Position numbers and translations under genes: made by a program. Shown piece by piece: positions 1 to 64,000 of a stretch of 64,000 nt of DNA. The stretch comes from Bacteroidota bacterium. GTDB taxonomy: Bacteria; Bacteroidota; Ignavibacteria; Kapaibacteriales; UBA2268. The notes under the pieces were generated by a model. It did no database searches and had not been told where the DNA came from. It worked only from the letters and a program-made list of their open reading frames with translations. Positions within the stretch are counted from its first letter, which is position 1, and each line of letters begins with the position of its first letter. The stretch lies in contig JAJRTW010000129.1 of assembly GCA_024278075.1 (NCBI GenBank), positions 7,522 to 71,521 of the forward strand. The letters run 5' to 3'.

Positions 1-897
1 AATTCCGCCGGGGATGGCATTTACGGGATAGAAATCGAAGAAACATCGCACAATATTCAATATTACATTGTTGCCGAAAGCGAGGAGTCCGTCAAGTTCT
101 CACCCGAGCGGGCGGAATACGAATATTATACATTAACGGCCGGCGGCGGTTTGGTTATCAATGAATTCATGGCAGACAACGCCGCCTACAAAGCAGACGA
201 AAGCGGCGAGTTCGACGATTGGATAGAATTATTCAATGGCACCGGCGATGATATTTCTCTAAGCGGATATTTCCTTTCGGACAATGGTGAAGAGCTTTCC
301 AAATGGCCGCTGCCGGATATTATTCTCGAGGCCGGCGGATATTTGGTTGTATGGGCTGACAAGGACGAGGAGCAGGGGTCCCTGCATTCTAATTTCAAGA
401 TTTCGGCTTCGGGCGAGGCGGTTTATTTGGCCGATAGCGACGGAAATATTATCGACGAAGTTGCATTCGGCCCGCAGGCGGCCGATATTTCGTATGGCCG
501 CTATCCGAATGGCTCTGGCCCGTTTCGGGCAATGCTGCCTACCTTTATGGCAGTCAATGAATTGGCAACATCAAATGATGAACCCGGTTTGTCAGATTCC
601 TTTTCGGGTTATAATAATGTGCTGCGGCAGAACCGCCCCAACCCTTTTAGCCAATCCACAATTATCAATTTTGAATTAACAATGCCGGGCTATGTTGTCC
701 TAAAGGTATATGGCGTGATGGGCAATGAAATAACTACGCTGGTGAATGAATTTCAATCCGCCGGCAGCCATCGGGCAACATTTGATGCAAAGAAAACAGG
801 CAATCGTCTGCCGGAAGGGATGTATTATTACACAATCCGGATTGAAGGAGGGGCGAAGAGTGGAATTAAGAGCGGGAATATGATATTAATCAGATAG
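1..897 (+). CDS. Secreted lamin-tail-domain (LTD) protein with T9SS C-terminal sorting domain; 5' partial, frame 1 is open from base 1
   Basis: No stop in frame 1 from nt 1. LTD-like motif INEFMADN...DWIELFN. C-terminus NPFSQSTIINFEL...GMYYYTIRI matches the type-A por-secretion CTD. Confidence 0.6.
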   Translation, partial: NSAGDGIYGIEIEETSHNIQYYIVAESEESVKFSPERAEYEYYTLTAGGGLVINEFMADNAAYKADESGEFDDWIELFNGTGDDISLSGYFLSDNGEELSKWPLPDIILEAGGYLVVWADKDEEQGSLHSNFKISASGEAVYLADSDGNIIDEVAFGPQAADISYGRYPNGSGPFRAMLPTFMAVNELATSNDEPGLSDSFSGYNNVLRQNRPNPFSQSTIINFELTMPGYVVLKVYGVMGNEITTLVNEFQSAGSHRATFDAKKTGNRLPEGMYYYTIRIEGGAKSGIKSGNMILIR

Positions 898-1552
898 AGG
901 CAGAATCAAACTCCCTATAAAGGTCGATCAACTCCTGCATAATCATTGCCGTTGCCCCCCACAGCGGAGTTTTGCGGCCAATATCCCAGAGCGGTACGTC
1001 GGCTTTTTTGCCTTTGAAATCCCACTGCTCAATCTTCATGCTGCCATTATTAAGCAATAAATCAAAATCAATGAAAAATGCCTCTTCAACTTCATCGGGG
1101 TTTATTTCAATATTAAATGGTTCTTTCAAAAAAGCAACCACGGGAGTAACCACGGAATCCGACGGCAGCACATATAAATCAGACAAGAAACCGATAATTC
1201 GGGCAAGTCCGGGTTCGAGGCCGACTTCCTCGCTTGCTTCACGCAGAGCGGTTTCCGTAACGGACTCACCCTTATCGCTTCTGCCGCCCGGAAAGCTGAT
1301 TTGCCCGCTGTGGTTCTTCAGGGCCGAGCTTCTCAATGTAAGGAAAACCCGGAGCTTTGCATCCGCCCCGCCCGGGGCAAACAGAATAAGCACGGCGCTT
1401 TGTCCGGAAGATTCCTTCGGGTCGAAATCGCGATAACGTTTGCCGCCAATAAGCGGAGTCATTATAAGATGTGACTTTCTGCCAGGCAAAGGCTCTTTCA
1501 GGCGGCCTTGTAGATAATTCAGAAAGTCTGGTAATGTGTCGTTATTCATCAT
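890..1552 (-). CDS. NUDIX hydrolase, CoA pyrophosphatase-like
   Basis: Nudix box GGRSDKGESVTETALREASEEVGL. Convergent 8-nt overlap with the upstream gene. Confidence 0.7.
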   Translation of the reverse strand: MMNNDTLPDFLNYLQGRLKEPLPGRKSHLIMTPLIGGKRYRDFDPKESSGQSAVLILFAPGGADAKLRVFLTLRSSALKNHSGQISFPGGRSDKGESVTETALREASEEVGLEPGLARIIGFLSDLYVLPSDSVVTPVVAFLKEPFNIEINPDEVEEAFFIDFDLLLNNGSMKIEQWDFKGKKADVPLWDIGRKTPLWGATAMIMQELIDLYREFDSASI

Positions 1553-2009
1553 AATAGGCCAGGCCTGAAAAAGTCTTTTAAGATAATATTACTACAGTAT
1601 CATCTCACAACAAATTAATGTTTAACGTTCCGTCAGTTGTTACAACTGGCCAGTGGCGGCAGTTTCTACATTGCCATTTGTAACAAATGGCAGAACATAA
1701 ATTCAGGCAGGTTGCGAACCTGCCACTACATATACATTAGATTGGTATATAATATTTTTTTTTGCCGTCAGGACTTCCCGTCCTTATGCCTTTCCACCGC
1801 AAGCCAAACCCCAGCCTGACTACATCAAAAATGTAACAAAGCTCTGATGAATCGGAATCTTCGACTGGAACTTAGTTACAAGGTTTAATAGAGCAATTGT
1901 TTCTGAGATGATGCACTACGGATATACTGCCCGGATTTGCAATTAAATAGGTTAAACTCAAAAAGTATCAACTAATCATAATGTAAGGTAGTTATAAAAG
2001 ATATTCAAC

Positions 2010-2176
2010 AACAAAGTGCAAGGCATACAATTTATTATGCTCGAAAACCTTGCAGAAAGTATGACAACCCCCTGCTCGCCTGGCTCACTTCCCCCTTAAT
2101 AAAGGGGGATTTAGGGGGTTGTAACTTCAACTATTTCCCCCTTAATAAAGGGGGATCTAAGGGGTTGTTTTTTTCC
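2010..2176. repeat. C-rich palindromic repeat element (ACAACCCCC...CCCCCTTAATAAAGGGGG x2...GGGGGTTGT); an inverted copy lies at 19455-19600
   Basis: About 165 bp align with the reverse complement of 19455-19600, including the nested G5/C5 hairpins. Confidence 0.6.
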
Positions 2177-2321
2177 TTAATATTGCAAACGTACTAATAA
2201 TTATATCTCAGTCAACTTTCTTAGGAAACCCTAAATAAATCAATGCGGCAAAATATTTCCAAATAAAAAGCGGGTTCACGCCGAAGCTTTATTAGCTTTT
2301 GTGGATTTCCTTGATAACATG

Positions 2322-2354
2322 AACTTGTCCAAAGTTTGAAACTTTGGACAAGTT
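2322..2354. repeat. 33-bp perfect palindrome AACTTGTCCAAAGTTT-G-AAACTTTGGACAAGTT (copy 1 of 3)
   Basis: Two 16-nt arms that are exact reverse complements, with a 1-nt centre. It sits just 3' of the vWA/CTD gene and is not followed by a T-run. Confidence 0.7.
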
Positions 2355-2369
2355 GAAATGAAAGCTGGG

Positions 2370-5300
2370 CTACTTTGTGAATATCACAGCCCTGGTGGCC
2401 ATGAACGGCCCGGATACTATTCTGATTATATAATATCCCGCAGGTATGTCAATGCCTGTTACATTGACTTCGTAATGCCCCGGTTTGTGTAAATCATTCA
2501 CTATTGTCTTGACATTTTCGCCCAATGTATTGATTAATTCTATCCGTGTGTTTGCCTTCAGGCCGATGGAATAATCTATTGTGAAAGCACTCGAGGCCGG
2601 ATTCGGGGCAATAGAATTCAAACTGTACTCTATCCCTGAAATGGTAATCAAACGGCCATCTACAAAACAAACACTGTCAAGCATTATCTTACGGGTTATT
2701 TCGGGCGGCTTGCAGGGAGCCTGAACTGCCCCGATAACGAATTCCGAAGTTTGAACCTCGCCCAGGCTAATAATAAAAGGTATCATCAGGATATTGCCAT
2801 TGAAAGGCGTCGGAATGCCACCAGAGCCTGTGATTTCCATAAGATTGGGCCGCAGAAAAACAGGCGTGTCCCAGGCCCACTGGCTTGCAGGCAATCCGGA
2901 CTGCAATTCTGCAACGGCATCCGGATTCATAATGGCTATCCCAGCCGAGTCCAATACCATCATGTTATCTTCAAAAGAGATGTGCAGTTTCATGTAATCA
3001 ATCGGGCCTTTGCTTAACGCAGCTATATTTGCGTTCAATGTAATTACACTGCCATTGCCGGGTTTGATGGAATAATCAGCCTCCTCCACGAACAGGTGAA
3101 TGAATTCGCCCCGGCCGGACAGTTCGCGCCTGATCTGTACGCCTTGCGAGTTGATAAAATCAATCGAAGCGCTATATTCCCTCTCCTCGGTTGGCAGAAA
3201 TGAGACTTCAATATTTTCAATGATTGATGGCTGAATAATCAAATCATCATCAAGAATAACTGCAAAAGCATCGGGGTCGCTGCCGGTGATGGAGATGCTG
3301 TCTTTATAGATAATCAGGTCAGTACTGCTCGACGGGTTTTGAATTTGGGTGGCCAATGTATCAATCTCACAAGCCAACTGCCCGCCGAACTCCATATTTC
3401 CCGAGCTGCCCGCAGTCACATCGCATTCGATGTTATAGGTGCCTTTAACAGATAAATTATAATCCGGGCCGATACCATCACCAATATCCGAATCGGAATA
3501 ATGTGCAATCCTGATTCCCGAAGTATTATCTGATTGGGGAGTGAAAGTAATATTAACAGAGATTTCGCCGCCATTGGCCGGAATTTCAAGGCCTCTTGGC
3601 GCCCCGCCGCCTGCCCAGCCGAAGTCGGCGTTGATATTGTCGAACACAAGGCTGTCGACTTTTGTTGGCACGTATATACTTGTATTTCTTAATGTCAAAG
3701 TGCCAATACTTGTGTCGCCTTTGATGGTGAATGGCCTTCCGCAATCCCAATCCACAACTTCGATTTGCGGCCATACGCCTATTCCGGCCAAAGCTCTCCG
3801 GATTGGCGTTTCAACTTGCCGGACTGTTACGATTAACGTATCGGAATAGGAATTCTCGTCCATTTCGGGCTTGAATCTCATGGGCAATAAATAAACATCA
3901 TTGGCCAAAATCTCAAGCGGAAACGATGGCAGGTCAAGTTCGAAAGCTGCCTGGGTGCCGGATTGTTCAATATTTTCGATAATGGCCGGAAGCGAGCCGC
4001 TATTGACAATTCTAATTGTAGTATCATTTACAGTATTCACGCGCCGCCGGCCCCAATCGACGGGTTCAACAGTTATATCGGAATCGAATCCTTCTCCGGC
4101 TAATTTTGTTTCGCTGTGCTCGCAATTTTCATCTAAGTTGTAGGTTATTGTTGCGGTTCTAATTCCCGGTGCCGTGGGTGTGAAAATCACTGTGAGGCTA
4201 ATGCAGCTGTCGGGCTCGAGGTTGACAGTGCCTATGCTTTCTTTTATGCTGAATTCTCCCGGGGTTGAATCATTCGTAATGATATCAGGCGTGACCGACA
4301 GTAATTCATCATTCGGGTTCCTGAAAATACAGGTAATCTCAGTTTCCAGTTCGACGCCGATATTTTGCTGGCCGACCCACACAGAGTCGATTGCTTCACC
4401 GCGGCAAATTCCCATGCCTGTAATATCGGCGCTCAGCGAATCCCCGCAGATGAAATCAACAGTCATAACAGCATTTCTGGAGAAAACATCGGAAGGCTTA
4501 ATAAATAATTCAATGTCAATTGCATTGCCGGGCGGGATTATGACGCCAATAATATTAGAGGTAATCCCAAAATCAAGTGCATCCGGCCCCGAAAATGAAA
4601 CATCGGAAATTTCAACCGGTAGTTCCCCGTCATTCTCAAGTGATTGGCTGAATACTTTGCCGCAAACAGAACCCAAAGTGCATTCCCCCAAATCAAAGTC
4701 GGGCAGATTAAACTTAGTTGATGGGGCGGTGACGGCAAATGACTCGGTAGTGAATTCGCTGCCCGGAGTAGAGCCTATTTTGGTTACGAAGATGTCCCTT
4801 TTCCCGGCACTAGTTACGGTGAATCCACCGAAGTCCCTCTGATTTTGAAAAGAGCCCGTGGAGTAGATACTGCCTTTGCTGTCGGTGTCGGTATTGGAGG
4901 AATAATTTTCGTTTATCCCCCCTTCGTATATATCAACTATGTTTAGGTCAAGGTCATAGACCGCAGTAAATAGCCTTGGGCTGGTTGCGTTTGGCAAATT
5001 TCTTTGAGGCCCGCCGGGGATTTGAATCTGAATCGAGCTTAAATACATACCCTGGACCATTATTTTAGGATTAGTGTCATCATGGACATATTTTATTCTT
5101 TGGCCCCATGCCTCAAATCTTGTGTAGAATCCTTTGGCCCCGAGGAGTGTTACTTTGGGGTTTGGCCCCTGGCTCGGATCGTATTTGGCAATGAAGCAGT
5201 ATCGTAAATCATCCTGCTCCACAGTCGGTGTCAGATTCCCGAATTTAACCGTCTGATAGCATGTGCCGGTAATATAAGCAAAGTTTGACGAGTCCGTGCA

Positions 5301-7040
5301 TACGCCGGTTGCGAAGTCATTATTCAAGCCGCCGGCCTGTTGCACCCAAATGGGATTGCCATCGGAATTATACTTAGCAATGAATATATCTTTATTTCTT
5401 ACACTCTGGATTTCAATATCCCCGAAGTGGGCGGTTTCTTCGAAGCTGCCGGTAGCATATACGAATAAATCATCATTCTGAACAGCAATCGAAGCGCCAA
5501 TATCATCTTCATTTCCGCCATTGGCTGTTGCCCACATATAACCGCGGGTGGCCTCGACTATTGCCCTGATTCTATAATTAACACCCACCTCCGGCGGTTT
5601 CCATCTGAGCTGCAAACCATAGGCATTGTTTGCAATCGCGGCCCAGGTGGTGCCATCATCAGTGCTATAAGAAAAGTCGACCGGTACGTTCCAGTCCACG
5701 CCGGCCCAGATTATATCGATAGTGTCGCATGTGGAAAATAATTCGCCGCCTGCGGGATTAATAATCCTTACTTGCGAGGTGCCGCCCACTAATGTTATTT
5801 GCGGAGGGCATGGATTGCCAACAAGAATTAATGATGCCTGCCTGTAAATCTTGGAAACGGCCTGGGTAAAGGTCACTTCTATGCTTCTTGATTTTCCGGA
5901 ATCAAGAAAGAAAGGAACGGTTTTGTCCGTTTGCCCGACATTTACGTCGGTAACGCTATAATAGTTGGGCGGTGATATGTAAATACTATCTACCTGAAAT
6001 CCGGTTACAGCAGAAGTGATGGTAACGGTGTCTTTCACCGGCACCCCAACATCAGGATTGCCAAACGAAAGTATGCTTGATGATCTGTCAACGTAGGCAA
6101 TGCTGGATTCGGGTGCTAAATATCTTCTCTCGATTAGCTCTCGGGCCAAATCTTTTTTAAATCGGATTTCCACATTCCTGATTCGGCTTTTCTCATCACA
6201 GCCGTAATATGACTCCCAAGTCAGTTCGCAAAGTGTTTTGGTCTGGACATCAAGGGCAATATATTTATAGATATTATCAAGCTCTTCTTTGTCATTCACA
6301 GAAAATGCCCTGCCGCCAGTTTCCCTGGAGATATAAGCCAGGTCCTTATTCATTGGCATTTGCAATGTAATCGAATATACCTGAATATTTGCATTTTGCA
6401 GCGAGTCGATAATCCTTGCTGTGGACGGATCTTTGTCTGGTAGCCCATCGGTAAGGAAAACCACAATTCTTCTTATGTCAGTCGGCCTTGATGACAACAA
6501 TTGGACAACCCCGTAGCGAGGGTCCAAAAAAGGAGGGTCATACCTTGTTATGCCAACCGGGACAACCGTATCCAAAGCACTAAGAAGCTGATCTTTATCG
6601 CTGCTGAAATTGCAAACGATATAAGAGCCTCTGGCAAATGAAGTAATCGCTAATTTTGTTCTTCCAACAAATTTCAATGTATTAATAAATGAAGTTGCAC
6701 CCTGAACAACCCAATTCCATCTTGGGTCCTCTTCCGGCTCTTTCATAGACAGGCTTTGGTCGAGAACAAGAACAACGCTTACTTCGGGGTCTTCATCGCG
6801 TTTGATACATTTAACCGTAACGCTTGCGTCAACATTCAAATTATCTTCCATAACAGTAAAGTTCGTATCGGCAAGGTCTTCGTAAGAATTGCCGGCCTGG
6901 TTTGTGGCAATAAAACTTGCTTTTACAGTTGGGAATTCATCGGTATTAATTTCCGAGATAGAAAATCCCTGGGATGATAAATCAAAATGCAGAAACAGCA
7001 TTAGAGTAAAATAAAAGATAAGAGTAGCGCCATACTTCAT
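2370..7040 (-). CDS. Large secreted vWA-domain / beta-propeller (SBBP-like) repeat protein with T9SS CTD
   Basis: Signal peptide at the N-terminus. vWA MIDAS-like segment VVLVLDQSLSM...FLTDG. Repeats such as DIFIAKYNSDGNPIWVQQAGG. C-terminal NPASSAFTIDYSI...YYIIRI sorting domain. Confidence 0.7.
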   Translation of the reverse strand: MKYGATLIFYFTLMLFLHFDLSSQGFSISEINTDEFPTVKASFIATNQAGNSYEDLADTNFTVMEDNLNVDASVTVKCIKRDEDPEVSVVLVLDQSLSMKEPEEDPRWNWVVQGATSFINTLKFVGRTKLAITSFARGSYIVCNFSSDKDQLLSALDTVVPVGITRYDPPFLDPRYGVVQLLSSRPTDIRRIVVFLTDGLPDKDPSTARIIDSLQNANIQVYSITLQMPMNKDLAYISRETGGRAFSVNDKEELDNIYKYIALDVQTKTLCELTWESYYGCDEKSRIRNVEIRFKKDLARELIERRYLAPESSIAYVDRSSSILSFGNPDVGVPVKDTVTITSAVTGFQVDSIYISPPNYYSVTDVNVGQTDKTVPFFLDSGKSRSIEVTFTQAVSKIYRQASLILVGNPCPPQITLVGGTSQVRIINPAGGELFSTCDTIDIIWAGVDWNVPVDFSYSTDDGTTWAAIANNAYGLQLRWKPPEVGVNYRIRAIVEATRGYMWATANGGNEDDIGASIAVQNDDLFVYATGSFEETAHFGDIEIQSVRNKDIFIAKYNSDGNPIWVQQAGGLNNDFATGVCTDSSNFAYITGTCYQTVKFGNLTPTVEQDDLRYCFIAKYDPSQGPNPKVTLLGAKGFYTRFEAWGQRIKYVHDDTNPKIMVQGMYLSSIQIQIPGGPQRNLPNATSPRLFTAVYDLDLNIVDIYEGGINENYSSNTDTDSKGSIYSTGSFQNQRDFGGFTVTSAGKRDIFVTKIGSTPGSEFTTESFAVTAPSTKFNLPDFDLGECTLGSVCGKVFSQSLENDGELPVEISDVSFSGPDALDFGITSNIIGVIIPPGNAIDIELFIKPSDVFSRNAVMTVDFICGDSLSADITGMGICRGEAIDSVWVGQQNIGVELETEITCIFRNPNDELLSVTPDIITNDSTPGEFSIKESIGTVNLEPDSCISLTVIFTPTAPGIRTATITYNLDENCEHSETKLAGEGFDSDITVEPVDWGRRRVNTVNDTTIRIVNSGSLPAIIENIEQSGTQAAFELDLPSFPLEILANDVYLLPMRFKPEMDENSYSDTLIVTVRQVETPIRRALAGIGVWPQIEVVDWDCGRPFTIKGDTSIGTLTLRNTSIYVPTKVDSLVFDNINADFGWAGGGAPRGLEIPANGGEISVNITFTPQSDNTSGIRIAHYSDSDIGDGIGPDYNLSVKGTYNIECDVTAGSSGNMEFGGQLACEIDTLATQIQNPSSSTDLIIYKDSISITGSDPDAFAVILDDDLIIQPSIIENIEVSFLPTEEREYSASIDFINSQGVQIRRELSGRGEFIHLFVEEADYSIKPGNGSVITLNANIAALSKGPIDYMKLHISFEDNMMVLDSAGIAIMNPDAVAELQSGLPASQWAWDTPVFLRPNLMEITGSGGIPTPFNGNILMIPFIISLGEVQTSEFVIGAVQAPCKPPEITRKIMLDSVCFVDGRLITISGIEYSLNSIAPNPASSAFTIDYSIGLKANTRIELINTLGENVKTIVNDLHKPGHYEVNVTGIDIPAGYYIIRIVSGPFMATRAVIFTK

Positions 7041-7132
7041 ATGAATTCCCCGATTTTGTGATTTGCTTTTCTTACTTCACAATCAGCTTAATATAATTAA
7101 TAACACACTAAAAAGCTAAATGTTCCAATGAT

Positions 7133-8203
7133 TTATGTTATAACGGACTGATTAAGGATTGAAAATGTCTTCTTGGTTGCGTCCATTTCCGCTTGAGTTC
7201 CAATCGGCAGTGTCAGCTTATTTTTTACATGTCCGAAGGGCAGGCCGATAAGCGTGGGCTTGCCAACCGGCTTGACCACCTGATCGATTACTTCTTTAAT
7301 CGTATAAGACCTGTTCGGATAGAAAGGCCTTCTGTAGTTCAATTCCTTAAAATGGCCAAAGATTATTCCGTTGCATTCATCGAATTTTCCGGCCAGAAGC
7401 AGTTGTGTTAACATTCGGTCAATTTTATAGGGGTGTTCCGAAACTTCTTCGATTAGTAGAATTTTATCTTTCGTATCTATCTCATAATCGGTGCCGAGTG
7501 TGCTTGTAAGCATAGTCAGATTGCCACCAACAAGAGTGCCGCTTGCCGAGCCTCCATTAATTGTCAATCCGCGGGGCACTTTAATTTCCACCGGCTCGAA
7601 GCTGCTACTGGCAAACAAAATTTTCTTCAGATTATTAACCGTGAATGAGTTGAAGGTAACCGAAGCCACAGGGCCGTGGAAAGTAACAAGGCCAGTTCTT
7701 TGGTAGACAGCATTCAGCAGTGCTGTAATATCGCTGAACCCGATAATTATTTTCGGATGCTCTTTGAACAGATTAAAATCGATCATAGGAAGGATTCTCA
7801 TAATCCCGTAGCCGCCTCTGCCGCAAAGGATTGCATCAATATCGTCGCGTTTCAGAAACTCCATAAGCTCCAAAGCACGCACTTCGTCGGGGGCGGAGAA
7901 ATAGCGGTATTGATTTCGGCTTTTCCGGATTGTATCGCCAACAACTATCTTACAGCCCATTTTCTTGAGTGCTTTATATCCTTTTGCTATTTCGCCCATA
8001 CTGGTAGGCGAGGCCGGAGCGGTGATGGCTACAGTGGAATCCTTCGCCAGGGCTTTGGGCAATAATATCTTCTCGCTGTTCGGGATTTCAGGTATTTCCG
8101 GAATGATAATATCAGGGCTGACACTAATTTCCTTTGCCTGCGATTTCATATAAACGGCAGACAGTCCGGTAACCGACAGAAATTTCCTTCTCGATAATTT
8201 CAT
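7133..8203 (-). CDS. ldcA: LD-carboxypeptidase (peptidase S66, muramoyltetrapeptide carboxypeptidase) with Tat signal
   Basis: Twin-arginine signal SRRKFLSVTG. S66 motifs ILCGRGGYG and GFSDITAL. Confidence 0.75.
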   Translation of the reverse strand: MKLSRRKFLSVTGLSAVYMKSQAKEISVSPDIIIPEIPEIPNSEKILLPKALAKDSTVAITAPASPTSMGEIAKGYKALKKMGCKIVVGDTIRKSRNQYRYFSAPDEVRALELMEFLKRDDIDAILCGRGGYGIMRILPMIDFNLFKEHPKIIIGFSDITALLNAVYQRTGLVTFHGPVASVTFNSFTVNNLKKILFASSSFEPVEIKVPRGLTINGGSASGTLVGGNLTMLTSTLGTDYEIDTKDKILLIEEVSEHPYKIDRMLTQLLLAGKFDECNGIIFGHFKELNYRRPFYPNRSYTIKEVIDQVVKPVGKPTLIGLPFGHVKNKLTLPIGTQAEMDATKKTFSILNQSVIT

Positions 8204-8380
8204 TTCCGCACCGGAGAAATTAGTATGATATGTACTTTCGGATAAATCATAGATGATAGAACAACTAAGTTACTGAAATATTGAATAATAAAATATTTAT
8301 TATAGTTATAGTATGCTTTTGGAATTCCCCACAGCCTGCTTAAACATACACATCCGCAGCCGTTTTGTTAAAGTATTTTT

Positions 8381-8650
8381 TGTACTGTCCGGTTAACAAA
8401 AAGAGTCATTCCTACTATATGCTTGAATACTATGTCCTGTAATCCTGAGCGGAGTCGAAGGATCCAGTGTTTATGGCTCCTCTGGCAGTATTAAGATGGA
8501 TTCATCACTACGCCATAAATGGCTTCGTTCTGAATGACGCACTTTTTCCGTAGCGTCAGGACTTCCCGCCCTGATACTCTGACATATAATCCTTAAGCTT
8601 TCCGTAGTGTCAGGACTTTCCGTCCTGACGGCGTTACCATAGAATCATTA
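8381..8650. mobile_element. MITE-like composite palindromic element (left TIR ACTGTCCGGTTAACAAAAAGAG; GTCAGGACTTCCCG..CCTGAC hairpin modules); right end degenerate
   Basis: Shares the outer TIR and inner hairpin modules with elements at 14.4, 17.6, 46.7, 49.0, 57.4 and 63.1 kb. Non-coding. Confidence 0.5.
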
Positions 8651-8768
8651 TGTTATCAAACATAACTCTTATATTTCCCATAAGGTACATAGCCTTTGAG
8701 TAAAAAAGCCCGAAAAAATCGGGTTTATCTTTTGAATAGCGATATTAATTTATTTAACTTGCACAATC

Positions 8769-8855
8769 GGGAAGGTGCAGGAGTGGTTGAACTGGCACGC
8801 CTGGAAAGCGTGTGTACCTGCAAGGGTACCGTGGGTTCGAATCCCACCCTTTCCG
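8769..8855 (+). tRNA. tRNA-Ser (anticodon GGA), class II with long variable arm
   Basis: Hand-folded cloverleaf. Acceptor GGGAAGG/CCTTTCC, D stem CAG/CTG with GAGTGGTTGAA loop, anticodon stem CACGC/GCGTG with loop CTGGAAA. 18-nt variable arm, T arm GTGGG-TTCGAAT-CCCAC. CCA is not encoded. Confidence 0.8.
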
Positions 8856-9099
8856 CAATATTTATTATTTCATGGGATTTATAAAAATGGAATTAATAAA
8901 AAGAACAATTCAAGCCTCTTATCGGGGCTTTTTATTTATTTATTATCATTAATAAATTAGTATGAAGCAAATAATGTGCCGAACAGACAAGTATGTATAA
9001 GGATGGCGAATTGCCCTGCCTAATGTAACCGGAAAGAATAATTTTGATACAGTGGAAAAGTATATTATATTGAAGGAACGGAACTGCATAATTATATGA

Positions 9100-9132
9100 A
9101 ACTTATCCAAAGTTTCAAACTTTGGATAAGTT
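9100..9132. repeat. 33-bp palindrome AACTTATCCAAAGTTT-C-AAACTTTGGATAAGTT (copy 2 of 3), 36 bp upstream of the YD/CTD gene start
   Basis: Exact inverted arms. Same family as 2322-2354 and 10728-10760. Confidence 0.7.
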
Positions 9133-9168
9133 AGTCTTTAGATAATTTATTTATTCAATGGAACTACA

Positions 9169-10704
9169 ATGAAAACACGTATTACCACACTCGCTATTCT
9201 CTTTGTCATATTTAACATTATCCCCTCCAATGCTATTGACGGACAAGCACGAGCCAAACCGGGGCACATTCCATTTCCCGGAATGAATGAACAGCAAGAA
9301 CTATTTCCGTCCGGACTTGGAGAAATGAACGAAGACGGTGCGGTAAGATTTATGAAGATGGGCGATGGGGTTCAAAGCAATCCGGGTTATCTTGTTGAAA
9401 GTGTAAGAGTGTATTCATTGGTTGATAGCAATACTAAATACATATACGCTTACAATGAAAGCAATCAAATATTAACTGAAACATCCGAAGGATGGGAAAA
9501 CGGTGCATGGGTGAATTATGAAAGAATAACCAACACTTATGATTCCGATGGTAATCTCCTTACTAATTCACAGCAAAGATGGGAAAACGGTGCATGGGTG
9601 AATTATGAAAGAAGAACCAACACATACGACGAGAATAGTAATTTATTAACATGGTTATACGAATTAAAAATTAGCGAAAAGTGGGTGGAATTAATAAAAT
9701 ACACCTACACATACGACGAGAATAACAATATGTTGACATGGCTACAACAAAGCGGTATTGATGATGAATGGGTAAATGTTTTCAGATTTTCCCATACATA
9801 CGACGAGAATAACAATATATTGACATTGCAGAGAGAGGACTGGAAAAACGAGGCATGGCTAATATACATGAGATATATAAACACCTACGACTCTGAAGGC
9901 AATTTAATTACAAAAATATTTTTACAATGGGAAAATGAAGAATGGCATGATTATTCCCGAAGCACCTACGACTATGATGATGAAGGCAAACAGCTGTCAT
10001 GGGTTAAAGCAACCTGGAAAAATGAAGAGTGGGTGGATTTTAGCAGAGAAATTAACACTTACGACATTAACGGCAATCTGATACTATGGACATCTCAAAA
10101 TCTGCAGAATGAAGAATGGGTGGGTTTTAGGCAGGAAACAAACACCTACGATACCGATGGCAATCTAAGAACATCTATATATCAAAGAATAAGAAACTAT
10201 GAATGGGTCAATGATTGGAGAAAAACTTACACGTACAACACCGACGGCAATTTAATAGTATGGTCATATAGTCTTTGGCAAAACGAAGAATGGGCAGATA
10301 ATGGATTCTATTTATCTTTTGAAGACTCCTATGGAAATTCTTTTGGTAACTATTACGGTTTCAGCATAGGAATTATATGGAGGAGTGCTACTTCTGTCGA
10401 GGATGAATCGGATGACAACTTCTCCGTAACGTCTTTCCCCAATCCGTTCTCCGGTTCCACTACAATAAATTATACTCTTGACAATCCCGCCCGGGTTCGT
10501 ATTAATATTTATGACAATCTCGGAATTAAAATAACTTCTTTGATTGATGAATATCAATCCGCCGGCGAACATCAGGCGATATTCAATGCAATAAAAACAG
10601 GCAATCGCCTAAAAACAGGCAATCGCCTGTCAGCCGGAATGTATTACTATACTGTTCAAATAAATAATCAATTTGAACAAGGGAAATTATTGCTGGTGAA
10701 ATAA
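9169..10704 (+). CDS. Secreted YD-repeat-like protein with T9SS CTD
   Basis: About 12 degenerate repeats W(E/K)N(G/E)xWVxxxRxTNTYDxxGNLLT (YD-like). C-terminus FPNPFSGSTTINYTL...GMYYYTVQI. In-frame 18-bp tandem duplication KTGNRLKTGNRL inside the CTD. Confidence 0.6.
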   Translation: MKTRITTLAILFVIFNIIPSNAIDGQARAKPGHIPFPGMNEQQELFPSGLGEMNEDGAVRFMKMGDGVQSNPGYLVESVRVYSLVDSNTKYIYAYNESNQILTETSEGWENGAWVNYERITNTYDSDGNLLTNSQQRWENGAWVNYERRTNTYDENSNLLTWLYELKISEKWVELIKYTYTYDENNNMLTWLQQSGIDDEWVNVFRFSHTYDENNNILTLQREDWKNEAWLIYMRYINTYDSEGNLITKIFLQWENEEWHDYSRSTYDYDDEGKQLSWVKATWKNEEWVDFSREINTYDINGNLILWTSQNLQNEEWVGFRQETNTYDTDGNLRTSIYQRIRNYEWVNDWRKTYTYNTDGNLIVWSYSLWQNEEWADNGFYLSFEDSYGNSFGNYYGFSIGIIWRSATSVEDESDDNFSVTSFPNPFSGSTTINYTLDNPARVRINIYDNLGIKITSLIDEYQSAGEHQAIFNAIKTGNRLKTGNRLSAGMYYYTVQINNQFEQGKLLLVK

Positions 10705-10727
10705 AACTTAAACTTATTCTTGAACTA

Positions 10728-10760
10728 AACTTATCCAAAGTTTCAAACTTTGGACAAGTT
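10728..10760. repeat. 33-bp palindrome (copy 3 of 3, one mismatch) immediately 3' of the YD/CTD gene
   Basis: AACTTATCCAAAGTTT-C-AAACTTTGGACAAGTT. Preceded by partial AAACTTAT repeats. Confidence 0.65.
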
Positions 10761-10775
10761 GGCTAAGGCGATTCC

Positions 10776-11411
10776 CTACTTCAACTGCTTGGAGATAAGC
10801 TCCAATGATGAGATAGCTTTGCGTTCGTCGTCTGTTACTTCGCTTTTAACCACTCCGACACCCCGCAGATAATACTGCCTTATATTCCGGCCTGCATAGA
10901 TGTAACAGTCATAGGCCCTGCCAGCGGGGACGGTTACCGTCCTTATGTCCTCCATCTTGAATTCATAGGACTCGAATCCGATCTCAGGGAAGTCGCTAAT
11001 CTCAAACAAAACGACATAGGATTGTTGCGAATCGTTCCAAAACCCATATAGGATCATTTTATCTTCCAGCTGCCCGGCCTGGCAATATGCAAATCCTATG
11101 GCCGAATCATTATCCATAATCTCGTAGGTATTATACCGGCCGAGATCATAATAATTCGTATCGATATTCTTTTTCCAAAGCATTTGCCCGCGATTATTCA
11201 AAGTTCTGACAATCGTAACAGGGCCCGCCTCGCCGGTCTCGGGGTTCACTGTGGCATACTCCCACATATTTCCTTCTACAAGCGGGATTACTCTGTCGGC
11301 CTGCGTTTTGGCAACAGAGATAACCTTAGGCAGAGTTCTCCTCGGCGAATCGCAGCTGGTCAGATATGCGACGAATAATAGGAATATGAAATATTTAGTT
11401 ATGTGAATCAT
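10776..11411 (-). CDS. Hypothetical lipoprotein
   Basis: Lipobox LTSC after a hydrophobic N-terminus. No recognisable domain. Confidence 0.4.
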   Translation of the reverse strand: MIHITKYFIFLLFVAYLTSCDSPRRTLPKVISVAKTQADRVIPLVEGNMWEYATVNPETGEAGPVTIVRTLNNRGQMLWKKNIDTNYYDLGRYNTYEIMDNDSAIGFAYCQAGQLEDKMILYGFWNDSQQSYVVLFEISDFPEIGFESYEFKMEDIRTVTVPAGRAYDCYIYAGRNIRQYYLRGVGVVKSEVTDDERKAISSLELISKQLK

Positions 11412-11518
11412 TACGTCAAATATTGATAATCTTAAGTAATAAACAGACGAATAGCTGCAATTTAACTATTTTTTGTTGATTACTCCATCCATGAAACTAC
11501 TGAATTATCTTAGGCAAT

Positions 11519-11880
11519 CACTGTCCGGTGAAAAATGGGAGACTCTCTGAATATAATCCTAATATGCAAGTTGTGTTCTATAATATGATTAATCATATCG
11601 TATGATATATGATGCTGTCATTCCGAGCTTGCAAGGAATCCAGTATTTATGGCTACAACCAAGTATTTAATCCCAATACAGTTCATTTAACAACAATCTG
11701 ATTTTATTTCGTATTTTGTTTTAGTCATGTGGCTTATTCAATATTGTCAACTGTTGTGTCATTCGTACTATGTCATTGCCGTGACTACGAAGAAGCAGCG
11801 AAGCTCAAACGGGGATCCATTATTCCATGCACTATCTAACTATAAAAAGATGGATTCCGGATCAAGTCCGGAATGACAAC
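11519..11880. mobile_element. MITE-like composite element (left TIR CACTGTCCGGTGAAAAATGGGAG; GTCATTCCGAGCTTGCAAGGAATCC and GGATTCCGGATCAAGTCCGGAATGACA modules)
   Basis: Same module set as the other family members. No ORF. Confidence 0.5.
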
Positions 11881-12029
11881 TATAATGATCTGTCATAATT
11901 AGATTAACAAGCCATGAACCAAATATTAAGTGAACAGTATTGGTATTAACCCTCATTCTCTTTTACCACGAGCTAAAGCACGTGGCTATTGAAAAATATA
12001 ACATTAGATTGTATCCCTAACCTAATTCC

Positions 12030-13202
12030 CTAATTGTATTCGGGCAATGTATGTTCCCTACCCTTATTCTGCTCTTTTAAGTAATCCATCAGCGGGGCGA
12101 AATAATCAACCATCGGTTTGGCGCTCATATCCGAGCCGATGCTGGTTTGCAGCAATTCCCTCCAATCGACAGAAGCACCGGGCTTCATAATATCATAGAG
12201 GAATTTGCCGGTTTCCTTGCTGCCCCAGTAATTCGTAGAATGAGGGTCTTGCTTCAATATGTTCTTGGCGATATAATCATGGAACTGGAACAAAAGTACA
12301 TAGGAAATTGCATAGTCGTAATACTGTGCGGGGTCGTTGTTGATGTGTGTTTTCGAAGTGGCATCGCAATACTCCTCCCCGCGCTCTGCCGGAGGTACTA
12401 TCCCCTGATATTCTAATTTCAAATTCCACCATTTCTTGTTGAATTGCCCGGCATCCAGATTATTCGAATATAATTCCCACTCGAAATCAGTCATCACTCC
12501 TGCACCCCATGGGATAAAGACAATATATTCGAGAGCTTCTTTGAGCAATGTCATAGTTTCATCGGTTTTCGCATTTTCGTCGATAAGGCCAAGCCCGGTG
12601 AGGAATGGCTTCTGCAGGGAGGCAAGGCCGAGCAGGCTGCCGATTGCTTCGTGATAGCCCCTGTTGGCTCCGGTGCGAAGGACTATCGGGACATCTGGGT
12701 TTGTGTAGGCATCGAAATAATATATATGGCCGAGTTCGTGCAGAGTGGTTGCCCACCAGCGGGTGTTGTTGACAATACTCATCAGTGAACGCAGGTCGTT
12801 GTTCAGGTCGATATGCCAGGCCGAGGCATGATTGTTCTTCTTATAGTCCGCATCATCGGGAAGCGGATAGAGGCTCGACAGCTCGTAGAAAGAATGTGGC
12901 AGCGAATCCAGCCCGAGGCTCACATAGAACCTTTCGCCTTCCTTGACTATCCAGTTGCCGGGTTTTTCTTTCAATACTTCATCAAGGTTCATACCCTCGA
13001 CATTCACTAAGGCCGTCCAGTCCTGCCCCCACCTGTTGGGCATCCAGTGCGCCGGCAGCATATCCGGCACTTCCTTGCCATATTTTTCTGCCAATGTATA
13101 TCTTGCCCAGGTGTGCAATTCACGATAAAGCGGCCAGATGTCTTTAATCATACTCTGGCAAACCGCCCTCATTTCTTCAACTGTCATGCCATATTCAGAC
13201 AC
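12030..13202 (-). CDS. Peptidyl-dipeptidase A (ACE-like, MEROPS M2) catalytic portion, C-terminal 390 aa of a split gene
   Basis: HEXXH zinc motif TLHELGHIYY, GANRGYHEAIG and KWWNLKLEYQGIVPP align residue-by-residue with the ACE C-domain. Starts at GTG directly after an in-frame TAA. Confidence 0.75.
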   Translation of the reverse strand: MSEYGMTVEEMRAVCQSMIKDIWPLYRELHTWARYTLAEKYGKEVPDMLPAHWMPNRWGQDWTALVNVEGMNLDEVLKEKPGNWIVKEGERFYVSLGLDSLPHSFYELSSLYPLPDDADYKKNNHASAWHIDLNNDLRSLMSIVNNTRWWATTLHELGHIYYFDAYTNPDVPIVLRTGANRGYHEAIGSLLGLASLQKPFLTGLGLIDENAKTDETMTLLKEALEYIVFIPWGAGVMTDFEWELYSNNLDAGQFNKKWWNLKLEYQGIVPPAERGEEYCDATSKTHINNDPAQYYDYAISYVLLFQFHDYIAKNILKQDPHSTNYWGSKETGKFLYDIMKPGASVDWRELLQTSIGSDMSAKPMVDYFAPLMDYLKEQNKGREHTLPEYN

Positions 13203-13844
13203 TTAATAGGCGAAGAAATCGGAGTAATCCAAAGCCTGAACCGAAGCGTTCCTCAAGTGCCGAAGATTCTGCAATCCCTCTTTTAGGCCCTTACCCACTT
13301 CCTTGGACGCCTCCCATGCCTTCAATCTTTCCGTTAGGTCGGACGATTCGTCGAGGATTTTGTCGATGTCGTTGGTGGAAACCGGTTTGCCGTCAATCTG
13401 AAAATCAAATCCGAATAAGTCCTTGGTCTGTTTCGTATCCGCCTTGATTTTTTCCTTCACAACAGAATCAGCCGTAGCCGGGTTTCTTCCGGCGGTGTAA
13501 ATGATAGCGTCTAATTGCCTGGCCTGCAGGCCGGTTAATTTATTCTTATCGGCAAGGAAACCCTTAGCGCTTGTAATATTGTCGATACTGCCGGTGAATT
13601 TGGCATATTCTTCATTAGCTTTTTCGGCTAATTGGGCGGTTATGGTATCGCCTTCGATAATTTTAGTATTTAGCAGCCACTCCGCTTCGGAGGATTTTGT
13701 AACTAATTTCTGGATTTCAGCATTATATCCGTCCAGATAAGCCTGCACGGAATCCCTTAATTGGGAATAGTCTTCGGCGGGCTGTTCTTGTTTGCCGCAG
13801 GAAATTAGTGTGGCCAGGAGAATAAGAGTCAGGATTTTTTTCAT
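13203..13844 (-). CDS. N-terminal 213 aa of the same M2 peptidase (lipoprotein signal), terminated by in-frame TAA at 13203-13205
   Basis: Lipobox LISCGK. LKAWEASKEVGK...LRNASVQALDYSDFFAY matches the ACE N-terminal lid region. Same frame as, and contiguous with, 12030-13202. Confidence 0.65.
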   Translation of the reverse strand: MKKILTLILLATLISCGKQEQPAEDYSQLRDSVQAYLDGYNAEIQKLVTKSSEAEWLLNTKIIEGDTITAQLAEKANEEYAKFTGSIDNITSAKGFLADKNKLTGLQARQLDAIIYTAGRNPATADSVVKEKIKADTKQTKDLFGFDFQIDGKPVSTNDIDKILDESSDLTERLKAWEASKEVGKGLKEGLQNLRHLRNASVQALDYSDFFAY

Positions 13845-13903
13845 AATAGTAATTCGATTATTAGTGATACAATATATTTATTTGATTATTTTCTTAATGT
13901 GAT

Positions 13904-14118
13904 TTATAACAGTTCTTTTTTATTTATTCCAGCTTGTTTTAATATTTCAAGTAAGGTGCCTTTCGGTAAATCCTTTTTGTGATAAGGAACAATAACCCTG
14001 TTTTTGTTTTCAGGATTGAAGTAAATTCTATGGCTTCCTTTTGTTCATTTTATAACGAAACCTTTTTTAGAAGTAGCTTAATTATCTGGTCTGGTGTTAG
14101 GACAGGAGATTTAGGCAT
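13904..14118 (-). pseudogene. hicA: hicA toxin pseudogene (one A6-run frameshift plus an in-frame TGA)
   Basis: Across two frames reads MPKSPVLTPDQIIKLLLKK / KGFVIK*TKGSHRIYFNPENKNRVIVPYHKKDLPKGTLLEILKQAGI, matching the HicA consensus (GFxLVRxKGSHxxF...KDLxxGTLxxILKQAG). ATG overlaps the hicB stop (ATGccTAA). Confidence 0.55.
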
Positions 14119-14395
14119 GTGACTCAACAGAAAGATTATACTCTAAAGTTTGATCGTCACTGGGAACTTCTTCTCCATCCGCAATAAGGTCATCAATATA
14201 AATCCCAATGGCCTCTCTGGCCATATCAATAGATTCATCTATAGTATCTCCAAAAGTAACACAACCGGGGAGGGATGGAACAATTACGGTATAGCCGCCT
14301 TCGGGTTCTTTTCTGAGTATGATCCTCTTTCTGAGTATGATCCGGGAATTAAGAATCTTCATGGTTTTCTTCTTCGGGTAAATTAATTGATTCAA
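14111..14395 (-). CDS. hicB: HicB-family antitoxin (UPF0150)
   Basis: GGYTVIVPSLPGCVTFGDTIDESIDMAREAIGIYIDDL. In-frame 18-bp tandem duplication RIILRKRIILRK near the N-terminus. Confidence 0.7.
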   Translation of the reverse strand: MNQLIYPKKKTMKILNSRIILRKRIILRKEPEGGYTVIVPSLPGCVTFGDTIDESIDMAREAIGIYIDDLIADGEEVPSDDQTLEYNLSVESHA

Positions 14396-14430
14396 GAGAA
14401 TGCAAATATATTAATAAAATAATATATTTG

Positions 14431-14720
14431 GTCACAAGTATCCGGTTAAAAAGCAGTAAATAAGTTTAAATCATCGATTATTACTGCATATTAGTCTATA
14501 TTGTGCTATTTTTGATACGATTCGTAAATTAGTGAAATATAATATTAAAGCGCGTCATTCCGGACTTGTTGAGCTTGCGAAATCCCGCTATCGGGAATCC
14601 GGAATCCATCTCAATATGGCCACATAGCCCGTGAATACTGGATTCTGAAACGAGTTCAGAATGACAAGTCATAATATCCAGGTACATATTCTGAGCGTTT
14701 CTCTTTTTTTAACCGGACAC
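14431..14720. mobile_element. MITE-like composite element, complete (outer TIRs GTCACAAGTATCCGGTTAAAAAGCAG / TTTTTTTAACCGGACAC; inner GTCATTCCGGA...CAGAATGAC modules)
   Basis: Imperfect terminal inverted repeats plus nested hairpin modules. Non-coding. Its right end supplies a false upstream ATG for the next gene. Confidence 0.6.
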
Positions 14721-14759
14721 ATGTTATATTTGGTAAATAACTATTATGAAAAGCGTAAT

Positions 14760-15635
14760 ATGCTATATTATATTTTAATCTTTATTGTCTTTATAAACCC
14801 GGTTGTTTCGATAGCTGGCCAAACAGAGGAGGCAAAACTTCCTGACACATCAGCAACAAAAGTAAGCTCCACCAAACTTGGCATAATCGGCGGAGTGACG
14901 GCTGCCGGAGTTGTCATCGGGCAGATACACCAGTCCGGCACTTACTGGAATGAAAGGACAGCTTTTCATGCCATGCCTCTGGACAAGGAATACCCCGATG
15001 CCTTGATGGCGGATAAATTCGGCCACCTGTTCTTCGCCAATTTCCTTGCAAGTACATATAAATCAGCTTTTGAATGGGTGGGCTATAATCAGTCAAATGC
15101 GGCACTTCTCGGCGGGGGCGTGGCGTTGGCCTATCAGACACTGGTGGAGATGCAGGACGGATTTTCAGGCGGCAAACCCTACCTCGGCTTTAGCTATGGC
15201 GATATGTTGTTTAATACTGCAGGGGCTATATTCCCCTATCTGCAAATTAATTATTCGGTATTGAACAGATTCCGATTCAAGGCCAGCTTCCAGAAATCAA
15301 GCAACTTCGACCGGCTTAATTATAATTCCATCACAGAAGATTACGAAAGCACATATCACTGGCTGAGTATTAATATATGTGATCTGCTGCCAGATAATAT
15401 TCAACAATGGTACCCGGAATTTGTGAATCTTGCAATTGGGCATTCCGTTAGCAATATTGACCGCTATGGCGCCGGCGGCCACGAATTATATTTAGCTTTG
15501 GACTGGAACTTAGAGGCTTTGCCGGGAGATAATTTCTTCTGTGATTTCATCAAACAAACGTTTAATTTTTATAAACTGCCCGCACCGGCTGTGAAAATAT
15601 ATCCCAATGTAGTTTGGTACGGGCTGAAGTTCTGA
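14760..15635 (+). CDS. Secreted hypothetical protein (signal peptide); start moved to M34 of the six-frame ORF, downstream of the MITE
   Basis: MLYYILIFIVFINPVVSIAGQ signal peptide. The upstream 33 codons lie inside the repeat element. No confident family assignment. Confidence 0.45.
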   Translation: MLYYILIFIVFINPVVSIAGQTEEAKLPDTSATKVSSTKLGIIGGVTAAGVVIGQIHQSGTYWNERTAFHAMPLDKEYPDALMADKFGHLFFANFLASTYKSAFEWVGYNQSNAALLGGGVALAYQTLVEMQDGFSGGKPYLGFSYGDMLFNTAGAIFPYLQINYSVLNRFRFKASFQKSSNFDRLNYNSITEDYESTYHWLSINICDLLPDNIQQWYPEFVNLAIGHSVSNIDRYGAGGHELYLALDWNLEALPGDNFFCDFIKQTFNFYKLPAPAVKIYPNVVWYGLKF

Positions 15636-15759
15636 GGATGCTTGATTCCGGGTATATGTTGTGGTATATTCAGTAATTGGAATTAATGAATAATTTATTT
15701 ACCTTTTAATCGACTTATTATCATAGGGAAGTAAATATAATGAATGGATATAGAAAAAA

Positions 15760-15990
15760 ATGTTGAGAAATTTCACAGCAAAATACACTAAAATAAGTTC
15801 CGGCTATATGGGGCAAATTCTGGAATTACCCGAAGTTATCACTGAAGGCAAAAGCATTGAAGAATGCCAGGTTTTCCTTAAGGGTGCTCTTTTGGAAATA
15901 ACATTGGCATATAAACAACTCGGAAAGGAATTGCCTAATAATAATTGTTTGTTCGAACAGATTTCTTTGGATTCGGAAAATGTCAGTTAA
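15760..15990 (+). CDS. hicB: HicB-family antitoxin (second copy)
   Basis: YMGQILELPEVITEGKSIEECQVFLKGALLEITLAY has the HicB/UPF0150 N-terminal fold signature. Confidence 0.6.
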   Translation: MLRNFTAKYTKISSGYMGQILELPEVITEGKSIEECQVFLKGALLEITLAYKQLGKELPNNNCLFEQISLDSENVS

Positions 15991-16167
15991 GAGACGTGAC
16001 TTAATACGATACTTAGAGAAGAACGGATTTTATCTTTTGCGTGAGGGCGGGAACCATTCAATCTATTATGATAATAAAAAATAATACCTGTAAAACGGCA
16101 TAGAACCTTAGATAGGATCACGGCTAATGAAATTTGCAAGCAAGCCGGATTAGAGAAATTTTTTTAA
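15980..16167 (+). pseudogene. hicA: hicA toxin with frameshift in A6 run (16076-16081); reads as full-length 62-aa HicA if one A is added
   Basis: Frame 2 gives MSVKRRDLIRYLEKNGFYLLREGGNHSIYYDNKK*. Frame 1 continues IIPVKRHRTLDRITANEICKQAGLEKFF*. ATG overlaps the hicB stop. Confidence 0.55.
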
Positions 16168-16189
16168 TATTACGAAACGCAATAAGAAA

Positions 16190-16398
16190 ACGTGTCATTC
16201 CGGTCTTGTTGAGCTTGTGAATTCCCGTATTTGGAAGTAATCCCGCCATCGTAAATACGGAATCCATCTTGATTATGCAAATAGCCTATAAATACCGGAT
16301 TCCTCGCTTAGCTCCCCGATGAATCGGGACATGCAGAATGACAAGTCAAATTTATTAGGATAATATCCGGAGAAGCGGCCTTTTTTCACGGACATCAG
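16190..16398. mobile_element. MITE-like element fragment (inner GTCATTCCGGTCTTG...GCAGAATGACAAG module, degenerate right TIR)
   Basis: Family modules present. The left outer TIR is absent, and this flank abuts the hicA 3' end. Confidence 0.5.
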
Positions 16399-16418
16399 TT
16401 TTCGTTTTTATCGAATAA

Positions 16419-17093
16419 TCAATCCGTTACTTTCAGCTTTACCTTTCGCTCAAAATAATTTGCGATTCCAGCCGAGGCATCCCCTTTTTTCGTATCACCT
16501 TTTGTCAGCATCGCCTGCAAGGTTAATTCCACATCTTCCGCAGTGTCCGTCGGGCGAATGGACGAAGGGACTATCGTGATCTTAGCTCCTTCGTATCCCT
16601 TTAATTTATCCCCGGTGATCTTGCAGGACATTGGCAGGTTCACATCCCACCCGGGAGCGAATTTTGATAGAGAACTCGTTCCGATTGTGGTTGGATCGAC
16701 ATAAAGGAAAGCATTCCTGTATGGCGATATTTCCCTATCGCCTGCCTGCCTGCCTATGACCGTAATTATATTAATCACTTCATTACGCTTTGCCTCAATC
16801 AGGAACGATCCGTCTGGCTGCTTAAGGGATTTTTTTGTGGCTTTGTCAAGTATGTCGATAATGGTTTTGCTGTCATCTTTCCACGGCCCGTTATCGTCGT
16901 GGCAGGCAATGCAGTTTTCGGCATCGCTGAGAATCCCCACCGCAGGCGGATAGGCATAAGCCACACCGTAGCTGCTTTTGCCGAACTCAGGATGATAGTA
17001 ATATTCGGAATTGATGATCTGAACAATAATCATTGCCGCCATCACCAATATAGTTGTTGTTAATAATTTTGTTTTCATAATAATGCCTTTCAA
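16419..17093 (-). CDS. Membrane-anchored hypothetical protein with a single CXXCH haem-binding motif (possible c-type cytochrome)
   Basis: N-terminal TM helix and CIACH motif. No other recognisable domain. Confidence 0.35.
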   Translation of the reverse strand: MKGIIMKTKLLTTTILVMAAMIIVQIINSEYYYHPEFGKSSYGVAYAYPPAVGILSDAENCIACHDDNGPWKDDSKTIIDILDKATKKSLKQPDGSFLIEAKRNEVINIITVIGRQAGDREISPYRNAFLYVDPTTIGTSSLSKFAPGWDVNLPMSCKITGDKLKGYEGAKITIVPSSIRPTDTAEDVELTLQAMLTKGDTKKGDASAGIANYFERKVKLKVTD

Positions 17094-17257
17094 CCTATAT
17101 TATTTATAAAATATCCAAGATGACCACAAGGAAAAGTATAGTAGATGTTATCGTATTCTCAGTTTTTGATCCGACATGATTCTAATACTATCTACCTGGC
17201 CGATATATCGCCAGAAAAGATACTAAGCCTTTGAGTGAAAGTCCCGAATTATTCGGG

Positions 17258-17611
17258 TTAAAAAGTTAATACTTTATCCGCTTCAACAGTCAATTTTGCT
17301 AATTCATTTAAAGTACTTAATTCCGCACCTTCGATTAATTGTAAATCATTAATACCTCTGGCACCGGCACAGGTTCCGCATAATTTCACTTCACCGTTTC
17401 TTCGGATTACCGCCCTTAACATCCTCTCAATATTATAATAGCCATCGGGAGTCTTTTGATTGCTCATTGCACAAAAGGCAGCATCAGCCATCAGAAAAAT
17501 TCTTACCTCAACATCACCCGAATCTCTTTGAATCTGCATAGCCATTCGCAGCGCATTGTATGCCCTCTCCGTTCCATAGGGAGCGTCATTAATAATAAAC
17601 AGGATTTTCAT
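17258..17611 (-). CDS. DsrE/DsrF/TusD-like sulfur-relay family protein
   Basis: 117 aa. MKILFIINDAPYGTERAYNALRMA and a conserved Cys in KLCGTCAGARG. Confidence 0.6.
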   Translation of the reverse strand: MKILFIINDAPYGTERAYNALRMAMQIQRDSGDVEVRIFLMADAAFCAMSNQKTPDGYYNIERMLRAVIRRNGEVKLCGTCAGARGINDLQLIEGAELSTLNELAKLTVEADKVLTF

Positions 17612-17657
17612 AAAATTCCAGTGTCAGAGTTAAACAATTTCGTTTTTATAATATTTT

Positions 17658-17969
17658 GTCACAAGTGTCCGGTTAAAAAGCAGCCAATTGGTGATAATCA
17701 TAGTAATAAGCACCCTTTTGCCCTATATTGTGCTATAGTGGATGCAATTTCGGATTTAGCGAGATTTTATATTAAAGCGTGTCATTCCGGACTTGATCCG
17801 GAATCCATCTTTATTATAGCGAATAATATAATGAATACTGGATTCCCGCTGGAGTTTATCCTGAGCCCTTCGACTTCGCTCAGGATAAACTGCCGAAGGG
17901 CAGGAATGACACGTGACAGATATTAAGGGTATATTCATCAAGGCTCTCATTTTTTTACCAGACAGTACT
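17658..17969. mobile_element. MITE-like composite element, complete (TIRs GTCACAAGTGTCCGGTTAAAAAGCAG / CTCATTTTTTTACCAGACAGTACT)
   Basis: Inner TGTCATTCCGGACTTGATCCGGAATCCA hairpin and TTTATCCTGAGCCCTTCGACTTCGCTCAGGATAAAC hairpin, closed by GGAATGACACGTGACAG. Confidence 0.6.
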
Positions 17970-18090
17970 GATATTTTGTAATAAATTATTCCCTATTAAT
18001 GTACTACCCAGCCGCATACAGCTTGGTATCGATTTTGATTATCATTATAACAAGCAGGCAGGCCACTGGGAATAAAACCCGAGAGTGGGA

Positions 18091-18618
18091 TTAAACTTCA
18101 AAACCCATGAAAGCACTGAATACGAGCACTGATATTGCAAAAACAAGGCATATTTCGCATAAATATTTCCTGCGGGCGCGGAGCTTAAAGAACTCAGCCT
18201 CTGTTTCGGAATCCGGCTGGCTTGAACTTGAAAATCCCTCGAACATTACCTTTAGTTTTGGGTTGATCTTCAAAAATATCATACTCATTATTATCACCAT
18301 GCCAACAACAGACACAAGTTTGAGAGTGAGTGAAATTGATGCAACATTGGACAGGTCTTTGAAAGAATCATTGAAGAGATAGTAATTAAGCGGTATTCCG
18401 ATGCCGGTAACGAATAATGTTATTATAAAAGATATACAGTAGGGAGCATTCCCCTGCAATGTATCCTCTACAACCTTGTCTAATTCATAGAATAATTTAG
18501 GCCCGAATTGGCTTCTGTGGGTGACGAGGCTTCTGTTATAAAAAGGTGCTGCCGCACAGCCGACTAACGCAATATTATGCAGTGCGAGCAGAAATCCGTG
18601 AATAATTTGTTCTGTCAT
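18091..18618 (-). CDS. Hypothetical integral membrane protein (about 4 TM helices)
   Basis: Hydrophobicity pattern only. Confidence 0.35.
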   Translation of the reverse strand: MTEQIIHGFLLALHNIALVGCAAAPFYNRSLVTHRSQFGPKLFYELDKVVEDTLQGNAPYCISFIITLFVTGIGIPLNYYLFNDSFKDLSNVASISLTLKLVSVVGMVIIMSMIFLKINPKLKVMFEGFSSSSQPDSETEAEFFKLRARRKYLCEICLVFAISVLVFSAFMGFEV

Positions 18619-18656
18619 TTTTTTGAAACTCCCTATTTCAGGTTAAATAATTTTAC

Positions 18657-18983
18657 TTATAATTTATTGAGTATCTCATTATTTTTATGAAGCCTTTCGA
18701 TCAGAACTTCGCGCATAAGCTGGCAGGCTTCGACAACTTTAGGGGTGGACAGCTTAAAAAAAGTATATAGCCCTTCCTTTCTTTGCGTTAGGATGCCCTT
18801 CTCCACCATTACGGATAAATGCTGCGACAGGCTGGATTTCGCCACTCCGGTTTTGTCGGAGATCTGCCCAAAATTCATCTCGCGGTACTGCAACACATCA
18901 ATTATTTCAATCCTGATTGCGTGAGCCAATGCTTTGCAAACATCGGCGTGTAGTTTGTAAATCGTTTTGTCGTCCATAGCCAA
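18657..18983 (-). CDS. ArsR/SmtB-family HTH transcriptional regulator
   Basis: IRIEIIDVLQYREMNFGQISDKTGVAKSSLSQHLSVMVEKGIL winged-helix signature. Confidence 0.75.
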   Translation of the reverse strand: MAMDDKTIYKLHADVCKALAHAIRIEIIDVLQYREMNFGQISDKTGVAKSSLSQHLSVMVEKGILTQRKEGLYTFFKLSTPKVVEACQLMREVLIERLHKNNEILNKL

Positions 18984-19454
18984 TATTATAATATTATTAA
19001 TTCTAATCCCACATTGTGGGTTTAATACCCCGCTGCTTGCGGTGATTATTAAATTCTGTTAAACATTAATACCCCGCTGCTTGCGGCAGGGTAGTTTATT
19101 AGTTCGTCATATTATGAACTAATGAAGATACGAACATCTTATAATTTTATTTTTTAGCCTGCACTATTCGTAGAATATTCAAAATAACTGATATTTAATG
19201 TCAGATTTGCAGTGGATGGCAGGTATTACGGGATACTTAAATTGAGTCAATCCTGATTGCCATAGCCTCTGCCTAACTTAATAATATCTAATTAGTTACG
19301 AAGCTCTATAATAAAAGGCCCGAAATAATCGGGTAAATAAGGATATGTTTCAAACGTTAACGATTAATGAATAGGTAAATACGGAATATATAACTAGGGT
19401 TTCCTCAAAAAGTAGTCGAGGAAAAAGATTTTAATGATTATGATTAAAGGAGAA

Positions 19455-19600
19455 TAACAACCCCCTTAATCCCCCTTTTTTAAGGGGGAATTCTACTGGC
19501 TATTCCCCCTTAAAAAAGGGGGAAGTGAGCGATGCGAGCAGGGGGTTGTCCTACAATATGCAAGGCATAAAAGAATAATAAATCTATTTCCTTGCACCTT
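19455..19600. repeat. C-rich palindromic repeat element, inverted copy of 2010-2176
   Basis: The reverse complement aligns with 2010-2176 (TTGCACC...GACAACCCCCTGCTCGC...CCCCCTTTTTTAAGGGGG...). Confidence 0.6.
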
Positions 19601-19685
19601 TATAGTTGAATATCTATTGTAACTACAATACCAATAAGTATTTAATACTTTTTAAGGAATATATAAATACGGAACCGAAATTCAA

Positions 19686-20312
19686 ATGCCGGAACATCAG
19701 GACTGGGGCTTAATAGATTATCGCAAAGCCTGGCAAAGGCAGAAGCAGCTTGTAGCGGAAATTCAGGGCGGCAGCCAAAAGAGCATACTGGTTCTGTGCG
19801 AGCACCCAACGGTAATTACCATAGGCAAAACAGGCACAAAGGACAATATATTGCAAACAAGTGATTATCTCGAATCGCTTGGCGTTAAGGTGGTAGAGAA
19901 TGACCGCGGCGGGGATGTTACACTTCACAATCCCGGGCAATTAGTCGGCTACCCGCTTTTTGATTTAAAGCATTACCGCAAGGATTTGCACTGGTTCTTG
20001 CGGGAGATTGAAGAGGTGATAATTGAATTATTGGCCCGCTATGGCATCGAATCCGGCAGGGTGGATGGCCTGACCGGCGTATGGATAGACAATCTGAGGA
20101 AGATATGCGCTATGGGGCTGCATTGCTCCAGGTGGGTGACTTCACACGGTTTTGCATTGAACGTAAATAATAATTTGGGAGAATTCTCCTATATTGTTCC
20201 ATGCGGAATTGATGACAAAGAAGTAACGTCAATGAGCAATGAACTTGGCATGAATGTTGCAATGATTGACGTGAAAGAAGATTGCAAAAAGTTCTTTGAT
20301 TCACATTTTTAA
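19686..20312 (+). CDS. lipB: Lipoyl(octanoyl) transferase
   Basis: DRGGDVTLHNPGQLVGYP, catalytic KICAMG and PCGI motifs. Confidence 0.85.
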   Translation: MPEHQDWGLIDYRKAWQRQKQLVAEIQGGSQKSILVLCEHPTVITIGKTGTKDNILQTSDYLESLGVKVVENDRGGDVTLHNPGQLVGYPLFDLKHYRKDLHWFLREIEEVIIELLARYGIESGRVDGLTGVWIDNLRKICAMGLHCSRWVTSHGFALNVNNNLGEFSYIVPCGIDDKEVTSMSNELGMNVAMIDVKEDCKKFFDSHF

Positions 20313-20384
20313 TTCCGCCATAAGAAATTTATTTGTTTATAAATCAAAAAACCCTTATTTTCGGAATACTAAAGAGTAAATCAA

Positions 20385-20456
20385 GCGGGAATAGCTCAGC
20401 GGTAGAGCACAACCTTGCCAAGGTTGGGGTCGCGAGTTCAATTCTCGTTTCCCGCT
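20385..20456 (+). tRNA. tRNA-Gly (anticodon GCC)
   Basis: 72-nt cloverleaf. Acceptor GCGGGAA/TTCCCGC, anticodon loop TTGCCAA, T arm GCGAG-TTCAATT-CTCGT. Confidence 0.85.
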
Positions 20457-20802
20457 CGACGGCGAAAGCCGTTACTTCCTCTTTATGCTGCATGCCTTGC
20501 TGTCAAGTCCCCCCGATGGCGAGGCATTTTTTTATACAATAAATTCGCCGGCTGTCGTCACAAAATTATAGAATGGAATTATTGGAATTGAGAATTATCT
20601 TGTAAATTGTAACTATTGCACTATATTTGTGTTTATAGTGAAAAGTAACCTAAGAATATCTTTAATAACAAATCACTGCCGATTATTGAAAAATTTGCTA
20701 CCGAGTTAACATCGAAAACATATTGCGACCTTGTTTTATGCCGTTCATATTCTAATCGGTGTGGCTTTTAATTGCTAATTTTTTTATATATCAGGTACAT
20801 AA

Positions 20803-23800
20803 ATGCTTTCTCTTTCTGTTTCTCCCATAGATAGTATTAGTCGCAATTGGCTGATACCCCTGGCCTTGATATTTGTGTTTATTGGCCTGCCGTCACCCAA
20901 TCTATCCGGCAAATCCAGCGATGGTATCGAAATCATTTCATCATCGGCTTCTTCATTAGTCATTTCATATACACCTAACCTGCGTTCTGTGGGCAATGTT
21001 TTCACCGAAAGCGACATCCGTACTCTTCGCCCGGAAATCGCAGGATCTCGAATTATCGACGCCAATCCGGGGGCGCCTGCAACTATTGCTGCTATCAGTA
21101 AGATCACGGTTCCGGGGCGTAATGGATTCCATTTGGCTGATGTAAGAATTGGAAACGTAAGGGAAATCCCGGGTAGAATGTTCCCATATCCGACGCTAAC
21201 GCTCGAAGGCGGACTGCCGGCAGAGAAGTATAAGATGAATTATAATTCCTATAGAAATTATAATATGCCTGTTTGGGTTGAGCTTAATTATTCCGGGATT
21301 GCCCGCGACAGGCATGTGGCAGAATTGAAAATAGTTGCCGCAAGATATAACCCATCGGCCAATATGATTGAAGTGCCGGAGAGAATTCTAATTACAATAA
21401 ATTTTGATGATGAATTAATTGATTATAAATCCGCACCGACAAAAGCTAATTTCGACCCCCAATTCTCGCTGAACCACTTTCAATCTAAAGATTGGCGTAT
21501 TAATATTATTGATTCTGATGATGATATTAAATCAAATAACACAGATAAGATGAAATCCAACTCTATACAGTCCGAGAATGAAGAAATCAGCTCGGGCAAT
21601 TGGGTGAAAATAAGAATCCCGGCCGAAGGCATTTACAAAATCGATAGGAATATGCTATCCGGCCTCGGGTTTAATTTGTCATCGGCCGATGCCGCTACTT
21701 TGAAAATATTCGGAAACGGCGGCAAAGAGCTTAGCGAATTTGTTCCCGATGCGGTTAACAACGAAATGAACCAGCAGCCTGTTTTGGTTAGGACAAGCGG
21801 CAATGGCAGCTTTGCCTCGGTGATATTTTATGCCGCTCCGGCCAATGGTTTTGAATATATCGACGGTGAGTTCTCGCATTATATAAATCACTACAGCGTA
21901 GATAATTATTATCTGCTGACCTGGGGAGGCTCCGCCGGATTGCGTGCTGACGGGCTTGAAACTCCCACAGGGCAACCGGATTTTGAACCTGATACTTATT
22001 ACGAAAGATTATTTTATGAAGAAGAATTATACAGCCCCTATAAAGCAGGCTCCGGCCGGCAATTCTTCGGAAGAACTTATTTTAGCTTAACAGACGAGTT
22101 CATTAGGATGTTGCATAATCTTGACAAAAGCGGCACCATTAAATTCAGGTTCTCCGTGGCGCATAGATCCGACTATACCGGCCAGTTCACCGTTAGCCAA
22201 AGCAATAATACGATAACAACAATTCCGATGAAACCATCATCAAGCTTATATCAGGAGGCTTATAGAAATGAAGTGTTTGTTGATTATCCGGCGGCGCAAA
22301 TTCCATCTGATAACAGAATCGGCCTAAGATTTAATTACACGAATTCCAACGGACAGGCAAGCGCTACGGCATTCTTCGATTATTACGAAATTCACTACCC
22401 GCGATCATTTTTGCCAATTGCAAACCAGATAGGTTTTTATACCGACACCTCGTATAGGGGCATTGTTCAGTACAGGATAAATGAATTCTCCGGCCCTGAA
22501 ATAATCGGTTTTGAGGTGACCAACCCCGGGCAGCCTAAAGTGCTGGCCAATACCGACAATTCTATTAAGAGTTTGTTCGTATTTAAGACTGCCGTTGAGG
22601 ATTCCCCTAAGAAATTCTTCATTTCATCACAATTCAAAACACCATCAATTAAAACAACTGAGTTTGCCAACCTGCGTTCCGAACAATCGGGGGCGAATGT
22701 GGTGGTCATATCGCCCAAGGCTTTCATCGAATCTGCAATTAGTTTTAAGAATTACAGGGAATCGTCCGGTGAATTAACGGTTAAAGTTGTTAACGTAGGC
22801 CATATATATAATGAGTTTGGCAGCGGCGTTCAAGACGTTACGGCCATAAGGGATTTCTTGGCCTATGCTTATTCGAATTGGGAAACAAAGCCTGAATACG
22901 TTGTTCTTTGGGGCGACTGGCATTATGACTATAAGAACGTGCAAACGGAAAAACCGAATTTCATACCGCCGTATGAATCATTGGACGATACCAACATGTT
23001 CGATGCGATTCATACAACCACAACCGACGATTACTATGCGAGAATAGTAGGCAACGATATGGAAATCGACCTTGCAATAGGCAGGATAACGGTGGACTCA
23101 CCCCGAATGGGCCATTGGATGGTTGATAAAATAAAAAATTATGAAAAAAGCTCGGGTACGGACTCGTGGAGAACTACTGTGACGCTTGTAGCCGACGACG
23201 GGCCGGCCGGGAGAGATGAAAATGACGGGGCAAGGCACACTGTGCAGTCAGAAACCCTGGCAAAATACTATATCCCCGGGGATATGCAGATTAAGAAAAT
23301 ATATCTGGTTGACTACCCGACGGATTATCTTCCCAACGGAAGAAGAAAACCCGGCGCTACTGCCGATATGCTGACAACAATAACCACTACCGGCACATTA
23401 ATGCTCAACTGGCTTGGGCACGGCAATCCTCAGGTATGGGCCCACGAATCGGTTTACGACAGGGAACTCACAACACCTCTTATGACGAATATGAATAAGT
23501 TGTTTTTTGTCACTGCCGCAACTTGTGATTTTGGCAGATTCGACAAAACCGATGTGAGAAGTGGCGCCGAAGAAATGTTACTAAGTGATGTTGGCGGAGC
23601 CATAGGTGTATTCTCTGCAACGAGAGTTGTCTACTCTCAGCAAAATGCTGACATCAATAACTATTTCTACAATAATGTTTTCACAAGGAACGAGCTGACT
23701 GGCCAGCACCCCCGCCTTGGTGAAATAATGTACACGGTGAAGCAGAAATATAATAGCCAAAATGATCAGAAATTCTTTCTATTGGGCGACCCAACGATGA

Positions 23801-24891
23801 GACTGCTGATACCAAACCTCCAGGTAAAAATTAATTCTATCAACGGCATAACAATTACCGATAGTACGGAGATTCAATTGAAAGGCCTGTCGCGGGTTCG
23901 GATTTCCGGTTCGGTAATCAATGCTGCCAACAATGAAATTAATACTTCATTTAATGGCACGGCAATTGTTTCCATGCTCGACGGCGATGAAAATATTCAT
24001 ATTGTAGATATAGATGGCTATAACTTTAATTTTGTGAAATACGGCGGAGCTTTGAACAGAAGCGCCTATGAAGTGACAGCGGGCGAGTTTGAAGCAAGTT
24101 TTGTTATCCCGAAGGATATAAGCTACAGCGAGAGCAAAGGCCGGCTTTATACGTATGCGTTTACCGAGGACAATAGATTTGCAAAGGGTGTATCGAGGAA
24201 TTTCAGAATTGAAGGCCTGGATACCAGTGCTTTGGATGACAACACCGGGCCGGTGATTTCCGCTTTTATTGATTCAAGAAAATTTCAAAATGGCGGCATT
24301 GTCAGGCTCAACCCACTATTAATAGTCGATCTGTTCGATTCCACCGGCATTAATTCTACGGGGATTGGCATAGGCCATAATATTGAAGTATGGATAGACG
24401 ACAACCCAAAGCCTATTGATTTAACCGATAAGTTCTTCACTTCATTGCAGGACAATCGCTATGGCACCGTCCAGGATATATTATATGAATTGAAGCCGGG
24501 CAATCATAAAGCCTTAATTCGGGCTTGGGATGTTTCAAATAATTATACTACCGCAGAGATTAGTTTTAGAATCGTATCGTCGGAAGAGTCTATTCACCTG
24601 AGCGAATTGCTGAGCATTCCAAATCCGTTTATTGACAAGACAACAATTTCGTTCAGGCATAATATTGCTCCCCCATTCAATGCGGAACTAAATATTTTCT
24701 CGCAAAACGGACAATTATTGAGAACAATCAAAGAAAGAATAAATACACCGCTTTATGCGGAGATCCCCTGGGACGGATTGGACAATAGCGGATTGCCGGT
24801 TCCCATTGGTGCGTATGTTTATTCGATATTGGCCGATACAAGATTCGGCAACGAAGTGATGATTGGCTCTGCGGGCATTAAGATGAAATGA
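20803..24891 (+). CDS. porU: PorU-like T9SS C-terminal signal peptidase (peptidase C25, gingipain family) carrying its own CTD
   Basis: C25 catalytic dyad context LNWLGHGNPQVWAHE (His) and FFVTAATCDFGRF (Cys). C-terminal IPNPFIDKTTISFRH... sorting domain. Lies immediately upstream of a PorV homologue, as in Porphyromonas and Flavobacterium. Confidence 0.65.
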   Translation: MLSLSVSPIDSISRNWLIPLALIFVFIGLPSPNLSGKSSDGIEIISSSASSLVISYTPNLRSVGNVFTESDIRTLRPEIAGSRIIDANPGAPATIAAISKITVPGRNGFHLADVRIGNVREIPGRMFPYPTLTLEGGLPAEKYKMNYNSYRNYNMPVWVELNYSGIARDRHVAELKIVAARYNPSANMIEVPERILITINFDDELIDYKSAPTKANFDPQFSLNHFQSKDWRINIIDSDDDIKSNNTDKMKSNSIQSENEEISSGNWVKIRIPAEGIYKIDRNMLSGLGFNLSSADAATLKIFGNGGKELSEFVPDAVNNEMNQQPVLVRTSGNGSFASVIFYAAPANGFEYIDGEFSHYINHYSVDNYYLLTWGGSAGLRADGLETPTGQPDFEPDTYYERLFYEEELYSPYKAGSGRQFFGRTYFSLTDEFIRMLHNLDKSGTIKFRFSVAHRSDYTGQFTVSQSNNTITTIPMKPSSSLYQEAYRNEVFVDYPAAQIPSDNRIGLRFNYTNSNGQASATAFFDYYEIHYPRSFLPIANQIGFYTDTSYRGIVQYRINEFSGPEIIGFEVTNPGQPKVLANTDNSIKSLFVFKTAVEDSPKKFFISSQFKTPSIKTTEFANLRSEQSGANVVVISPKAFIESAISFKNYRESSGELTVKVVNVGHIYNEFGSGVQDVTAIRDFLAYAYSNWETKPEYVVLWGDWHYDYKNVQTEKPNFIPPYESLDDTNMFDAIHTTTTDDYYARIVGNDMEIDLAIGRITVDSPRMGHWMVDKIKNYEKSSGTDSWRTTVTLVADDGPAGRDENDGARHTVQSETLAKYYIPGDMQIKKIYLVDYPTDYLPNGRRKPGATADMLTTITTTGTLMLNWLGHGNPQVWAHESVYDRELTTPLMTNMNKLFFVTAATCDFGRFDKTDVRSGAEEMLLSDVGGAIGVFSATRVVYSQQNADINNYFYNNVFTRNELTGQHPRLGEIMYTVKQKYNSQNDQKFFLLGDPTMRLLIPNLQVKINSINGITITDSTEIQLKGLSRVRISGSVINAANNEINTSFNGTAIVSMLDGDENIHIVDIDGYNFNFVKYGGALNRSAYEVTAGEFEASFVIPKDISYSESKGRLYTYAFTEDNRFAKGVSRNFRIEGLDTSALDDNTGPVISAFIDSRKFQNGGIVRLNPLLIVDLFDSTGINSTGIGIGHNIEVWIDDNPKPIDLTDKFFTSLQDNRYGTVQDILYELKPGNHKALIRAWDVSNNYTTAEISFRIVSSEESIHLSELLSIPNPFIDKTTISFRHNIAPPFNAELNIFSQNGQLLRTIKERINTPLYAEIPWDGLDNSGLPVPIGAYVYSILADTRFGNEVMIGSAGIKMK

Positions 24892-24952
24892 TCGAAATAA
24901 TTGTTGAGCCAAGTGGTTAATAAATAATGTTATTGATGAATAATAGTTTTAG

Positions 24953-25086
24953 TGAATAATAGAATTAAAGAAAATAATAGAATTAAAGAAAATAATAGAA
25001 TTAAAGAAAATAATAGAATTAAAGAAAATAATAGAATTAAAGAAAATAATAGAATTAAAGAAAATAATAGAATTAAAGAAAATAAT
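24953..25086. repeat. 18-bp tandem repeat AGAATTAAAGAAAATAAT x ~7.5 in the porU-porV spacer
   Basis: Perfect head-to-tail copies. It generates the spurious LILLFS-repeat ORF on the opposite strand. Confidence 0.8.
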
Positions 25087-25372
25087 AATAAATAATAATA
25101 AAGATAAGAGTGCATAGGCTGGTGGAAATGAACAAGAACTGAGTATCGGGTTTTTGCCATCACCGCCGAATTAAAGTGCGGCCCGGCTAATGCCTGCATT
25201 TTCATTCAATATATAATTCCATTTAAACTTTGCATGGCTATCAGCCGCAGCATGTGAAAATGGTCGAAAATTTATTTAAATTATTTGGTGATTAGAAAAG
25301 TTTATTAGCAATTGAAAAAATATTAGAAATATAAATTCGTAATAATATAAATGTTATAATAAGGAATGAATT

Positions 25373-26500
25373 ATGTTTATGAGGAAGCTAACGATGAAAA
25401 TGATATTAAAGGTGTGCCCGGCAATTGTGATAATTGCATTGTTGCTGCCATGCAATAATCTCTTTGGCCAGGCCGGAGGCTCTGCAGTGCCGTTCATATC
25501 GATTTCGCCGGACGCCAGGGCCAGTGGAATGGGCGAGGTAGGCACAGCCATAGCCGATGATATAAATGCCATATATTGGAATCCCGGTGGATTGGCGTTT
25601 TTGGATTATTTTGATTACGGCGATGATTTTGACATGGATGAAGAATTAATACCGTATCGTCAGGTTGCTTTATCTTACTCGCTTTGGCTGCCACAGTTTA
25701 ATGCCGACCTGTTTTACAGCTATCTAACAGTTGGCCAGTATTTTGAAGATTTAGACGGCACGGTTGCCTTCAACTTTATCTTTATGAATCTTGGCGAGTT
25801 TACTAAGACAAGCGCACAGGGCACAGTATTGGGGAAGTTCATGTCCAATGAATTCGCCGCGGGGTTGTCTTATGGCACTATTATCGCTCCGGATTTGGGG
25901 GTTGGCTTTCAATTAAAATATATTCAGTCTAATTTGACACCAACATCAGTGCAGGGCCAGGATGCAGGCACCGGCATTAGTGCTGCTTTCGATATTGGAG
26001 TGCTGTGGAAACCGCAGAGCCTGGATTTTCTTGATATTGAAGACCGGTTGGCGCTGGGATTGAACCTTCAGAATATTGGCCCGAAGATGACCTATATAAA
26101 AGAATCCGACCCATTGCCCTCCACTCTCCGCATGGGCATTGCTTTTGATGTGGTTAAGGATGAATTCAATGAGCTCACATTTGCTTTTGATTTTGCTAAA
26201 TTATTAGTTAAACGCGATTCATTGGGATCTGACCCTTTGCCGAAATCGCTTGTTTCCTCATGGGAAAACCGGGGGGCGGAATTGTCTTTCGGGATGGAAT
26301 ACTGGTACGAACACGTAGTTGCTTTAAGAGCAGGATATTTCACGGAACCGGCGGTGCTGGGCAATAGGAAATATTATAATTTCGGGGCCGGAGTGCGCTA
26401 TGATATATTCAGATTAGACTTTAGCTTTATCAATACAATAGAAGAAAATCACCCGCTGGCAAATACTATGCGATTCTCGATGCTGATTGATTGGGAATAG
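25373..26500 (+). CDS. porV: PorV/LptO-family T9SS outer-membrane shuttle protein
   Basis: N-terminal signature AVPFISISPDARASGMGEVGTAIADDINAIYWNPGGLAF is typical of PorV. About 375 aa, beta-barrel-like, and adjacent to the porU homologue. Confidence 0.7.
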   Translation: MFMRKLTMKMILKVCPAIVIIALLLPCNNLFGQAGGSAVPFISISPDARASGMGEVGTAIADDINAIYWNPGGLAFLDYFDYGDDFDMDEELIPYRQVALSYSLWLPQFNADLFYSYLTVGQYFEDLDGTVAFNFIFMNLGEFTKTSAQGTVLGKFMSNEFAAGLSYGTIIAPDLGVGFQLKYIQSNLTPTSVQGQDAGTGISAAFDIGVLWKPQSLDFLDIEDRLALGLNLQNIGPKMTYIKESDPLPSTLRMGIAFDVVKDEFNELTFAFDFAKLLVKRDSLGSDPLPKSLVSSWENRGAELSFGMEYWYEHVVALRAGYFTEPAVLGNRKYYNFGAGVRYDIFRLDFSFINTIEENHPLANTMRFSMLIDWE

Positions 26501-26525
26501 TTAGATGATTACTAAATTCAGAAAA

Positions 26526-26547
26526 GCCGGTCCGACCGGCTTTTTTT
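26526..26547 (+). terminator. Rho-independent terminator after porV (GCCGG-TCCGA-CCGGC followed by T7)
   Basis: GC-rich 5-bp stem, 5-nt loop, then TTTTTTT. Confidence 0.65.
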
Positions 26548-26667
26548 GTTGGGATATAAACTCGTCATCTGTTTAATATTGAATAGCTTAGCCCGCCAAC
26601 CCATAGGCTGGTGAAGCTAAATATTGTTTGGATATTCAAATAAACAGTCATAACTTTGTAATTCAAA

Positions 26668-26738
26668 GGTGCTATAGCCAAGTGGTTAGGCAACGGTCTG
26701 CAAAACCGTGAACGCCGGTTCGAATCCGGCTGGCACCT
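26668..26738 (+). tRNA. tRNA-Cys (anticodon GCA)
   Basis: 71-nt cloverleaf. Acceptor GGTGCTA/TGGCACC, anticodon loop CTGCAAA, T arm GCCGG-TTCGAAT-CCGGC. Confidence 0.85.
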
Positions 26739-26862
26739 CGATTTATTAATATAAATGAACTACTCCGCCGCAAGCAGCGGGGTATCGATTTAGATTGTAG
26801 TTTTTAAAAGCGTGGCAAGCCACGGAGAATTAAACCCACGAGTGGGATTAACTAAGGGAATA

Positions 26863-27426
26863 ATGGCAAAAACACAAGATCTAAAGAACGGGTCTATCAT
26901 CAAATTCAATGGCGATAACTGTGTTATCATCTCGAATGCTCATATCAAACCAGGCAAAGGCCCGGCGTATATTCAGGTTAAAATGCGGAACCTCCGCAGT
27001 GGCAAACATTATGAACACCGGTTTAATACTGGTGCTACCATCGAATTAGTGCGTGTGGAAAGGCACGCCTACCAGTATTTATACAGAGACGGCACCAGCC
27101 TGATTTTTATGAATAAATCGAATTATGACCAAATCCCGGTTGATAAGGATGCGATTACGGGCAATATCGGATTTATGAAAGAAAATGAAGATGTCCAGAT
27201 TGCCTTCGAGGGCGATATCGTTCTTAGTGTAGACCTGCCCCAGCATGTTAACATAAGAATAACCCAAACCGATCCGGGGTATAAGGGTGACACCGCCACC
27301 AACGTATTGAAAGCCGCAACTCTTGAGACCGGTGCGGTTGTGCAGGTGCCGCTGTTTATTAACGAAGGTGATATGATAAGAATTGACACTAAAACCGGCG
27401 GGTATATTGAAAGGATCAAAGGATGA
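26863..27426 (+). CDS. efp: Elongation factor P
   Basis: MAKTQDLKNGSIIKF...KPGKGPAYIQVKMRNLRSG. Start moved to the conserved MAKT, 17 codons into the six-frame ORF. Confidence 0.9.
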   Translation: MAKTQDLKNGSIIKFNGDNCVIISNAHIKPGKGPAYIQVKMRNLRSGKHYEHRFNTGATIELVRVERHAYQYLYRDGTSLIFMNKSNYDQIPVDKDAITGNIGFMKENEDVQIAFEGDIVLSVDLPQHVNIRITQTDPGYKGDTATNVLKAATLETGAVVQVPLFINEGDMIRIDTKTGGYIERIKG

Positions 27427-27524
27427 TCTTTGCATAATCGCTCAAAGCCAATACGCGTATCGGCATTTATTTATTTGCATATTTATTTATTTGCATATTT
27501 ATTAATTAAGGTTTCGAGGAAGAA

Positions 27525-28043
27525 ATGGATCTCAATTATCTGAAAAAAATTATAAAAATCTTTGATGACAGCACGGCTACGAATCTTGAAATCAAAGAAG
27601 AAGGTGTTAATATCAAGATTTCGAATGCTCAGCCGGCCAATACTAGCGGGCAGGTGCCTTATCCCTTTTTCCCGATGCAAACCGCAGCTGCTCCGGTTCA
27701 GGGTAATCAAATTCAGCAATCGGCTCCGGAAACCTCTGCGCCGGTTCGGGATATGGTTAGTTCTGATGTTCAATCAGGAACCTCGGCACCTGATGCAGGG
27801 AATTATTACGAAATGAATTCGCCGATTGTTGGCACTTTCTATCGCTCGCCATCGCCGGATACCGATCCCTTCGTTGAAGTCGGGACGAAGATCAAGTCAG
27901 GGGATACTCTCTGCATCGTCGAAGCCATGAAACTTATGAACGAAATCGAAAGCGATATATCCGGTAATATTGAAAAAATATTAATTGAGAATGGACAGCC
28001 GGTTGAATATAATCAACCGCTATTCATTATCAAACCTGAATAG
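27525..28043 (+). CDS. accB: Acetyl-CoA carboxylase biotin carboxyl carrier protein
   Basis: Biotinyl-lysine motif [10 protein letters not shown] and a Pro/Ala-rich linker. Confidence 0.85.
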
Positions 28044-28169
28044 GTTGCACCTGAATAGGTTGCACCTGAATAGGTTGCACCTGAATAGGTTGCACCTGAA
28101 TAGGTTGCACCTGAATGGGTTGCACCTGAATGGGTTGCACCTGAATAGGTTGCACCTGAATGGGCGGCA
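28035..28169. repeat. 15-bp tandem repeat CCTGAATAGGTTGCA x9, whose first unit is the last three codons plus stop of accB
   Basis: accB ends ...AAA CCT GAA TAG. The unit is then reiterated 9 times, with two ATGGG variants, up to 65 bp before accC. Confidence 0.8.
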
Positions 28170-28233
28170 TTAGATTAATCGCTGCACCAGAATAGAATAT
28201 ATCAGAATAATCCTTAATAAATAAGAATAATAA

Positions 28234-29577
28234 ATGATAAAGAAAGTATTAATTGCGAACCGAGGCGAAATAGCCTTACGTATCATTCGTGCCTGCCATG
28301 AATTAGGGCTGCGAACCGTTGCCGTATATTCGGAAGCTGACAAGAGATCGCTCCATGTAAGATTTGCAAATGAAGCCGTTTGCATCGGCCCGGCTTCGAG
28401 CCTCGACAGTTATTTGAAAATAACATCAATCATATCTGCGGCCGAACTTACCAACGCCGATGCTATCCATCCCGGCTATGGCTTTTTGGCAGAGAATGCG
28501 GATTTTGTGAAGATTTGCCAGGATCACGACCTTACTTTTATTGGCCCATCGGCAAATGCCATCAGGAATATGGGGCATAAATCCAAGGCGAAAGAGACTA
28601 TGCGGCGGGCAGGTGTGCCGGTGGTGCCGGGCAGCGACGGGATTGTCAATTCAATTCCCGAAGCCAGCAAAATAGCCGCCGAAATTGGCTATCCGGTGAT
28701 GCTGAAAGCTGTTGCAGGCGGTGGTGGCAAGGGTATGAGGCTCGTTGACGAACCATCCGGGCTCGAGAAAGCCTTTCTGCTTGCAAGCAATGAAGCCGAA
28801 ACCTTTTTTAATAATCCTGACCTCTACTTAGAAAAACTCGTGGTAGGCTCACGGCACATTGAAGTGCAGGTGATTGGTGATAAATTCGGCAATATTATTC
28901 ACCTGAACGAAAGGGAATGCTCTATTCAGCGCCGCCATCAAAAATTAATTGAAGAAGCTCCTTCGCCGGTTGTATCTGAAAAGCTGAGGGCAACGATGGG
29001 CGAAGCTTCCGTCCTGGGGGCCAAAGCTGTAGATTATGTGGGGCCGGGGACAATCGAGTATCTTGTTGATGATAAAATGAATTTCTTCTTTATGGAGATG
29101 AACACTCGCATCCAGGTGGAGCATCCCGTTACCGAGCAGTCGCTTGGCATTGACTTGATTAAAGAGCAAATCAGGGTGGCTTCCGGCGAGAGGCTGTCCC
29201 TAACCGTTTCTCCTCCGCTAATGCACTCGATTGAATGCAGGATTAATGCCGAGGACCCCGAGCATGGTTTCAGGCCGTCCCCCGGCAAAATCGAAAGCCT
29301 GCATTTCCCGGGCGGCAACGGCATTCGGCTGGATACTCATATTTACCAAAGTTATGAAATACCGCCATTCTATGATTCGCTGGTGGCTAAACTTATTTCT
29401 TATGCTCAAACACGGCTGGAGGCTATCGAGAAAATGAGGAATGCACTGGATGAGTTTGTTATCGAGGGCATTAAAACGACTATTCCGTTCCATCAGAAAA
29501 TGATGAGGAACAAAGACTTTATTGATGGCAATATTGATACGAAATATTTGGAAAGAAATGATTGGAAGAATATGTAG
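28234..29577 (+). CDS. accC: Acetyl-CoA carboxylase biotin carboxylase subunit
   Basis: [24 protein letters not shown]-grasp motifs and [14 protein letters not shown]. Confidence 0.95.
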
Positions 29578-29692
29578 GCATTTTTAGGAATTTAGGGAAT
29601 TAGGAGTATAATTATCCACGAACTAAAGCACGTGGCAATTGAATAACTAATAATAGCATGGCTAAATATATTACCTTTTCATAGGGATGCAA

Positions 29693-29985
29693 ACTAGTGT
29701 CGTGTCATGCATACTTTGACGAATTATTTGTTGGCTGTCATTGCGGAACTTGTTTCCAAATCCAGTATTCACGGCCTATTTGGCTATATTAAGATGGATT
29801 CCGGATCAAGTCCGGAATGACATAGTACAGTTGACATATCACTAGTGTCGTGTCATGCATACTTTGACGAATTATTTGTTGGCTGTCATTGCGGAACTTG
29901 TTTCCAAATCCAGTATTCACGGCCTATTTGGCTATATTAAGATGGATTTCGGATCAAGTCCGGAATGACATAGTACAGCTGACAC
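29693..29985. mobile_element. Two tandem 148-bp copies of a MITE-like module (…GGATTCCGGATCAAGTCCGGAATGACATAGTACAGTTGACA…)
   Basis: Copy 2 (29841-29985) repeats copy 1 with about 3 substitutions. Preceded by a CCACGAACTAAAGCACGTGG mini-palindrome that also occurs at 11963 and 60957. Confidence 0.6.
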
Positions 29986-30033
29986 ATCACTATAATCGAA
30001 TAAACGCTTTTGTAATAATCGGTGCTACTGATA

Positions 30034-30106
30034 ATAGATACGTATAATCACAATAGATACGTATAATCACAATAGATACGTATAATCACAATAGATACGT
30101 ATAATC
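30034..30106. repeat. 19-bp tandem repeat ATAGATACGTATAATCACA x3.8 immediately upstream of gcvH
   Basis: Perfect copies ending 11 bp before the gcvH ATG. Confidence 0.8.
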
Positions 30107-30117
30107 TATGTAAATTA

Positions 30118-30510
30118 ATGGAGAAGAGAATGAATTTCCCAGTTGACCTTAAATATACCGAAGACCACGAGTGGGTTAGGGTAGAAGGGAATATAGGCAC
30201 TATCGGCATCACCGGCCACGCCCAGGGCGAACTTGGCGATATTGTCTATATTGATATTCCTGACGAATCTGCCGAATTGTCTCTGGGCGACAGCTTCGGA
30301 ACCATCGAAGCCGTCAAGACCGTTGCGGATCTTTTCTCGCCGCTGTCGGGGAAAATTATCGAGGTTAACACCGGGCTAAATGACAATCCGGAAGTAGCTA
30401 ATAATGACCCCTACGGTGATGGTTGGATTGTTAAAATCGAATTTACCAATCCCGCCGAATTAGATAAGCTTCTGGACGTGAATTCCTATAAAGAATTAAT
30501 TGGCCAGTAA
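30118..30510 (+). CDS. gcvH: Glycine cleavage system H protein
   Basis: Lipoyl-lysine motif GTIEAVKTVADLFSPLSG. Confidence 0.9.
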   Translation: MEKRMNFPVDLKYTEDHEWVRVEGNIGTIGITGHAQGELGDIVYIDIPDESAELSLGDSFGTIEAVKTVADLFSPLSGKIIEVNTGLNDNPEVANNDPYGDGWIVKIEFTNPAELDKLLDVNSYKELIGQ

Positions 30511-30600
30511 TTATCCGGTAATTATCCGGCAACTATCCGGCAACTATCCGGCAGCTATCCGTATTCGGCAATAATGAATTGGCAATAATGAATTGGCAAT
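30507..30600. repeat. Short tandem repeats (TAATTATCCGG x2, CAACTATCCGG x3, CAATAATGAATTGG x2) beginning in the gcvH stop codon
   Basis: gcvH ends ...GGC CAG TAA TTATCCGG, after which the 11-bp unit is reiterated. Confidence 0.75.
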
Positions 30601-30830
30601 AAGTAGTGATGTGTCAGGCATACTATGACGGTTCATTTAAGTTGTCATTCTGAACCCTTCGGCAGTCTATCCTGAGCCCTTCGGCTTCGCTCAGGATAAA
30701 CTATGTCGAAGGACTCAGGATAAACTCCGTGAAGAATCCAGTATTCAAAGGCTATTAGGATGTATCAAAATGGATTCCGGATCAAGTCCGGAATGACATA
30801 GTACAGTTGACACGTCAGTAGTATAAATCA
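30600..30830. mobile_element. MITE-like element (GTCATTCTGAAC…TATCCTGAGCCCTTCGGCTTCGCTCAGGATAAAC…GGATTCCGGATCAAGTCCGGAATGACATAGTACAGTTGACACGTCAG)
   Basis: Same hairpin modules as the other family members. Confidence 0.5.
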
Positions 30831-31116
30831 ATAAGTACTGTTAATCATTGCCGTAAATTATTTATAGCCAAGCCCAAACAGGATTTTATTCATCAAATAA
30901 TTCGTTTGCCCACGAGCTTAACCACGGGGCGGCCTAAATAGACAGGCGTCCATATAATAATATCATTTTTTACTTGAAATCGTAATAAACTATACCCTTA
31001 AAGGTATAGTTAATAAAGAGCTATGTAAATTATTTTTTTCAATTCAATTAGGAATTGATATAAGTAGCCATGAGTTTTAACTCGAGGGAAAAGCAATAAA
31101 ATCATTACTTCTGTTT

Positions 31117-31635
31117 CTATTCGTGTTCTATATTATCCGCAGGTGCAGATTCCACATTCGAGCTTACAACCGAAAGTATCCCGCTAACAATTACCCATTT
31201 ATTATTTTCCTTTTTTAATGTTCTGGAACCGCGAAGGTAATAATGCGTTGTTTCTCCATCGAATGTAAGGTGGCAAGGCACGCCAAAGATGATCGAAGCA
31301 AAAGTAGCATTGTCATCCATTTGGATCGACACATCGGATAGCTCGCCAAAGTCAATTCTTTCATACTGCTCCCATTGCTCTTTCATTTTGGTTTTGAATT
31401 CGGCAAAAGTCCTAATGATTTCGGACGAATCGGTTCCGAAGAATATTACTTCATCTGCTAAGGTTTCAACCATAGCCGAAAAATTCTTATCTTCCGAAGC
31501 GGTGTTGTATCGTTCGATAACACTCATTACCTGCTGCTTTTCCTGTTTAATTTGTTCTGGAGAAAGGAACTTTTGTTCCGGGTTGCAACTGGCAAAAAGC
31601 AAACAAATCAATAAAAATGGTAAGTATTTTTTCAT
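31117..31635 (-). CDS. Hypothetical lipoprotein, NTF2/SnoaL-like (DUF4440-like) fold suspected
   Basis: Lipobox LFASC. Weak similarity only. Confidence 0.35.
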   Translation of the reverse strand: MKKYLPFLLICLLFASCNPEQKFLSPEQIKQEKQQVMSVIERYNTASEDKNFSAMVETLADEVIFFGTDSSEIIRTFAEFKTKMKEQWEQYERIDFGELSDVSIQMDDNATFASIIFGVPCHLTFDGETTHYYLRGSRTLKKENNKWVIVSGILSVVSSNVESAPADNIEHE

Positions 31636-31810
31636 ACGGCCCCCAAAGGAAAATAGGTTATAACAATATTATTGAATATGATGAAATTGGCTATTCGGTA
31701 ATAAAAAGGGTCAGATATTGGTATATAAATTGCATTAATGAATAAACCAATATCATTGATTAATTGTAATTTAAAACATTCTTGTCATTAATACAAATCA
31801 GAGATAAAAA

Positions 31811-32188
31811 ATGAATATTACCGAAATCAGGGACAGCGGCTCTAAACCGTATGATTTATCACTATTTGACGCAATTCAGTCTGAATCAATTAAAACAACA
31901 GAACCTGTGAAAAAGGAATCTAAGCCCGTGGCTTCCACTTCGTGGCAGAAAAAAATACTCCTCGATGCCCTTGATAAGCTGGAGAATAATATTCAGCTGG
32001 ATGATAGTAACCCGCTGGATAAACTTAACAACACCCCCATCGAAAGCTACGAGGAAGCATTGATTGAGTTAAGTTTTATCAAATCGCCATTCTTTAACAA
32101 GCATGCATCCCAGGCCCAGGCGAACATAAATGCCAATGATGTCATGTATCTATTTGCAAATGAAGAAAATCTCCTCGACATTAAATAA
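31811..32188 (+). CDS. Hypothetical protein
   Basis: ORF only. Acidic, with no motifs. Confidence 0.3.
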   Translation: MNITEIRDSGSKPYDLSLFDAIQSESIKTTEPVKKESKPVASTSWQKKILLDALDKLENNIQLDDSNPLDKLNNTPIESYEEALIELSFIKSPFFNKHASQAQANINANDVMYLFANEENLLDIK

Positions 32189-32470
32189 TTATTTGCTAAT
32201 TCTAAATATTAATAATCCCTGCCCGCAGTTGTTTTATCCTGTTCGGCGATGCAATTAATATCCGGTGAACCGGCAATATTCAATCAGATGTTGCCGGCGG
32301 ATTCGGCACGCAAGATAATGTTGCGGGTGCATTTGTTACCCATGAATTATTCATGCCAAAAACCTTGAGTTAATTTCGCATAGCATACAATAATTGAGAG
32401 GATTGAACGATTCCCACCTTTAGTATATAATTAAAGAAGTAGCTAATCAACAAAAACAATCCGGCATTTG

Positions 32471-33867
32471 ATGTTTTCTTCTATCAAAAAATTCATTTCG
32501 TAGGTATCGGCGGTATAGGAATGTCAGGGATAGCAGAAATACTGCTGAACCAGGGATTCGATGTAACCGGCTCCGATATTTGCAGTTCCGGTGTAACGGA
32601 CAACCTCGAGCAAAAGGGAGCTATCGTATATATCGGCCACAGGCCGAAAAATGTTAAGGATGCCGAATGTGTGGTCTATTCCAGCGCTGTGAACCCGGCT
32701 GAAAATGTGGAGACAAAAGCTGCGGTTGCAAGGTCAATTCCATTGATTAGAAGAGCTGAAATGCTTGCCGAAGTGTCGCGGCTGAACTATTGCCTGGCGA
32801 TCTCGGGCACACACGGCAAAACCACCACCACGTCTATGCTTGGCCTGATTATGATTGAAGCCGGAATTGACCCTACGGTCATTGTTGGCGGCAGGCTAAA
32901 GGATTTTGGAGGGACTAATGCACGCTTGGGCAATGGAAAGTGGACGGTGGTAGAAGCCGATGAATACGACAGGTCTTTTTTGCAGCTTGCGCCAACAATA
33001 GCTGTAGTCAACAATATAGAGCCGGAACATCTTGATATATACGATGATTTCGACGACCTGAAAAACTCGTTCTCCCTTTTTGCCAATAAAGTACCTTTCT
33101 ATGGCATTGCCATACTTGGGGCGGATTGTCCGGGCGTTTGCGATATTATTTCCGGTATAAATAAAAGAGTTATAACTTTCGGTTTGGCCAAGGGGAGTGA
33201 CATCAGAGCCGATTCGATAACTTATGACGGCAGAATGTCTTCGTTTGCGGTATTCGAAAAAGCAGGCGGGAAGGAACAATATCTGGGTGAAATATCCATT
33301 AATGTACCTGGCAGTTATAATATTAAAAATGCTCTGGCGGCGGTTGCGGCAGCAAGAAGCATGGACATCGAATTCAATATTATTAAGTCCGCTTTGTCGG
33401 ATTTTGAAGGTGTCTATCGCCGGTTCGACATCAGGGGGGAGAAAAACGGAGTGTTAGTGGTAGATGATTATGCCCATCATCCGTCGGAGATCCGTGAAAC
33501 TCTTCGTGCTGCTAAAATTGGTTGGGGGAGAAGAATTATCTGTGTTTTCCAACCGCATACGTTTACTCGCACAAAGGAATTCTACAAGGAATTCGGAGAA
33601 TCATTCGCCGATGCAGACCTGATATGTATTACCGACATATTTCCCGCACGTGAGAAACCAATCGAAGGTGTGAACGGAGAGCTTATTTGGGACTCGGTTA
33701 TCAAAGCTGGCAATGACAAAGTAACTTATTGTAAAAACATTAATGATATATTTGATACTCTAAAAGCGGTAATGCGGAAAGGAGACATGGTTATTACCCT
33801 CGGCGCCGGAAATATTTGTAATGTAGCCGATGAAATCATGGAAAACGACTGGAAAATTTTAAATTGA
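32471..33867 (+). CDS. murC: UDP-N-acetylmuramate--L-alanine ligase; needs +1 A in the A6 run at 32486-32491 to join MFSSIKK to IHFVGIGGIGMSG
   Basis: The Rossmann motif HFVGIGGIGMSGIAE lies upstream of the six-frame ORF start, in a frame with no start codon. ATG 32471 is one frame off and meets it at the A-run. Downstream MurC motifs ISGTHGKTTTTSM and DDYAHHPSEI are present. Confidence 0.75.
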
Positions 33868-34066
33868 ATCGAATTTCTTTTCGAATTTATTCTCCAACTT
33901 TAGGTAATTTGATTATCCGGATGGGAACGAAATGAAATTTAGTAATCAACAACCCCGCAGCAGGCAAATGGGTATGTATCTGAGATAATATACCTGTTTC
34001 CGGCGCAAACCTCGGGGGAATAAAACCAAATAAGTAGGATTTAATAATTAATCAGGAAAACAAATA

Positions 34067-36097
34067 ATGAGAAAAACCTTTATGTTCACGGGGATAATGA
34101 TTTTTTCATTTTTTATTTTTAGTAAATGTTCGATATTCAATGTCGAGAACGAATCTACTGTGGTTGCCACTGTGGGCAGCGAAAAGATAACATTTGAAAA
34201 TTTGGAAAAGGCATTCCAAAAGAATATGAACCGCCGGCAGACAAAGCTCAAAGAGGTTTCGCAGGACAGTGTACTGGACTTTCTTGACCTTTATATAAAA
34301 TACCGCCTGAAGGTCAACGATGCAGTGAAAAGAGGATTCGAGAATGATTCTTCGGTTGTTGCCGACCTGGCGCAAAACAGGAAGCTGCTGGCCGAGAATT
34401 ATTACTACGAAAACAAGTTAATTGCTCCGGGAATCGAAGAACTATTGAACAAGCGGTCAAGGGAATTAAAAATTGCTATCATATTAGTGTCGAATAAGAA
34501 AGGTGTTGTTGGCGGGGCAGAGGAATCCGGGAAGAAAGCCGAAGAAGCATTGGAGAAAATTAAAGCCGGTGCTGATTTTTCGGAAATAGCAAAAGAATAT
34601 TCAAGCGACCCGCGAACAGCGGAATCCGGCGGGGTCATCAATAATTACATCACAGCCGGGAAAGTAAACTATGAAATAGAAAAAGTGATTTATGCCGCCA
34701 AACCAGGCGAAGTATGGCCGGAAGTAGTTGACTTAGGCTTTGGGTCGTTAATTGTTAAAGTATTGGAAAACGTCCCGCGGATAAAAGTAAAAGCCAGCCA
34801 CATATTAATATCTACCGGATCGGAAAGCGATTCTTTATTAAACATTCAGGAGGCCGACAGCATAATAACACTATTAAAAGCCGGCGATGATTTCAATAAG
34901 CTTGCCGAGGATAATTCGGACGACCCCTCGAGTGCTATGCGAGGCGGGCAGCTTTCGAGCTTCTATTCCCGCTCCTCGGGGTTCGACGATTCCGGCGCTC
35001 CGGTAGTGACAGAATTTGAAGAAGCGATGTTCGCCATGAAAGACGGAGAAATTTCGGGCAAAGTGTTTACTGATTATGGCATACACATAATTCGCCGTGA
35101 TTCCACAAGAGCCTTCGACCCGGAAGCCGAACGTGAGGAAATGAGGAAGGTGTATAAGAGGTTATACCTGAAAAAAGCTAAGGAGAAATTATTGGATTCT
35201 TTGGCAAAATCCTATGGATTTAAGCTGTATGACAATACTCTAACGGCGCTGACTTCGGCGATTGATACTACCAAAACGAATCTGGACTCGGCATGGACAT
35301 CTAAAATCGATAATAATTTAGCATCGCAACAGCTATATATGATTTTCAATAAAAGCTATACCGTTCAGGATTTCGTAAAAAAATCGATAAACGACAACGG
35401 ATTACGCGGCCAAAGCCTGAACGAAAAGGGCATAAGGGCGACCATTGACAAAATTATTAAGCCGATGGTTTTTGATGAGGCAACCCGAAATCTTGAGAAT
35501 GAGAATGAAGATTTTGCTTCTTTGATGAATGAATTCCACGACGGGATTTTGCTTTTCAGAGTGGAAGCCCTTGAGGTGTGGGACAAACTTGGGTTCGACT
35601 CCACTTTGGCTCGGGAGTATTGGGAGCAAAGAAAAGAGAATTATGTTATCGATGACCGGTACTCTGTTATTGAAATCTACGTACTGACTGATTCAATGGC
35701 TAATGCTATTTATGACAGAGCCATGAAGGGCGAGGAATTCAGCAAGCTGGCCGCCGAATCTACTATGCGTGACGGATACAGGGAAAAGCAAGGCAATTGG
35801 GGGATAGTCCATGCCGGCAACAATGCTCTGGCCCAAAATGCAAAAGCAGCCGATGCCACGGCTGGAGCGATACTGAAGCCTTTCAAAAATGGCAAGGGGT
35901 GGTCTATCATCAAAGTAGTGTCAAAAGAACCCAATATTGTTAAAACGTTTGAACAGGCAATCCCCGATTTCGCTGCTGAGTTTCAGGATATGATGCAGAA
36001 AAAATTAACTAAACAGTGGCTCGATAGAGTTAAGAATGATTTCCCGGTAGAAATATATAAGGAAAAGTTATTGGATATGATTGATAATAGTAATTAA
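34067..36097 (+). CDS. Periplasmic parvulin-type peptidyl-prolyl isomerase, PpiD/SurA-like (two rotamase domains)
   Basis: SurA_N-like N-terminus, PPIC domains (ASHILIS...; FTDYGIHIIRR). Confidence 0.7.
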   Translation: MRKTFMFTGIMIFSFFIFSKCSIFNVENESTVVATVGSEKITFENLEKAFQKNMNRRQTKLKEVSQDSVLDFLDLYIKYRLKVNDAVKRGFENDSSVVADLAQNRKLLAENYYYENKLIAPGIEELLNKRSRELKIAIILVSNKKGVVGGAEESGKKAEEALEKIKAGADFSEIAKEYSSDPRTAESGGVINNYITAGKVNYEIEKVIYAAKPGEVWPEVVDLGFGSLIVKVLENVPRIKVKASHILISTGSESDSLLNIQEADSIITLLKAGDDFNKLAEDNSDDPSSAMRGGQLSSFYSRSSGFDDSGAPVVTEFEEAMFAMKDGEISGKVFTDYGIHIIRRDSTRAFDPEAEREEMRKVYKRLYLKKAKEKLLDSLAKSYGFKLYDNTLTALTSAIDTTKTNLDSAWTSKIDNNLASQQLYMIFNKSYTVQDFVKKSINDNGLRGQSLNEKGIRATIDKIIKPMVFDEATRNLENENEDFASLMNEFHDGILLFRVEALEVWDKLGFDSTLAREYWEQRKENYVIDDRYSVIEIYVLTDSMANAIYDRAMKGEEFSKLAAESTMRDGYREKQGNWGIVHAGNNALAQNAKAADATAGAILKPFKNGKGWSIIKVVSKEPNIVKTFEQAIPDFAAEFQDMMQKKLTKQWLDRVKNDFPVEIYKEKLLDMIDNSN

Positions 36098-36199
36098 TCG
36101 TATCGATTTCTTAACTGTAGCAATATATAATTGAAACAATATTGGTAATTGTTAGTCTATATATTATACGCACTAACCGGAATAACCAAGAAGAAATAA

Positions 36200-37513
36200 A
36201 TGACATTCAAAACGCCAAATATCTTCAAAGCCATCTGCTTAATAATGGTTTTATTTTACTCTGATTCTGGCATAATCTATAGCCAAGTCGAATCGGGCCA
36301 AACTCTTGACAAGATTGTTGCCGTTGTGGGCAAGCAAATCATTATGCAGTCCGACATAGATGCGCGAATTACGCTAATGGCCCAGCAAGATACATCGCTC
36401 GATATTCAAGATGCTGAAATCAGAAAGCAGGTATTGGATGCTTTTATCAACGAGAAATTAATAATCACTAAGGCGATTGAGGATTCGGTGGAAGTAACCG
36501 AAGAAGAAGTTGACCAGCGGCTGGAAATCGTATTGCAGGATTTGGTGCGACGGTATGGATCGGAGAAAAGAATCGAAGACATCTACGGCCTGTCGATTGC
36601 CAGGTTAAAATTTGAGTACCGCGATGAGATAAAGAAATCATTGCTATCGCAGAAAATCGGGCAGATTAAATTTTCTAATGTTAAATGCTCGCCCCAGGAA
36701 GTAGAGGGGTTTTTCAAGGAATATCAGGATTCTCTTCAAATGGTGCCGCCGCAAGTGGAAGTATGCCATATTGTCAAATATGTAAAACCGGAGGAATCTG
36801 CCAAGAAGAAGGCCATCGATTTGGCTAATAAGGTTCGGGATTCGATATTGGATGGCGGCGACTTTGCTGAATTTGCCCGAAGATACAGCGGAGACCCGGG
36901 CTCGGCGGCTGATGGCGGGAACTTAGGCTGGTTCGACAAAGGAAGCCTGTTCCCCGAATTCGAAAAAGCTGCATTTGCACTTCAGGTGGGCGAAACCTCT
37001 CTTCCCGTTGGAACACCTTTTGGCTACCACCTTATCCAGACAATCGACAAGAAAAAGGACGCCTTGCTGACAAGGCATATTCTATTCAGGTTTGAGCAAT
37101 CCAACGATGAGAAAGAGAAGGTAAAGCAGGAATTATTGGAATTAAAGAAGCGGGCGGAAAGTGGGGAATCTTTTGAAGAATTGGCCAAAGAATACTCCGA
37201 CGACAAAGATACACGCGGTTTTGGTGGGTTGATCGGCAAATTGGATAAAGAGAATCTGCCCGTCAATATTGCAACAGCTGTTAAGGATTTGAAGGAAGGA
37301 TGTATTTGCGATCCGGTGCCGTATGGGAATGATCCAACAAAACCCGGGTTTAATATTGTGTATCTTAAAAAGATTTACCCGGAGCATAAGCCCACATTGG
37401 ATGAGGATTATAAGCAAATAGAGCAAATAGCTGCCATGCAGAAGCGACAAAAACTATACTTGAAATGGATAGAGGAATTAAGAAAAGAGATGTATTGGGA
37501 AATTAAGGAATAA
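36200..37513 (+). CDS. SurA-like chaperone / parvulin PPIase
   Basis: Signal peptide, SurA N-domain and parvulin motifs (TPFGYHLIQ). Confidence 0.7.
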   Translation: MTFKTPNIFKAICLIMVLFYSDSGIIYSQVESGQTLDKIVAVVGKQIIMQSDIDARITLMAQQDTSLDIQDAEIRKQVLDAFINEKLIITKAIEDSVEVTEEEVDQRLEIVLQDLVRRYGSEKRIEDIYGLSIARLKFEYRDEIKKSLLSQKIGQIKFSNVKCSPQEVEGFFKEYQDSLQMVPPQVEVCHIVKYVKPEESAKKKAIDLANKVRDSILDGGDFAEFARRYSGDPGSAADGGNLGWFDKGSLFPEFEKAAFALQVGETSLPVGTPFGYHLIQTIDKKKDALLTRHILFRFEQSNDEKEKVKQELLELKKRAESGESFEELAKEYSDDKDTRGFGGLIGKLDKENLPVNIATAVKDLKEGCICDPVPYGNDPTKPGFNIVYLKKIYPEHKPTLDEDYKQIEQIAAMQKRQKLYLKWIEELRKEMYWEIKE

Positions 37514-37668
37514 GATTGGCCGATATGATTGCATCCCCTTCAAGTCAGGTGTAACACCTGGCTTGACATTGAAAATGTGAGGTTACAAGTTCCTTTGAGG
37601 AGCTTTTTTCTTATTATAATACGCCAACAGAATAAAGCAGCAAAAGATTAGGAAGACTACAGGCAGCT

Positions 37669-38958
37669 ATGCAGCGAAACAGATTAAAAAAATTCCGTAG
37701 TGGTGATAATATCAACAGGGAATCAGACAGCCGGTTGATTTTCAATAAAACAGTTATATCCAACGGGATTCGGGTAATTACCGAAGAAGTTCCCAATGTG
37801 GAATCATTTGCTCTCGGTATATTCATCAATGCCGGTTCGCGAGAGGACCTCCACCACCCCGGGATTGCGCATTTTCTTGAGCATGCCGCCTTCAGGCATA
37901 CCCGCAGCCGCACTTCCAGGCAAATTGCGTCGCAATTCGAATCCATCGGGGCGTATACCAATGCCTACACTTCTAAGGAATACACTTGCTTCTATGTTCG
38001 GGCATTGAAAAAGAATTTCAGGAAATCGCTTGAGCTTCTGATCGATGTATGCCTGAACCCCGCACTTGCCGAACGGGATATTGAGAAGGAAAGGCCTATT
38101 CTGATCGAAGAGATTAATTCTTATGATGATGATGCTGAGGACCAGATTTTTGATTTGGCGGACAGCGTGATGTTCCCCGGGCATCCGTTGGGCAATGTCA
38201 TAACCGGCGACAAGCAATCGGTATCGAGAATATCGCAGGCCGACATTGTTGATTTTAAGAACAGCCATTATCACCCCGAAAATATTTTGATAGCTGTTGC
38301 AGGGAATCTGCCGCATTCGAGAATTAATAGTCTTGTGGAAGGATTTACTGCTGATATTCAGGCGGTTTCCAATGATTATCAGAGAAGCTGGCCCGGCGCT
38401 GTTGCACCCTCAAACCTGAGTATTAATAAGCCAATTCAGCAATCGCACTTCCTGCTTGGCAAACGAATTGGCGGCATTGATGACGGCGAAAGGTATCCAC
38501 TGGCATTGATTAATGTACTTTTTGGCGATGGCATGAGTTCGCGGCTGTATCAATCCCTGAGGGAGAAGAACGGCCTTGCCTATAATATTTATTCTTCGAT
38601 TCATCTGTATTCCGATTGCGGGACTTTTTATATTTATGCCGGTTTCGACAGAGCTAAAAAAACGAAAATTGAAAGGCTAATATATCGTGAAATTGAAAAG
38701 CTCGGTAAATTGAAATTGACTAAAGTGGAAATTGCAAGGGCAAAGGAGCAGCTCAAATCCGGTATAATTATGGAAATGGAGGGCCTGGCCGAAAGGATGG
38801 CTTCGCTGGCCAAAAGTGAATTCTACCTCGGCAAAAGGGAGGAGGTCTCCGAGATTCTCGATAATATTGACGCTATTTCAAACGATGAACTCAACGAAAT
38901 CATCTCGAAATATTTTACCTCGGACGGATGGTCGGAAGTGAGTATAATGCCTGAGTAA
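37669..38958 (+). CDS. Peptidase M16 (insulinase/pitrilysin family)
   Basis: Inverted zinc motif HFLEHAAF (HxxEH). Confidence 0.8.
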   Translation: MQRNRLKKFRSGDNINRESDSRLIFNKTVISNGIRVITEEVPNVESFALGIFINAGSREDLHHPGIAHFLEHAAFRHTRSRTSRQIASQFESIGAYTNAYTSKEYTCFYVRALKKNFRKSLELLIDVCLNPALAERDIEKERPILIEEINSYDDDAEDQIFDLADSVMFPGHPLGNVITGDKQSVSRISQADIVDFKNSHYHPENILIAVAGNLPHSRINSLVEGFTADIQAVSNDYQRSWPGAVAPSNLSINKPIQQSHFLLGKRIGGIDDGERYPLALINVLFGDGMSSRLYQSLREKNGLAYNIYSSIHLYSDCGTFYIYAGFDRAKKTKIERLIYREIEKLGKLKLTKVEIARAKEQLKSGIIMEMEGLAERMASLAKSEFYLGKREEVSEILDNIDAISNDELNEIISKYFTSDGWSEVSIMPE

Positions 38959-39018
38959 AGAAAGCCCCGGCAAAGATGGATTGTTTTTTTCATTTTGACA
39001 TTATATTTTCTCCGGCTA

Positions 39019-39528
39019 TTAATAGTTATATATCATCGTAGTATCGAAAATAACGCTGTATTTTTCTTCTAATCTCGGTATTAATAGCCAGTTATTTCTT
39101 ACTATCAATATTTCTTCTATACCTGTGATAGAAATGTCAATATTATAAAAATACTTTTCCTCGGCATCATTTCTATAAACGCTACGTTTTATCTCACTGG
39201 GACCAGTTTTTGTAACAAAACCAATTAAAGTATGATCATTAAAATCTATTTCAGGCAGTTCATAGTCAGGACAGTCAAAATATTGCCATCGAATATCAAG
39301 CAATTTGTTATATTCATTGGTATTCCTTATTACGTAATTTTCTGCTATTTTGTCTCCATCCATGCATTCAATATTAATGGACATAGTATCCGTTACCTCC
39401 ACCCAATTCTTATCATTCAGAATTGTATTGATGTCGATATCTTGCGTATATTCCGTCGCTTGCTCATCGCCGCAGGCGACAGCAGCAATAATGAATATTG
39501 CAAATATTAAACTTGTGAGTGATTTCAT
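39019..39528 (-). CDS. Hypothetical lipoprotein, paralogue A (tandem pair)
   Basis: MKSLTSLIFAIFIIAAVACGDE lipobox. The N-terminus is nearly identical to that of the neighbouring gene. Confidence 0.45.
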   Translation of the reverse strand: MKSLTSLIFAIFIIAAVACGDEQATEYTQDIDINTILNDKNWVEVTDTMSINIECMDGDKIAENYVIRNTNEYNKLLDIRWQYFDCPDYELPEIDFNDHTLIGFVTKTGPSEIKRSVYRNDAEEKYFYNIDISITGIEEILIVRNNWLLIPRLEEKYSVIFDTTMIYNY

Positions 39529-39596
39529 TTTCCGCTGAACCAATTCAAAAACACATAAATAAGTTTTCATTACAACACCTAACATTTTCGATAATG

Positions 39597-40118
39597 CTAA
39601 TTATTAAATAAACTTCTTAAGGAATAATCAAAATCCTTAAAATTTTCCGGATACTTACCAGTTCCATTTGAAGGATTAATATTAACTTTTTTAAGTGTAT
39701 CAGCCTTATCACTTCTCCAACTTAAAGTTTCAAAGGATGATAACGACATAGGTGGTACAGTTGTATCAATATCCCATGGAATAGTTGAAGGATAATCAAT
39801 AAAATTAATTCTAATAAAAATACTATCTAAAGAATTTAAAAAATCTTTGCTAACTTTAGTTTCTTCAATAAAACGATAATCTTCAATTACTCTGCCACTT
39901 CCATAAAGTCGATGGTATAATTTAAACTTACCGGAAAACTCAATGACTCTTTTAATCATTGTTATATCATTTTCTTCATATACATCTTGAAAACCCCCGA
40001 ATTCATAAATATATTTTATTTCTTCTTGGTTAACTGTATTAATTACATTTTTATCATCGCCGCAGGCGATTGCAGCAATTAATAATATTGCAAATATTAA
40101 ACTTGTGAGCGGCTTCAT
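39597..40118 (-). CDS. Hypothetical lipoprotein, paralogue B (tandem pair)
   Basis: MKPLTSLIFAILLIAAIACGDDK lipobox. Confidence 0.45.
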   Translation of the reverse strand: MKPLTSLIFAILLIAAIACGDDKNVINTVNQEEIKYIYEFGGFQDVYEENDITMIKRVIEFSGKFKLYHRLYGSGRVIEDYRFIEETKVSKDFLNSLDSIFIRINFIDYPSTIPWDIDTTVPPMSLSSFETLSWRSDKADTLKKVNINPSNGTGKYPENFKDFDYSLRSLFNN

Positions 40119-40214
40119 TTTTCTTTCTCCTCTATTCATTATAATAAATTAGTTTCGGATGAAAACAAAAACTCCCGAATCTATAATAGGCCTGGGAGTG
40201 TAAATATAACAAAC

Positions 40215-40238
40215 AACAGGGGGCTTCAGCCCCTTGTT
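40215..40238 (-). terminator. Hairpin AACAGGGGGC-TTCA-GCCCCTTGTT 3' of the 918-aa gene (probable intrinsic terminator)
   Basis: 10-bp GC-rich stem. On the minus strand it is followed by a U-rich GUUUGUUAUAUUU. Confidence 0.45.
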
Positions 40239-40253
40239 CATAACATGATTTGT

Positions 40254-43010
40254 TTATTCCGGATCCATCCAGACGGTTTCCTGCATGGATTTGCATTTGC
40301 CGTATTCGAAACTGAATTCCTCGTCGGCATACCCGTCCTTTTCAACGACAACAGTGTAAGTCTTTGGGGCGCAAAGCTCCTCACGAACATAATAGCCTTC
40401 GTTGTTTGATTCACCCTCGGCTATCACATCGTCGCCGTCGTATATCTTCACGCTTGCACCGCTCAAATAGTCTTCGCTATCCTTATCCCTGATAATTAAT
40501 TTCAGCCTGCCGGTGCAGCATTCACCGTCATCGGCTTCAAGTTCCTTTGTAATTTCCAGAGTTTCATCGCAGTCAAGCTCGGCTTCGAATTCAATATTGT
40601 TATAATCCTCGTGCATAATATCAATACCATAGCCACCTTCGCAGAGGCCGTCAAAGATTGCCACACCGTTGCTAATCTCAGCAGTTTCAACCAGCTTGCC
40701 ACCTTTCCACAGCTTAACCTTGCCGCCGTTTATCGCCTCGCCATCGGCATTTTTCGGGTATATTTTCATCACCCCATTGCAGCATTCCCGCTCTTCGATA
40801 GTCACCTCTTTTTCGATAGTTTCATCGCAATCAAACTCAACTTCAAACTCACCCTCTTCGCGGCCTTGATACAGTACGTCCACTCGGTATGCACCCTTGC
40901 ACATTCCGTCGAACATAGCAGCGCCGCCTTTCAATTCCACTTTCTCGACCAATTTACCATCCCGGAATATCCTAACATAGCCGCCGTTAATGCTGTTGCC
41001 TTCGCTGTCCTTTACATTTACTTTCAATATACCTTTACAGCATTCCTGTTCCGAAATAATCACCTCTCTTTCGATAGTTTCGTTGCAATCGAACTCAACT
41101 TCAAACTCACCCTCTTCGCGGCCTTGATACAGTACGTCCACTCGGTATGCACCCTTGCACATTCCGTCGAACATAGCAGCGCTGCCTTTCAATTCCACTT
41201 TCTCGACCAATTTACCATCCCGGAATATCCTAACATAGCCGCCGTTAATGCTGGTGCCTTCGCTGTCCTTTACATTTACTTTCAATATGCCTTTGCAGCA
41301 TTCATCTTTGGATGTCATTTCCTTAACGAACTCAACTTCGCCATCGCATCCGATTTCGAATTCAAATTCAATCACGCCATAGCCCTCGCCGGAGATTCGT
41401 ATATCGTAGCTGCCTTCGCAGACACCGTCAAATACAACGCCATCCTCACTTTTTTGAATTAATTTTTCAATCATAGCCGGATGCTGGCGCAGTTCGATTT
41501 TTGCCCCGATAATCACTTCGCCGGTTTCACTATCCTTTGCAACTACACGAACCAGCCCATGGCAACATTCCATGTCTCTGGTCATTTTCTTATGGATTTC
41601 CTTTTCGCCATTACAATCCAGTTCTACTTCGAATATCATTTCTTCGTAGTCTTCGCTTTGGATTTTCACGACATAGCCGCCTTCGCAAAGCTCTTCGAAA
41701 ACGGCAAAGCTATCTTCAATTTCCTGAACGGCAATCTCTTCGCCATCTTGTATTAATACAACTCTTGCATTCTTGATTCTATCGCCTGTCTTGGCATCCT
41801 TCGGGATCACATAAATCTTGCCATCGCAGCAATCATCGCCTTCAAGTTCTTTTACGATTGGCTTCTGCTCGTTGCATCCAAGCTCGACTTCAAACTCGAT
41901 ATTCTTATAATTTTCGTGCGAAATCTTAATACTATAAACACCTTCGCACAGGCCGGAGAAATCAATTCCCTCGGCAGTAGTAATTCCGGATAGCACCAAA
42001 TCACCGTCAAGCCATACATCTACTTTCGCGCCAATAATTGGGTCTGCCGTTTCGGCATCCTGCGGCGTTATTATCATCACCCCATTGCAACAACTTGTGT
42101 CCTTTTCAGTCATAATAATAGTATAGTCAACTGTTTGGTCACAATCAAGCTCTACGGTAAATTCAACGGTTTCATAACCGGAGTTTCTCATCTTCACCGA
42201 GTAGACGCCCTCGCACAGACTGTCGAGCACGGCTTGCCCATTTTCGCTTCTAACTTCGCGGGTATCTTCGCTTCCGTCCCTTTTTGCGGTAATTAGGACA
42301 TCATTGATAACCGCATTTGTTAAGCTGTCCCGCGGCGTAATTGTTATTGAACCATCGCAGCATGAATCCTCGGGAGTACTCATAGGCTTCATCACAATCG
42401 GCAATAAGGGGTCGTCGCACTCGATTATGTTAACTTCCCGCTCAACGACTTTGAAACCATCTTTCGACAGCCTCAAAACGTATTCACCTTCGCATACATT
42501 TTCGAACACTAATTTGCCATCGCTGTTTGTAAACTCCTTGCGGTTTAGCTTGCTGCCGCGCGTTAGCCGCACCTTAACATCATCAATAGGCGACTCATCC
42601 ACAGATGAAGTGACTGCCACCCCGATTTCTCCGCAGCAATCCTCACGGTGCTGAATTTTCACCGGAATCTTTTCGGCGCCTTTATTCTCTTCTTTCAGAG
42701 TTAACAGAGAAAGAGTGGCCGTACGGAAGTCGCCGTGCAGAATGTTCAAATTAATATCCAACAGGCTTTCAGGAATATTCTTCAGTAAGAAGTTCCCGTC
42801 TTCATCTGTGGTATCACGGTCTAATATTTTGCCAGCTTTGTTTATGGCGTCGACAATTGCACCCGGAACTGATATGCCCTGTTCGTCAGAGATTATTCCG
42901 GATACTTCAATAGTGTTTTCAGGTGGCGTAACCGTTTCCTCGCAGGAGAAAAGCACTGTTAGTACGAAAATTGATAGAAATATCTTTACGGCTGTAATAG
43001 AAAATCTCAT
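40254..43010 (-). CDS. Cys-rich repetitive lipoprotein: about ten 86-aa modules (CarbopepD_reg / transthyretin-like fold suspected), each bounded by CCxG...CEG.Y...DC
   Basis: Lipoprotein signal LFSCEE. Modules such as ECCKGILKVNVKDSEG.SINGGYVRIFRDGKLVEKVELKG.AAMFDGMCKGAYRVDVLYQGREEGEFEVEFDC. Two adjacent modules are about 95% identical at the DNA level, with a period of about 258 bp (approximately 40790-41310). Confidence 0.5.
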   Translation of the reverse strand: MRFSITAVKIFLSIFVLTVLFSCEETVTPPENTIEVSGIISDEQGISVPGAIVDAINKAGKILDRDTTDEDGNFLLKNIPESLLDINLNILHGDFRTATLSLLTLKEENKGAEKIPVKIQHREDCCGEIGVAVTSSVDESPIDDVKVRLTRGSKLNRKEFTNSDGKLVFENVCEGEYVLRLSKDGFKVVEREVNIIECDDPLLPIVMKPMSTPEDSCCDGSITITPRDSLTNAVINDVLITAKRDGSEDTREVRSENGQAVLDSLCEGVYSVKMRNSGYETVEFTVELDCDQTVDYTIIMTEKDTSCCNGVMIITPQDAETADPIIGAKVDVWLDGDLVLSGITTAEGIDFSGLCEGVYSIKISHENYKNIEFEVELGCNEQKPIVKELEGDDCCDGKIYVIPKDAKTGDRIKNARVVLIQDGEEIAVQEIEDSFAVFEELCEGGYVVKIQSEDYEEMIFEVELDCNGEKEIHKKMTRDMECCHGLVRVVAKDSETGEVIIGAKIELRQHPAMIEKLIQKSEDGVVFDGVCEGSYDIRISGEGYGVIEFEFEIGCDGEVEFVKEMTSKDECCKGILKVNVKDSEGTSINGGYVRIFRDGKLVEKVELKGSAAMFDGMCKGAYRVDVLYQGREEGEFEVEFDCNETIEREVIISEQECCKGILKVNVKDSEGNSINGGYVRIFRDGKLVEKVELKGGAAMFDGMCKGAYRVDVLYQGREEGEFEVEFDCDETIEKEVTIEERECCNGVMKIYPKNADGEAINGGKVKLWKGGKLVETAEISNGVAIFDGLCEGGYGIDIMHEDYNNIEFEAELDCDETLEITKELEADDGECCTGRLKLIIRDKDSEDYLSGASVKIYDGDDVIAEGESNNEGYYVREELCAPKTYTVVVEKDGYADEEFSFEYGKCKSMQETVWMDPE

Positions 43011-43255
43011 AGCATCATCCTTATAAATTAATATAAATTCAGTGTGGAAATTTATTCATGCTCTATTTATATAATAATTATTAACAGTTAATAATATAAA
43101 TAATTACAATTTCGGGATTAATTCTATCTACCGAACATCTTATATATAATCACCCTATGTTGCTAAATCACTCTATGTTGCTAACTTATCTTAGGCAGCA
43201 AGGAAAAGCCGTCAGGAGACTGCCCATGCTGCCTGAAAAAAACAGAACAGTCGTT

Positions 43256-45328
43256 CTACATCCCAAGCAGGCTCATAACGAACCTCCACTCCAGCGATAT
43301 ATTCTCAATGGATTGTTCGATGGATTTCCCCGAGCCGTGGCCACTTTCGAAATCGACAAACAGCATTATCGGATTCGTCTGCCCCGGGTTATGCTGCAGG
43401 GCTGCCACAAATTTCTTGGCATGCAGAGGGTCTACCCTCGAATCATTCTCGCCGGCCTTAACGAGCATTGTGGGATAGTCGAACCCTTCGCGGATATTAT
43501 GATAAGGCGAATAAGTGAGAATGTACCCAAGGTCAGCCTTCACGTCCGGGTCGCCGTATTCCGGTATCCAGTACCGGGCAATCAGGAACTTATGATACCG
43601 GGCCATATCGAGCAACGGAACGGCACAAACCGCAGCCTTGAATAAATCCGGCCTTTGTGTTACCACAGCACCAATCAGCAATCCGCCGTTACTACCGCCG
43701 CGAATTGCCAGCCTGTCCGAAGTCGTATATTCCTCCTTGATTAGATATTCTGCCGCCGCAATGAAATCATCGAATGTATTTTGTTTATTTCTCAGCATTC
43801 CGGCCTGGTGCCAGTTCTCGCCATATTCGTCGCCGCCCCGCAGGCAGGCAATCGCATAAACCCCGCCGCGGTTGATGAATGAAGCGGTTGTGCCAAGATA
43901 GCGAGGCCTCATGCTAATGTTAAAACCGCCGTAGCCATAGAGAAGCACCGGATTGCCTGCGTCGAGTTTCATTCCCTTTTTGTGAATAATAAACAGAGGA
44001 ATCTTCGTCCCGTCATTGGATGGGTAGAAGACCAGTTTTGATGTAATATCCTTAGTGTCGATGGGGGGAGTATCCTGGAAGAAGAACTCCCAGGTTAAGG
44101 TTTTGCCGTCAAGCTTGTACACTTTGGACGATGAAGTAAACGTTCCCAAAGTAACGAAAACAGTGTTGGATTCCTTATGGAATTTAATACTACTGACATT
44201 TGCAACTTCAGGCAAATCAAGGGTTTTAACAAAATTGCCCTTAAGGTCGTAGGCCGACAACCTGCTCAGAACATCCTTCTTTTCCTGAATAATCACGTAA
44301 TCGGCTGTTATTTCGAAGTCCTCGAGCACGGTTTCCTTTTCCGGATAGAATTCCGCCCAGTTCTCGAATTCCGGTTTGTCAATATCAGTCCACATTATCT
44401 TGAAATTCGGAGCTTCTTGATTAGTGTAAAAAAAGATTTTGCCGTATTTCGCTTTCGGATTAGCTCTGAATTCCTTGCTGGAATAAATTACTTTCGGCTT
44501 TGCTTGCGAGCCGGCTTTTCTGATGCTAAGCGTATTGGAATAGAAATCCCCTTCGGAAAAGAAAGTAACCTCCCCGTCGCGGTCGTCCCAAACGCTGGCA
44601 AAATTCTTGGCATCATTTGGTGCCACAAGGAATACATCCTTTTTCCTATCCTCGCCGATTGTGTGCAGATAAGTTCTTATCGGCACCTGATTATCAATCA
44701 TTTCCTGAGTTCGGACAGCGATATAAGCATGTTCTTCGTCCAGAGTCCAGCCGAACCCACGCAGGCCTTTAATAGATTCGCCCTCCACCTTGCCGGTTTT
44801 GGTGTCTACAATGCGGTACTCGCTAATCTCATTTCCTTTGTATTGCAGGCCAATGGCGGCTTTATTGCCATCCTTGGTAAAAGCTGCACCCGTAAGGGCG
44901 GATTTCCCGGAAGAGTCTATCTCCTCGGGGTCAAATAATTTTATTACCTCGCCGTTTATCCGGGTAAATAATTTATTTTGCTGCTGTCCCTTTTTACGGG
45001 CATAGAAGAATTCGCGATTGCCTTTGAAGAATGGGGCGCCATTATAATCCCTGTTGAGGTATTTCTCAATCTCATCGTCCAGTCCATCGACCGCTTTGGT
45101 TTTTTCCTTCAGATATTTTACGGTGTAGTCGTGCTGGGCATGGGACCAATCGCTCACTTCGGGGTCTTTCTTATCCTCCAGCCATTGATAAAAATCCGTG
45201 AATATAAACCCGTGCATATTATCGGTTACCGCTTGACGCTTTGCAGCCGGCGGATTGAAACTGCCTTTGGCGAAAACGAATGAATAAGCAAAAATGAAGG
45301 CCAGTAATAAAAGTGCTGTATTTCTCAC
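43256..45328 (-). CDS. Prolyl oligopeptidase (peptidase S9A)
   Basis: N-terminal beta-propeller plus catalytic GGSNGGLLIGAV with the downstream Asp/His region. Signal peptide. Confidence 0.85.
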   Translation of the reverse strand: MRNTALLLLAFIFAYSFVFAKGSFNPPAAKRQAVTDNMHGFIFTDFYQWLEDKKDPEVSDWSHAQHDYTVKYLKEKTKAVDGLDDEIEKYLNRDYNGAPFFKGNREFFYARKKGQQQNKLFTRINGEVIKLFDPEEIDSSGKSALTGAAFTKDGNKAAIGLQYKGNEISEYRIVDTKTGKVEGESIKGLRGFGWTLDEEHAYIAVRTQEMIDNQVPIRTYLHTIGEDRKKDVFLVAPNDAKNFASVWDDRDGEVTFFSEGDFYSNTLSIRKAGSQAKPKVIYSSKEFRANPKAKYGKIFFYTNQEAPNFKIMWTDIDKPEFENWAEFYPEKETVLEDFEITADYVIIQEKKDVLSRLSAYDLKGNFVKTLDLPEVANVSSIKFHKESNTVFVTLGTFTSSSKVYKLDGKTLTWEFFFQDTPPIDTKDITSKLVFYPSNDGTKIPLFIIHKKGMKLDAGNPVLLYGYGGFNISMRPRYLGTTASFINRGGVYAIACLRGGDEYGENWHQAGMLRNKQNTFDDFIAAAEYLIKEEYTTSDRLAIRGGSNGGLLIGAVVTQRPDLFKAAVCAVPLLDMARYHKFLIARYWIPEYGDPDVKADLGYILTYSPYHNIREGFDYPTMLVKAGENDSRVDPLHAKKFVAALQHNPGQTNPIMLFVDFESGHGSGKSIEQSIENISLEWRFVMSLLGM

Positions 45329-45473
45329 ATTATCTCCTTGGTTATGTGAATAAATAAAAAATAATTTCCAATAATTAATTGTTGCCCCAATATAATATTG
45401 TCCCTAAAATGAATTATATTGCATGATAAAATAACTAAACGTTATAAATTTATAAAATTGCAACGTATAATAT

Positions 45474-46022
45474 ATGAAAATATATACGAAAACAGGCGAC
45501 AAAGGTGAAACCGGCCTGCCCGGAGGCAAGAGGGTCTCCAAGTCCGCCCTTAGGGTGCAGGCCTACGGTACCGTCGATGAATTGAATTCGTTGGTCGGGC
45601 TTGCAATTTCATCGAAACCCCATTTGGGTGTAATCGTCGTGCTAACTAAAATCAGCAATTTACTTTTCACTCTCGGCTCCGACCTTGCCGCCCCTTTGGA
45701 TACGAAATCCGCTATTAGGGTAGAGCGAATCGGCGAGGCTGAGATATTATGGCTCGAGGAAATGATTGATAAGTTCGACAGCGAACTGCCTGAACTGCGT
45801 AATTTCATTCTGCCCGGCGGGGCTATCGATGCGGCACATCTGCACCACGCACGCACTGTATGCCGCAGGGCCGAAAGGCTATCTGTGGAATTATCGGAGA
45901 ATGTGGACATTGGGCAATACGCCGTGAAATTCCTGAATCGGCTGTCGGATTTTCTATTTGTAGCCGCACGGTACTCCAACTTTGTTTCGGGGGTTGATGA
46001 TGTTGAATGGAATAAAAAATGA
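45474..46022 (+). CDS. Cob(I)yrinic acid a,c-diamide adenosyltransferase, PduO type
   Basis: MKIYTKTGDKGETGL N-terminus characteristic of PduO/MMAB. Confidence 0.85.
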   Translation: MKIYTKTGDKGETGLPGGKRVSKSALRVQAYGTVDELNSLVGLAISSKPHLGVIVVLTKISNLLFTLGSDLAAPLDTKSAIRVERIGEAEILWLEEMIDKFDSELPELRNFILPGGAIDAAHLHHARTVCRRAERLSVELSENVDIGQYAVKFLNRLSDFLFVAARYSNFVSGVDDVEWNKK

Positions 46023-46075
46023 TTTAAGTTATATTCGTAATTATATCTAATTATGATTAATCATGGAGCAAATTT

Positions 46076-46621
46076 ATGAAACGCCCCGATTGGGACCAAT
46101 TATATATAACTATGTGCTACCTTGTGGGAATGAGGAGCAAGGACGAGCATACCCACGTCGGCTCTGTAATTGTCGACGCCGACAATGTGCTTGTATCGAC
46201 CGGATATAATTCGCTGCCGCGCGGCATTGAGGACAGGCCCGGCACCAGCAGGCTTTCGAGGGAGCAGGGCGAGAAATATCACTGGCTGGAACACGCCGAA
46301 CGCAATGCAATCTACAATGCGGCACGCCGGGGGACGGCATTGAAGGGATGTAAATTATATGTCCCGTGGGCGCCATGCACCGATTGCGCCAGGGGGATAA
46401 TTCAGACCGGTATCTCGGAGGTAATAGTTCACCAGAACGGCCAGGATTTCTACGACCTGTCGACAAATGGCAAATGGACGGATGCCCACAAACGGACCAC
46501 CGAGATGTTCCTTGAATCCGGAGTGAAGATGCGATTTCTTACTTGTGATATTGTTGTGCCGGAAATATATATGAACGCAAAGATTCATAACGCCCAGGTG
46601 TATCTTAACAAGGAATCCTGA
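46076..46621 (+). CDS. dCMP deaminase (cytidine/deoxycytidylate deaminase family)
   Basis: Zinc-binding HAERNAI...PCTDCARGI. Confidence 0.85.
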   Translation: MKRPDWDQLYITMCYLVGMRSKDEHTHVGSVIVDADNVLVSTGYNSLPRGIEDRPGTSRLSREQGEKYHWLEHAERNAIYNAARRGTALKGCKLYVPWAPCTDCARGIIQTGISEVIVHQNGQDFYDLSTNGKWTDAHKRTTEMFLESGVKMRFLTCDIVVPEIYMNAKIHNAQVYLNKES

Positions 46622-46724
46622 GCTGGGAAATACTAACTAAATTATTCTTGCTCAAAAAAAACTTTGCCAAATTGGGAAATAGCCTTAATTTTGAATTAGT
46701 AAAATTTCGATTCAATTTGAATAT

Positions 46725-47035
46725 CAGTAGCGTCCGGTTAAATAGCAGTCAAAAAGTGCGAATCGCTGATATTAGCTTCACTTTGACCTATTATATGTTG
46801 CATTAGGTGCGATTTTGGATATAACAAAAATAGTTGTTAAAGTATGTCATACCGGACCCCGATCCGGTATCCATCTTAAATATAGCAAATAGCCTATGAA
46901 TACTGGATTCCCGCTGGAGTTTATCCTGATCCCTTCGACTTCGCTCAGGGTAAACTGCCGAAGGGCAGGAATGACACGTAACAGTTATTAAGGGTATTTT
47001 CTGCATAACTCTCATTTTATTAACCGGACAGTAGT
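46725..47035. mobile_element. MITE-like composite element, complete (TIRs CAGTAGCGTCCGGTTAAATAGCAG / CTCATTTTATTAACCGGACAGTAGT), 17 bp upstream of tRNA-Ser
   Basis: Inner modules are nearly identical to the 17.6-kb copy (…TTTATCCTGATCCCTTCGACTTCGCTCAGGGTAAAC…GGAATGACACGTAACAG). Confidence 0.6.
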
Positions 47036-47051
47036 ATTTGAATATACCACC

Positions 47052-47134
47052 GGAGGATTCGCATAATTGGTATTGCAGCGGTCTTGAAAACCGCCGAGCG
47101 CAAGCTCATGGGGGTTCGAGTCCCTCATCCTCCG
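47052..47134 (+). tRNA. tRNA-Ser (anticodon TGA), class II
   Basis: 83-nt cloverleaf. Acceptor GGAGGAT/ATCCTCC, anticodon stem GCGGT/ACCGC with loop CTTGAAA. 15-nt variable arm, T arm GGGGG-TTCGAGT-CCCTC. Confidence 0.8.
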
Positions 47135-47314
47135 CACTGCAATATTTAAGCCTCGTAATATCAATTATTTACGGGGCTTTTCTATAGATAAATACTTGCT
47201 AATTACTTTCAATGAACAGATACCTCCGGTAAAGTATTGTTTTTAACACTCGTTAAATAATGTTAATTTCGTTTTTTGATAACACATATTCAATCATAGA
47301 AATAAGACAAACCA

Positions 47315-48103
47315 ATGCACCCTTTTTATCGGCCAATAGTTTCCTCATTTCTTCTTGTAATATTAATCACCATTTTTCCTTTTCAATTGTTAGCCGAAGA
47401 TGATAATAACGATTCTGAAATGGAAAAGTTCAGAAATGATCCGATACAATGGGCAAGTGCGGAACTGCCGACTCCATACGGATTAATCATCGACGCATCA
47501 TATCCGAGTTCTTCCGGCAATGAAGATTTTAAGGGGTTTACTTATAATTTCAGCCTTGAAGCATACTATGATATGTGGGCTTTTGGGCTTAGGAAGAAAG
47601 AATATGGGATGATGATTACGATGATGCAGAGATCAATGGACATCGATGCCGCTGATGGTTTTTTGATTGAAGCCGGGCTTACAAATGATATTCAGGTATC
47701 ATTTACATTTTATGATGAAGCGAAATCAAAATACATAGACACTTCTTTCAAATACACGAAGTACTTCTTAGGAATTGGCTATAGGTGGATTACAAGAGCA
47801 GAAAAAGAATCCCACATTTCTTATTTTGGAGAAATAACAGCAGGTCTGTCCGAACCGGATAAGGAAGTTGGGGGAAGCGATGTTTTATATGCTAAATATG
47901 AAATAGGAATTGGCTATAGATTTCAATTTCAGTCCGATGCGCTAAGCTGTTGGATGTACGCATTTGTGGGTTATGTTCCCGCGTCTGATTCTAAATTGTC
48001 AAATATTGGAAATTCCGAGTCAGACATTATAGTCGATGACCATTTAGGCATATACGGATTGGCATTCAAAATGCAATATGCTTTTAATTTCTTATCTGAA
48101 TAA
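47315..48103 (+). CDS. Hypothetical secreted protein, possibly an outer-membrane beta-barrel
   Basis: Signal peptide. Alternating hydrophobic strands (GIGYRW, GIGYRFQF) and an aromatic-rich C-terminus. Confidence 0.35.
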   Translation: MHPFYRPIVSSFLLVILITIFPFQLLAEDDNNDSEMEKFRNDPIQWASAELPTPYGLIIDASYPSSSGNEDFKGFTYNFSLEAYYDMWAFGLRKKEYGMMITMMQRSMDIDAADGFLIEAGLTNDIQVSFTFYDEAKSKYIDTSFKYTKYFLGIGYRWITRAEKESHISYFGEITAGLSEPDKEVGGSDVLYAKYEIGIGYRFQFQSDALSCWMYAFVGYVPASDSKLSNIGNSESDIIVDDHLGIYGLAFKMQYAFNFLSE

Positions 48104-48132
48104 TTATTATTAATAAATCATTTAGAGATAAA

Positions 48133-49002
48133 ATGAAATCATCCAAATTGTTTATTATCGCAACTGTTATTGCTGGTATCTTGTTTAATAGTTGCAGCTT
48201 CACAGGAATGGAAGTCTGGAAAAAAGGGCGGTATTATCATACGGAAATAGCAGATGATTTTAGCGAAAGAAAAATTAGGAAAATCGGCGTTTATGTTTTT
48301 TCAGAGGGCGGTGCTGTTGACGGCACTCAGAGCAGCCTGACCGCAGGGCGGATTATTAGTGCAATTATGCTCGCTCCAACATTTTGGGGGCTTTTTCTTC
48401 TTATGCCTCCTACTGCCACGGGCGCCCAGGAATATTTTTTCTTAGATGAAATTACAAATAATTCGGAGTTTAATCCGGTATTGGACAATGCCGGCCCAAG
48501 CCTTGAGTTGGGGATTCAGGTTTCTCGGAGGCTGCAAAAAATAGGATATAAGGCAAAGGTTATTGAAGAATTAGGCCATAAATCCAAAGTCAATGTTGAT
48601 GCGTGCATCGACAATGCTAAGAATAAGAAATATGACGCTGCCATGATTGTTCATTATAATGCTATAGAGAAATGGAATTATTATGGGAATTTAGCTTCTA
48701 TTATTTTTCGGATGACTGAGAAAAATGAATTCCTATTCGTGCCAAATGCTGCCTTGTTTGACACGAAAACCAGAGAAATAATCTGGAAGAGTTCCTACTA
48801 TGGATTAGTCGAAAATGCTCATCATTTTAATATTATCGGCGAGCCTTTCAGCAGGCCTTCAAACAAAGCAATTATGGAAATGAACGCAAATACTTATTTG
48901 GAAGCGGCTGGTAAAGCGGCGGATGTACTGCTGAACCCAAGCTATTGGAAGGGTAGTTTTAAAAGTCTGCCGGTTATTAAGACAAAAGGCAATAAGATTT
49001 AG
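48133..49002 (+). CDS. Hypothetical lipoprotein
   Basis: Lipobox LFNSCS. Confidence 0.35.
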   Translation: MKSSKLFIIATVIAGILFNSCSFTGMEVWKKGRYYHTEIADDFSERKIRKIGVYVFSEGGAVDGTQSSLTAGRIISAIMLAPTFWGLFLLMPPTATGAQEYFFLDEITNNSEFNPVLDNAGPSLELGIQVSRRLQKIGYKAKVIEELGHKSKVNVDACIDNAKNKKYDAAMIVHYNAIEKWNYYGNLASIIFRMTEKNEFLFVPNAALFDTKTREIIWKSSYYGLVENAHHFNIIGEPFSRPSNKAIMEMNANTYLEAAGKAADVLLNPSYWKGSFKSLPVIKTKGNKI

Positions 49003-49040
49003 CCTGTTTATTGTAAACATTGCTCCGGGTATATCTTATT

Positions 49041-49306
49041 GTCAGTAGTGTCCGGTTAAAAAGCAGTGAATAATTGGTAATCACAGTTATAGCCTGTATT
49101 TTGCCTTAGATAACGCTGGTTTAGATACAATTTCGTATCATAGCAATTATAATAATATTACTTGCCATTCCGGACCCCGTCCGGAATCCATCTTAATATA
49201 GCCACATAGCACGTAAATAATGGATTCTGAAACGAGTTCCGCAATGACAAATCATAATTATTAGGTATAAATTAGGAACGCCTCTCATTTTTAACCGGAC
49301 ACTACT
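49041..49306. mobile_element. MITE-like composite element, complete (TIRs GTCAGTAGTGTCCGGTTAAAAAGCAG / CTCATTTTTAACCGGACACTACT)
   Basis: Inner GCCATTCCGGACCCCGTCCGGAATCCATCTTAATATAGCCACATAGC…GCAATGACA module. Confidence 0.6.
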
Positions 49307-49368
49307 GTCTTATTGTCCCTTATGCAATCGAGCTAAGCTAAAGCCATAACAACTTCACAATATTCCGC

Positions 49369-51009
49369 TTAGCCTTTTGGCAAAGTGAATATAAATGTCG
49401 AACCTTTGCCGGGTTCGCTTTCTACCCAAATTTCACCGCCACATTTATCGACGAAATCTTTGCATAGGATTAGCCCAAGGCCGGTGCCTTTCTCTTGCGA
49501 TGTTCCGATGGTTGTGTGATGAACGTCAATCCTGAATAATTTCTTAATATCATCGGCGCTCATGCCAATTCCAGTGTCCGAAACAGATATTTGAATCATT
49601 TCTCCATTGGCAATGGCCGAGACAGTAATCTCCCCGTTTTCGGGAGTGAACTTCAACGCATTGGAAATCAGATTCCTCAATATGGTATTGAGTATGTTGC
49701 TATCAGCAATAATGAAAGTATCCCTTTTAATATCAACGGTTAAGTCAATATTTTTCTGCAAAGCTGTTTCCAAAAACAAGCCGGATATTCTTTTGGCAAA
49801 GTCATAAAGATCAAGAGTGACCAGTTCCAACTCGATTCTGCTCATCTGGGCTTTCGACCATTCAAGCAAGTTCTCAAGCAGATTATAAAGCTTTTTGGCG
49901 GATTTACTCATTGATTTCGAGATTTGGGCAATTGCTTTGGAATCCAGATTCTCATACTCCTGTTCCATAAGCTCGGAGAGGCCGATAAACCCGGAGAAAG
50001 GCCCCCGCAGGTCGTGGGCAATAATCGAAAAGAATTTATCTTTTGTGGCATTCAATTGCTTTAAATTTTCCTCCGACTCGCTTAGCCGGATATTGAGCCG
50101 GTTAATTTCAAATGCCCTTTTGTCAACTTCTTCTCGGTGCAGCTGCATCTCTTCTATTAGCTTTTCAAGTTCGTCCTGAGTTCGTTTCAATTCGGTGAAA
50201 TCATGAATTATCCCTGAGATAAATTCAGGTTTTCCGTCTGCGTCATATTCTATCCTTGCGCTGATAAATACATCCAGAATGACACCGTCTTTTCTTACTA
50301 ATTTAAGTTCGTAGTTGGTTACATGCTTTTCCGTAAGTATGGTTCTTAAGAATCTTCGTTTATCTTTCGGATTATGGTAAACATCAAGGACGGACGTGCC
50401 AATCAACTCCTCTATATTATACCCCGTGAGTGGTACAACCGATGGGCTTAGAGCAAATATTATCCCTCTCATATTTGTCTGGAAGTATAAATCCTCGAAG
50501 TGATCGAAAATCTTCCTGTATTTCTCTTCACTAAGTTTTAATTTTCTTTCGATTTCCTTCTTGTCGGTTATCTCTTCTTTAATTGCTATGTATTTAATGA
50601 TGCTGCCATCGTCATCAAATATCGGAGCAATTGAAGCCATTTCCCAATATAGGTCACCATTCTTCTTTTTGTTTTGAAATTCACTCCGCCACACTTTGCC
50701 GGATGCAATCGTTTCCCACATATCCTTATAAAATTCATCGGGATGCAAGTCTGATTTTAATATTTGAGGGTTTTGGCCTATAGCTTCTTCAACGGAATAG
50801 CCAGTTACTTCGCAAAATTTTGGATTCACATATTCAATTCGCCCTTCGGCATCGGTGATTACAATTGAAGTCGGGCTATGTGTGATAGCTGTTTCCAAAT
50901 AGTTCAATCCACCTTGCGCACTTCTATTTCGCTCAAAGATTTTCACCATTTTTCTTTTGACTTTTCCCCTGTTCTTTTTGGGTAGCTGTTCTTTTGAAGT
51001 TGTGGCCAT
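49369..51009 (-). CDS. PAS-domain sensor histidine kinase (orphan; no adjacent response regulator)
   Basis: Two or three PAS/PAC segments, H-box IAHDLRGPF and a HATPase_c G-boxes (GTGLGL). Confidence 0.8.
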   Translation of the reverse strand: MATTSKEQLPKKNRGKVKRKMVKIFERNRSAQGGLNYLETAITHSPTSIVITDAEGRIEYVNPKFCEVTGYSVEEAIGQNPQILKSDLHPDEFYKDMWETIASGKVWRSEFQNKKKNGDLYWEMASIAPIFDDDGSIIKYIAIKEEITDKKEIERKLKLSEEKYRKIFDHFEDLYFQTNMRGIIFALSPSVVPLTGYNIEELIGTSVLDVYHNPKDKRRFLRTILTEKHVTNYELKLVRKDGVILDVFISARIEYDADGKPEFISGIIHDFTELKRTQDELEKLIEEMQLHREEVDKRAFEINRLNIRLSESEENLKQLNATKDKFFSIIAHDLRGPFSGFIGLSELMEQEYENLDSKAIAQISKSMSKSAKKLYNLLENLLEWSKAQMSRIELELVTLDLYDFAKRISGLFLETALQKNIDLTVDIKRDTFIIADSNILNTILRNLISNALKFTPENGEITVSAIANGEMIQISVSDTGIGMSADDIKKLFRIDVHHTTIGTSQEKGTGLGLILCKDFVDKCGGEIWVESEPGKGSTFIFTLPKG

Positions 51010-51188
51010 AATGTCTAATAATGTATCTATAATATATTCTAACTATTAAAGCTGCATCAATAATAAACGTAATTAATAAATTATGGTTAGAATAATTAGT
51101 ATATTATGAATAATGATTGATTTAAACAATTAAAAAATAGCGGAGAATTAAAACTTTTTCAATATTCTATCGTTTACCCGGAAAGCAA

Positions 51189-52040
51189 TTGATATTTATT
51201 ACATATTTAGAGGCCGATATGAAGAAAAGCATAGTTTTACTAATGGCGGTTATCATAGTTGCCGTTTCACTCAATTCCTGTTCCGAAGATGACAGCCCTA
51301 CAAATGGCTCAATCGATATTGTAGATTATTTTCCGATGGAACAAAACTCATGGTGGAAATATGAAAACCACGTACTTGATACCGCCGATCAAAAACCCAT
51401 AGGCGATGCGGAATACGACTCCGTGGCCGTAACAAATGAGGACGTTGATAAATTAGGCAAAACGGCCTATGAATTTACAACATGGGACATTGTTGATGGC
51501 AAGGCTCAAGATCCGATTAAGGATTATTTCTACATGGAGGGGGATCAGCTATACGCCTTTTCGGATTTAATCAGCAGGCAATTGGACTTGGGGACTTCTT
51601 TGCCTATCCCAATTGAAATCGATGATCGATGGGTGAAAATTGCCGACCCGAATGAAGGTTCATGGGAAATATTTGAGCAGAAAATGGAGGGAGTTCCAAT
51701 CGACTTGGGCGTCCCGACTTCTTTTACCGGCGATTTCAAAATCACCGGAAATAAAAAAGAAACCGCTACCGATATAGCCGAAAACAATGTGACAACTCAA
51801 AGATATGAAATCCTGTTTGTCATTAAGGGTATTGCAGACGCTGGCGTGCTTGGAAGCTATGACCTTCTAATTGAAGCAAGATATAGCGTGTGGTTTGCCG
51901 AAGGAATTGGAATTGTCAAGACGGAATTAAAACCTTTTAAAGCTGTTATTAAACCTCCTATTGGAAATCCTATCGAAATGCCATTCGAAGGGGCTCAGTC
52001 TGTCCTTAAAGATCATAATGTCCCGCAGGCTGTGCAATAA
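51189..52040 (+). CDS. Hypothetical lipoprotein; its 3' end is part of a tandem duplication
   Basis: Lipobox LNSCSE. The C-terminal 60 aa are paralogous to the gene fragment at 52142-52384. Confidence 0.45.
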   Translation: MIFITYLEADMKKSIVLLMAVIIVAVSLNSCSEDDSPTNGSIDIVDYFPMEQNSWWKYENHVLDTADQKPIGDAEYDSVAVTNEDVDKLGKTAYEFTTWDIVDGKAQDPIKDYFYMEGDQLYAFSDLISRQLDLGTSLPIPIEIDDRWVKIADPNEGSWEIFEQKMEGVPIDLGVPTSFTGDFKITGNKKETATDIAENNVTTQRYEILFVIKGIADAGVLGSYDLLIEARYSVWFAEGIGIVKTELKPFKAVIKPPIGNPIEMPFEGAQSVLKDHNVPQAVQ

Positions 52041-52141
52041 TAGATATATAGCTAAGAGAAATATGTAATTGGCAGGGGTAATTCATTAATTGCCCCTATT
52101 ATTGCTATAGTGAAATCAGAGAAAACCCTCTAAATCTCCCT

Positions 52142-52384
52142 TTGAAAAGGGAGACTTTTAACCCCATTTACCAAGCGAGCTTGTTTCAAAGGGGGTGGTT
52201 CCGAAGGAACCGGGGGTTTCTAATTGAAGCCAGATATAGTGTTTGGTTTGTAGAAAATATTGGTATAGTAAAAACTCTACGGAAGCCGATTACTATTTCA
52301 GCGGCAGGTGAGACAGTGTCTACATTTCCTGGCGATCAATCAATTTTAATAGATCATAACGTTCCGGAGGAACCTTCTGAATAA
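52142..52384 (+). pseudogene. Silent duplicate of the C-terminal cassette of the 51189-52040 lipoprotein (gene fragment)
   Basis: ...LIEARYSVWFVENIGIVKT...IDHNVPEEPSE parallels ...LIEARYSVWFAEGIGIVKT...KDHNVPQAVQ. It lacks an N-terminal/signal region. Confidence 0.5.
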
Positions 52385-52783
52385 ATATTGTGCTAAGAGA
52401 AATATTTTTTGTAGGGGTAATTTGTGAATTGCCCCCATTATTGCTATAGTGAAATCAGAGAAAACCCTCTAAATCTCCCTTTGAAAAAGGGAGACTTTTA
52501 ACCCCATTTACCAAGCGAGCTTGTTTCAAAGGGGGTGGTTCCGAAGGAACCGGGGGTTTCTAATTGATTGGGATTCCCGCTCTACTGTCGCAATGACATA
52601 TTACAGTTGACACGCCGCTAATATATTAATCACGACAGTGAATGGAATACTATTATCCGCATGATCGAATTTTTCCCCGAGAGAAACAACCTGCCTTTTT
52701 AATTTCAATTTTTATTAATTTGAATAATTATCCCGTACATATTCGTTTAATAATTGATTTGACATTTTTTAATCCTCAATAAA

Positions 52784-54232
52784 ATGGCCGATAAAAAGAC
52801 TAAGCCCGGCGATCTCGAAGAAAACGAGAAATTGATTACCGATACGGACGAATCGTTTCGCGACCGTGTGTCGACCATCGGCACAAAGGGCAATCGCATC
52901 TGGGTCTATCCACGCAGGCCAAAAGGGAGTTTCCACCGCGCCCGCATTCTGGTGACGATTATTCTTTTGGCAGTCATGGCCGCCATCCCCTTCGTTAAGC
53001 TTAATGGCCATCCATGGGTGCTTCTGGACATAATGAACCGCAAATTCATCCTGTTCGGATATATATTCTGGCCACAGGACTTCCATATATTCGCTTTGGT
53101 TTTCCTTGGCCTTGCGGTTTTCGTTGTCCTGTTCACGGCAGTTTACGGGCGGATATGGTGCGGCTGGCTTTGCCCGCAGACGGTATTTATGGAGATGGTT
53201 TTCCGCAAAATAGAATATTGGATTGAAGGCGGGGCCAATAAACAAAAAGCTCTGAAAAAAGCACCCTGGACGGCCGGGAAAATATTCAAAAAGGGGCTGA
53301 AGCATTCGATTTTCTTTGCCTTATCATTCCTAATCGGCAATCTGCTGCTGGCATATTTAATCGGAATCGATGAATTGAGCAGCATTATCACCGACCCGCC
53401 GGCCCGGCATATTGGCGGACTGACGGCAATGACTTTATTCGCACTCACATTCTACGGCATTTTTGCCCGCTTTCGGGAGCAGGCCTGCATCTACGTCTGC
53501 CCCTATGGCAGGCTGCAATCAGTGCTGTTAGACAAGAACTCAATAGTCATTACTTATGATAACGTCCGGGGAGAGCCTCGGGAGACAATATCAAGAGATA
53601 AGGAAAATGAAACCGCCGGGGACTGCATTGATTGCGGATTATGCGTGCAGGTATGCCCCACCGGGATAGACATTCGCAACGGCACTCAGCTGGAATGCGT
53701 GAACTGCACTGCCTGCATCGACGCTTGCAACAGCGTGATGGCAAAGATTGCCCGCCCGAAAAATCTCATTAAATACGCTTCCGAGAGCCAAATATCAGAA
53801 GGCACCAAATTCAGATTCACGCCCCGGATTGCCATTTATACATCTGTTTTGATATTGCTTTTTGCGCTGGTTAGCATCATGATGATTTCACGCACTGAGG
53901 TGGAAACCAATATCTTAAGGGCTAAGGGAGCCATTTCGCAGGAACTTCCTAATGGAAATATTCGGAACCTATACACACTGAAAATAGTGAATAAGACATT
54001 CGATTTTCTGCCGATCGAGATTAAGATCAAAGATATTCCCGGCAGGATTGAATTAATCGCTATCGATTCGTTAGCGGTTAAGCCGAATGGAATTGCCGAG
54101 GCGGCCTTTTTCATTGAAATACCTATTAAATATGCCCGTCAACAAAAAAATGTAATTGAATTATATATTATGAGCGGCGAGCGGCAAATCGATATAGTCG
54201 AAACGGTTTTTTCAGGCCCGGTGAATTATTAG
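52784..54232 (+). CDS. ccoG: cbb3-type cytochrome oxidase accessory protein CcoG/FixG (4Fe-4S ferredoxin)
   Basis: RIWCGWLCPQ motif. Two CxxCxxCxxxCP clusters (CIDCGLCVQVCP; CVNCTACIDACN). Confidence 0.85.
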   Translation: MADKKTKPGDLEENEKLITDTDESFRDRVSTIGTKGNRIWVYPRRPKGSFHRARILVTIILLAVMAAIPFVKLNGHPWVLLDIMNRKFILFGYIFWPQDFHIFALVFLGLAVFVVLFTAVYGRIWCGWLCPQTVFMEMVFRKIEYWIEGGANKQKALKKAPWTAGKIFKKGLKHSIFFALSFLIGNLLLAYLIGIDELSSIITDPPARHIGGLTAMTLFALTFYGIFARFREQACIYVCPYGRLQSVLLDKNSIVITYDNVRGEPRETISRDKENETAGDCIDCGLCVQVCPTGIDIRNGTQLECVNCTACIDACNSVMAKIARPKNLIKYASESQISEGTKFRFTPRIAIYTSVLILLFALVSIMMISRTEVETNILRAKGAISQELPNGNIRNLYTLKIVNKTFDFLPIEIKIKDIPGRIELIAIDSLAVKPNGIAEAAFFIEIPIKYARQQKNVIELYIMSGERQIDIVETVFSGPVNY

Positions 54233-54325
54233 GCCTATTACTTCGGGTTGTTTTCTTAGTTATTTTGCCTCGGTGTGGCAATAGAAGAAGTCATAAAATA
54301 TATGTAGGATAATAACAAATATAAT

Positions 54326-54775
54326 ATGAAAATTAAGCTAAACTGGGGGTGGGCAATAGTCCTTTTTTTTATTTTGTTTATAACTGCATTGCTTTCCTTC
54401 GTCGTATTCACAACAACTGTTCATAACGATCTTGTGGCCGTTGATTATTACGAGCAGCAGATTACTTACCAGCAGCAAATCGATAAAGTCAAAAGAACGC
54501 AGAAGCTTGGCCGGCAATTGGCTGTGCGGCAGGGCAATGATTTTCTTGCTATAACATTCCCGGATACTTTCGCCGTGGATTCGATTGCCGGGAAAATCAT
54601 TTTCTTCCGGCCCGATGATGCAAAGAAAGATTTTACTATTGATATACTAACTGACTCGAACCTGAGGCAAGTGGTGTCGACCAAAGGCCTGCATCGCGGG
54701 CTGTGGAAATTAAGAATCGACTGGGCCGCCGGCGACAGTTTGTATTATAACGAAGAGCAAATTATACTTAGGTGA
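54326..54775 (+). CDS. FixH-like single-pass membrane protein
   Basis: About 150 aa with a single N-terminal TM, immediately after ccoG, as in ccoGH(IS) clusters. Confidence 0.5.
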   Translation: MKIKLNWGWAIVLFFILFITALLSFVVFTTTVHNDLVAVDYYEQQITYQQQIDKVKRTQKLGRQLAVRQGNDFLAITFPDTFAVDSIAGKIIFFRPDDAKKDFTIDILTDSNLRQVVSTKGLHRGLWKLRIDWAAGDSLYYNEEQIILR

Positions 54776-55486
54776 TTGCAATTGGATTTATTATCCGGAT
54801 TTATGATAGGGCTGCTTGGCAGTTTCCATTGCATTGGAATGTGCGGGCCAATAGTGTTATCGCTGCCTTTGGGCCAGCCCGGGGCTGCATCGCTGATAAT
54901 CCACAACGCTCTATATAATTTCGGACGGGTGTTGGCATACATGTTCCTCGGATTAATTGCCGGAGCAATCGGCCAGTCGATTTCCTTTGCCGGCTATCAG
55001 GAAGTATTGTCGGTTTCATTGGGGATACTTATCCTGTTATTATTATTTGCACCACGCAAAATAAAATCGTTATTTCTCGATATTCGACTAATTAAATCCG
55101 CATCAGAAAAATTCAGGTCATTTTTTGGAAGTAAATTAATTGCCACATCGAACACATCGATGCTTATAATTGGCGTGCTGAATGGATTTCTGCCCTGCGG
55201 ACTTGTCTATTTGGCCCTGGCCAACGCTGCTGTTTCGACAAGTGTTTATGGCTCTGCTGCGGTGATGTCCGCCTTTGGCCTTGGGACTATCCCTATGATG
55301 GCGGCAGCGTTTTTTCTTAAGAGGATTATCACTCCAAACTTAAAGCGGAAAATCAATAAATTTATTCCGATAGGAGTGGCGCTGATAGCCCTGCTGTTGA
55401 TTCTGCGCGGCCTGTCGCTTGGCATTCCGTTTATCAGCCCGATACTTCCCGATGCCGCCGGCGGTGCTATAATGGAGTGCCATTAA
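54776..55486 (+). CDS. DsbD_2 / UreH-like (sulfite-exporter TauE/SafE-annotated) polytopic membrane protein of the cbb3 maturation cluster
   Basis: GSFHCIGMCGP motif in TM1. 6 TM helices. Confidence 0.5.
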   Translation: MQLDLLSGFMIGLLGSFHCIGMCGPIVLSLPLGQPGAASLIIHNALYNFGRVLAYMFLGLIAGAIGQSISFAGYQEVLSVSLGILILLLLFAPRKIKSLFLDIRLIKSASEKFRSFFGSKLIATSNTSMLIIGVLNGFLPCGLVYLALANAAVSTSVYGSAAVMSAFGLGTIPMMAAAFFLKRIITPNLKRKINKFIPIGVALIALLLILRGLSLGIPFISPILPDAAGGAIMECH

Positions 55487-55671
55487 AGAGCTGTTGGGAT
55501 TGTATAGCAGTGAATTTGATCGACATTTTGACGAAGGGGCAGGTGGCCTGTCTATACTCTTATATTGGAACGGCTTGGAACAGTCCCCTGTGGATGGCTC
55601 GATTATAATTATTGGATAATAATTATTGAATTGAAACCACAGAACTAATATGCGGAATTATTCTATTCGGA

Positions 55672-55971
55672 TCAATCCTCCGAAATACTATCGAATCGAG
55701 CTTCATCATCAAAAGTATTTTCATTGGAATCACTACTGTCGGCATCGTCATCCGAATCATTTTCATCTGTTATGGTTTGAGTCTCTTTATTGATCTCGGT
55801 TACAACCTGCTGGGCCGAATCGAGGAACTGCCGGCATCTTTTGGCTACAAGCATACCTTCCTTATACTGCTCTAACAGCTTATCCAGCGGGAGTTCGCCT
55901 TCGTCGAGCGATGCAACAATTTGCTCAAGTATATTTATTTGTTCTTCGAATTTGAAATTATCATCTTTCAT
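55672..55971 (-). CDS. xseB: Exodeoxyribonuclease VII small subunit
   Basis: QINILEQIVASLDEGELPLDKLLEQYKEGMLVAKRC with an acidic tail. Confidence 0.8.
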   Translation of the reverse strand: MKDDNFKFEEQINILEQIVASLDEGELPLDKLLEQYKEGMLVAKRCRQFLDSAQQVVTEINKETQTITDENDSDDDADSSDSNENTFDDEARFDSISED

Positions 55972-56157
55972 ATTTATCTCATTTATTGTTAATTACCATT
56001 ACTTGTAAAATGCTTTAAAGGGCTGACAGACATCGGCCAACAGATTATTACGATTGCTCATTTATGAGTCATGCATGATTGCTGTGCTGTAGGCCTAACA
56101 CTTGTCTTTCCTTCAAGATACGACGTTCGTGAGTTGCAACCGAGATATTCGGGTTAA

Positions 56158-57360
56158 TTAGCCGAATAGCGATTTCGGCAATATTTTAATCACTCTTGCC
56201 TCGGCCGTTTCATCCTTTCTTCTGATTTCAATCCTCCGCATTTTCCCAAGCGAATCTTCATTGCTCAACACCCTGCCATTATGCAACAGCATGGCAAAGC
56301 CCTTGCCGAGCGGTGCCAGCGGATAGAGCGACCGGCAATGAGAATCAAGAGAATTAATCCGGGATTTTAAATTTGAAATATTATTATTTACGTTATTCTT
56401 ATTTCTTAATTCAAAATCATCGATCATTTGGTTATATAAATTGATTCTTTCGGTTAGCCGCCTGCTCAGGTTTTTGCTTGCCATAAAGTCAAAATGCTGC
56501 CGCAAGGTTTTCAGTTTCGTATTAATTAACCTATGCAACAACTCCCCGTAGGAAGCGAAGGCCTGATTCAATTCATCAATTGTCCTTGGCGTGGCAATCT
56601 CGGCCGCAGCAGTTGGTGTGGCCGCCCTTCGATCGGCAACGAAATCGGCAATAGTGAAATCCGACTCATGCCCCACGGCTGAAATTACCGGCAGGTTTGA
56701 ATTAAATATCGCATCGGCTACCGTCCGAGTATTGAAAGCCCACAGGTCTTCAATCGACCCGCCGCCTCGGCCAACGATTATAACTTCGGCGCCGGAGCCG
56801 TTCAACTCTTCTATCGCATCGGCAATATCGCGTTCCGACCCGTCGCCCTGGACGATTGCCGGCCGGGAATATACCTTAGCCACGGGGAATCGCCGCTCTA
56901 AAGTGCTGAAAATATCTTTTACGGCCGCACCGGTTGGCGAGGTGGCAACCCCGATTTTCATTGGCATAACCGGCAGTGGTTTCTTATTATCCTCATCGAA
57001 ATACCCGAGCTGGGCCAGCTCCTTTTTCAATTTTTCGAAGGCAAGGTAGAGGTCGCCGACGCCAAGCGGTGCCATCGAGCGGCAGTCTATCTGGTAATTG
57101 CCCCGCGGGGGGTATACCGTCAGGCTGCCATGAATTACCACCTTCATTCCGTCGGTTGGCAAGAATCCAAGCTGGCGGGTGCGCCACATAACACAGGAAA
57201 TTTGCGAGCCTTCGTCCTTCAGCGTGAAATACCTGTGCCCCGAGCTATGGGCTTTGAAGTTCGACAGCTCGCCCTGCACGGCAACGCTCCCGATATTGTC
57301 TTCCAGCTGATGTTTTATTTCCTGGGTTAATTCCGATACGGTTATTGCTTTTGTTTGCAT
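56158..57360 (-). CDS. xseA: Exodeoxyribonuclease VII large subunit
   Basis: N-terminal OB-fold (YFTLKDEGSQISCVMWR) and catalytic domain. Confidence 0.85.
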   Translation of the reverse strand: MQTKAITVSELTQEIKHQLEDNIGSVAVQGELSNFKAHSSGHRYFTLKDEGSQISCVMWRTRQLGFLPTDGMKVVIHGSLTVYPPRGNYQIDCRSMAPLGVGDLYLAFEKLKKELAQLGYFDEDNKKPLPVMPMKIGVATSPTGAAVKDIFSTLERRFPVAKVYSRPAIVQGDGSERDIADAIEELNGSGAEVIIVGRGGGSIEDLWAFNTRTVADAIFNSNLPVISAVGHESDFTIADFVADRRAATPTAAAEIATPRTIDELNQAFASYGELLHRLINTKLKTLRQHFDFMASKNLSRRLTERINLYNQMIDDFELRNKNNVNNNISNLKSRINSLDSHCRSLYPLAPLGKGFAMLLHNGRVLSNEDSLGKMRRIEIRRKDETAEARVIKILPKSLFG

Positions 57361-57410
57361 TGACGTTATTGGTGTAATAAATTATTTGAGTGTAATTAGG
57401 TTGTTATTTA

Positions 57411-57906
57411 TTGTCAAAAGTGCCGTCCTGATAATAAAGCGGCCAAATAGTAACAATCTCAGTAATAAGCCCCATTTTACCCTATATTGAGCTATTAAGG
57501 ATATATTTAGAAAATTGCGAAATATAATATTAAAGAGTGTCATACCGGACTTGTTGATCCCAATGAAATCCCGCATTGGGAAGTAATCCCGCTATCGTGG
57601 ATCCGTTATTCGAATTAAATCAAAACCCCCGGCATCTTCGGAACAATAGTTCCTTCGAAGCCATCCCCTTTGAAAAATGGGGTTTAAGAATCAAAGTCTC
57701 CCTTTCTCAAAGGGAGATTTAGAGGGTTTTCTTATTTTGCTGTGGCATCATAGCTTCATTTCCTTCTGCCTAACACTGTATTCCCGCAGAAGTTTATCCT
57801 GAGTCCTTCGACTTCGTTCAGGATAGACTGTCGAAGGGCGGGAATGACACGTGAAAGCTATTAAGGATATATTTAGAAAGACACTAATTTTATTCCCGGA
57901 CACTGC
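57411..57906. mobile_element. Large (~500 bp) MITE-like composite element carrying extra CCCCTTTGAAAAATGGGG / TCTCCCTTTCTCAAAGGGAGA hairpin modules
   Basis: Degenerate left TIR, right TIR TTTTATTCCCGGACACTGC. Inner GTCATACCGGACTTG…GGGAATGACACGTGAAAG. It shares the CTCCCTTTGAAAAGGGAGA module with 52130-52560. Confidence 0.55.
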
Positions 57907-58104
57907 TTATTTATCTTAATCACTGTGAAATTATGCTCAAAATCAAAATTAATAAATATTTCATTGATATTATTATCTTAAATATAATTATTCTTCGTCA
58001 TTTTCTTAGTTTTTTGTTATTATGAATATTGTTAATATGGATATTTTGTTTTTCAATAATTATTTTAATCTATCTATTTACCATAATTACTAATACTATT
58101 TATT

Positions 58105-58581
58105 ATGATTGGTTTTGGTTACGATACGCACCGCCTTGCCAGTGGTGAAATTTTAATATTAGGCGGGATAATAATCGACTCCGACATTGGCACCACAGCC
58201 AATAGCGATGGGGATGTACTGCTGCATTCAATCATGGACTCGCTGCTTGGCGCTGCCGGCCTTGGCGACATCGGCGAGCATTTCCCCGACACCGGCCCGG
58301 ATTATAAAAATGCTGACAGCGCAGAATTGACTAAAATTGTTGTGAAGATGCTGTTGGATAGATCACTAACCATAATAAATGTGGATGCCACTATCGTGCT
58401 TGAAAGGCCAAAATTAAGTGGGTATAAAGAAATGATACGAAAAAATACGGCATCGATTCTGGACATTCCCGTTGGCAGAGTGAACATAAAGGCAACAACG
58501 AATGAAAAAATGGGGCCGGAAGGCCGCAGCGAAAGCATTACCGTTTACAGTGTTTGTGAAATTCAGGATAAGTCAGCATAA
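58105..58581 (+). CDS. ispF: 2-C-methyl-D-erythritol 2,4-cyclodiphosphate synthase
   Basis: MIGFGYDTHRL...GHSDGDVLLHSI...GDIGEHFPDT. Confidence 0.9.
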   Translation: MIGFGYDTHRLASGEILILGGIIIDSDIGTTANSDGDVLLHSIMDSLLGAAGLGDIGEHFPDTGPDYKNADSAELTKIVVKMLLDRSLTIINVDATIVLERPKLSGYKEMIRKNTASILDIPVGRVNIKATTNEKMGPEGRSESITVYSVCEIQDKSA

Positions 58582-58582
58582 G

Positions 58583-60886
58583 ATGTTTTGTTATTGCAAG
58601 ATTATATATCTGATAATAATAGCTTTATTTGGCTTGATCCTGCTCATGCCGGTTTCCGCCGGCGATACCTACCCATATTCATTCCATTCGGCCGAGAATC
58701 ACGATGGCGGGGATATCTTTGTGCTAAAAGATTCAACCTCTGATGCTCCCGTTATCGTATTCATTAAGCCGAATTGGGGCGATGAAACCGAATATTTCTA
58801 TACCTGGAATGGCTACGACAGGGAAAATGCGATTTGCATCTCGTTGCCAAATGCCGAAATATTGAACGCAAAATCTTTCGGGAATCATATAAATATTTTA
58901 TGGAAAAGCAGCGGTGAGTTGTTCGCAAGCCAGCTTAATGATTCGCTCGACCTTAGGAATACGTTGAAAATTGAACTGGTTATTGGCCCCTATGCAGACA
59001 TAAACTCGGAATGGATTGGCGAACTAAGCGGCGGCAGGAAACTATTGCTGCTGAATTCTTCATTGGTATTAATCGGGGAAACATCGTTCGAAGTGATTGA
59101 TAATGATGTCCGGGCTGCCGCCATCAATGCCGAAAGTACGGCCAAAAGCAACTCCGAAAGAATCTTCGAATTTGCCTATCTGAAAAGCTATGAAACAACT
59201 TCAGTTCTTTATATTTACGATTCATTTTCTACTAAAATTGAAGTTGAAAGGTTAGAAAAGAACGACAAAATGTTCCTGAAGTCCATAGATGGGGAAATTG
59301 CAGTCATATCGGAATATTTGTCGGAATCACTTATACAATTAATAGACGTTGAGGAGCGGGTTGTAACCCCTATGTGGGCCGGCGCCAAGGGAGCGTTGCT
59401 CGAGATAGTCAAAACCCGTGATGGAATTGATGCCGTTTTTCTGGCTGCCCGGGGCAAAGGATATGCCCTGTATATTGAACCGCTGGATGGTAGCCCGGCC
59501 GAAGGTAGGCTTGCAACAGGTGAATCAACGCCCGGCGGTGGTATAATTCTTCAACTGCCCTACGAACTGATGGACCCAATCGGCCTGTTTGTAGATTCCG
59601 GAGTTATTTTCTTATTATTCAGAAACGGCATTGCCTCGGCGGATTTCGAGGGCGAAATTCTATCTGTTGACTTTATTCAGTTCGGGCAGAGTTTTAATTC
59701 AATCCCGCGGCTGGTTTTCGGGGATAATACGCTGGTGCTGTCGTCGACGGACTTCTCGCAAATACTAATAAGGTCGGACAATGAGTACTGGTATATATAT
59801 CGCTTTCTGCAAAAAACGGGGGATTATCTTTTCCCGTCGATAGCAATTATTATTATCCTAATCCTTATCCAGATGTACAGGCACCAGAAGCGTATATTGC
59901 GTACTATTTTAGAGATGCCCACGGCCGGAGTGGTTTTCGTAGTCGACAAATCCGGGCATCTGAAAAAAACCAACGGCCCGGGCAAAGACATACTCGGGAT
60001 TAATGAAAGCATACCAATGGGACGGCAATTTCATTTCTATTGCTCGCGCAGCCGCACCCAGCCGCTGATGGAAATCATCGAAAAGGGCATGAGGCTGAAA
60101 GAATCATTCAACCAAAAGCTGAATATTATCCACAATGGCGAATCGAAAGAGTGGTTCTGCACGATAATCGTATTGATGAACATTACCGGGAATTTCCGCG
60201 GGCTGGTGTTCACCGGCATAGACATAACCGAAGAACTGGAGCGCAAGCGTTTGTCGAACTGGGCCCAGCTGGCCCACGATATGCAAACAAATCTGTCGAC
60301 AATCCGTCTGAACGCCGAGAAACTTGAGGTGGAACCCGGCGGTAATGACCATAAAAGGCGGAAGAAAATTATCCACCAGGTGAACCTGCTGATTCACCGC
60401 GTAAGGGATATTGTTACCGTTGGGCGGAGCGACAGGTTGGATAAGGAGGTGGTACTTGCCGGCGAAATTTGCATCGAGGCAAGAAATGAATTCGACGACG
60501 AGATGTTCCCGAATGTTGAGTTTATTATCAACATTAATAATTTTCAGGTTGAATGCGACAAGCAGAAGATAATCCGGGCTATACGCAATGCCGTGGAGAA
60601 CGGCATCGGGGCCTTGCAGGAAAAGCAGGGGAGCATTACTATCTCGTGCAGTAAAGATACGAGGAATGCTTATTTTTCTATAAAAGATTCCGGTGTCGGG
60701 TTGGATTCCGAATCAAGAAAGAAGATGCTTGTGCCGTATTATTCAACATCAAGAAGCCGCGGCGGCACTGGCATTGGCACGATGATTATGCAGCATGTGG
60801 CCGAGCTTCACGGCGGCGACATTATCATCAACTCGGAACCGGGCAAAGGGACTGAAATTATTTTCAAAATTCCCAACCGGATTTAG
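58583..60886 (+). CDS. Sensor histidine kinase with large periplasmic N-terminal domain
   Basis: Start at M28 of the six-frame ORF, just after the ispF stop. Signal/TM, internal TM, H-box region and HATPase_c (GGTGIGTMIMQHVAELHGGDIIINSEPGKGTEIIF). Confidence 0.7.
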   Translation: MFCYCKIIYLIIIALFGLILLMPVSAGDTYPYSFHSAENHDGGDIFVLKDSTSDAPVIVFIKPNWGDETEYFYTWNGYDRENAICISLPNAEILNAKSFGNHINILWKSSGELFASQLNDSLDLRNTLKIELVIGPYADINSEWIGELSGGRKLLLLNSSLVLIGETSFEVIDNDVRAAAINAESTAKSNSERIFEFAYLKSYETTSVLYIYDSFSTKIEVERLEKNDKMFLKSIDGEIAVISEYLSESLIQLIDVEERVVTPMWAGAKGALLEIVKTRDGIDAVFLAARGKGYALYIEPLDGSPAEGRLATGESTPGGGIILQLPYELMDPIGLFVDSGVIFLLFRNGIASADFEGEILSVDFIQFGQSFNSIPRLVFGDNTLVLSSTDFSQILIRSDNEYWYIYRFLQKTGDYLFPSIAIIIILILIQMYRHQKRILRTILEMPTAGVVFVVDKSGHLKKTNGPGKDILGINESIPMGRQFHFYCSRSRTQPLMEIIEKGMRLKESFNQKLNIIHNGESKEWFCTIIVLMNITGNFRGLVFTGIDITEELERKRLSNWAQLAHDMQTNLSTIRLNAEKLEVEPGGNDHKRRKKIIHQVNLLIHRVRDIVTVGRSDRLDKEVVLAGEICIEARNEFDDEMFPNVEFIININNFQVECDKQKIIRAIRNAVENGIGALQEKQGSITISCSKDTRNAYFSIKDSGVGLDSESRKKMLVPYYSTSRSRGGTGIGTMIMQHVAELHGGDIIINSEPGKGTEIIFKIPNRI

Positions 60887-61026
60887 CAGGCTCTTTTTGC
60901 CAACTCCTTCCCATATCGGAATTTGGAAATTAGATAAGGCCAAAGGATAAATAGCCCCGTGCTTTAGCTCGTGGGAAAAGGAAGACATAAAATATTTTAC
61001 CTCTCCGGAGGAAAGCCACCGCATCA

Positions 61027-61503
61027 ATGGGAACAATGAACATCGAACGGGAAAATATTATTAAAATCATCAAAGGCAAGAGGATTGCCGGGGTTGATTA
61101 CGGCAGGAAAAGGGTAGGCCTGGCCGTAAGCGACGAATTGCATGTGACGGTTTCGCCGCGGAAAGCATTGATTTTTGATTGTAATGATTTTATGGAGCAG
61201 TTGATTGCTTTTCTTAACAATGAGAATATCGGTGCAATTGTTGTTGGTGTGCCCTACGGGGCTGGCAGCAAAAGCACTGAAATAATTAATGAATGCAAGG
61301 AATTAATTAAGGATTTGAGAACTAAATCGGAACTGCCCGTGTTCGAGCAGGATGAATCTTTTTCATCTAAGGAAGCAGTCAGTACTATGATTAATATCGG
61401 CAGGAAAAGGAAATACCGCAGAGAAAAAGGGAATATTGATTCGATTGCAGCTTCGATTATTTTACGCGATTTTTTAAATGAAAATGAGGGCTATTCGCTA
61501 TGA
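61027..61503 (+). CDS. ruvX: Holliday-junction resolvase-like RuvX/YqgF
   Basis: RIAGVDYGRKRVGLAVSD. Confidence 0.85.
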   Translation: MGTMNIERENIIKIIKGKRIAGVDYGRKRVGLAVSDELHVTVSPRKALIFDCNDFMEQLIAFLNNENIGAIVVGVPYGAGSKSTEIINECKELIKDLRTKSELPVFEQDESFSSKEAVSTMINIGRKRKYRREKGNIDSIAASIILRDFLNENEGYSL

Positions 61504-62921
61504 CAGGTAGTTTGATTAGTAGTTCTGATAAATACAAATGTTTTATAAGCAAGTGCTCAAAATACGGTTTGCAGTTAGTATTGATTTTCGCAATGTTTTT
61601 TGGAGCCGCGGATGCACAGATAGACAAGACATTATATTACTCCTTTGGCAAGAAGTTTTATACCGAAGCCTTCGTTCAGCCTGCCGGTTCGGCCGATTCA
61701 ATTGATGTGGTGATAATTGTCAGGCTGGCTTATGACGCGATTTCGTTCATGCAGGAAATCAAGCACGGCAACTCAAAGCAATTTTCCGGTGTGGCAAATA
61801 TCGAAGTATCTTTTCGTGATGAAATCGGAGTTATCAGAAAACGTGTGAACTGGCGTGATACGGTAATTGTTGATAATTACGAAAGCACTAATTCGAAGGA
61901 CAGTTTTATCACGGGAGTGCTGAATATAACATTGCATTCGGGACAGTATACGGTGACATCTGAAATTTTGGATGATTTCAAGAAAAATATCAAAAAACAG
62001 AAGTTTAAGATAGGCAAGGCCAGCTTTGCAAGCAGCGAGACAATTGCAGATGATATTTTCGTTTATAAGAAGCAAGTGTCCGGCGAGGAAATAATCCTGC
62101 CGTATGCTTTGGGTGATAATATTGATTTCACATCATTCGACCCGATTGTTTTTGTCAGTGTGTCCTACGGGGATTCGCCGGGTAATTATTTTTATTCTGT
62201 TGTGAAAACAGAGTCTAAAGACAAAACCATCGGATGGGATAAAGAGATCAATTTATCCGGGCTTACCGGCTTTTTGCCGAACAGGAAACTAATTGTTGTT
62301 AAATCAAATTCCGTTAGTTCTTTCGAAACAGTCGAGTATAATGAAAAAAATAACAACATACCAAACGGGCAGCATCAAAATAATTTTGGCCTGCTTGAAA
62401 TAGTTTTGCCCTCGAACGAATTGGTGCCGGGCAATTATGAATTATTGGTCTTCAAAGATGGCGGCAATGATACTTTAAGAAAAGAATTTAGTGTGATATG
62501 GGTGAATAAACCACTATCAATGAAGGATATAAATTATGCAACGGAATTAATGTATTACCTGCTGACCGACGATGAATATGATATAATGCGTGATGGATCG
62601 AAAAAGGAGATGGCAAGGAAATTTCACGAATATTGGAAAAGCAAAGACCCAACTCCCGCCACACCGTTTAATGAAGCAATGTCAACATATTTTAAAAGAG
62701 TAGACCATTCGTATTTTAATTTCCAGACCATATCCGAAAAAGACGGGGCAAAAACTGACAGGGGCAAAATATATATACTTTACGGAGCGCCGGACAGCGT
62801 GGCTACATCATTGGAAAATGGCAATTCCCGTGAAGTATGGGTATATGAAAGGCTGAAGAAGGAGTTTATTTTTGAAACTATTGCCGTAGGTATATATAAA
62901 TTAGTCGATATTAAAAAATAA
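61500..62921 (+). CDS. GWxTD-domain-like secreted protein
   Basis: C-terminal DGAKTDRGKIYILYGAPD resembles the GWxTD signature, with W replaced by A. Signal peptide. 4-bp overlap with ruvX. Confidence 0.4.
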   Translation: MTGSLISSSDKYKCFISKCSKYGLQLVLIFAMFFGAADAQIDKTLYYSFGKKFYTEAFVQPAGSADSIDVVIIVRLAYDAISFMQEIKHGNSKQFSGVANIEVSFRDEIGVIRKRVNWRDTVIVDNYESTNSKDSFITGVLNITLHSGQYTVTSEILDDFKKNIKKQKFKIGKASFASSETIADDIFVYKKQVSGEEIILPYALGDNIDFTSFDPIVFVSVSYGDSPGNYFYSVVKTESKDKTIGWDKEINLSGLTGFLPNRKLIVVKSNSVSSFETVEYNEKNNNIPNGQHQNNFGLLEIVLPSNELVPGNYELLVFKDGGNDTLRKEFSVIWVNKPLSMKDINYATELMYYLLTDDEYDIMRDGSKKEMARKFHEYWKSKDPTPATPFNEAMSTYFKRVDHSYFNFQTISEKDGAKTDRGKIYILYGAPDSVATSLENGNSREVWVYERLKKEFIFETIAVGIYKLVDIKK

Positions 62922-63131
62922 TAGATAGGAGCAGGAAGCTGGGCATTGGTGATGAGAATTGGATTGTTTGATATGGAGATTTGGCCGGCAATGCCTTGCT
63001 AATAAAGTAATCCGCCCCATGGAAAAGAGATAAAAGGGGATGACTATTTCAATCATAAATTATGAATTATATTTTTAAGCATTAGATTGTGACCGCCAAT
63101 AACTCTAATAATAATTCATTTTTGTATCATT

Positions 63132-63273
63132 GACTGTCCGGTAAAAAATGAGAGTTGCTCTTAACTAATATCTGATTAATATGACTTGTCATCCTTCGAC
63201 TCCGGCCAGAATGACACTGCATTGAATATCGGCAAGGATTTGGAACGATTCATATTTTTAACCGGACACTACT
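63132..63273. mobile_element. Short (~140 bp) MITE-like element (TIRs GACTGTCCGGTAAAAAATGAGAG / CATATTTTTAACCGGACACTACT) with one inner GTCATCCTTCGACTCCGGCCAGAATGACAC hairpin
   Basis: Minimal member of the family, made of outer TIRs plus one module. Confidence 0.55.
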
Positions 63274-63313
63274 ATTCCACAGCACACTACAGAACCGTAT
63301 TTGCAGCAAGAAA

Positions 63314-63985
63314 TTACTTTAAGTAATATATTCTTTTAACAACTGCCTTCTTATCGAATTGTAGAACAGCTGAGTATTGGCCGGCAGATAAATCAATTCC
63401 ATTGTCATCTTTTCCGTCCCAAATAAACCTATGGTTTCCGGCAGTTAGATAATTTCCGGTTATGGTTTTAACAATTTCACCGTTCGTACTGACAATGAAT
63501 AAAGAAACTACGCCACCATGCTTCATTGAGTAGTCGATGGCAGTATCATCAGAAAATGGGTTCGGCGATATTGAAACCGCAGACAAATAATTGCCCGCAG
63601 AAATAGAACTTATATCTGGCTTGCTGCTGGCATCTCCGGGATTATAAACTATCTCCGGGTCTCCCGGGCCAGGCTGGCCAAATGTCCAATTGCCTTCCGG
63701 GTCCTGAAGTTCGGTTCCATTGGTAAAACCGTCGCCATCTGAATCCCTTGAGGCAAGACTTGAGCTCCAAATAACATTCCCACTATTATCCAAATAATCA
63801 TCCGAAACTGTCCGGCCGAAAGAAGTTAACTGGCCCCCACCTTGCGGACTAACATGGCAATTTGCACAACTATTGATACTGCCATTTGGCAATTGTGCAG
63901 CTCTGAACTCGCGCGAATGTATATCTGTGTAATTAATAATAATTACAAAAAATACAGTCAATAATATTGTTAATCTTCTGAACAT
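63314..63985 (-). CDS. Secreted CXXCH-motif protein with calcium-binding (TSP3-like) repeat and T9SS CTD
   Basis: Signal peptide. CANCH. DSDGDGFTNGTELQDPEGNW. C-terminal ISPNPFSDDTAIDYSM...QYSAVLQF sorting domain. Confidence 0.5.
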   Translation of the reverse strand: MFRRLTILLTVFFVIIINYTDIHSREFRAAQLPNGSINSCANCHVSPQGGGQLTSFGRTVSDDYLDNSGNVIWSSSLASRDSDGDGFTNGTELQDPEGNWTFGQPGPGDPEIVYNPGDASSKPDISSISAGNYLSAVSISPNPFSDDTAIDYSMKHGGVVSLFIVSTNGEIVKTITGNYLTAGNHRFIWDGKDDNGIDLSAGQYSAVLQFDKKAVVKRIYYLK

Positions 63986-64000
63986 AAGACCCTCATAAAT

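Follow-up and report, generated by a model that had tools for sequence, protein, structure and literature searches.

The described systems closest to the element analysed here are the REP and BIME sequences of Enterobacteria and Pseudomonas, including REPINs, together with their REP-associated tyrosine transposases (RAYTs). They comprise extragenic palindromes of 20–40 nt, located mostly at gene 3′ ends, which are served by a single HUH/Y1 partner; the same palindromes also flank the gene for this protein. Classical REPs reach hundreds of copies, and REP-RAYT pairs normally co-diverge. To our knowledge, the mobilization of REPs by a RAYT has never been directly shown in vivo for any family, and the cellular role of RAYTs and their palindromes is a long-standing question. 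A CRISPR-like role for RAYTs has been speculated upon by one group, with no physical link (PMC5581495). In Bacteroidetes and Cyanobacteria, Quentin et al. (2018) delineated TnpAY1 subclass 2.4 (Bertels RAYT group 4), which is characterized by proteins of ~194 aa, an NH[IFV]H HuH motif, and a hypervariable β3-αC insertion caused by in-frame REP copies inside the tnpA-REP gene; the REPs of this subclass are reported as GT[AG]G-footed or "double foot" (PMC6006769), and its flanking 16-mers are scarce, at ~14 per replicon (PMC5581495). Two further systems employ related principles. In the IS200/IS605 family (IS608, ISDra2) and its transposase-less derivatives, a Y1 HUH enzyme recognizes subterminal hairpins in single-stranded DNA, and passenger genes are possible, while the integron attC site is an imperfect palindrome at the 3′ end of a cassette gene that is recognized as a folded single strand.

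A 33-bp palindrome occurs three times in the 64-kb window (the whole stretch of DNA that was analysed; Table 1). It belongs to a Bacteroidota-wide family of constant anatomy and characteristic placement that is linked to a RAYT gene and to cas loci. With a probability of roughly 0.68, the palindromes are REP-like, non-autonomous single-strand hairpin elements made or moved in trans by a RAYT; we infer the catalysis and mobilization by the RAYT, as well as the presence of such an enzyme in the genome from which the window derives.

The positions given for the three palindromes in a preliminary description of this DNA were confirmed: they are the strongest short-loop inverted repeats of the window, with none expected from 100 dinucleotide-preserving shuffles. 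The three copies differ slightly in sequence, and the single sequence quoted for all of them is that of copy 2. Copy 1 possesses a G/C pair at arm position 6 and its partner, a compensatory change relative to copy 2, and also differs at the center base. The arms, described as exact 16-mers, are so in copies 1 and 2; this does not hold for copy 3, which displays one arm mismatch. Each copy is predicted to fold into a 15-bp stem with a 3-nt loop, with folding energies of -15 to -19.5 kcal/mol for the RNA and -11 to -14.7 kcal/mol for the DNA (z-scores of -3.6 to -7 for RNA and of -3.6 to -7.9 for RNA and DNA overall). The stem is A+T-rich, perfect or near-perfect, and free of bulges. All three copies are intergenic and span at most 8.4 kb of the 64 kb, and no degenerate copies were found in the window at up to eight mismatches. 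Flank alignment revealed no sequence shared among the three copies beyond 33 bp, indicating that the unit consists of the 33 bp only; a longer element was thus rejected. An Rfam search of the window at gathering thresholds returned four tRNAs and nothing else, with no known RNA family at the palindromes.

Table 1. Palindrome copies and adjoining features, in coordinates of the 64-kb window
Feature	Position	Strand	Remarks
Palindrome copy 1	2322..2354	none	AACTTGTCCAAAGTTT-G-AAACTTTGGACAAGTT; perfect
vWA protein with T9SS C-terminal sorting domain (CTD), 1556 aa	2370..7040	-	3′ end adjoins copy 1; context only
tRNA-Ser(GGA)	8769..8856	+	Context only
Canonical hairpin-plus-T-run terminator	8912-8930		After tRNA-Ser
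Palindrome copy 2	9100..9132	none	AACTTATCCAAAGTTT-C-AAACTTTGGATAAGTT; perfect
T9SS CTD protein, 511 aa	9169..10704	+	Bracketed by copies 2 and 3; context only
Palindrome copy 3	10728..10760	none	One arm mismatch: A.C (+ strand), G.T (- strand)
211-aa protein	10776..11411	-	No Pfam match; 3′ end adjoins copy 3; context only

Copy 1 is located 15 nt 3′ of the stop codon of the vWA/CTD gene, as had been noted. Copy 2 lies 243 nt 3′ of the tRNA-Ser gene. In agreement with the preliminary description, 36 nt separate it from the ATG of the downstream 511-aa CTD gene, homologues of which carry RHS/YD repeats. Copy 3 sits between the convergent 3′ ends of this CTD gene, 23 nt (rather than 24) past its stop codon at 10704, and of the 211-aa gene, 15 nt away. 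The 211-aa gene was considered as a possible RAYT and rejected, given that no similarity to RAYT was detectable. The 64-kb window contains no RAYT or cas gene and no integrase or transposase; hence, the gene for the partner enzyme would reside in another part of the genome. CTD genes account for four of the 41 ORFs of the window, and a palindrome copy adjoins two of these four, an adjacency that arises by chance more easily in a stretch this rich in CTD genes.

Beyond the window, the palindrome core was retrieved in at least 119 8-kb blocks from ~100 Bacteroidota genomes (Bacteroidales, Marinilabiliales, Chitinophagales, Cytophagales, Flavobacteriales, Sphingobacteriales, and Saprospirales). 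The unit is invariably 33 bp long and of the form AnCTTTTCCAAAGTTT-N-AAACTTTGGAAAAGnT. The search pattern was a 21-nt core that omitted six outer positions per side. These unsearched positions are 64–95% conserved, with conservation ending sharply at 33 bp, while the center base is free. The unit ends are A-n-C...G-n-T, with position 2 variable and often unpaired, and arm variants are mostly compensatory, including the G:C versus A:T pair seen in the window. Among the matches listed, crude ORF calling places 121 of 135 sites between genes, and many of the 14 scored inside an ORF fall in the RAYT gene. Placement is biased: of the 3′ ends of adjacent genes, 48% are no more than 30 bp from a copy versus 18% of 5′ starts, and the gaps that hold copies are convergent in 28 cases versus divergent in 6 (binomial p ~2e-4 by hand calculation), both among the matches listed. 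The genes just 5′ of most copies have unrelated functions, and most copies are solitary and adjacent to housekeeping genes.

These distributions bear directly on the leading idea of the preliminary description, in which the palindrome serves as an operator for a dimeric transcription factor of T9SS cargo genes. The perfect two-fold symmetry, the copy upstream of the cargo gene start, and the proximity of copies to half of the window's CTD genes are features that such an operator would display. However, an operator would not be expected to favor 3′ ends and convergent gaps as these copies do, the compensatory arm changes preserve pairing rather than a fixed recognition sequence, and the adjoining genes have no common function. 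In other genomes, the Por_Secre_tail (T9SS sorting) domain was detected in only 2 of the 79 genes whose 3′ end falls no more than 60 bp from a copy, and none of the neighbors of the window's A/G variant on metagenome contigs encode a CTD; the eight such contigs have nothing else in common with the window. The proposed enrichment next to CTD genes gave way to many sites with no CTD association, which is essentially the outcome that the preliminary description had named as refuting its idea, and the suggestion of an mRNA hairpin specific to secretion cargo is unsupported on the same count. The operator idea is very improbable and close to refuted. The bracketing of the 511-aa gene is best read as incidental or as a product of local clustering with no cargo-specific role, owing to the preference for gene ends combined with clustering of copies in this region. 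For the window, the hint of a cargo-specific regulatory signal is thereby removed.

A second alternative places the function primarily at the RNA level, with the hairpin selected at each gene end as a 3′-end mRNA stabilizer or a U-tract-independent terminator or pause site, and the RAYT link secondary. The strong bias to positions 0–30 nt past stop codons and to convergent gaps is in line with such a role, as are the stability of the RNA hairpin, the presence of copies between all genes of several cas operons, and an orthologous intergenic site kept in two genera. Moreover, E. coli REPs are known mRNA stabilizers (cited in PMC6006769). For hairpin function alone, however, there would be no need to keep one 33-nt sequence constant throughout a phylum. 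Mismatches on the transcribed strand include 7 G.U and 10 A.C pairs, with no excess of G.U. The preliminary description had stated that the palindromes are not classic intrinsic terminators, and this is borne out: no T-run follows any window copy, nor is one seen on the transcribed side of 62 sites oriented by transcription, where the mean is 2.6 T over the 8 nt following the hairpin versus 2.7 A over the 8 nt preceding it. A Rho-independent terminator was rejected on the missing U-tract, the A+T-rich stem, and a terminator scan that omits all three copies. Many copies lie 13–20 nt before the next co-directional start codon, which leaves no space for a new promoter if the hairpin terminated transcription, and the window harbors ordinary terminators; the one after the tRNA-Ser gene (Table 1) indicates that these are in use in the genome. 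We consider a primary RNA-level function unlikely. As REP-like elements, inserted copies would fold in the mRNA 3′ end and may incidentally stabilize the transcript or pause transcription.

When the proteins encoded around the copies were clustered, only four recurrent neighbors emerged among the matches listed: RAYT, Cas1, Cas2, and Cas9. The RAYT, the one neighbor that is enriched, is a ~200-aa HUH/Y1 protein. Its only NCBIfam match is the model NF047646 ("REP-associated tyrosine transposase"), which aligns with almost the entire protein (E 1e-18 to 1e-19), and its sole PDB match is 4ER8 (TnpA-REP); some members were named RayT by JGI. The catalytic motifs are intact, with HUH (NHFH) and Y (YIHxNP) motifs present in 120 of the 120 best homologues. 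The palindrome occurs on one or both sides of RAYT genes, with ~19 of the at least 119 blocks and all five independent look-ups in other genomes displaying a palindrome-flanked RAYT gene. The palindrome is also found within the gene itself: a palindrome-encoded peptide appears just past the HUH motif in 102 of the 120 homologues, with two or more reading frames in use (FPKFxTLEK or FSKVxNFGK), implying that the DNA, and not the peptide, is what is kept. In 17 of 22 loci, cas9 and cas1 of a type II CRISPR-Cas operon flank the RAYT gene, and several cas operons contain palindrome copies between every gene. A crude Mantel test of RAYT against Cas1 and Cas9 gave r 0.68 (p 6e-4). Carriers of a RAYT in cas9 operons include the cultivable Draconibacterium orientale, Macellibacteroides fermentans, and Saccharicrinis. 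Since adjacent arrays have unrelated repeats of 36–47 nt and the copies are irregularly spaced, the palindrome itself was rejected as a CRISPR repeat.

Compared with the REP-RAYT systems of Enterobacteria and Pseudomonas, the present family diverges in several respects. The classical GTAG or CGTC tag is absent from the hairpin foot, which is a point against the REP-like reading. In place of an imperfect hairpin or a spaced REP doublet, the unit consists of a 33-mer with almost complete symmetry, and its RAYT gene is located inside CRISPR-Cas operons. The palindrome retains one sequence phylum-wide, whereas REPs are species- or genus-specific, and RAYT protein identities range from 32 to 86%; a constant palindrome paired with a drifting RAYT is unusual and, like the apparently low copy number, speaks against the REP-like reading. 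Copy number appears low: three copies occur in 64 kb here, elsewhere mostly one exact-core block was found per long contig among the matches listed, and several genomes have two to three separate blocks each (again among the matches listed). The family appears to be near subclass 2.4, although assignment to 2.4 versus 2.6 was compared by description only. Phylum, protein size, HuH motif, in-frame insertion, and the apparently low number of flanking repeats all match subclass 2.4. The palindrome, in contrast, carries neither a GT[AG]G foot nor a "double foot", and in the proteins the conserved W of the WQ motif is replaced by F, while the tyrosine motif reads YIHxNP instead of YIxNNP. Linkage to cas genes is not mentioned in the description of that subclass (PMC6006769).

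Whether the palindromes delimit mobile segments was the remaining suggestion of the preliminary description, which had raised a site-specific recombination or cassette-boundary site. Part of this stands, in that the palindrome is a sequence-specific DNA element tied to an HUH/Y1 transposase of RAYT type, an enzyme class that breaks and rejoins DNA. As a full alternative, a hairpin-bounded segment (here palindrome-CTD gene-palindrome) would move as a unit in an IS200/IS605-like or loosely attC-like manner. Y1 transposases work on hairpin-bounded single-stranded DNA (IS608), a copy stands on either side of the window's cargo gene, and copies edge variable accessory modules in some related genomes. 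For example, locus L118 has the order geneB-palindrome-geneA, while the orthologous L111 contains an additional 1.5 kb comprising a 171-aa gene, a palindrome, a two-gene toxin-antitoxin-like module, and another palindrome; the two L111 copies have a 35-bp flank in common. Likewise, L124, L126, and L128 display differing toxin-antitoxin modules past the same palindrome downstream of a methylmalonyl-CoA mutase gene. Against cassette movement, the L124/L128 breakpoints do not coincide with palindromes, most copies are solitary, the window lacks an integrase or transposase, and no homologue of the bracketed gene above 46% identity was found (the best is encoded on a 2-kb contig). The perfect palindrome also lacks the left/right asymmetry that IS200/IS605 ends require: those elements possess two different imperfect hairpins, defined cleavage sites, and a target tetranucleotide, whereas here the same symmetric palindrome occurs singly, with no conserved flanking target or duplication seen. 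Gene-plus-palindrome arrays in L111 and L128 are reminiscent of integrons, but attC sites vary in sequence and length, while the present element is fixed, is mostly solitary beside core genes, and has no R/L box or extrahelical bases. An attC or gene-cassette identity was rejected on the absence of bulges and of an IntI integrase among the proteins scanned around copies. We regard movement as bounded cassettes as quite unlikely.

The REP-like reading accommodates these observations as follows. Like TnpA-REP of E. coli and TnpA of IS200/IS605, the RAYT would recognize the folded single-stranded hairpin, cleave the adjacent DNA and religate it, and in this way seed or mobilize copies in trans, probably into tolerated intergenic spots that mostly lie just past stop codons. 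In the window's own genome, the RAYT gene would most likely be located in a type II CRISPR-Cas locus, flanked by cas9 and cas1. A sign of turnover is that related genomes differ in gene content right beside copies. Around the 33-mer, direct repeats of 1–8 nt are about as frequent as expected by chance, on which basis a MITE was rejected for want of target-site duplication, and no clean pair of empty and filled sites was found. At the orthologous site in two genera, the palindrome is kept although the intergenic DNA around it has diverged beyond alignment, hinting at selection on individual copies, which may reflect host function rather than pure selfish turnover.

A further step, which we hold to be rather unlikely and offer tentatively, is that the 33-bp hairpin is the DNA ligand of an HUH nuclease that forms the conserved fourth gene of many Bacteroidota type II-C operons (cas9-RAYT-cas1-cas2) and acts as a working accessory of CRISPR immunity, not a hitch-hiking selfish element. 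If so, the RAYT-palindrome pair might serve in prespacer processing or ssDNA capture, in self-marking or as a decoy, or in control of the operon; the window's copies would then be functional sites or by-products, and genes bounded by hairpins, potentially including the cargo gene, could be mobilized by this activity. This family offers an unusually fixed, easily synthesized 33-nt hairpin in the cas9 operons of cultivable bacteria, which makes the question of RAYT function directly testable.

Systems of the REP-RAYT kind are already known, while this family and its cas9 linkage appear undescribed in the literature searched. That search, weak evidence given that most subscription journals were outside its scope, found no paper combining RAYT, TnpA-REP, or COG1943 with cas9 or cas1 loci, and the palindrome sequence strings occur neither in the papers covered nor in two text supplementary files of PMC6006769. 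For annotation, the analysis supplies a phylum-wide motif, which should be masked or labeled as such and not as an operator or terminator. Among mobile replicons, the plasmids of PLSDB gave no match to the palindrome and phages one spurious partial match only; one contig in IMG/VR carries a copy.

A pattern search of the window recovered the 33-bp palindrome at the three positions given in a preliminary description of this DNA, with none expected in 100 shuffles. The copies, numbered in coordinate order, are the top short-loop inverted repeats of the 64-kb window, and their 16-nt arm was found nowhere else in it at ≤2 mismatches. The sequence originally quoted is that of copy 2, from which copies 1 and 3 deviate: in copy 1, arm position 6 and its partner are G and C, a compensatory pair, and the centre base also differs. 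The arms, described as exact 16-mers, are so in copies 1 and 2; copy 3 carries a single mismatch (A·C on the + strand, G·T on the − strand). All three fold into a hairpin whose 15-bp stem carries a 3-nt loop, at −15 to −19.5 kcal/mol for RNA and −11 to −14.7 kcal/mol for DNA. Alignment of the flanks found no common DNA among the three copies, and the unit is therefore exactly 33 bp. The spacing reported for copy 2 upstream of its bracketed gene is correct, and that for copy 3 downstream is 23 nt, not 24. Inside the 3′ part of the same gene lies a tandem 18-nt unit, (A)GGCGATTGCCTGTT(TT), at 10596-10631 (− strand); a terminator scan listed it as a hairpin of 16 pairs whose T-run is on the opposite strand. 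An adjacent ORF pair at 12030-13844 (− strand) jointly spans a peptidase M2 (angiotensin-converting-enzyme-like) profile; the only thing separating the two is an in-frame TAA (13203-13205), pointing to a pseudogene, read-through or a sequencing error.

Positions of the palindrome in the window and of cas-linked transposase (RAYT) loci elsewhere (L numbers, blocks or contigs from other genomes or metagenomes; CTD, T9SS C-terminal sorting domain)
Feature	Source	Position	Context
Copy 1	window	2322-2354	15 nt past the stop of the 1556-aa vWA/CTD gene
Copy 2	window	9100-9132	36 nt 5′ of the CTD gene ATG; tRNA-Ser and a canonical terminator upstream of the copy
Copy 3	window	10728-10760	flanked by the stops of two convergent genes, the 511-aa CTD gene (23 nt) and one of 211 aa (15 nt)
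cas9-RAYT-cas1	L019	1374-7803	
cas9-RAYT-cas1	L023, L028, L031, L042, L051, L063, L066, L108, L116, L119, L129-L137		
HU-HIG + DUF6155 pair	L129	5946-6939	
HU-HIG + DUF6155 pair	L131	5956-6906	
HU-HIG + DUF6155 pair	L134, L135	equivalent positions	

One genome per prokaryotic species was scanned with the exact 21-nt core TCCAAAGTTTNAAACTTTGGA, a query that skews the sample toward intact copies. Matches fell in at least 119 8-kb blocks, nearly all from Bacteroidota and spanning at least seven orders. Among the matches listed, the twelve flanking positions outside the search pattern are 64-95% conserved and conservation drops sharply at the edges, giving the consensus AnCTTTTCCAAAGTTT-N-AAACTTTGGAAAAGnT. 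Its centre base is unconstrained, its position 2 varies and is frequently unpaired, and the remaining arm changes are for the most part compensatory. The window carries the rarer form, in which arm position 6 is A or G rather than T; eight metagenome contigs share this variant pair, and on one of them three copies lie within 3.4 kb. The GenBank phage and PLSDB plasmid collections gave no copy. A perfect consensus copy lies at 2607-2639 of an IMG/VR contig classed as viral (L120), and in a Bacteroidales MAG the palindrome sits within a longer, ~170-bp repeat (~82% identity) present in at least three places (L045 958-1130; L114 4749-4921 and 5266-5424).

Clustering of the proteins flanking the listed matches yielded four recurrent families: Cas1, Cas2, Cas9 and a protein of ~200 aa. 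The last is identified from its sequence as a putative REP-associated tyrosine transposase (RAYT, HUH/Y1 type) because it matches nearly the full NCBIfam model of that name (NF047646; E 1e-18 to 1e-19, below the equivalog cut-off), its sole solved-structure match is E. coli TnpA-REP (4ER8), some of its >2,200 database clusters bear the JGI name RayT, and its HUH (NHFH) and Tyr (YIHxNP) motifs are kept in 120/120 best homologues. The palindrome flanks RAYT genes and, in 102 of these 120 homologues, also encodes a peptide directly after the HUH strand. This peptide reads FPKFxTLEK or FSKVxNFGK, and a few RAYTs have hybrid or duplicated versions; since the reading differs, it is the nucleotide palindrome that is retained, not the peptide. 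Quentin et al. (2018; PMC6006769) describe a palindrome inside the RAYT gene in TnpAY1 subclass 2.4 (Bertels group 4), but the REPs of that subclass have GT[AG]G feet, which the 33-bp palindrome lacks. Its sequence is absent from two supplementary files of that paper and from searchable papers. The best-supported reading is a REP-like single-strand hairpin element, for which a RAYT-type HUH enzyme would make or move copies in trans; we infer RAYT catalysis, mobilisation of the copies and that the window's genome encodes a RAYT.

With surrounding ORFs called mechanically by a crude caller, 121 of 135 sites among the matches listed are intergenic, convergent gaps outnumber divergent ones (28 vs 6), and 48% of adjoining 3′ ends lie within 30 bp of a site, versus 18% of 5′ starts. 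Such a preference argues against the operator first proposed, and a role specific to T9SS cargo fares no better. Among the matches listed, 2 of 79 genes ending ≤60 bp from a copy in other genomes encode a Por_Secre_tail domain, the other 77 being housekeeping enzymes of all sorts; these genes show no CTD enrichment. On metagenome contigs, no gene next to the window-type variant has a CTD; these genes include an ornithine/arginine decarboxylase-type enzyme, a GH141 glycoside hydrolase, a SpoIID-like protein, methylmalonyl-CoA mutase subunits, an EamA transporter and toxin-antitoxin genes. The two CTD adjacencies in the window are not compelling, given that the window is itself CTD-rich (4 of 41 ORFs). 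Both the operator and the cargo-specific readings were rejected, and the three window copies are best explained by the usual gene-end preference together with local clustering.

With each site read in the direction of its upstream gene, the hairpin has no T-run 3′ of it, which extends beyond the window the earlier remark that the palindrome is not a classic intrinsic terminator. Among the matches listed, G·U is not preferred over A·C mismatches on the transcribed strand (7 vs 10); an RNA-level side effect is plausible and finds no support in the available tests. On the upstream gene's sense strand, the centre base is C in 24 cases and G in 9 (among the matches listed; binomial p ~0.014), a weak bias that may reflect a strand-specific step during insertion or selection. 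No target-site duplication was found around the 33-mer among these matches.

That the palindromes are cassette boundaries is a minority reading. In local comparisons, copies adjoin variable DNA in some places and are themselves conserved in others. A locus common to two Draconibacterium species is geneB-palindrome-geneA in one (L118) and 1.5 kb longer in the other (L111), the extra DNA comprising a 171-aa gene followed by a two-gene TA-like module with a palindrome on either side; both copies in the longer locus have a 35-bp flank in common. Three related metagenome contigs (L124, L126, L128) likewise have differing toxin-antitoxin modules after the same palindrome. In contrast, the palindrome persists, with a compensatory change, at one intergenic site shared by Indibacter and Arthrospiribacter, although the spacer around it is no longer alignable.

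Among the matches listed, 12 of 17 RAYT-bearing blocks with enough flank have the RAYT flanked by cas9 and cas1 in a type II locus, with palindromes in the intergenic gaps between cas genes. Five further RAYT homologues, picked mainly for long contigs, all share this position, which brings the total to 17 of 22 examined loci and makes it an arrangement of many Bacteroidota. RAYT and Cas1 covary in pairwise identity (Mantel r 0.68, p 6e-4, species tree not controlled). The CRISPR arrays at the 12 loci are ordinary, their 36- to 47-nt repeats are unrelated to the palindrome, and three RAYT genes are placed among housekeeping genes instead. A working role of the palindrome with the cas-encoded RAYT is a minority reading. 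We found no paper in the searchable literature reporting the cas9 linkage; Bertels et al. (PMC5581495) raise a CRISPR-like role of RAYTs as speculation only.

Macellibacteroides-type loci, and several of the five further ones, also carry genes for an HU-like DNA-binding protein (HU-HIG) and DUF6155, in the former between cas9 and the RAYT; in L131, cas1 and cas2 are separated by a gene of the 23S_rRNA_IVP family. One type II locus from Weeksellaceae (L020 664-6236) comprises cas9, a degenerate palindrome, cas1, cas2 and another palindrome without a RAYT gene, and may be a remnant following RAYT loss. In L023, one palindrome (4317-4349) lies within a long cas9 ORF near its 3′ end and a second just past the stop; the internal copy may have inserted in frame into cas9, or the ORF may have been called too long.

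Follow-up and report, generated by a model that had tools for sequence, protein, structure and literature searches.

The window analysed here, a stretch of 64,000 nucleotides, carries the gene of an ACE-like peptidyl-dipeptidase that is interrupted by one in-frame TAA codon. The best explanation, to which we assign a probability of roughly 0.65, is that an ordinary bacterial M2 gene was inactivated by a recent and real nonsense mutation, leaving a very young pseudogene. As read from its sequence, the locus is a disrupted member of Peptidase family M2 and not a gene for a functional enzyme. We infer both that function has been lost and that the base call reflects the organism rather than the assembly.

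The M2 locus occupies one minus-strand frame (12030..13844) that comprises 604 codons and a terminal TAG and is broken at codon 214 (Table 1). The N-terminal piece starts with ATG, begins MKKILTLILLATLISCGK and ends with ...SDFFAY before the TAA; the lipoprotein signal lies here, as do the N-terminal helices of the ACE fold. The C-terminal piece, opening on GTG, reads (V/M)SEYGMTVEEM...HELGH...HEAIG...KKWWNLKLEYQG...PEYN up to the TAG; it holds the catalytic site and is without an export signal. The sole stop between the two pieces is the TAA at 13205..13203, which stands in the context ...GAT TTC TTC GCC TAT TAA GTG TCT GAA TAT GGC ATG.... The initial annotation had described two ORFs of 213 and 390 aa in one frame with only this TAA (13203-13205) between them, and the same layout was obtained when the coordinates were re-derived. 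Its assignment of the lipoprotein signal, HELGH and HEAIG to a full-length M2 frame is likewise borne out by the 604 codons and by matches to PF01401 on both pieces. In public gene calls the locus is represented by two products, one of 213 aa (P0121) and one of 373 aa starting from MIKDIW (P0250), which lie on one NCBI contig of 89,069 bp; both are singletons, present on that contig only.

A six-frame scan of the 64-kb window for long open segments parted by one stop returned the M2 locus as the only real split gene. The eight other pairs were antisense shadows, or two separate genes (54326-55486). The latter two share a frame with only a TGA between them and thereby mimic a split gene, but this pair was rejected as a second case, since its members, FixH and DsbD_2, belong to distinct families.

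Table 1. Coordinates of the interrupted M2 peptidase gene and its features in the window.
Feature	Coordinates	Strand	Details
Whole M2 (ACE-like) peptidyl-dipeptidase frame	12030..13844	-	1815 nt, as in the intact genes of L001 and L002
N-terminal piece, 213 codons and premature TAA	13203..13844	-	PF01401 positions 6-181, E 4.1e-9
C-terminal piece, 390 codons from GTG	12030..13202	-	PF01401 positions 192-577, E 8.6e-84
Premature TAA, codon 214	13203..13205	-	GAA (Glu) in the two closest relatives with DNA
Lipobox L-I-S-C, residues 13-16	13797..13808	-	By eye from sequence; signal peptidase II type
HELGH zinc/catalytic motif (His369, Glu370, His373)	12726..12740	-	Invariant in 30 homologues; aligns with HEMGH of ACE
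HEAIG with third zinc ligand Glu399	12639..12653	-	Invariant in homologues; aligns with HEAIG of ACE

Both pieces score above the 23-bit cutoff of PF01401 (Peptidase_M2), with 36 bits for the N-terminal piece and 283 bits for the C-terminal piece, and the joined 604-residue sequence is collinear with the chains of ACE and ACE2 (E 5e-117 for somatic ACE, about 1e-60 for ACE2). The consecutive coverage of PF01401 and the collinear ACE/ACE2 alignment argue that the continuity of the two pieces is not due to chance. An NCBIfam search gave no matches for the M2 locus; NCBIfam has no model of the M2 family. The N terminus, MKKILTLILLATLISC, contains a typical lipobox, hence the intact product would be an exported, lipid-anchored peptidase. 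Cys16 of this lipobox is nearly invariant across homologues. The gluzincin site is complete, with HEXXH at residues 369-373 and the downstream Glu399 in HEAIG. The fold was assessed on an AlphaFold model of P0001, an intact relative that is 91% identical and stands in for the window protein (pLDDT 88.5, pTM 0.87). The single, mainly helical ACE fold of ~600 residues was recovered in this model, for which Foldseek gave TM-scores of 0.83-0.87 against ACE2 structures; residue 214 sits within helix 210-218, in the confidently modelled core.

The initial annotation regarded M2 peptidases as uncommon in bacteria, a view that has to be given up. Of 8,000 scored candidates, at least 4,716 proteins matched at E<=1e-20; the lengths of the best 120 all fall within 576-613 aa. 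Where the best matches carry names, these are 'M2 family metallopeptidase' or 'peptidyl-dipeptidase A'; their sources include Ignavibacterium, Bacteroidota and Vicingus. Peptide patterns derived from this protein alone located intact copies in 69 species-representative genomes, including those of Pontibacter, Psychroserpens, Mangrovimonas, Calditrichia and Marinicaulis, and in 36 metagenome contigs. ACE-like peptidases are thus not rare in bacteria, and Bacteroidota, Ignavibacteria and related groups have intact homologues in abundance. This agrees with the statement that many bacteria have ACE homologues (PMC3354321, PMC3235092).

One bacterial homologue, XcACE of Xanthomonas axonopodis pv. 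citri, is described as an active periplasmic dipeptidyl carboxypeptidase (Riviere et al. 2007, Gene 399:81, as cited in PMC3354321 and PMC3235092). Going by these secondary descriptions, XcACE is, like the product of the window gene, a single-domain bacterial M2 protein of about 600 aa that is exported. It differs in being described there as soluble, periplasmic and proteobacterial, whereas the window protein bears a lipobox and is of the FCB clade; the likeness is drawn from the description of XcACE. Proteobacterial homologues are about 30-33% identical to the window protein. By the precedent of XcACE, the intact protein would be expected to have peptidyl-dipeptidase activity. Much closer in sequence are M2 proteins from genomes and MAGs of Ignavibacteria, Kapabacteria and Bacteroidota (for example P0001 from Logan SRR29092999, P0002 from GCA_964613245.1 and P0028 from Ignavibacterium sp.), which are 599-613 aa long, share 64-91% identity over the whole length and have the same lipoprotein-type N terminus and HELGH/HEAIG site. 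They are uninterrupted, with Glu or Gln at codon 214 in place of the TAA of the window. Local synteny with the window extends to DUF2279 and an uncharacterised lipoprotein of ~210 aa in L001, and to HicB in L002. Human ACE (N and C domains) and ACE2 have the same fold and zinc site and a collinear sequence, at about 27-28% identity; the animal proteins differ in their membrane anchor, a C-terminal helix or a collectrin domain, and ACE also in being a tandem duplication.

The window gene and its counterparts in L001 (GCA_964613245.1) and L002 (SRR29092999) are each exactly 1815 nt long and align without gaps at 82-84% nucleotide identity. Equal length and gap-free alignment identify the break as a substitution and not an indel, in line with the initial annotation, which had spoken against a homopolymer indel. 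At codon 214 the window has TAA, compared with GAA in both L001 and L002; this is a G>T change of the coding strand, equivalent to C>A at 13205 of the plus strand. A comparison with orthologues, which had been proposed as a check, gave Glu at this codon in the three closest relatives (P0001, P0002 and P0249; 88-91% identical, all 604 aa), P0249 being the one at 88%, and GAA in the two for which DNA was available. Codon 214 is covered by 95 homologous loci, of which 75 have Q at this position, 17 have W (as does ACE), 2 have E and 1 has K. None of the 95 has a stop or a break there, and orthologues naturally split at the same point, which had also been considered, were thus not found. One near-full-length match without stops was obtained for 78 of 107 loci. 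The alignments point to a single G>T transversion that is specific to the window sequence.

Some homologous loci are broken at other positions, all of them away from codon 214: L089 carries a nonsense codon at W267, and frameshifts interrupt L053 and L087. The in-frame stop in L089 (Ga0214472_10243074, 601-1722), which aligns to Trp267 of the window, is either an independent nonsense change or an error.

None of the searches brought up a second contig of the same species, and neither the protein search nor the genome and metagenome scans went beyond 91% identity. When metagenome contigs were scanned for the exact pattern, the first base of the stop being left as N, there were 0 matches. Protein-guided scans of genome and metagenome contigs found nothing closer than 72%, and a junction-centred protein search yielded distant short fragments only.

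Apart from the stop, the gene shows no decay. Pairwise dN/dS against L001 and L002 is 0.04-0.07 in the N- and C-terminal parts alike, and the window branch has the smallest dN with no elevation, the branch values being rough because dS is near saturation. Across 30 intact homologues 174 columns are invariant and 93 near-invariant; the window sequence agrees with all of the former (174/174) and with 89 of the latter. The three departures other than the stop (I115, M268 and N359) are common to the window and its nearest relatives. Neither dN/dS nor the 174 invariant columns revealed further lesions or relaxed constraint in the M2 gene. Since the rest of the gene is without decay, the stop is, as far as these sequence comparisons indicate, either evolutionarily very recent or an artefact. 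Recent pseudogenisation or a nonsense polymorphism, one of the options in the initial annotation, is favoured by the GAA codon of the relatives and by the absence of other decay.

Under the explanation that we prefer, the intact protein would have been a periplasmic or outer-membrane lipoprotein that trims oligopeptides. A G>T transversion would have converted the Glu codon 214 from GAA to TAA, so that translation would end after 213 residues and yield a fragment without the catalytic site. The leftover 390 codons would encode about two thirds of a single globular domain, with no export signal. A 213-residue fragment that lacks the catalytic site, together with a remainder that lacks the signal, suggests a loss-of-function allele. 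Young single-lesion pseudogenes of bacteria likewise have one nonsense substitution in a conserved gene with intact orthologues, and the M2 locus shows no difference in kind from them.

A second decaying gene lies nearby. The remnant of a hicA toxin gene (about 13904..14118, minus strand) is located 60 nt upstream of the M2 gene and reads MPKSPVLTPDQIIKLLLKK, followed by a frameshift in an A-run and then by GFVIK-TGA-TKGSHRIYF...KKELL. Once repaired, it matches Pfam HicA_toxin with E 3.8e-21. Beside it, an HicB-like antitoxin ORF of 94 aa (14111-14395, minus strand) is intact. In the closest relative, L002, hicA is missing and just 106 nt separate HicB from the M2 gene that follows it. The presence of this two-lesion hicA pseudogene upstream makes gene decay in this genome plausible.

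A mistake in assembly or base calling would account for the TAA just as simply as a real allele; in the initial annotation it figured only as a check. In that case codon 214 would be GAA in an intact gene, and the TAA a consensus mistake or a rare strain variant taken up by the assembler; we regard this as possible but rather unlikely. The lack of any other decay (174/174 invariant columns, dN/dS about 0.05) is also what an error predicts, and the fact that both pieces are singletons on one contig fits a metagenome-assembled genome. Moreover, other public M2 homologues are sporadically broken by clear assembly errors, with their neighbours fragmented too. Against an error, the other genes checked in the 64-kb window are all of full length, and their full-length Pfam coverage indicates that the assembly is not generally error-ridden. 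Assembly errors are mostly homopolymer indels, whereas the change observed here is a substitution in a non-repetitive context. In bacterial genomes, pseudogenes typically account for a few per cent of the genes. A substitution in the consensus that also happens to make a stop should be considerably less frequent per 64 kb than a genuine pseudogene, and this general expectation, too, speaks against an error. The clean window, the non-repetitive substitution, the frequency of pseudogenes and the decayed hicA upstream together favour a real allele over an error.

If the stop is real, the two pieces might in principle still work together, with translation stopping at the TAA and starting anew at the GTG (13202) or at the ATG five codons further downstream. 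A functional enzyme in two pieces, re-initiated at the GTG, had been suggested in the initial annotation and is now disfavoured; we consider it improbable. The arrangement TAAGTG, in which the stop directly abuts the GTG, can permit termination-reinitiation, and both halves are perfectly conserved, but this conservation is equally explained by recency. No Shine-Dalgarno site precedes the GTG or the ATG; most genes of this genome are likewise without one, and its absence is uninformative because the genome hardly uses such sites. The lipoprotein signal is present on the N-terminal piece only, and by eye the C-terminal piece has no hydrophobic leader. The N-terminal fragment would consequently be exported while the catalytic C-terminal fragment would be left in the cytoplasm. 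In addition, the break falls inside a helix of a single compact domain (helix 210-218 in the model of P0001), the three nearest relatives are one-piece proteins, and no locus of the 95 is split at codon 214.

Short M2 fragments on long contigs were considered as a recurrent natural split and rejected, given their scattered breakpoints and shattered neighbouring genes. On L108 (ERZ25039516 contig_8250), L109 (ERZ25039550 contig_38633) and L110 (GCA_038142565.1 JAYQKF010000040.1), M2 is called in two or three pieces and neighbours are also fragmented, among them genes for DNA ligase, an acyl-CoA dehydrogenase and a sigma-54 activator; on one contig with a fragmented M2, DNA ligase is in four pieces. 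This pattern points to indel-rich assemblies and not to biology.

We attach slightly less weight still to a real TAA that is tolerated through low-level readthrough at TAA-G or through GTG reinitiation, which would make the product a down-tuned or two-chain peptidase. Least probable of all is that the TAA is decoded, by programmed readthrough, an ochre-suppressor tRNA or a reassigned TAA, to give the full-length enzyme: the intact 390 codons downstream are all that speaks for it, whereas TAA is the commonest terminator in the window and ends 16 of the 35 genes that Pfam supports, with the TAA-G context recurring in four of the 16; the six-frame scan revealed no other true gene with an in-frame stop of this kind; none of the four tRNAs of the window (Ser-GGA, Gly-GCC, Cys-GCA and Ser-UGA) has a UUA anticodon; and the stop is missing from the closest relatives, hence it is not a conserved recoding site. 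The in-frame TGA of the decayed hicA remnant is accompanied by a frameshift. An Rfam search of the window found no element besides the tRNAs, and no significant readthrough-promoting RNA structure was detected in the 120 nt around and after the stop (z -1.18; 22 of 200 shuffles fold as well). In view of the terminator usage and the lack of other in-frame stops, an alternative genetic code was rejected, as was TAA recoding.

The surroundings of the M2 gene give an impression of the host. Downstream, at 10776-11411 on the minus strand, lies a gene for a lipoprotein of ~210 aa with no Pfam or NCBIfam match (MIHITKYFIFLLFVAYLTSC...), separated from the M2 gene by 618 nt without ORFs (11412-12029). 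A ~210-aa lipoprotein occupies the same position relative to M2 in L001 (4002-4628), which suggests that it is a conserved partner of the M2 gene. Type IX secretion is represented by a 1362-aa Peptidase_C25 protein (PorU-like) followed by PorV (20803-26500, plus strand), and proteins with a Por_Secre_tail sorting domain are encoded at 2370-7040 (minus) and 9169-10704 (plus). These secretion genes and the Por_Secre_tail proteins place the host within the FCB (Fibrobacteres-Chlorobi-Bacteroidetes) group. The biotin carboxylase of the window is 73-77% identical to proteins of Candidatus Kapabacteria, Kapaibacterium, Ignavibacteria and Chlorobiota MAGs, and 92% identical to that of one relative. 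Together with the type IX components, it fits a probable position of the host in the uncultured Ignavibacteria/Kapabacteria branch.

The window further contains a cluster of the cbb3-oxidase maturation type (52784-55486, plus strand), consisting of a FixG-like ferredoxin (52784-54232), FixH (54326-54775) and a DsbD_2-family membrane protein (54776-55486). Its other peptidase genes are all intact: an S66 LD-carboxypeptidase (7133-8203, minus), an M16 insulinase-like peptidase (37669-38958, plus) and an S9 prolyl oligopeptidase (43256-45328, minus).

The M2 locus deserves annotation as one disrupted gene (pseudo), in place of the two proteins, 213 and 373 aa long, that are called there now. Provided that the stop is real, the locus would be a clean case of a gene caught just after its inactivation, and the secreted peptidase would be dispensable in this lineage.

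Follow-up and report, generated by a model that had tools for sequence, protein, structure and literature searches.

We found two toxin-antitoxin loci of the hicBA type within one 2.3-kb stretch of DNA from a Bacteroidota bacterium, and in both the toxin gene hicA is interrupted and the antitoxin gene hicB is open. We consider it likely that ordinary spontaneous mutation knocked out both toxin genes in the analysed 64-kb sequence (the window). At locus 1, the toxin gene has lost one nucleotide, stops at a TGA in place of Arg25 and carries a D24K exchange, and a relative displays the following step, in which most of hicA is deleted. At locus 2, one nucleotide, probably lost very recently from a short run of A, is missing, which ends HicA after 34 residues, so that the region of the catalytic His is kept and the last 28 residues of the fold are gone. 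The truncated HicA products are presumably inactive.

By their sequence, both loci are compact type II modules in which hicB precedes hicA, of the form known as "Class 2", with a small HicB that carries no DNA-binding domain. Class 2 hicBA modules encode a small HicB of 63-103 codons without a recognisable DNA-binding domain (Gerdes 2024, mBio; PMC10865869). The two loci resemble them in that the antitoxin gene comes first, the genes overlap, HicA is a protein of 60-85 aa, HicB measures 76-83 aa, and Pfam matches to HicA_toxin and HicB/UPF0150 are obtained. No Pfam match to an HTH or RHH family was found in HicB#1 or HicB#2. The overlaps of start and stop codons described in the first-pass annotation are present at both loci, with the hicA#1 ATG overlapping the hicB#1 stop by 8 nt (ATGccTAA, ATGCCTAA) and hicA#2 overlapping hicB#2 by 11 nt (ATGtcagtTAA, ATGTCAGTTAA); its assignment of all four genes to HicA and HicB is likewise supported by Pfam, once the hicA frames are repaired. 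In such modules HicA cleaves mRNA and so stops growth unless HicB neutralises it, and the same activity is predicted for HicA here. Unlike Class 2 modules, the two loci have interrupted toxin ORFs (a frameshift and a TGA in hicA#1, a frameshift after codon 34 in hicA#2), as the first-pass annotation had noticed, so that, going by the sequence, neither would work as a module; HicB#1 differs further by an extra 6-aa duplication.

The two modules are unrelated to each other and flank a core lipoprotein gene. Similarity between HicB#1 and HicB#2 is undetectable and the two HicA proteins are only about 37% identical, and cross-protection between the loci is therefore unlikely. Further hic copies were not found within the 64-kb window. 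A promoter and terminator scan of positions 13800-16450 returned sites no commoner than in shuffled sequence, and Rfam matches across the whole window were limited to four tRNAs, with none at the hic loci or at the repeats described below.

The toxin gene of locus 1, hicA#1 (13904-14118, minus strand), matches Pfam HicA_toxin (PF07927, E=2.5e-22) over essentially the whole profile when repaired, and then shares 64-74% identity with HicA proteins whose length ranges from 70 to 82 aa and is 74 aa in most. A change of frame is indeed needed to read it, as proposed earlier, but its site is 14061-14068 (plus strand CCTTTTTT, gene strand AAAAAAGG) rather than the A run at 14036-14041. Here the gene is one base short of homologues reading ..KKGF..; either an A has gone, leaving A6 of A7, or a G, leaving GG of GGG, as both would fit, and at a homologous locus (L126) GGG has been reduced to GG at this very site. 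The in-frame TGA at 14045-14047 (minus strand) had been said to hit a conserved residue, which the alignment bears out: it occupies the position of Arg25, where 12 of 13 homologues have Arg, and another locus (L143) has a TGA at the same codon. Adjoining it, a Lys replaces the nearly invariant Asp24 (D24K). The codons of the conserved G-S/N-H motif (GSH) are still there. Judged by its 1-nt loss, the TGA at Arg25 and D24K, hicA#1 is a true, established pseudogene.

Its antitoxin gene hicB#1 (14111-14362, minus strand) encodes 83 aa from the ATG at 14362, with an ORF that extends back to a TTG at 14395, and the product is a small HicB antitoxin (Pfam HicB_lk_antitox, PF15919, E=5e-14). The description of hicB#1 as intact holds for the open frame, but an 18-bp in-frame tandem duplication at 14309-14344 (minus strand; RIILRK twice) is lineage-specific and absent from the aligned orthologue in a related genome (L005); the antitoxin is accordingly best termed "intact" as an ORF that bears a 6-aa duplication. 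The L005 orthologue is itself intact (77 aa, about 91% identical, omega 0.10), and the hicA#1 next to it has lost about 160 bp and reads TAG where AAG is expected. The earlier suggestion of a decaying module with retained antitoxin thus fits locus 1, given its three lesions and the further decayed orthologue, in which hicA is deleted and hicB whole. Aligning both loci revealed no lesion demonstrably common to hicA#1 and L005 that would date the death of the toxin back to their common ancestor, and the low omega of hicB#1 therefore gives no ground for assuming selection on an antitoxin that had lost its toxin.

At locus 2, hicB#2 (15760-15990, plus strand) encodes a small UPF0150-like HicB antitoxin of 76 aa, which only just passes the cut-off of Pfam UPF0150 (PF21748; E=1.6e-6, 28.3 bits against 27.3) and shares about 80% identity with a HicB of equal length (76 aa) at a related locus (L001; omega 0.15). 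The toxin gene hicA#2 (15980-16167, plus strand) encodes 34 aa as written, and this fragment alone scores 28.2 bits against the HicA_toxin cut-off of 27. Alignment places a deficit of exactly one base in the A6 run at 16076-16081 (plus strand), where the window reads GATAAT-AAAAAATA and the related loci L001 and L002 read GATAATGAAAAAATC. Adding one base there restores a full 62-aa HicA, as the first-pass annotation had anticipated, and the repaired protein covers essentially the whole of Pfam HicA_toxin (PF07927, E=5e-14) and shares 92% identity with P0001, a HicA of 62 aa that is intact. All but one (71 aa) of the best 120 matches to HicA#2 are 62 aa long. The codons of the GNH motif are still there, and those behind the shift differ by 11.5 synonymous and 4.5 non-synonymous changes (omega 0.045). 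Since this part has undergone almost only synonymous change, the break would be a very recent mutation, or possibly an assembly artefact.

An error of base calling or polishing in the A6 run would make locus 2 a working module and leave hicA#1 as the only pseudogene. A single base in a homopolymer is the classic error of this type, the shifted frame is perfectly conserved downstream and highly similar to the intact protein, as would be expected of an error and of a very young mutation alike, and the gene is intact in all three assemblies of the closest relative. We nevertheless regard this reading as rather unlikely. The window contains 100 homopolymer runs of at least 6 nt, 60 of which lie inside long ORFs without breaking the frame, and no other frameshifted gene was found in the 64 kb; other adjacent ORF pairs checked with Pfam gave either a full-profile match or no match, and no evidence of a split. 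The 60 unbroken runs, together with the lack of another frameshifted gene in the window, argue that the assembly is not prone to homopolymer error. It would also be a coincidence if the only two frame breaks fell by error into two toxin genes that make up about 0.8% of the coding sequence, and real disruption of the toxin is common in the family, as the survey below documents. Two nearby lesions, the TGA of hicA#1 and a GAA to TAA change in the neighbouring M2 peptidase gene, are moreover substitutions and not indels, which likewise speaks against random error. We infer that the lesion at locus 2 is real, and rank the artefact below it as the less likely origin. Elsewhere in the window, what looked like another gene split in frame, at 54326-55486, proved to be two ordinary genes side by side.

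Loss of the toxin is frequent among related loci. Within the family of HicB#2, surveyed at 59 metagenome loci that were anchored on an intact HicB#2 relative and had room downstream, hicA is intact at 44, frameshifted, truncated or interrupted by a nonsense codon at 12, and missing at three. In the family of HicB#1, relatives of this protein served as anchors for about 76 loci in genomes; 55 have an intact hicA and about 21 a disrupted, short or absent one, and three loci of the latter kind belong to an isolate, Methanoculleus formosensis Afa-1. Toxin genes are thus broken or missing at about 25% of the related loci anchored on an intact hicB, and the reverse state, a broken hicB beside an intact hicA, occurs at none of the loci in either survey, with the proviso that anchoring on HicB similarity slightly favours loci with a recognisable hicB. 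Most of these loci lie on MAG or metagenome contigs and some disruptions could be assembly errors, yet nonsense codons and deletions dominate. The breaks in disrupted homologues fall at many positions and are of several lesion types. They cluster in the purine-rich stretch encoding ..EKKGF..

The A runs could alternatively be functional, either through low-level -1 ribosomal frameshifting or transcriptional slippage that yields a little full-length HicA and thereby an attenuated toxin, or as a reversible, phase-variable on/off switch. The zero frame of hicA#1 reads CT-A-AAA-AAG, a classic slippery heptamer at which a -1 shift restores the HicA frame, and a slip of the Lys-tRNA on AAA-AAA ahead of the TAA in hicA#2 would give exactly the consensus protein, although the T-AAA-AAA preceding that TAA allows slippage of a single tRNA only; the clustering of homologue breaks in one purine-rich stretch would also agree with such a function. 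A motif by itself does not show function, and slippage seems very improbable to us. In the closest relatives, and in all of the best 120 matches to each repaired toxin, the gene is a single ORF. Among disrupted homologues the lesions differ in kind and are scattered over many sites, the majority of intact homologues have no long A run at either place, and hicA#1 would run into its TGA even after the shift. An A6 run is also short for efficient transcriptional slippage. With no conserved frameshift site, programmed frameshifting is left unsupported.

That the TGA of hicA#1 and the TAA of the M2 peptidase gene are read as sense codons, through an alternative genetic code or recoding, is next to impossible. 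The two in-frame stops do lie about 1 kb apart or less; but they differ as codons, ORFs of up to 1556 aa run uninterrupted across the window under table 11, and relatives carry ordinary codons at both places, a GAA in the peptidase gene and a codon for Arg in hicA. The long ORFs and the codons of the relatives effectively refute an alternative code.

Orthologous loci were found through homologues of the M2 peptidase. The DUF2279 protein, used as query in a scan of the genome collection, retrieved no relatives, and exact-sequence look-ups with HicB#2 and its DsrE-like neighbour found no independent assembly of the same strain on record. The gene between the modules (14661-15635, plus strand) encodes a predicted periplasmic lipoprotein (Pfam DUF2279, E=4.8e-13), and translation probably begins near 14761, since the ORF as called overlaps a repeat at its 5' end. 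In a related genome (L004) its orthologue, with 81% nucleotide identity, sits directly between the M2 peptidase gene and lipB, and hic#1 is missing between DUF2279 and M2; by this position the DUF2279 gene is syntenic core and not cargo. Compared with L004, two independent differences flank the gene, one made up of hic#1 and a repeat (about 0.85 kb) and the other a separate block of about 4 kb with hic#2 at its start.

The same annotation had pictured the hic pair as a small mobile islet bounded by MITE copies, which this arrangement does not support. Repeat copy 1 (about 14434-14724) lies inside the region, between hicB#1 and the DUF2279 gene, and copy 2 (about 16190-16346) directly 3' of hicA#2. 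Copy 1 has an outer 19-nt inverted repeat and inner arms at 14542-14570 and 14649-14677, and matches copies at 8386, 16181, 17651, 29736, 29884, 30733, 46862, 49031 and 57473; copy 2 ends in an 11-nt terminal inverted repeat (ACGTGTCATTC/GAATGACAAGT). The terminal inverted repeats are 72% complementary over 29 nt in one case and 91% complementary over 11 nt in the other. Like dispersed intergenic repeats of the MITE or REP type, these elements measure about 110-290 bp, have imperfect terminal inverted repeats (GTCATTC...GAATGAC) and internal hairpins, and occur in many intergenic copies, at least 10 sites in the window, as well as in a related genome. They depart from MITEs in that the copies are modular and unequal in length, without specific link to the hic loci, and that a target-site duplication and a parent transposon were not identified. 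They form a genome-wide family and not the boundaries of a hic region. An integrase or transposase was not found among the ORFs scanned with Pfam either, and by this comparison a single mobile islet carrying both hic loci is not supported.

The asymmetry between toxin and antitoxin presumably reflects the cost of each loss: losing the antitoxin first would be lethal, and losing the toxin first harmless or even beneficial. Decay would consequently run in one direction, the toxin going first and a stand-alone hicB persisting for a time. The decay of the chromosomal ccdO157 module of E. coli is reportedly of this kind. Orphan antitoxins derived from degraded toxin-antitoxin loci have been described, among them a Caulobacter parE pseudogene with ParD kept, a frameshifted yacB in Shigella and orphan antitoxins in Klebsiella (PMC7354431), and solitary hicB genes are known as well (PMC10865869). 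The loci reported here resemble these cases in losing the toxin by frameshift or nonsense mutation as the antitoxin ORF persists, and in occupying accessory positions that vary among relatives. They differ in family and host, in that two independent modules within one 2.3-kb stretch are in the same state, and in that a relative exhibits the next step, a toxin deleted down to a 5' stub.

A more far-reaching possibility is that a small HicB is kept by selection after toxin loss as a stand-alone immunity gene, the recurrent knock-out being adaptive and not mere decay. In the anti-addiction model, the chromosomal CcdA of E. chrysanthemi acts against CcdB of the F plasmid (cited in PMC7354431), and by analogy an antitoxin encoded on the chromosome, its own toxin being defunct, could neutralise a homologous toxin that enters the cell. 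Here the low omega of hicB is not assignable to the time after toxin loss, and we judge such selection unlikely. If it did operate, a solitary HicB would neutralise HicA from plasmids, phages or defence islands, for example, and toxin knock-out, seen at about a quarter of the loci in two unrelated Class 2 families, would be an adaptive route. In a weaker variant, the short A and G runs in hicA might serve as reversible mutational switches.

A broken toxin beside a whole antitoxin is a well-known route of decay, and our finding is real but ordinary, leaving the understanding of toxin-antitoxin systems unchanged. Annotation should present neither of the loci as a toxin-antitoxin or defence system that functions; hicA#1 belongs among the pseudogenes, and hicA#2 is best listed as disrupted until sequencing reads confirm it. 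Across related genomes, the empty site, the broken toxin and the deleted toxin with a solitary hicB would line up as stages of a one-directional decay. Our data furthermore suggest that about one quarter of compact hicBA loci in environmental genomes have already lost the toxin, which matters wherever toxin-antitoxin and defence genes are counted at face value.

We found that each of the two loci carries an antitoxin gene followed by a toxin gene, as the first-pass annotation had proposed: the Pfam check supports all four genes as HicB or HicA once the hicA reading frames are repaired, that is, restored across their breaks. At locus 1 (minus strand), hicB#1 is an 83-aa ORF with its ATG at 14362 and its stop at 14111-14113, overlapping by 8 nt the HicA-like coding sequence of hicA#1, which runs down to a TAA at 13904-13906. 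At locus 2 (plus strand), hicB#2 (15760-15990, 76 aa) overlaps hicA#2 by 11 nt; as written, this toxin ORF (15980-16084) has 34 codons before a stop, beyond which a perfect HicA sequence continues in the next frame to 16167. HicB#1 matches HicB_lk_antitox (E=5e-14), HicB#2 matches UPF0150, narrowly over the cut-off (E=1.6e-6), and repaired HicA#1 and HicA#2 match HicA_toxin (E=2.5e-22 and E=5e-14, respectively). Both loci fit Class 2 hicBA, defined by an antitoxin gene that comes first and overlaps the toxin gene, and by a small HicB that lacks a DNA-binding domain (Gerdes 2024, PMC10865869). HicA#1 and HicA#2 are ~37% identical and no similarity was detectable between HicB#1 and HicB#2; judged by their sequences, the modules are not duplicates of each other.

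At locus 1, hicA#1 is certainly a genuine pseudogene, with a single frame change and an in-frame TGA. The frame change had been recognized but misplaced at 14036-14041; it lies at 14061-14068 (gene strand AAAAAAGG), where a lost A and a lost G fit equally well. Repaired HicA#1 can be aligned over its whole length with HicA homologues, which are 70-82 aa long (mostly 74 aa) and 64-74% identical to it. The TGA (14045-14047) does fall on a conserved residue, aligning with Arg in 12 of 13 homologues, and beside it stands a Lys where homologues have a nearly invariant Asp. The antitoxin gene hicB#1, described as intact, is indeed an open frame, yet this description needs correction in one detail: an 18-bp in-frame tandem duplication (14309-14344, minus), which encodes RIILRK twice, is missing from the orthologue in the related locus L005 and probably lies in the first beta strand of HicB#1.

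Orthologous locus-1 regions were reached via the adjacent M2 peptidase gene. In L005 (Logan SRR29092999; M2 91% identical to that of the window), hicB#1 is intact (77 aa), while only a ~55-nt 5' stub of hicA is left: an AAG has become TAG, and a ~160-bp deletion extends nearly to the M2 start. In L004 (GCA_964613245.1; M2 88% identical), the lipoprotein gene DUF2279 directly adjoins M2, with neither hic#1 nor a repeat in between. Three states are therefore found across related genomes: the module is absent, its toxin is broken, or its toxin is deleted and hicB stands alone. The frameshift, the TGA and the Asp to Lys change, together with the largely deleted hicA of L005, bear out the suggestion that locus 1 is a decaying toxin-antitoxin (TA) module with its antitoxin kept. 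Between hicB#1 and its L005 orthologue (window 14111-14362 vs L005 44-277), 16 synonymous and 7 non-synonymous differences give an omega of 0.10, a value that cannot be attributed to the time since the toxin was lost, because the comparison demonstrates no lesion common to both hicA#1 genes; for the same reason, the two losses may be independent. The dS of hicB#1 is 0.41 and that of M2 in the same genome pair 1.10, and the lower value might mean that the module was acquired later or exchanged, or that it is under additional constraint. The M2 (ACE-like) peptidase gene (12030-13844, minus) is itself split by an in-frame TAA at 13203-13205, where both relatives have GAA (Glu); with omega ~0.05 on each side, the TAA either arose very recently as a nonsense mutation or is an error of the consensus.

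Along its entire length, repaired HicA#2 shares 92% identity with an intact 62-aa HicA (P0001), and its best 120 database matches are all 62 aa long except one of 71 aa. DNA alignment with the closest orthologue agrees with the earlier reading that exactly one base is lacking: the related loci L001 and L002 have GATAATGAAAAAATC, the window GATAAT-AAAAAATA. Compared with L001, hicA#2 shows 16.3 synonymous vs 3.7 non-synonymous differences before the break and 11.5 vs 4.5 after it (omega 0.045); omega of hicB#2 is 0.15. The low value after the break implies that purifying selection acted on the downstream frame throughout practically the whole divergence, and the break would thus be either very young or not real. 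The latter would correspond to the homopolymer mis-call that the first-pass annotation had considered, and no second, independent assembly of this strain was found. The window contains 100 homopolymer runs of at least 6 nt, 60 of them within uninterrupted long ORFs, and no other frameshifted gene was found among the adjacent ORF pairs and gaps checked; pair members with a Pfam match span the whole profile (EF-P, BCCP, IspF, adenosyltransferase, deaminase, LipB, DsrE), and several ORFs are without a match. Within the 64 kb, frame breaks were therefore seen only twice, each time in a toxin gene; together, the two toxin genes account for ~0.8% of coding sequence. The hicA#1 TGA and the M2 GAA to TAA change, both close by, are substitutions, not indels. 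The unbroken homopolymers, the confinement of breaks to toxins, the nearby substitutions and the commonness of toxin disruption favour a real mutation, which we consider quite likely, and a sequencing artefact appears rather unlikely. At locus 2, the knock-out is probably real and very recent.

The MITE-like repeats are real: their terminal inverted repeats (GTCATTC...GAATGAC) are imperfect, they contain internal hairpins, and they form a modular family with copies at no fewer than 10 intergenic sites of the window (~8386-8503, 11605-11878, 14434-14724, 16190-16346, 17647-17982, 29693-29994, 30664-30825, 46712-47047, 49030-49307 and 57473-57920). Several spurious ORFs cross such MITE/REP-like copies, as does the 5' part of the DUF2279 ORF. 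The family also occurs in a related genome (~80% nt identity), with one copy (L001 1995-2304) just upstream of the hicB#2 orthologue. Contrary to what had been claimed, repeats do not bracket the hic pair, since one copy lies between hic#1 and DUF2279 and the other after hicA#2. The gene order of L004 (lipB, DUF2279, M2 peptidase, next gene) matches window 20437-19677, 15639-14867, 13847-12032 and 11359-10777, which makes DUF2279 a core gene. Two separate blocks set the window apart from L004, one of ~0.85 kb (repeat and hic#1) and one of ~4 kb (15640-19680), without which DUF2279 abuts lipB in L004. The larger block begins with hic#2 and a repeat; next come a 224-aa protein that has a CxxCH haem motif and matches no Pfam family, a DsrE-like protein, a second repeat, a 175-aa membrane protein and an ArsR-type regulator. 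The window and the relative's hicBA#2 have only 15680-16158 in common (~80 nt upstream plus the two genes), in different neighbourhoods. The hic modules are thus mobile or variably placed; the proposed single mobile islet is not supported, as two separate blocks flank the core DUF2279 and no mobility gene was found among the ORFs scanned with Pfam.

Other repetitive features of the window include two tandem arrays (24919-25105 and 28019-28183), one with an AT-rich 18-nt unit between genes, the other with ~10 copies of the 15-nt unit ACCTGAATAGGTTGC from the 3' end of the biotin-carboxyl-carrier gene. An otherwise gene-poor stretch contains two 95-nt direct repeats (52057-52151 and 52396-52490; 87% identical, 339 nt apart). 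The ORF at 9169-10704 (+) contains seven 87-nt (29-aa) repeats (9488-10251), and its protein has a T9SS C-terminal sorting domain, which points to a host in the Bacteroidota/Ignavibacteria group.

Our surveys of related loci were anchored on the antitoxin, so that toxin state had no influence on which loci were found; this gives a slight bias toward recognisable hicB, and the loci are mostly MAG or metagenome contigs. Among 59 HicB#2-type loci from metagenome contigs with intact hicB and enough downstream sequence, hicA was an intact 62-aa gene in 44, frameshifted, nonsense or truncated in 12 and missing in 3. The HicB#1 survey of species-representative genomes (~76 loci) yielded 55 intact hicA genes and ~21 disrupted, shortened or absent ones. 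Taking both surveys together, the toxin was lost in about a quarter of loci, and no broken hicB was found beside an intact hicA; two loci with stops in hicB had stops in hicA as well. Three of the ~21 HicB#1-type loci without an intact toxin (L113, L124, L157; hicA frameshifted, truncated or absent) are in the isolate Methanoculleus formosensis Afa-1, and toxin loss with hicB kept is therefore not merely a MAG artefact. Two loci of the HicB#1 set (L119, L161) and one of the metagenome set (L017) retain only a 5' hicA stub overlapping the hicB end, exactly like L005. The hicA breaks fall at many positions and differ in type. Some are found repeatedly within the purine-rich ..EKKGF.. stretch. 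Like hicA#1, L143 carries a TGA at Arg25, and L126 shows a GGG to GG loss at the hicA#1 frameshift site of the window. Long A runs are avoided at both sites by most intact homologues. Programmed frameshifting or phase variation of hicA, which recurrent break sites might suggest, is not supported, since the frameshift is not conserved and hicA#1 would still run into a stop codon after shifting; the sites look less like a conserved signal for recoding than like spots prone to mutation.

The two loci are best explained as Class 2 hicBA modules in ordinary, one-directional decay, and the TA part of the original interpretation was right, its observation essentially correct. A working HicA would cleave mRNA, with HicB restraining it, as known for the family (PMC10865869). 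A first mutation that kills the antitoxin would be lethal, while one that kills the toxin would be tolerated; toxin-dead, antitoxin-alive loci would therefore accumulate, until a deletion removes the dead toxin gene. The HicB proteins that are left might conceivably serve a purpose, for example in anti-addiction. Antitoxins orphaned by the degradation of TA loci, toxins with frameshifts and hicB genes standing alone have been described before (PMC7354431; PMC10865869). Our case is a further instance of this known phenomenon, to which the staged comparison of related genomes and the one-in-four survey figure add modest value.

Follow-up and report, generated by a model that had tools for sequence, protein, structure and literature searches.

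Two putative MITE families share an inverted pair of NTS-like hairpins in the intergenic DNA of a 64-kb bacterial sequence

What kind of element occupies the intergenic DNA at 14433..14725, and how did sequences built from the same parts come to lie between so many genes of the 64-kb stretch analysed here (the window)? The first-pass annotation had described one family of nested palindromes, possibly lineage-specific, covering roughly 5% of the sequence. Repeats are present at all of the intergenic places it named, far above chance by shuffles and pattern counts: 13 intergenic stretches with common modules sum to ~3.1 kb, or 4.8% of the window, and the same loci were returned by self-BLASTN within the window and by a separate repeat search. 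Shuffled sequence never yields these modules. The 19-mer of the terminal inverted repeat (TIR), allowing ≤3 mismatches, has six matches in the window and none in 100 shuffles, and a 15-nt TIR core marks 13 element-associated ends. The spacer pattern GGAATCCATYTY-N16-30-AATAMYGGATT occurs six times and the exact hairpin unit GTCATTCC...GGAATCCA nine times, with zero expected for each.

The stretches do not form a single family, as had been supposed. They comprise two element types with different ends, one with IS4-type ends and 9-bp target-site duplications (TSDs; type A) and one of 150 bp with CTAG ends (type B), together with nested unrelated repeats. Both types have at their core an inverted pair of GTCATTCC-stem-loop-GGAATCC hairpins, and no hairpin pair of the window is found outside type A, type B, or their remnants. 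Among the individual modules that had been listed, the TTTATCCTGAGC...GCTCAGGATAAAC palindrome (four copies in the window) and the right-hand closing module (seven) do recur. One of the perfect hairpins exists but reads GTCATTCCGGACTTGATCCGGAATCCA, not ...GGAATGAC, the same three terminal mismatches being found in 4/4 matches. The sequence GTCAGGACTTCCCGTCCTGAC, proposed as a general module, was found only at 1767, 8555, and 8609, and ATATTAAAG, thought to neighbour insertion sites, is internal to the element, directly 5´ of the first hairpin, and is not a target site.

Type A is represented by nine copies or remnants of 146-494 bp with ends CAGTAGTGTCCGGTTAAAAA. The outer TIRs reported earlier are real, but are longer than given, extending to 20 nt. 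The best-preserved copy, A4 (49043..49307, + strand), has perfect 20-nt CAGTAGTGTCCGGTTAAAAA repeats at both ends and a 9-bp TSD, TCTTATTGT. The copy that raised our question, A1 (14433..14725, +), has TIRs CACAAGTATCCGGTTAAAAA and AACATGTGTCCGGTTAAAAA (reverse complement), a 9-bp TSD ATATTTGGT at 14424-14432 and 14726-14734, and two hairpins, one at 14554-14608 (+) that includes a further inner hairpin and one at 14642-14665 (-). A2 (17660..17970, +) has the 9-bp TSD ATATTTTGT on both sides and hairpins at 17781-17807 and 17839-17910 (-), the loop of the latter containing the TTTATCCTGAGC...GCTCAGGATAAAC palindrome. A3 (46725..47036, +), with the 9-bp TSD TTTGAATAT, ends 16 nt upstream of the tRNA-Ser(UGA) gene at 47052. 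Comparison of insertion flanks, a check the first-pass annotation had proposed, thus revealed perfect 9/9 direct repeats in four type A copies, at the same offset from the TIR core, and a 7/9 repeat (ATTTATTGT / ATTTATCTT) in a fifth, A5 (57415..57908, +). A5 is degraded, with degenerate TIRs, and nested in its spacer (~57612-57774) is an unrelated repeat whose family also occurs at 52.1 and 52.4 kb. A6 (63129..63274, -), an internally deleted copy of 146 bp, retains both TIR cores without a TSD (4/9). A9 (16174..16398, +) is without the left TIR and left arm; its hairpin pair is intact as a feature, and its right TIR, TTTTTTCACGGACATCAG, is degenerate. Two remnants have a single TIR-like end each: A8 (11516..11655, -), with CTGTCCGGTGAAAAA, the right arm, and hairpin GTCATTCCGAGCTTGCAAGGAATCCA, and the type A-like A7 (8380..8542, -), with CTGTCCGGTTAACAA and a degenerate hairpin pair. 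A7 is located ~230 nt upstream of tRNA-Ser(GGA).

At both of its ends ISPosp4, a 1328-bp insertion sequence (IS) of the IS4 family on the Polaromonas plasmid NC_007950.1, is identical to the terminal 19-20 nt of type A. ISPosp4 has ends CAGTAGTGTCCGGTTAAAAG and CAGTAGTGTCCGGTTAAAT, is flanked by a 9-bp TSD, ATCGAATCT, and encodes a transposase with a 290-bit match to the IS4-family model NF033592 of NCBIfam. The first-pass annotation had suggested looking in the genome for an IS with matching TIRs; the match, in termini and TSD length, is a plasmid IS from outside the source genome. ISPosp4 has the same first 19 nt of the terminal repeat, CAGTAGTGTCCGGTTAAAA, as type A, and ISPosp4-like IS similarly duplicate 9 bp at AT-rich intergenic insertion sites. 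Homologues keep the TIR core, one from Rhodoferax that is 58% identical (ends CAGTAGTGTCCCAACG, 9-bp TSD AGTTGGGAT) and one from Phocaeicola that is 44% identical (ends CATTAGTGTCCCATTAAAAT, 9-bp TSD TTTTACAAA), such that 9-bp TSDs were found for all three IS examined; the core kept by a Bacteroidales homologue is the TAGTGTCC..TTAAAA of type A. ISPosp4-like IS (DUF4372 and DDE_Tnp_1 domains) carry a transposase, whereas the window elements, at 146-494 bp, do not, and the type A interior is a hairpin pair without recognisable IS sequence. A likeness between the left arm of one copy, next to its TIR, and the transposase C-terminus (DDLNLFTAF-stop versus DNQLNLFNF-stop) was weak and was set aside. 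The known IS copies examined come from Betaproteobacteria and Bacteroidales, whereas the window lineage belongs to the FCB group. In a transposase-profile search, the best 120 matches were ISPosp4-like proteins (80-97% identical) and the Prevotella query's own cluster, and the few taxon-named entries among those 120 were proteobacterial, making the search uninformative about the window's lineage.

No transposase was detected in the 64-kb window by Pfam scans of all larger ORFs or by tblastn with four related transposases. The description of these elements as abundant, non-autonomous, MITE-like nested palindromes is thus supported by the TIRs, the 9-bp TSDs, and the lack of a transposase in the window, and, judging from its termini, type A is most probably a non-autonomous IS4-family MITE. 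In a relative (L129, MurC 80% identical), a type A copy lies between a 125-aa ORF and murC, and the corresponding window site has no copy. The spacer around the murC copy does not align between the two sequences and yields no exact empty site; a second assembly breaks inside this murC-upstream copy. We found no close orthologue of the A4 locus for an empty-site comparison. The TIR core was absent from all other loci compared, and the TIR had one chance match in viral contigs, inside a coding region.

Type B elements are ~150 bp, fully palindromic, and end in CTAGTG...CACTAG. Two abutting copies (29694-29845 and 29842-29992, together 29694..29992, -; ends CTAGTGTCGTGTC... and ...GACATATCACTAG) lie 148 bp apart, are 98% identical, and have a common CTAG junction. 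B3 (30604..30823, -) has an expanded second hairpin with two CTGAG...GGATAAAC palindromes. The 9-bp repeat CAATAAGTA around B3 was considered as a TSD, but it lies asymmetrically with respect to the inverted repeats and was discarded for that reason. A type B-like hairpin-pair element at 11746..11902 (-) has GTCAACTGT..GTACTATGTCATT arms and the exact GTCATTCCGGACTTGATCCGGAATCCA unit, and an end fragment at 52570..52625 (+), half a hairpin followed by GCAATGACATATTACAGTTGACACG, abuts a copy of the unrelated repeat family. The ends of the window type B copies align with ~142-bp elements from metagenomes, and type B belongs to a ~142-bp MITE family widespread in metagenomes and environmental bacteria; its target duplication is predicted to be the TA within CTAG. 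We found no published description of a ~142-bp CTAG-ended MITE, and no IS in the plasmid collection matched the type B end.

The hairpins common to both types have the form GTC-ATTCCGGA-loop-TCCGGAAT-C. They closely resemble the NTS, dRS3, and SRM repeats, a class described for Neisseria and, beyond it, for many bacteria (Chenal et al. 2025, PMC11893778). The same 5´ GTCATTCC and 3´ GGAATCC(A/G) flanks surround a short palindrome in both, the flanks GTCATTCC and GGAATCCAG being those of the NTS consensus CGTCATTCCCGCGMAVGCGGGAATCYRG, and in both cases the units are oriented, intergenic, present in high copy number, and found in inverted pairs. For cleavage and binding by the Neisseria nuclease SsnA, the most critical bases are reported to be the GTC that precedes the palindrome and the C that follows it (PMC11893778); the window hairpins (nine exact units) have (C/T)GTCAT on the 5´ side and C directly after the palindrome. 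A candidate Ssn-target unit would be GTCATTCCGGACTTGATCCGGAATCCAG. The stems differ, CCCGCG...CGCGGG in NTS versus TCCGGA/TCCGGA with an ACTTGAT loop in the window. The published SRM expression, HGTCWYN(0-2)YYVSBRHN(0-5)WNVSBRGN(0-2)RNCYNB, has no match in the window because the TCCGGA stem composition falls outside it, and the dRS3 core ATTCCC-N8-GGGAAT has none either, the window units reading ATTCCG-N9-CGGAAT. Since changing the palindrome while keeping a hairpin abolishes Neisseria SsnA activity (PMC11893778), the window hairpins would need a different cognate enzyme. Unlike NTS and SRM repeats, they lie inside TIR-bounded transposons, with no ssn gene nearby. A test of strand asymmetry (G:T versus A:C) on the stems was set aside, the loop-closing position being a confounder.

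The inner hairpins extend beyond one lineage, contrary to what had been suggested as a possibility for the repeat system as a whole. They belong to the NTS/dRS3/SRM class of Neisseria and many bacteria, and were found in at least 120 metagenome contigs. Of 116 occurrences in metagenomes, 112 directly follow (T/C)GT, and for at least 53 of them an inverted partner, most commonly the canonical GTCATTCCCGCGAAAGCGGGAATCCAG, lies no more than 130 nt away; the spacers of the window pairs are 13-30 nt. A scan of a genome collection with the spacer pattern gave seven matches, about the number expected by chance, and the sole true hairpin-pair relative among them was a Bacteroidetes MAG with the same pair and canonical NTS stems. 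On one unrelated metagenome contig (L080), inverted GTCAT hairpins stand on either side of a GIY-YIG gene of 100 aa. A link between the window hairpins and an Ssn nuclease is what we infer.

These elements could be inert old MITE fossils, with the NTS likeness a convergence on a simple GC-rich palindrome. Type A copies are only 63-80% identical to each other, which gives no sign of a recent burst, and a divergence of 20-37% would suit relics, as would the truncation, internal deletion, or interruption by other repeats of several copies and the failure of the SRM and dRS3 patterns to find anything. Against this, four copies have perfect TSDs and one has perfect 20-nt TIRs, and four copies in differing contexts have one and the same 27-nt hairpin. 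Convergence is also hard to square with the recurrence of this hairpin in at least 120 unrelated metagenome contigs, where the GTC...C flanks are retained and the partner is often a canonical NTS. We therefore consider the fossil explanation unlikely.

Inverted doublets of short hairpins are features of other repeat systems as well. Like REPINs and BIMEs, the window elements are abundant between genes and pair a short palindromic unit with a second, inverted copy, the doublet folding as one long hairpin. This raises the alternative that the hairpin pair itself is the mobile unit, copied by a RAYT or by an Ssn-type GIY-YIG enzyme acting on single-stranded DNA, with the outer repeats incidental. 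The pair, which resembles a REP doublet, does occur in two different outer settings here and in many others across metagenomes, and the NTS-ssnA-NTS arrangement has been described as resembling an insertion sequence (PMC11893778). The L080 contig, with its GIY-YIG gene between inverted hairpins, also suits this alternative; it is the only one of 120 listed hairpin-bearing metagenome loci with such a gene, and the hairpins flanking the gene are of a different subclass. However, exact 9-bp TSDs and DDE-type IS4 ends are not products of hairpin-directed single-stranded DNA transposition, and REPINs produce no target duplication, nor do their REP units and RAYT genes have any sequence relationship to the window elements. 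All hairpin pairs in the window are enclosed in type A or B elements or their remnants, and the window has neither a Y1 or RAYT domain (Pfam) nor a GIY-YIG gene (regex, and phmmer with an approximate YhbQ sequence and two metagenome GIY-YIG proteins). A REP/BIME-like origin, which the first-pass annotation had raised, thus seems decidedly improbable.

Other intergenic repeats fit less closely. In the NIMEs of Neisseria, spacers of 20-150 bp are set between short inverted hairpin repeats, and the resulting mosaics cluster in intergenic DNA (PMC1797815). NIMEs and window elements are alike in being intergenic mosaics with other repeats inserted among them, but NIMEs are strung into long arrays and have neither outer TIRs nor TSDs, whereas each window MITE has a single hairpin pair. 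The 50-150 bp repeats flanked by dRS3 that define NIMEs are lacking, as there are no dRS3 matches, and the sole array is the two abutting type B copies. Small size, lack of autonomy, an intergenic location, and a modular build with internally deleted variants are also seen in the Correia elements of Neisseria and the BOX elements of pneumococcus, and these too may act as promoters. The TIRs of Correia elements are 26 nt long and flanked by a duplicated TA, BOX elements lack both TIR and TSD, and neither is related in sequence to the window elements.

The elements fold strongly as DNA, with z = -5.25 for A4, -4.73 for A2, and -3.36 for the abutting type B pair, and no shuffle folds as well. The stems covary, while the ACTTGAT loop and the flanks are fixed. 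In a simple scan, all type A copies of + orientation had a conserved sigma70-like motif, ATGACA-N17/18-TAtatT, in their right arm, and one hairpin scores as terminator-like. These properties could be expected of a structured non-coding or cis-regulatory RNA, such as a multi-stem sRNA, leader, or terminator, selected for an RNA function and not for mobility. Yet only four tRNAs in the window pass the Rfam gathering threshold, leaving the elements unmatched, and at E ≤ 1 there is nothing credible on them, the sole overlap being a spurious match to a miRNA model (E = 0.11); the prospect that the copies fall in structured RNA genes, which the earlier description had named as grounds for abandoning it, did not materialise. 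Terminator-like sites are not enriched at the elements either (2 versus 3.4 expected; 3 versus 2.6 expected). The copies occur in both orientations and in convergent, divergent, and tandem gene gaps, their near-perfect palindromes can fold equally on both strands, as for DNA-level repeats, and TSDs and IS-type ends explain their spread. An RNA function as the basis of these repeats is thus very improbable.

We favour, at roughly seven chances in ten, the explanation that two non-autonomous MITE families have formed around one cargo, with type A moved by an ISPosp4-like transposase and the hairpins resembling Ssn targets. The 20-nt TIRs of type A (CAGTAGTGTCCGG-type ends) would be binding and cleavage sites for an ISPosp4-like DDE transposase encoded elsewhere in the genome, which would excise the element and paste it into AT-rich intergenic DNA by a 9-bp staggered cut, giving rise to the 9-bp duplications. 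Because the hairpins are in an inverted pair, each DNA strand, when single-stranded, would show one hairpin and its flanks in the orientation recognised by Ssn. Recognition could be as by the Ssn-family (cd10448) GIY-YIG single-strand DNA nucleases, their genes often flanked by the motif, that act on Neisseria NTS and dRS3, and MITE transposition would seed Ssn-type hairpins and cruciform-prone DNA through intergenic regions. We infer a cognate transposase and an Ssn-like nuclease in this genome, and likewise any present activity and host function of the elements.

MITEs and NTS/SRM hairpins are each known; their combination is new, and we did not find a MITE with a conserved core of an inverted NTS-like hairpin pair in the searchable literature. 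If the hairpins are true Ssn targets, the elements provide a concrete route for such sites to multiply and land next to genes, and the known range of the NTS/Ssn system would grow to include an FCB-group lineage and a subclass of hairpins missed by the published expression. A broader proposal, that Ssn-type hairpins generally spread by hitch-hiking as cargo of DDE-mobilised MITEs, both IS4/ISPosp4-type and ~142-bp CTAG-ended, is speculative and, on balance, doubtful. If true, it would answer the question left open in the Ssn study of how these repeats reach hundreds of copies, and would tie a transposon family to a single-stranded DNA nuclease system that controls recombination or transformation.

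The repeats also have practical consequences. They break assemblies, as seen for the relative's contig, which starts inside one copy. Given its position 16 nt upstream of a tRNA-Ser gene, A3 may supply a promoter, one of the roles that the first-pass annotation had suggested alongside those of terminator and driver of rearrangement. Repeats can create false start codons, as the first-pass annotation had suggested for the ORF at 14661. This is plausible: the ATG is part of the element's GAATGAC, and downstream, in the same frame, the ATG at 14760 opens the signal-peptide-like MLYYILIFIVF as read from the sequence.

The repeats of this window are MITEs of two small types, the first of them IS4/ISPosp4-type; both types enclose two inverted hairpins that resemble the NTS/dRS3 repeats of Neisseria. 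The ingredients are individually of known kinds; what is new is their combination, and a subclass of hairpins not captured by the published search expression. The repeats themselves are real. Repeat finding and self-BLAST of the window agree on intergenic loci at 8.4, 11.5-11.9, 14.4, 16.2, 17.6, 29.7, 30.6, 46.7, 49.0, 52.6, 57.4 and 63.1 kb, recovering them where the first-pass annotation had placed them, with a summed element length of about 3.1 kb (4.8% of the window). The 19-mer proposed there as terminal inverted repeat (TIR) has six matches in the window at three or fewer mismatches versus none in 100 dinucleotide-preserving shuffles, and a 15-nt TIR core leads to 13 element-associated ends. 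A conserved-spacer pattern (GGAATCCATYTY-N16-30-AATAMYGGATT) matches six times in the window and exact GTCATTCC...GGAATCCA units occur nine times, with zero expected in each case. Some details had to be revised: the "perfect hairpin" said to close with GGAATGAC actually reads GTCATTCCGGACTTGATCCGGAATCCA, the GTCAGGAC... hairpin, described as a common module, is present only at 1.77 and 8.55-8.63 kb, and ATATTAAAG, taken for a target site, belongs to the element itself. Nor do the copies form the single family that had been proposed; they share a hairpin-pair core, but fall into two element types, here called A and B.

Nine type A copies or remnants are present in the window, with the terminal sequence CAGTAGTGTCCGGTTAAAAA; the copy at 49043-49307 has a perfect 20-nt terminal repeat at each end. 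When the nine bases outside each type A terminus were read, a comparison of flanks that the first-pass annotation had suggested, perfect 9/9 direct repeats were found at the same offset in the four copies starting at 14433 (ATATTTGGT), 17660 (ATATTTTGT), 46725 (TTTGAATAT) and 49043 (TCTTATTGT), and a fifth copy showed 7/9. At a fixed offset, a single 9/9 match would arise by chance with a probability of 4e-6. In the alignment of the copies, a left arm some 100 nt long comes first, followed by hairpin a ((T)GTCATTCC-stem-loop-GGAATCCATC). A spacer of roughly 28 nt (CTTAATATAGCCAnATAGCC..TGAATA) separates hairpin a from hairpin b, which reads GTCATTCC-...-GGAATCCAGT on the other strand, and the right arm, about 45 nt long, comes last. 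Differences in length come from extra palindromes within hairpin loops (e.g. TTTATCCTGAGC...GCTCAGGATAAAC in four copies), an internal deletion in the 146-bp copy at 63.1 kb, and an unrelated repeat nested within the 494-bp copy A5 (57415-57908). Since the mutual identity of type A copies is only 63-80%, they stem from old or several sub-lineages and not from a recent burst.

The search for an insertion sequence (IS) with matching TIRs led to ISPosp4. When 72,556 plasmids were searched with 48 nt from the end of the copy at 49043, an exact match of 20 nt turned up at two places in the record of Polaromonas sp. JS666 plasmid 2, under the annotation "IS4-like element ISPosp4 family transposase". 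The BLAST E-value of 0.8 is unconvincing by itself; the assignment is convincing because the match sits exactly at both tips of the annotated IS, and the target-site duplication (TSD) is of equal length. This 1328-bp insertion sequence has the termini CAGTAGTGTCCGGTTAAAAG and CAGTAGTGTCCGGTTAAAT, with ATCGAATCT on both flanks as a 9-bp duplication, and its transposase (389 aa) reaches 290.6 bits against the IS4-family model NCBIfam NF033592; relatives of the transposase have the precomputed Pfam domains DUF4372 and DDE_Tnp_1. Ends and 9-bp TSDs of this type recur in homologues from Rhodoferax (transposase identity 58%, ends CAGTAGTGTCCCAACG, TSD AGTTGGGAT) and Phocaeicola vulgatus (44%, ends CATTAGTGTCCCATTAAAAT, TSD TTTTACAAA), and type A therefore matches IS4 elements of the ISPosp4 clade in both ends and TSD length. 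Type A is thus an IS4/ISPosp4-type MITE. IS4-family enzymes, such as those of Tn5 and Tn10, are DDE transposases that act by cut-and-paste with a 9-bp staggered target cut, and by analogy type A would move in this way. The Bacteroidales homologue, at about 346-1701 of the locus fetched from P. vulgatus plasmid NZ_CP143953.1, interrupts a palindrome at its centre (ATTGTTTTACC-TTTTACAAA-GGTAAAACAAT, with TTTTACAAA as the TSD).

With TIRs, 9-bp TSDs and no transposase among the window ORFs, the elements were correctly described as MITE-like and non-autonomous. A Pfam scan of every window ORF of at least 100 aa plus plausible small ORFs found neither a transposase nor a GIY-YIG nuclease, and tblastn of the window with four related transposases gave no match. 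The genes are those of an ordinary chromosome (murC, two surA-like genes, accB/accC, gcvH, efp, xseA, ispF, ruvX, PorV and type IX secretion substrates), and named MurC relatives at about 60% identity come from Ignavibacteria, Kapabacteria and FCB-group MAGs. In a closer relative (GCA_054033535.1; MurC 80% identical), a type A copy lies between a conserved 125-aa ORF and murC, an interval that is without an element in the window; a second assembly of that region begins within the same copy. Because the spacer around the copy is unalignable, this is a probable insertion/deletion polymorphism and not a clean empty site.

Type B is an end-to-end palindrome of about 150 bp with the ends CTAGTGTCGTGTC... 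and ...GACATATCACTAG. Two copies abut with one CTAG in common (29694-29845 and 29842-29992), and another lies at 30604-30823. A related unit occupies 11746-11902, and 52570-52625 holds a fragment. Its hairpin pair is 85% identical to that of type A over 87 nt, and the octamer GTAGTGTC is common to the ends of both types. Among the metagenome matches listed, about 15 loci have the hairpin pair within an element of about 142 bp, with ends (C)TAGTGTAGTGTCTCAG...CTGAGACACTACACTA(G) and flanks that are usually C|TA...TA|G. This MITE family is widespread (L009, L022, L027, L033, L039, L045, L067, L069, L075, L083, L084, L112 and L120, all fetched metagenome loci), and the type B copies align with it, best at the ...AAAGTATGCATGACACGACACTAG end. 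No duplication beyond a possible TA is visible in type B or the 142-bp family, no matching IS was found among the plasmids searched, and a literature string search found no paper with the end strings of the 142-bp family. A TA duplication within CTAG would, we presume from IS630 target choice, fit IS630/Tc1-mariner-type enzymes.

The inner hairpins resemble a known class of nuclease sites. The Neisseria NTS, CGTCATTCCCGCGMAVGCGGGAATCYRG, includes the dRS3 repeat ATTCCC-N8-GGGAAT and is bound by SsnA, a 94-aa GIY-YIG nuclease, and cut a few nucleotides upstream; both steps require single-stranded DNA and one particular orientation of the site, cleavage depending most on the GTC before the palindrome and binding on the C that follows it (Chenal et al., 2025, PMC11893778). 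The wider Ssn-related motifs (SRM) and Ssn homologues occur in many phyla, and copies of the motif often lie on both sides of Ssn genes (PMC11893778). Like the NTS, the window hairpins retain GTCATTCC, the C, and GGAATCCAG; unlike it, their stem is compensated (TCCGGA) and their loop is ACTTGAT. Three comparisons link the window hairpins with the NTS class. A genome-collection scan gave a single true match, a Bacteroidetes MAG, in which the same inverted pair and spacer occur but the stems are those of the canonical NTS (TGTCATTCCCGCGAAGGCGGGAATCCA...TGGATTCCCGCCTTCGCGGGAATGACA). A metagenome scan with CATTCCGGAC-N2-8-TCCGGAATCCA found the hairpin in at least 120 contigs; among the matches listed, (T/C)GT precedes it in 112 of 116 usable occurrences and G follows most, and at least 53 of the 116 have an inverted partner within 130 nt, most commonly GTCATTCCCGCGAAAGCGGGAATCCAG, an exact NTS. 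Finally, compensating stem variants (ATGCCGG, ATCCCCG, ATTCTGA, ATCCTGA) leave loop and flanks unchanged.

On one metagenome contig (Ga0172380_10000502), at 12090-12450 of the fetched locus, the inverted hairpins TGTCATCCTAAGGAATCGAAGGATCTC and GAGATCCTTCGATTCCTCAGGATGACA exactly enclose a 100-aa GIY-YIG gene (Pfam PF01541, 1e-16), which is the Ssn architecture of PMC11893778. A second GIY-YIG gene there (99 aa, 547-843) has no hairpin of the GTCAT type within about 250 nt on either side. Counting against membership, the window has no match to the published SRM expression or the dRS3 pattern and no ssn gene, and a GIY-YIG gene is found at only one of the 120 hairpin-bearing loci listed. We file the inner hairpins as NTS-like in form; they are probable recognition sites of a cognate single-strand-specific protein, and putative rather than demonstrated Ssn targets. 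If the full genome has a cognate Ssn nuclease, interest would rise, since the elements would then show a dispersal route for such nuclease sites.

Other readings of the elements fit less well. Spread by a hairpin-specific enzyme, as for REP/REPIN sequences, is contradicted for type A by its TSDs and IS4 ends, and all hairpin pairs in the window lie within type A or type B elements or their remnants. Inert fossils with convergent hairpins would hardly explain why four 27-nt hairpins in differing contexts are identical, or why one hairpin unit recurs with its flanks in at least 120 unrelated contigs. Folded as single-stranded DNA, the elements are far more stable than shuffled sequence (z = -5.25, -4.73 and -3.36, no shuffle being as low as the observed energy). 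It is unlikely that they are structured RNA genes: there is no Rfam match at the gathering threshold or at E<=1, copies occur in both orientations and in every intergenic context, and the palindrome can fold equally well on either strand.

Secondary effects of type A on the host are possible. Every plus-oriented copy has a sigma70-like ATGACA-N17/18-TAtatT (9-10/12) directed outward through the right TIR (14661, 16338, 17906, 46971 and 49244, plus strand), composed of GAATGACA from hairpin b plus the right arm, and an outward -35-like TTAACC occurs in the left TIR at 14449 and 17676 (minus strand). No enrichment of terminator-like sites was found. A type A element lies just upstream of both tRNA-Ser genes, GGA at 8769 (within 8380-8856) and UGA at 47052 (within 46725-47135). 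Copy A3 (46725-47036) ends 16 nt before its tRNA-Ser and includes, at 46971-47000, ATGACA-N18-TATTTT, which resembles a promoter; the element is therefore predicted as a possible source of the tRNA promoter. The ATG at 14661, earlier suspected to be a false start, is within GAATGAC of hairpin b in the copy at 14433-14725, and its frame is open to an in-frame ATG at 14760 that begins MLYYILIFIVFINPVVSIAGQ, which looks like the signal or lipoprotein leader of a DUF2279 protein; the first 33 codons are thus most likely an insertion artefact. The DUF2279 Pfam match begins at residue 115. HicB-like small genes flank the DUF2279 gene (PF15919 antitoxin, 14114-14410, minus strand; UPF0150/HicB-like PF21748, 15754-15987, plus strand) and adjoin two element copies.

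Several other repeats occur in the window. A 33-nt perfect palindrome, AACTTGTCCAAAGTTTGAAACTTTGGACAAGTT, at gene ends (2322-2354, 9100-9132 and 10728-10760; 94-97% between copies) could be either a small repeat family of its own or a shared terminator that works in both directions. A second family of about 220 bp (1957-2178 and, inverted, 19447-19656; 78% identical over 97 nt) has a core of CCCCCTTAAnAAAGGGGG hairpins and AACAACCCCCT...AGGGGGTTGT. A third (...AGAAAACCCTCTAAATCTCCCTTTGAAAAGGGAGACTTTTAACCCC...GGGGGTGGTTCCGAAGGAACCGGGGGTTTC) forms a tandem pair at 52057-52220 and 52396-52570, and one inverted copy is the repeat nested in the A5 spacer (57612-57774). A short hairpin, CCACGAGCTAAAGCACGTGG(C), adjoins three element loci (about 11966, 29616 and 30911). 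Intergenic AT-rich tandem arrays (24919-25105, 28019-28183, 30026-30120 and 30511-30560) include an 18-nt unit in about ten copies, a 15-nt unit (ACCTGAATAGGTTGC) in ten copies between the accB-like gene and accC, and a 19-nt unit in four copies upstream of gcvH; short TATCCGGCAAC repeats follow gcvH. An in-frame TAA at 13203-13205 (...DYSDFFAY*VSEYGM...) breaks a Peptidase_M2 (ACE-like) gene on the minus strand into two neighbouring ORFs of one frame (13844-13203 and 13202-12030), through either pseudogene formation or a sequencing or assembly error. Within the Por_Secre_tail protein gene (9169-10704), an 87-nt (29-aa) repeat occurs in seven copies at 9488-10251, with 60-85% identity and W..W...Y.YD..GN-type periodicity.
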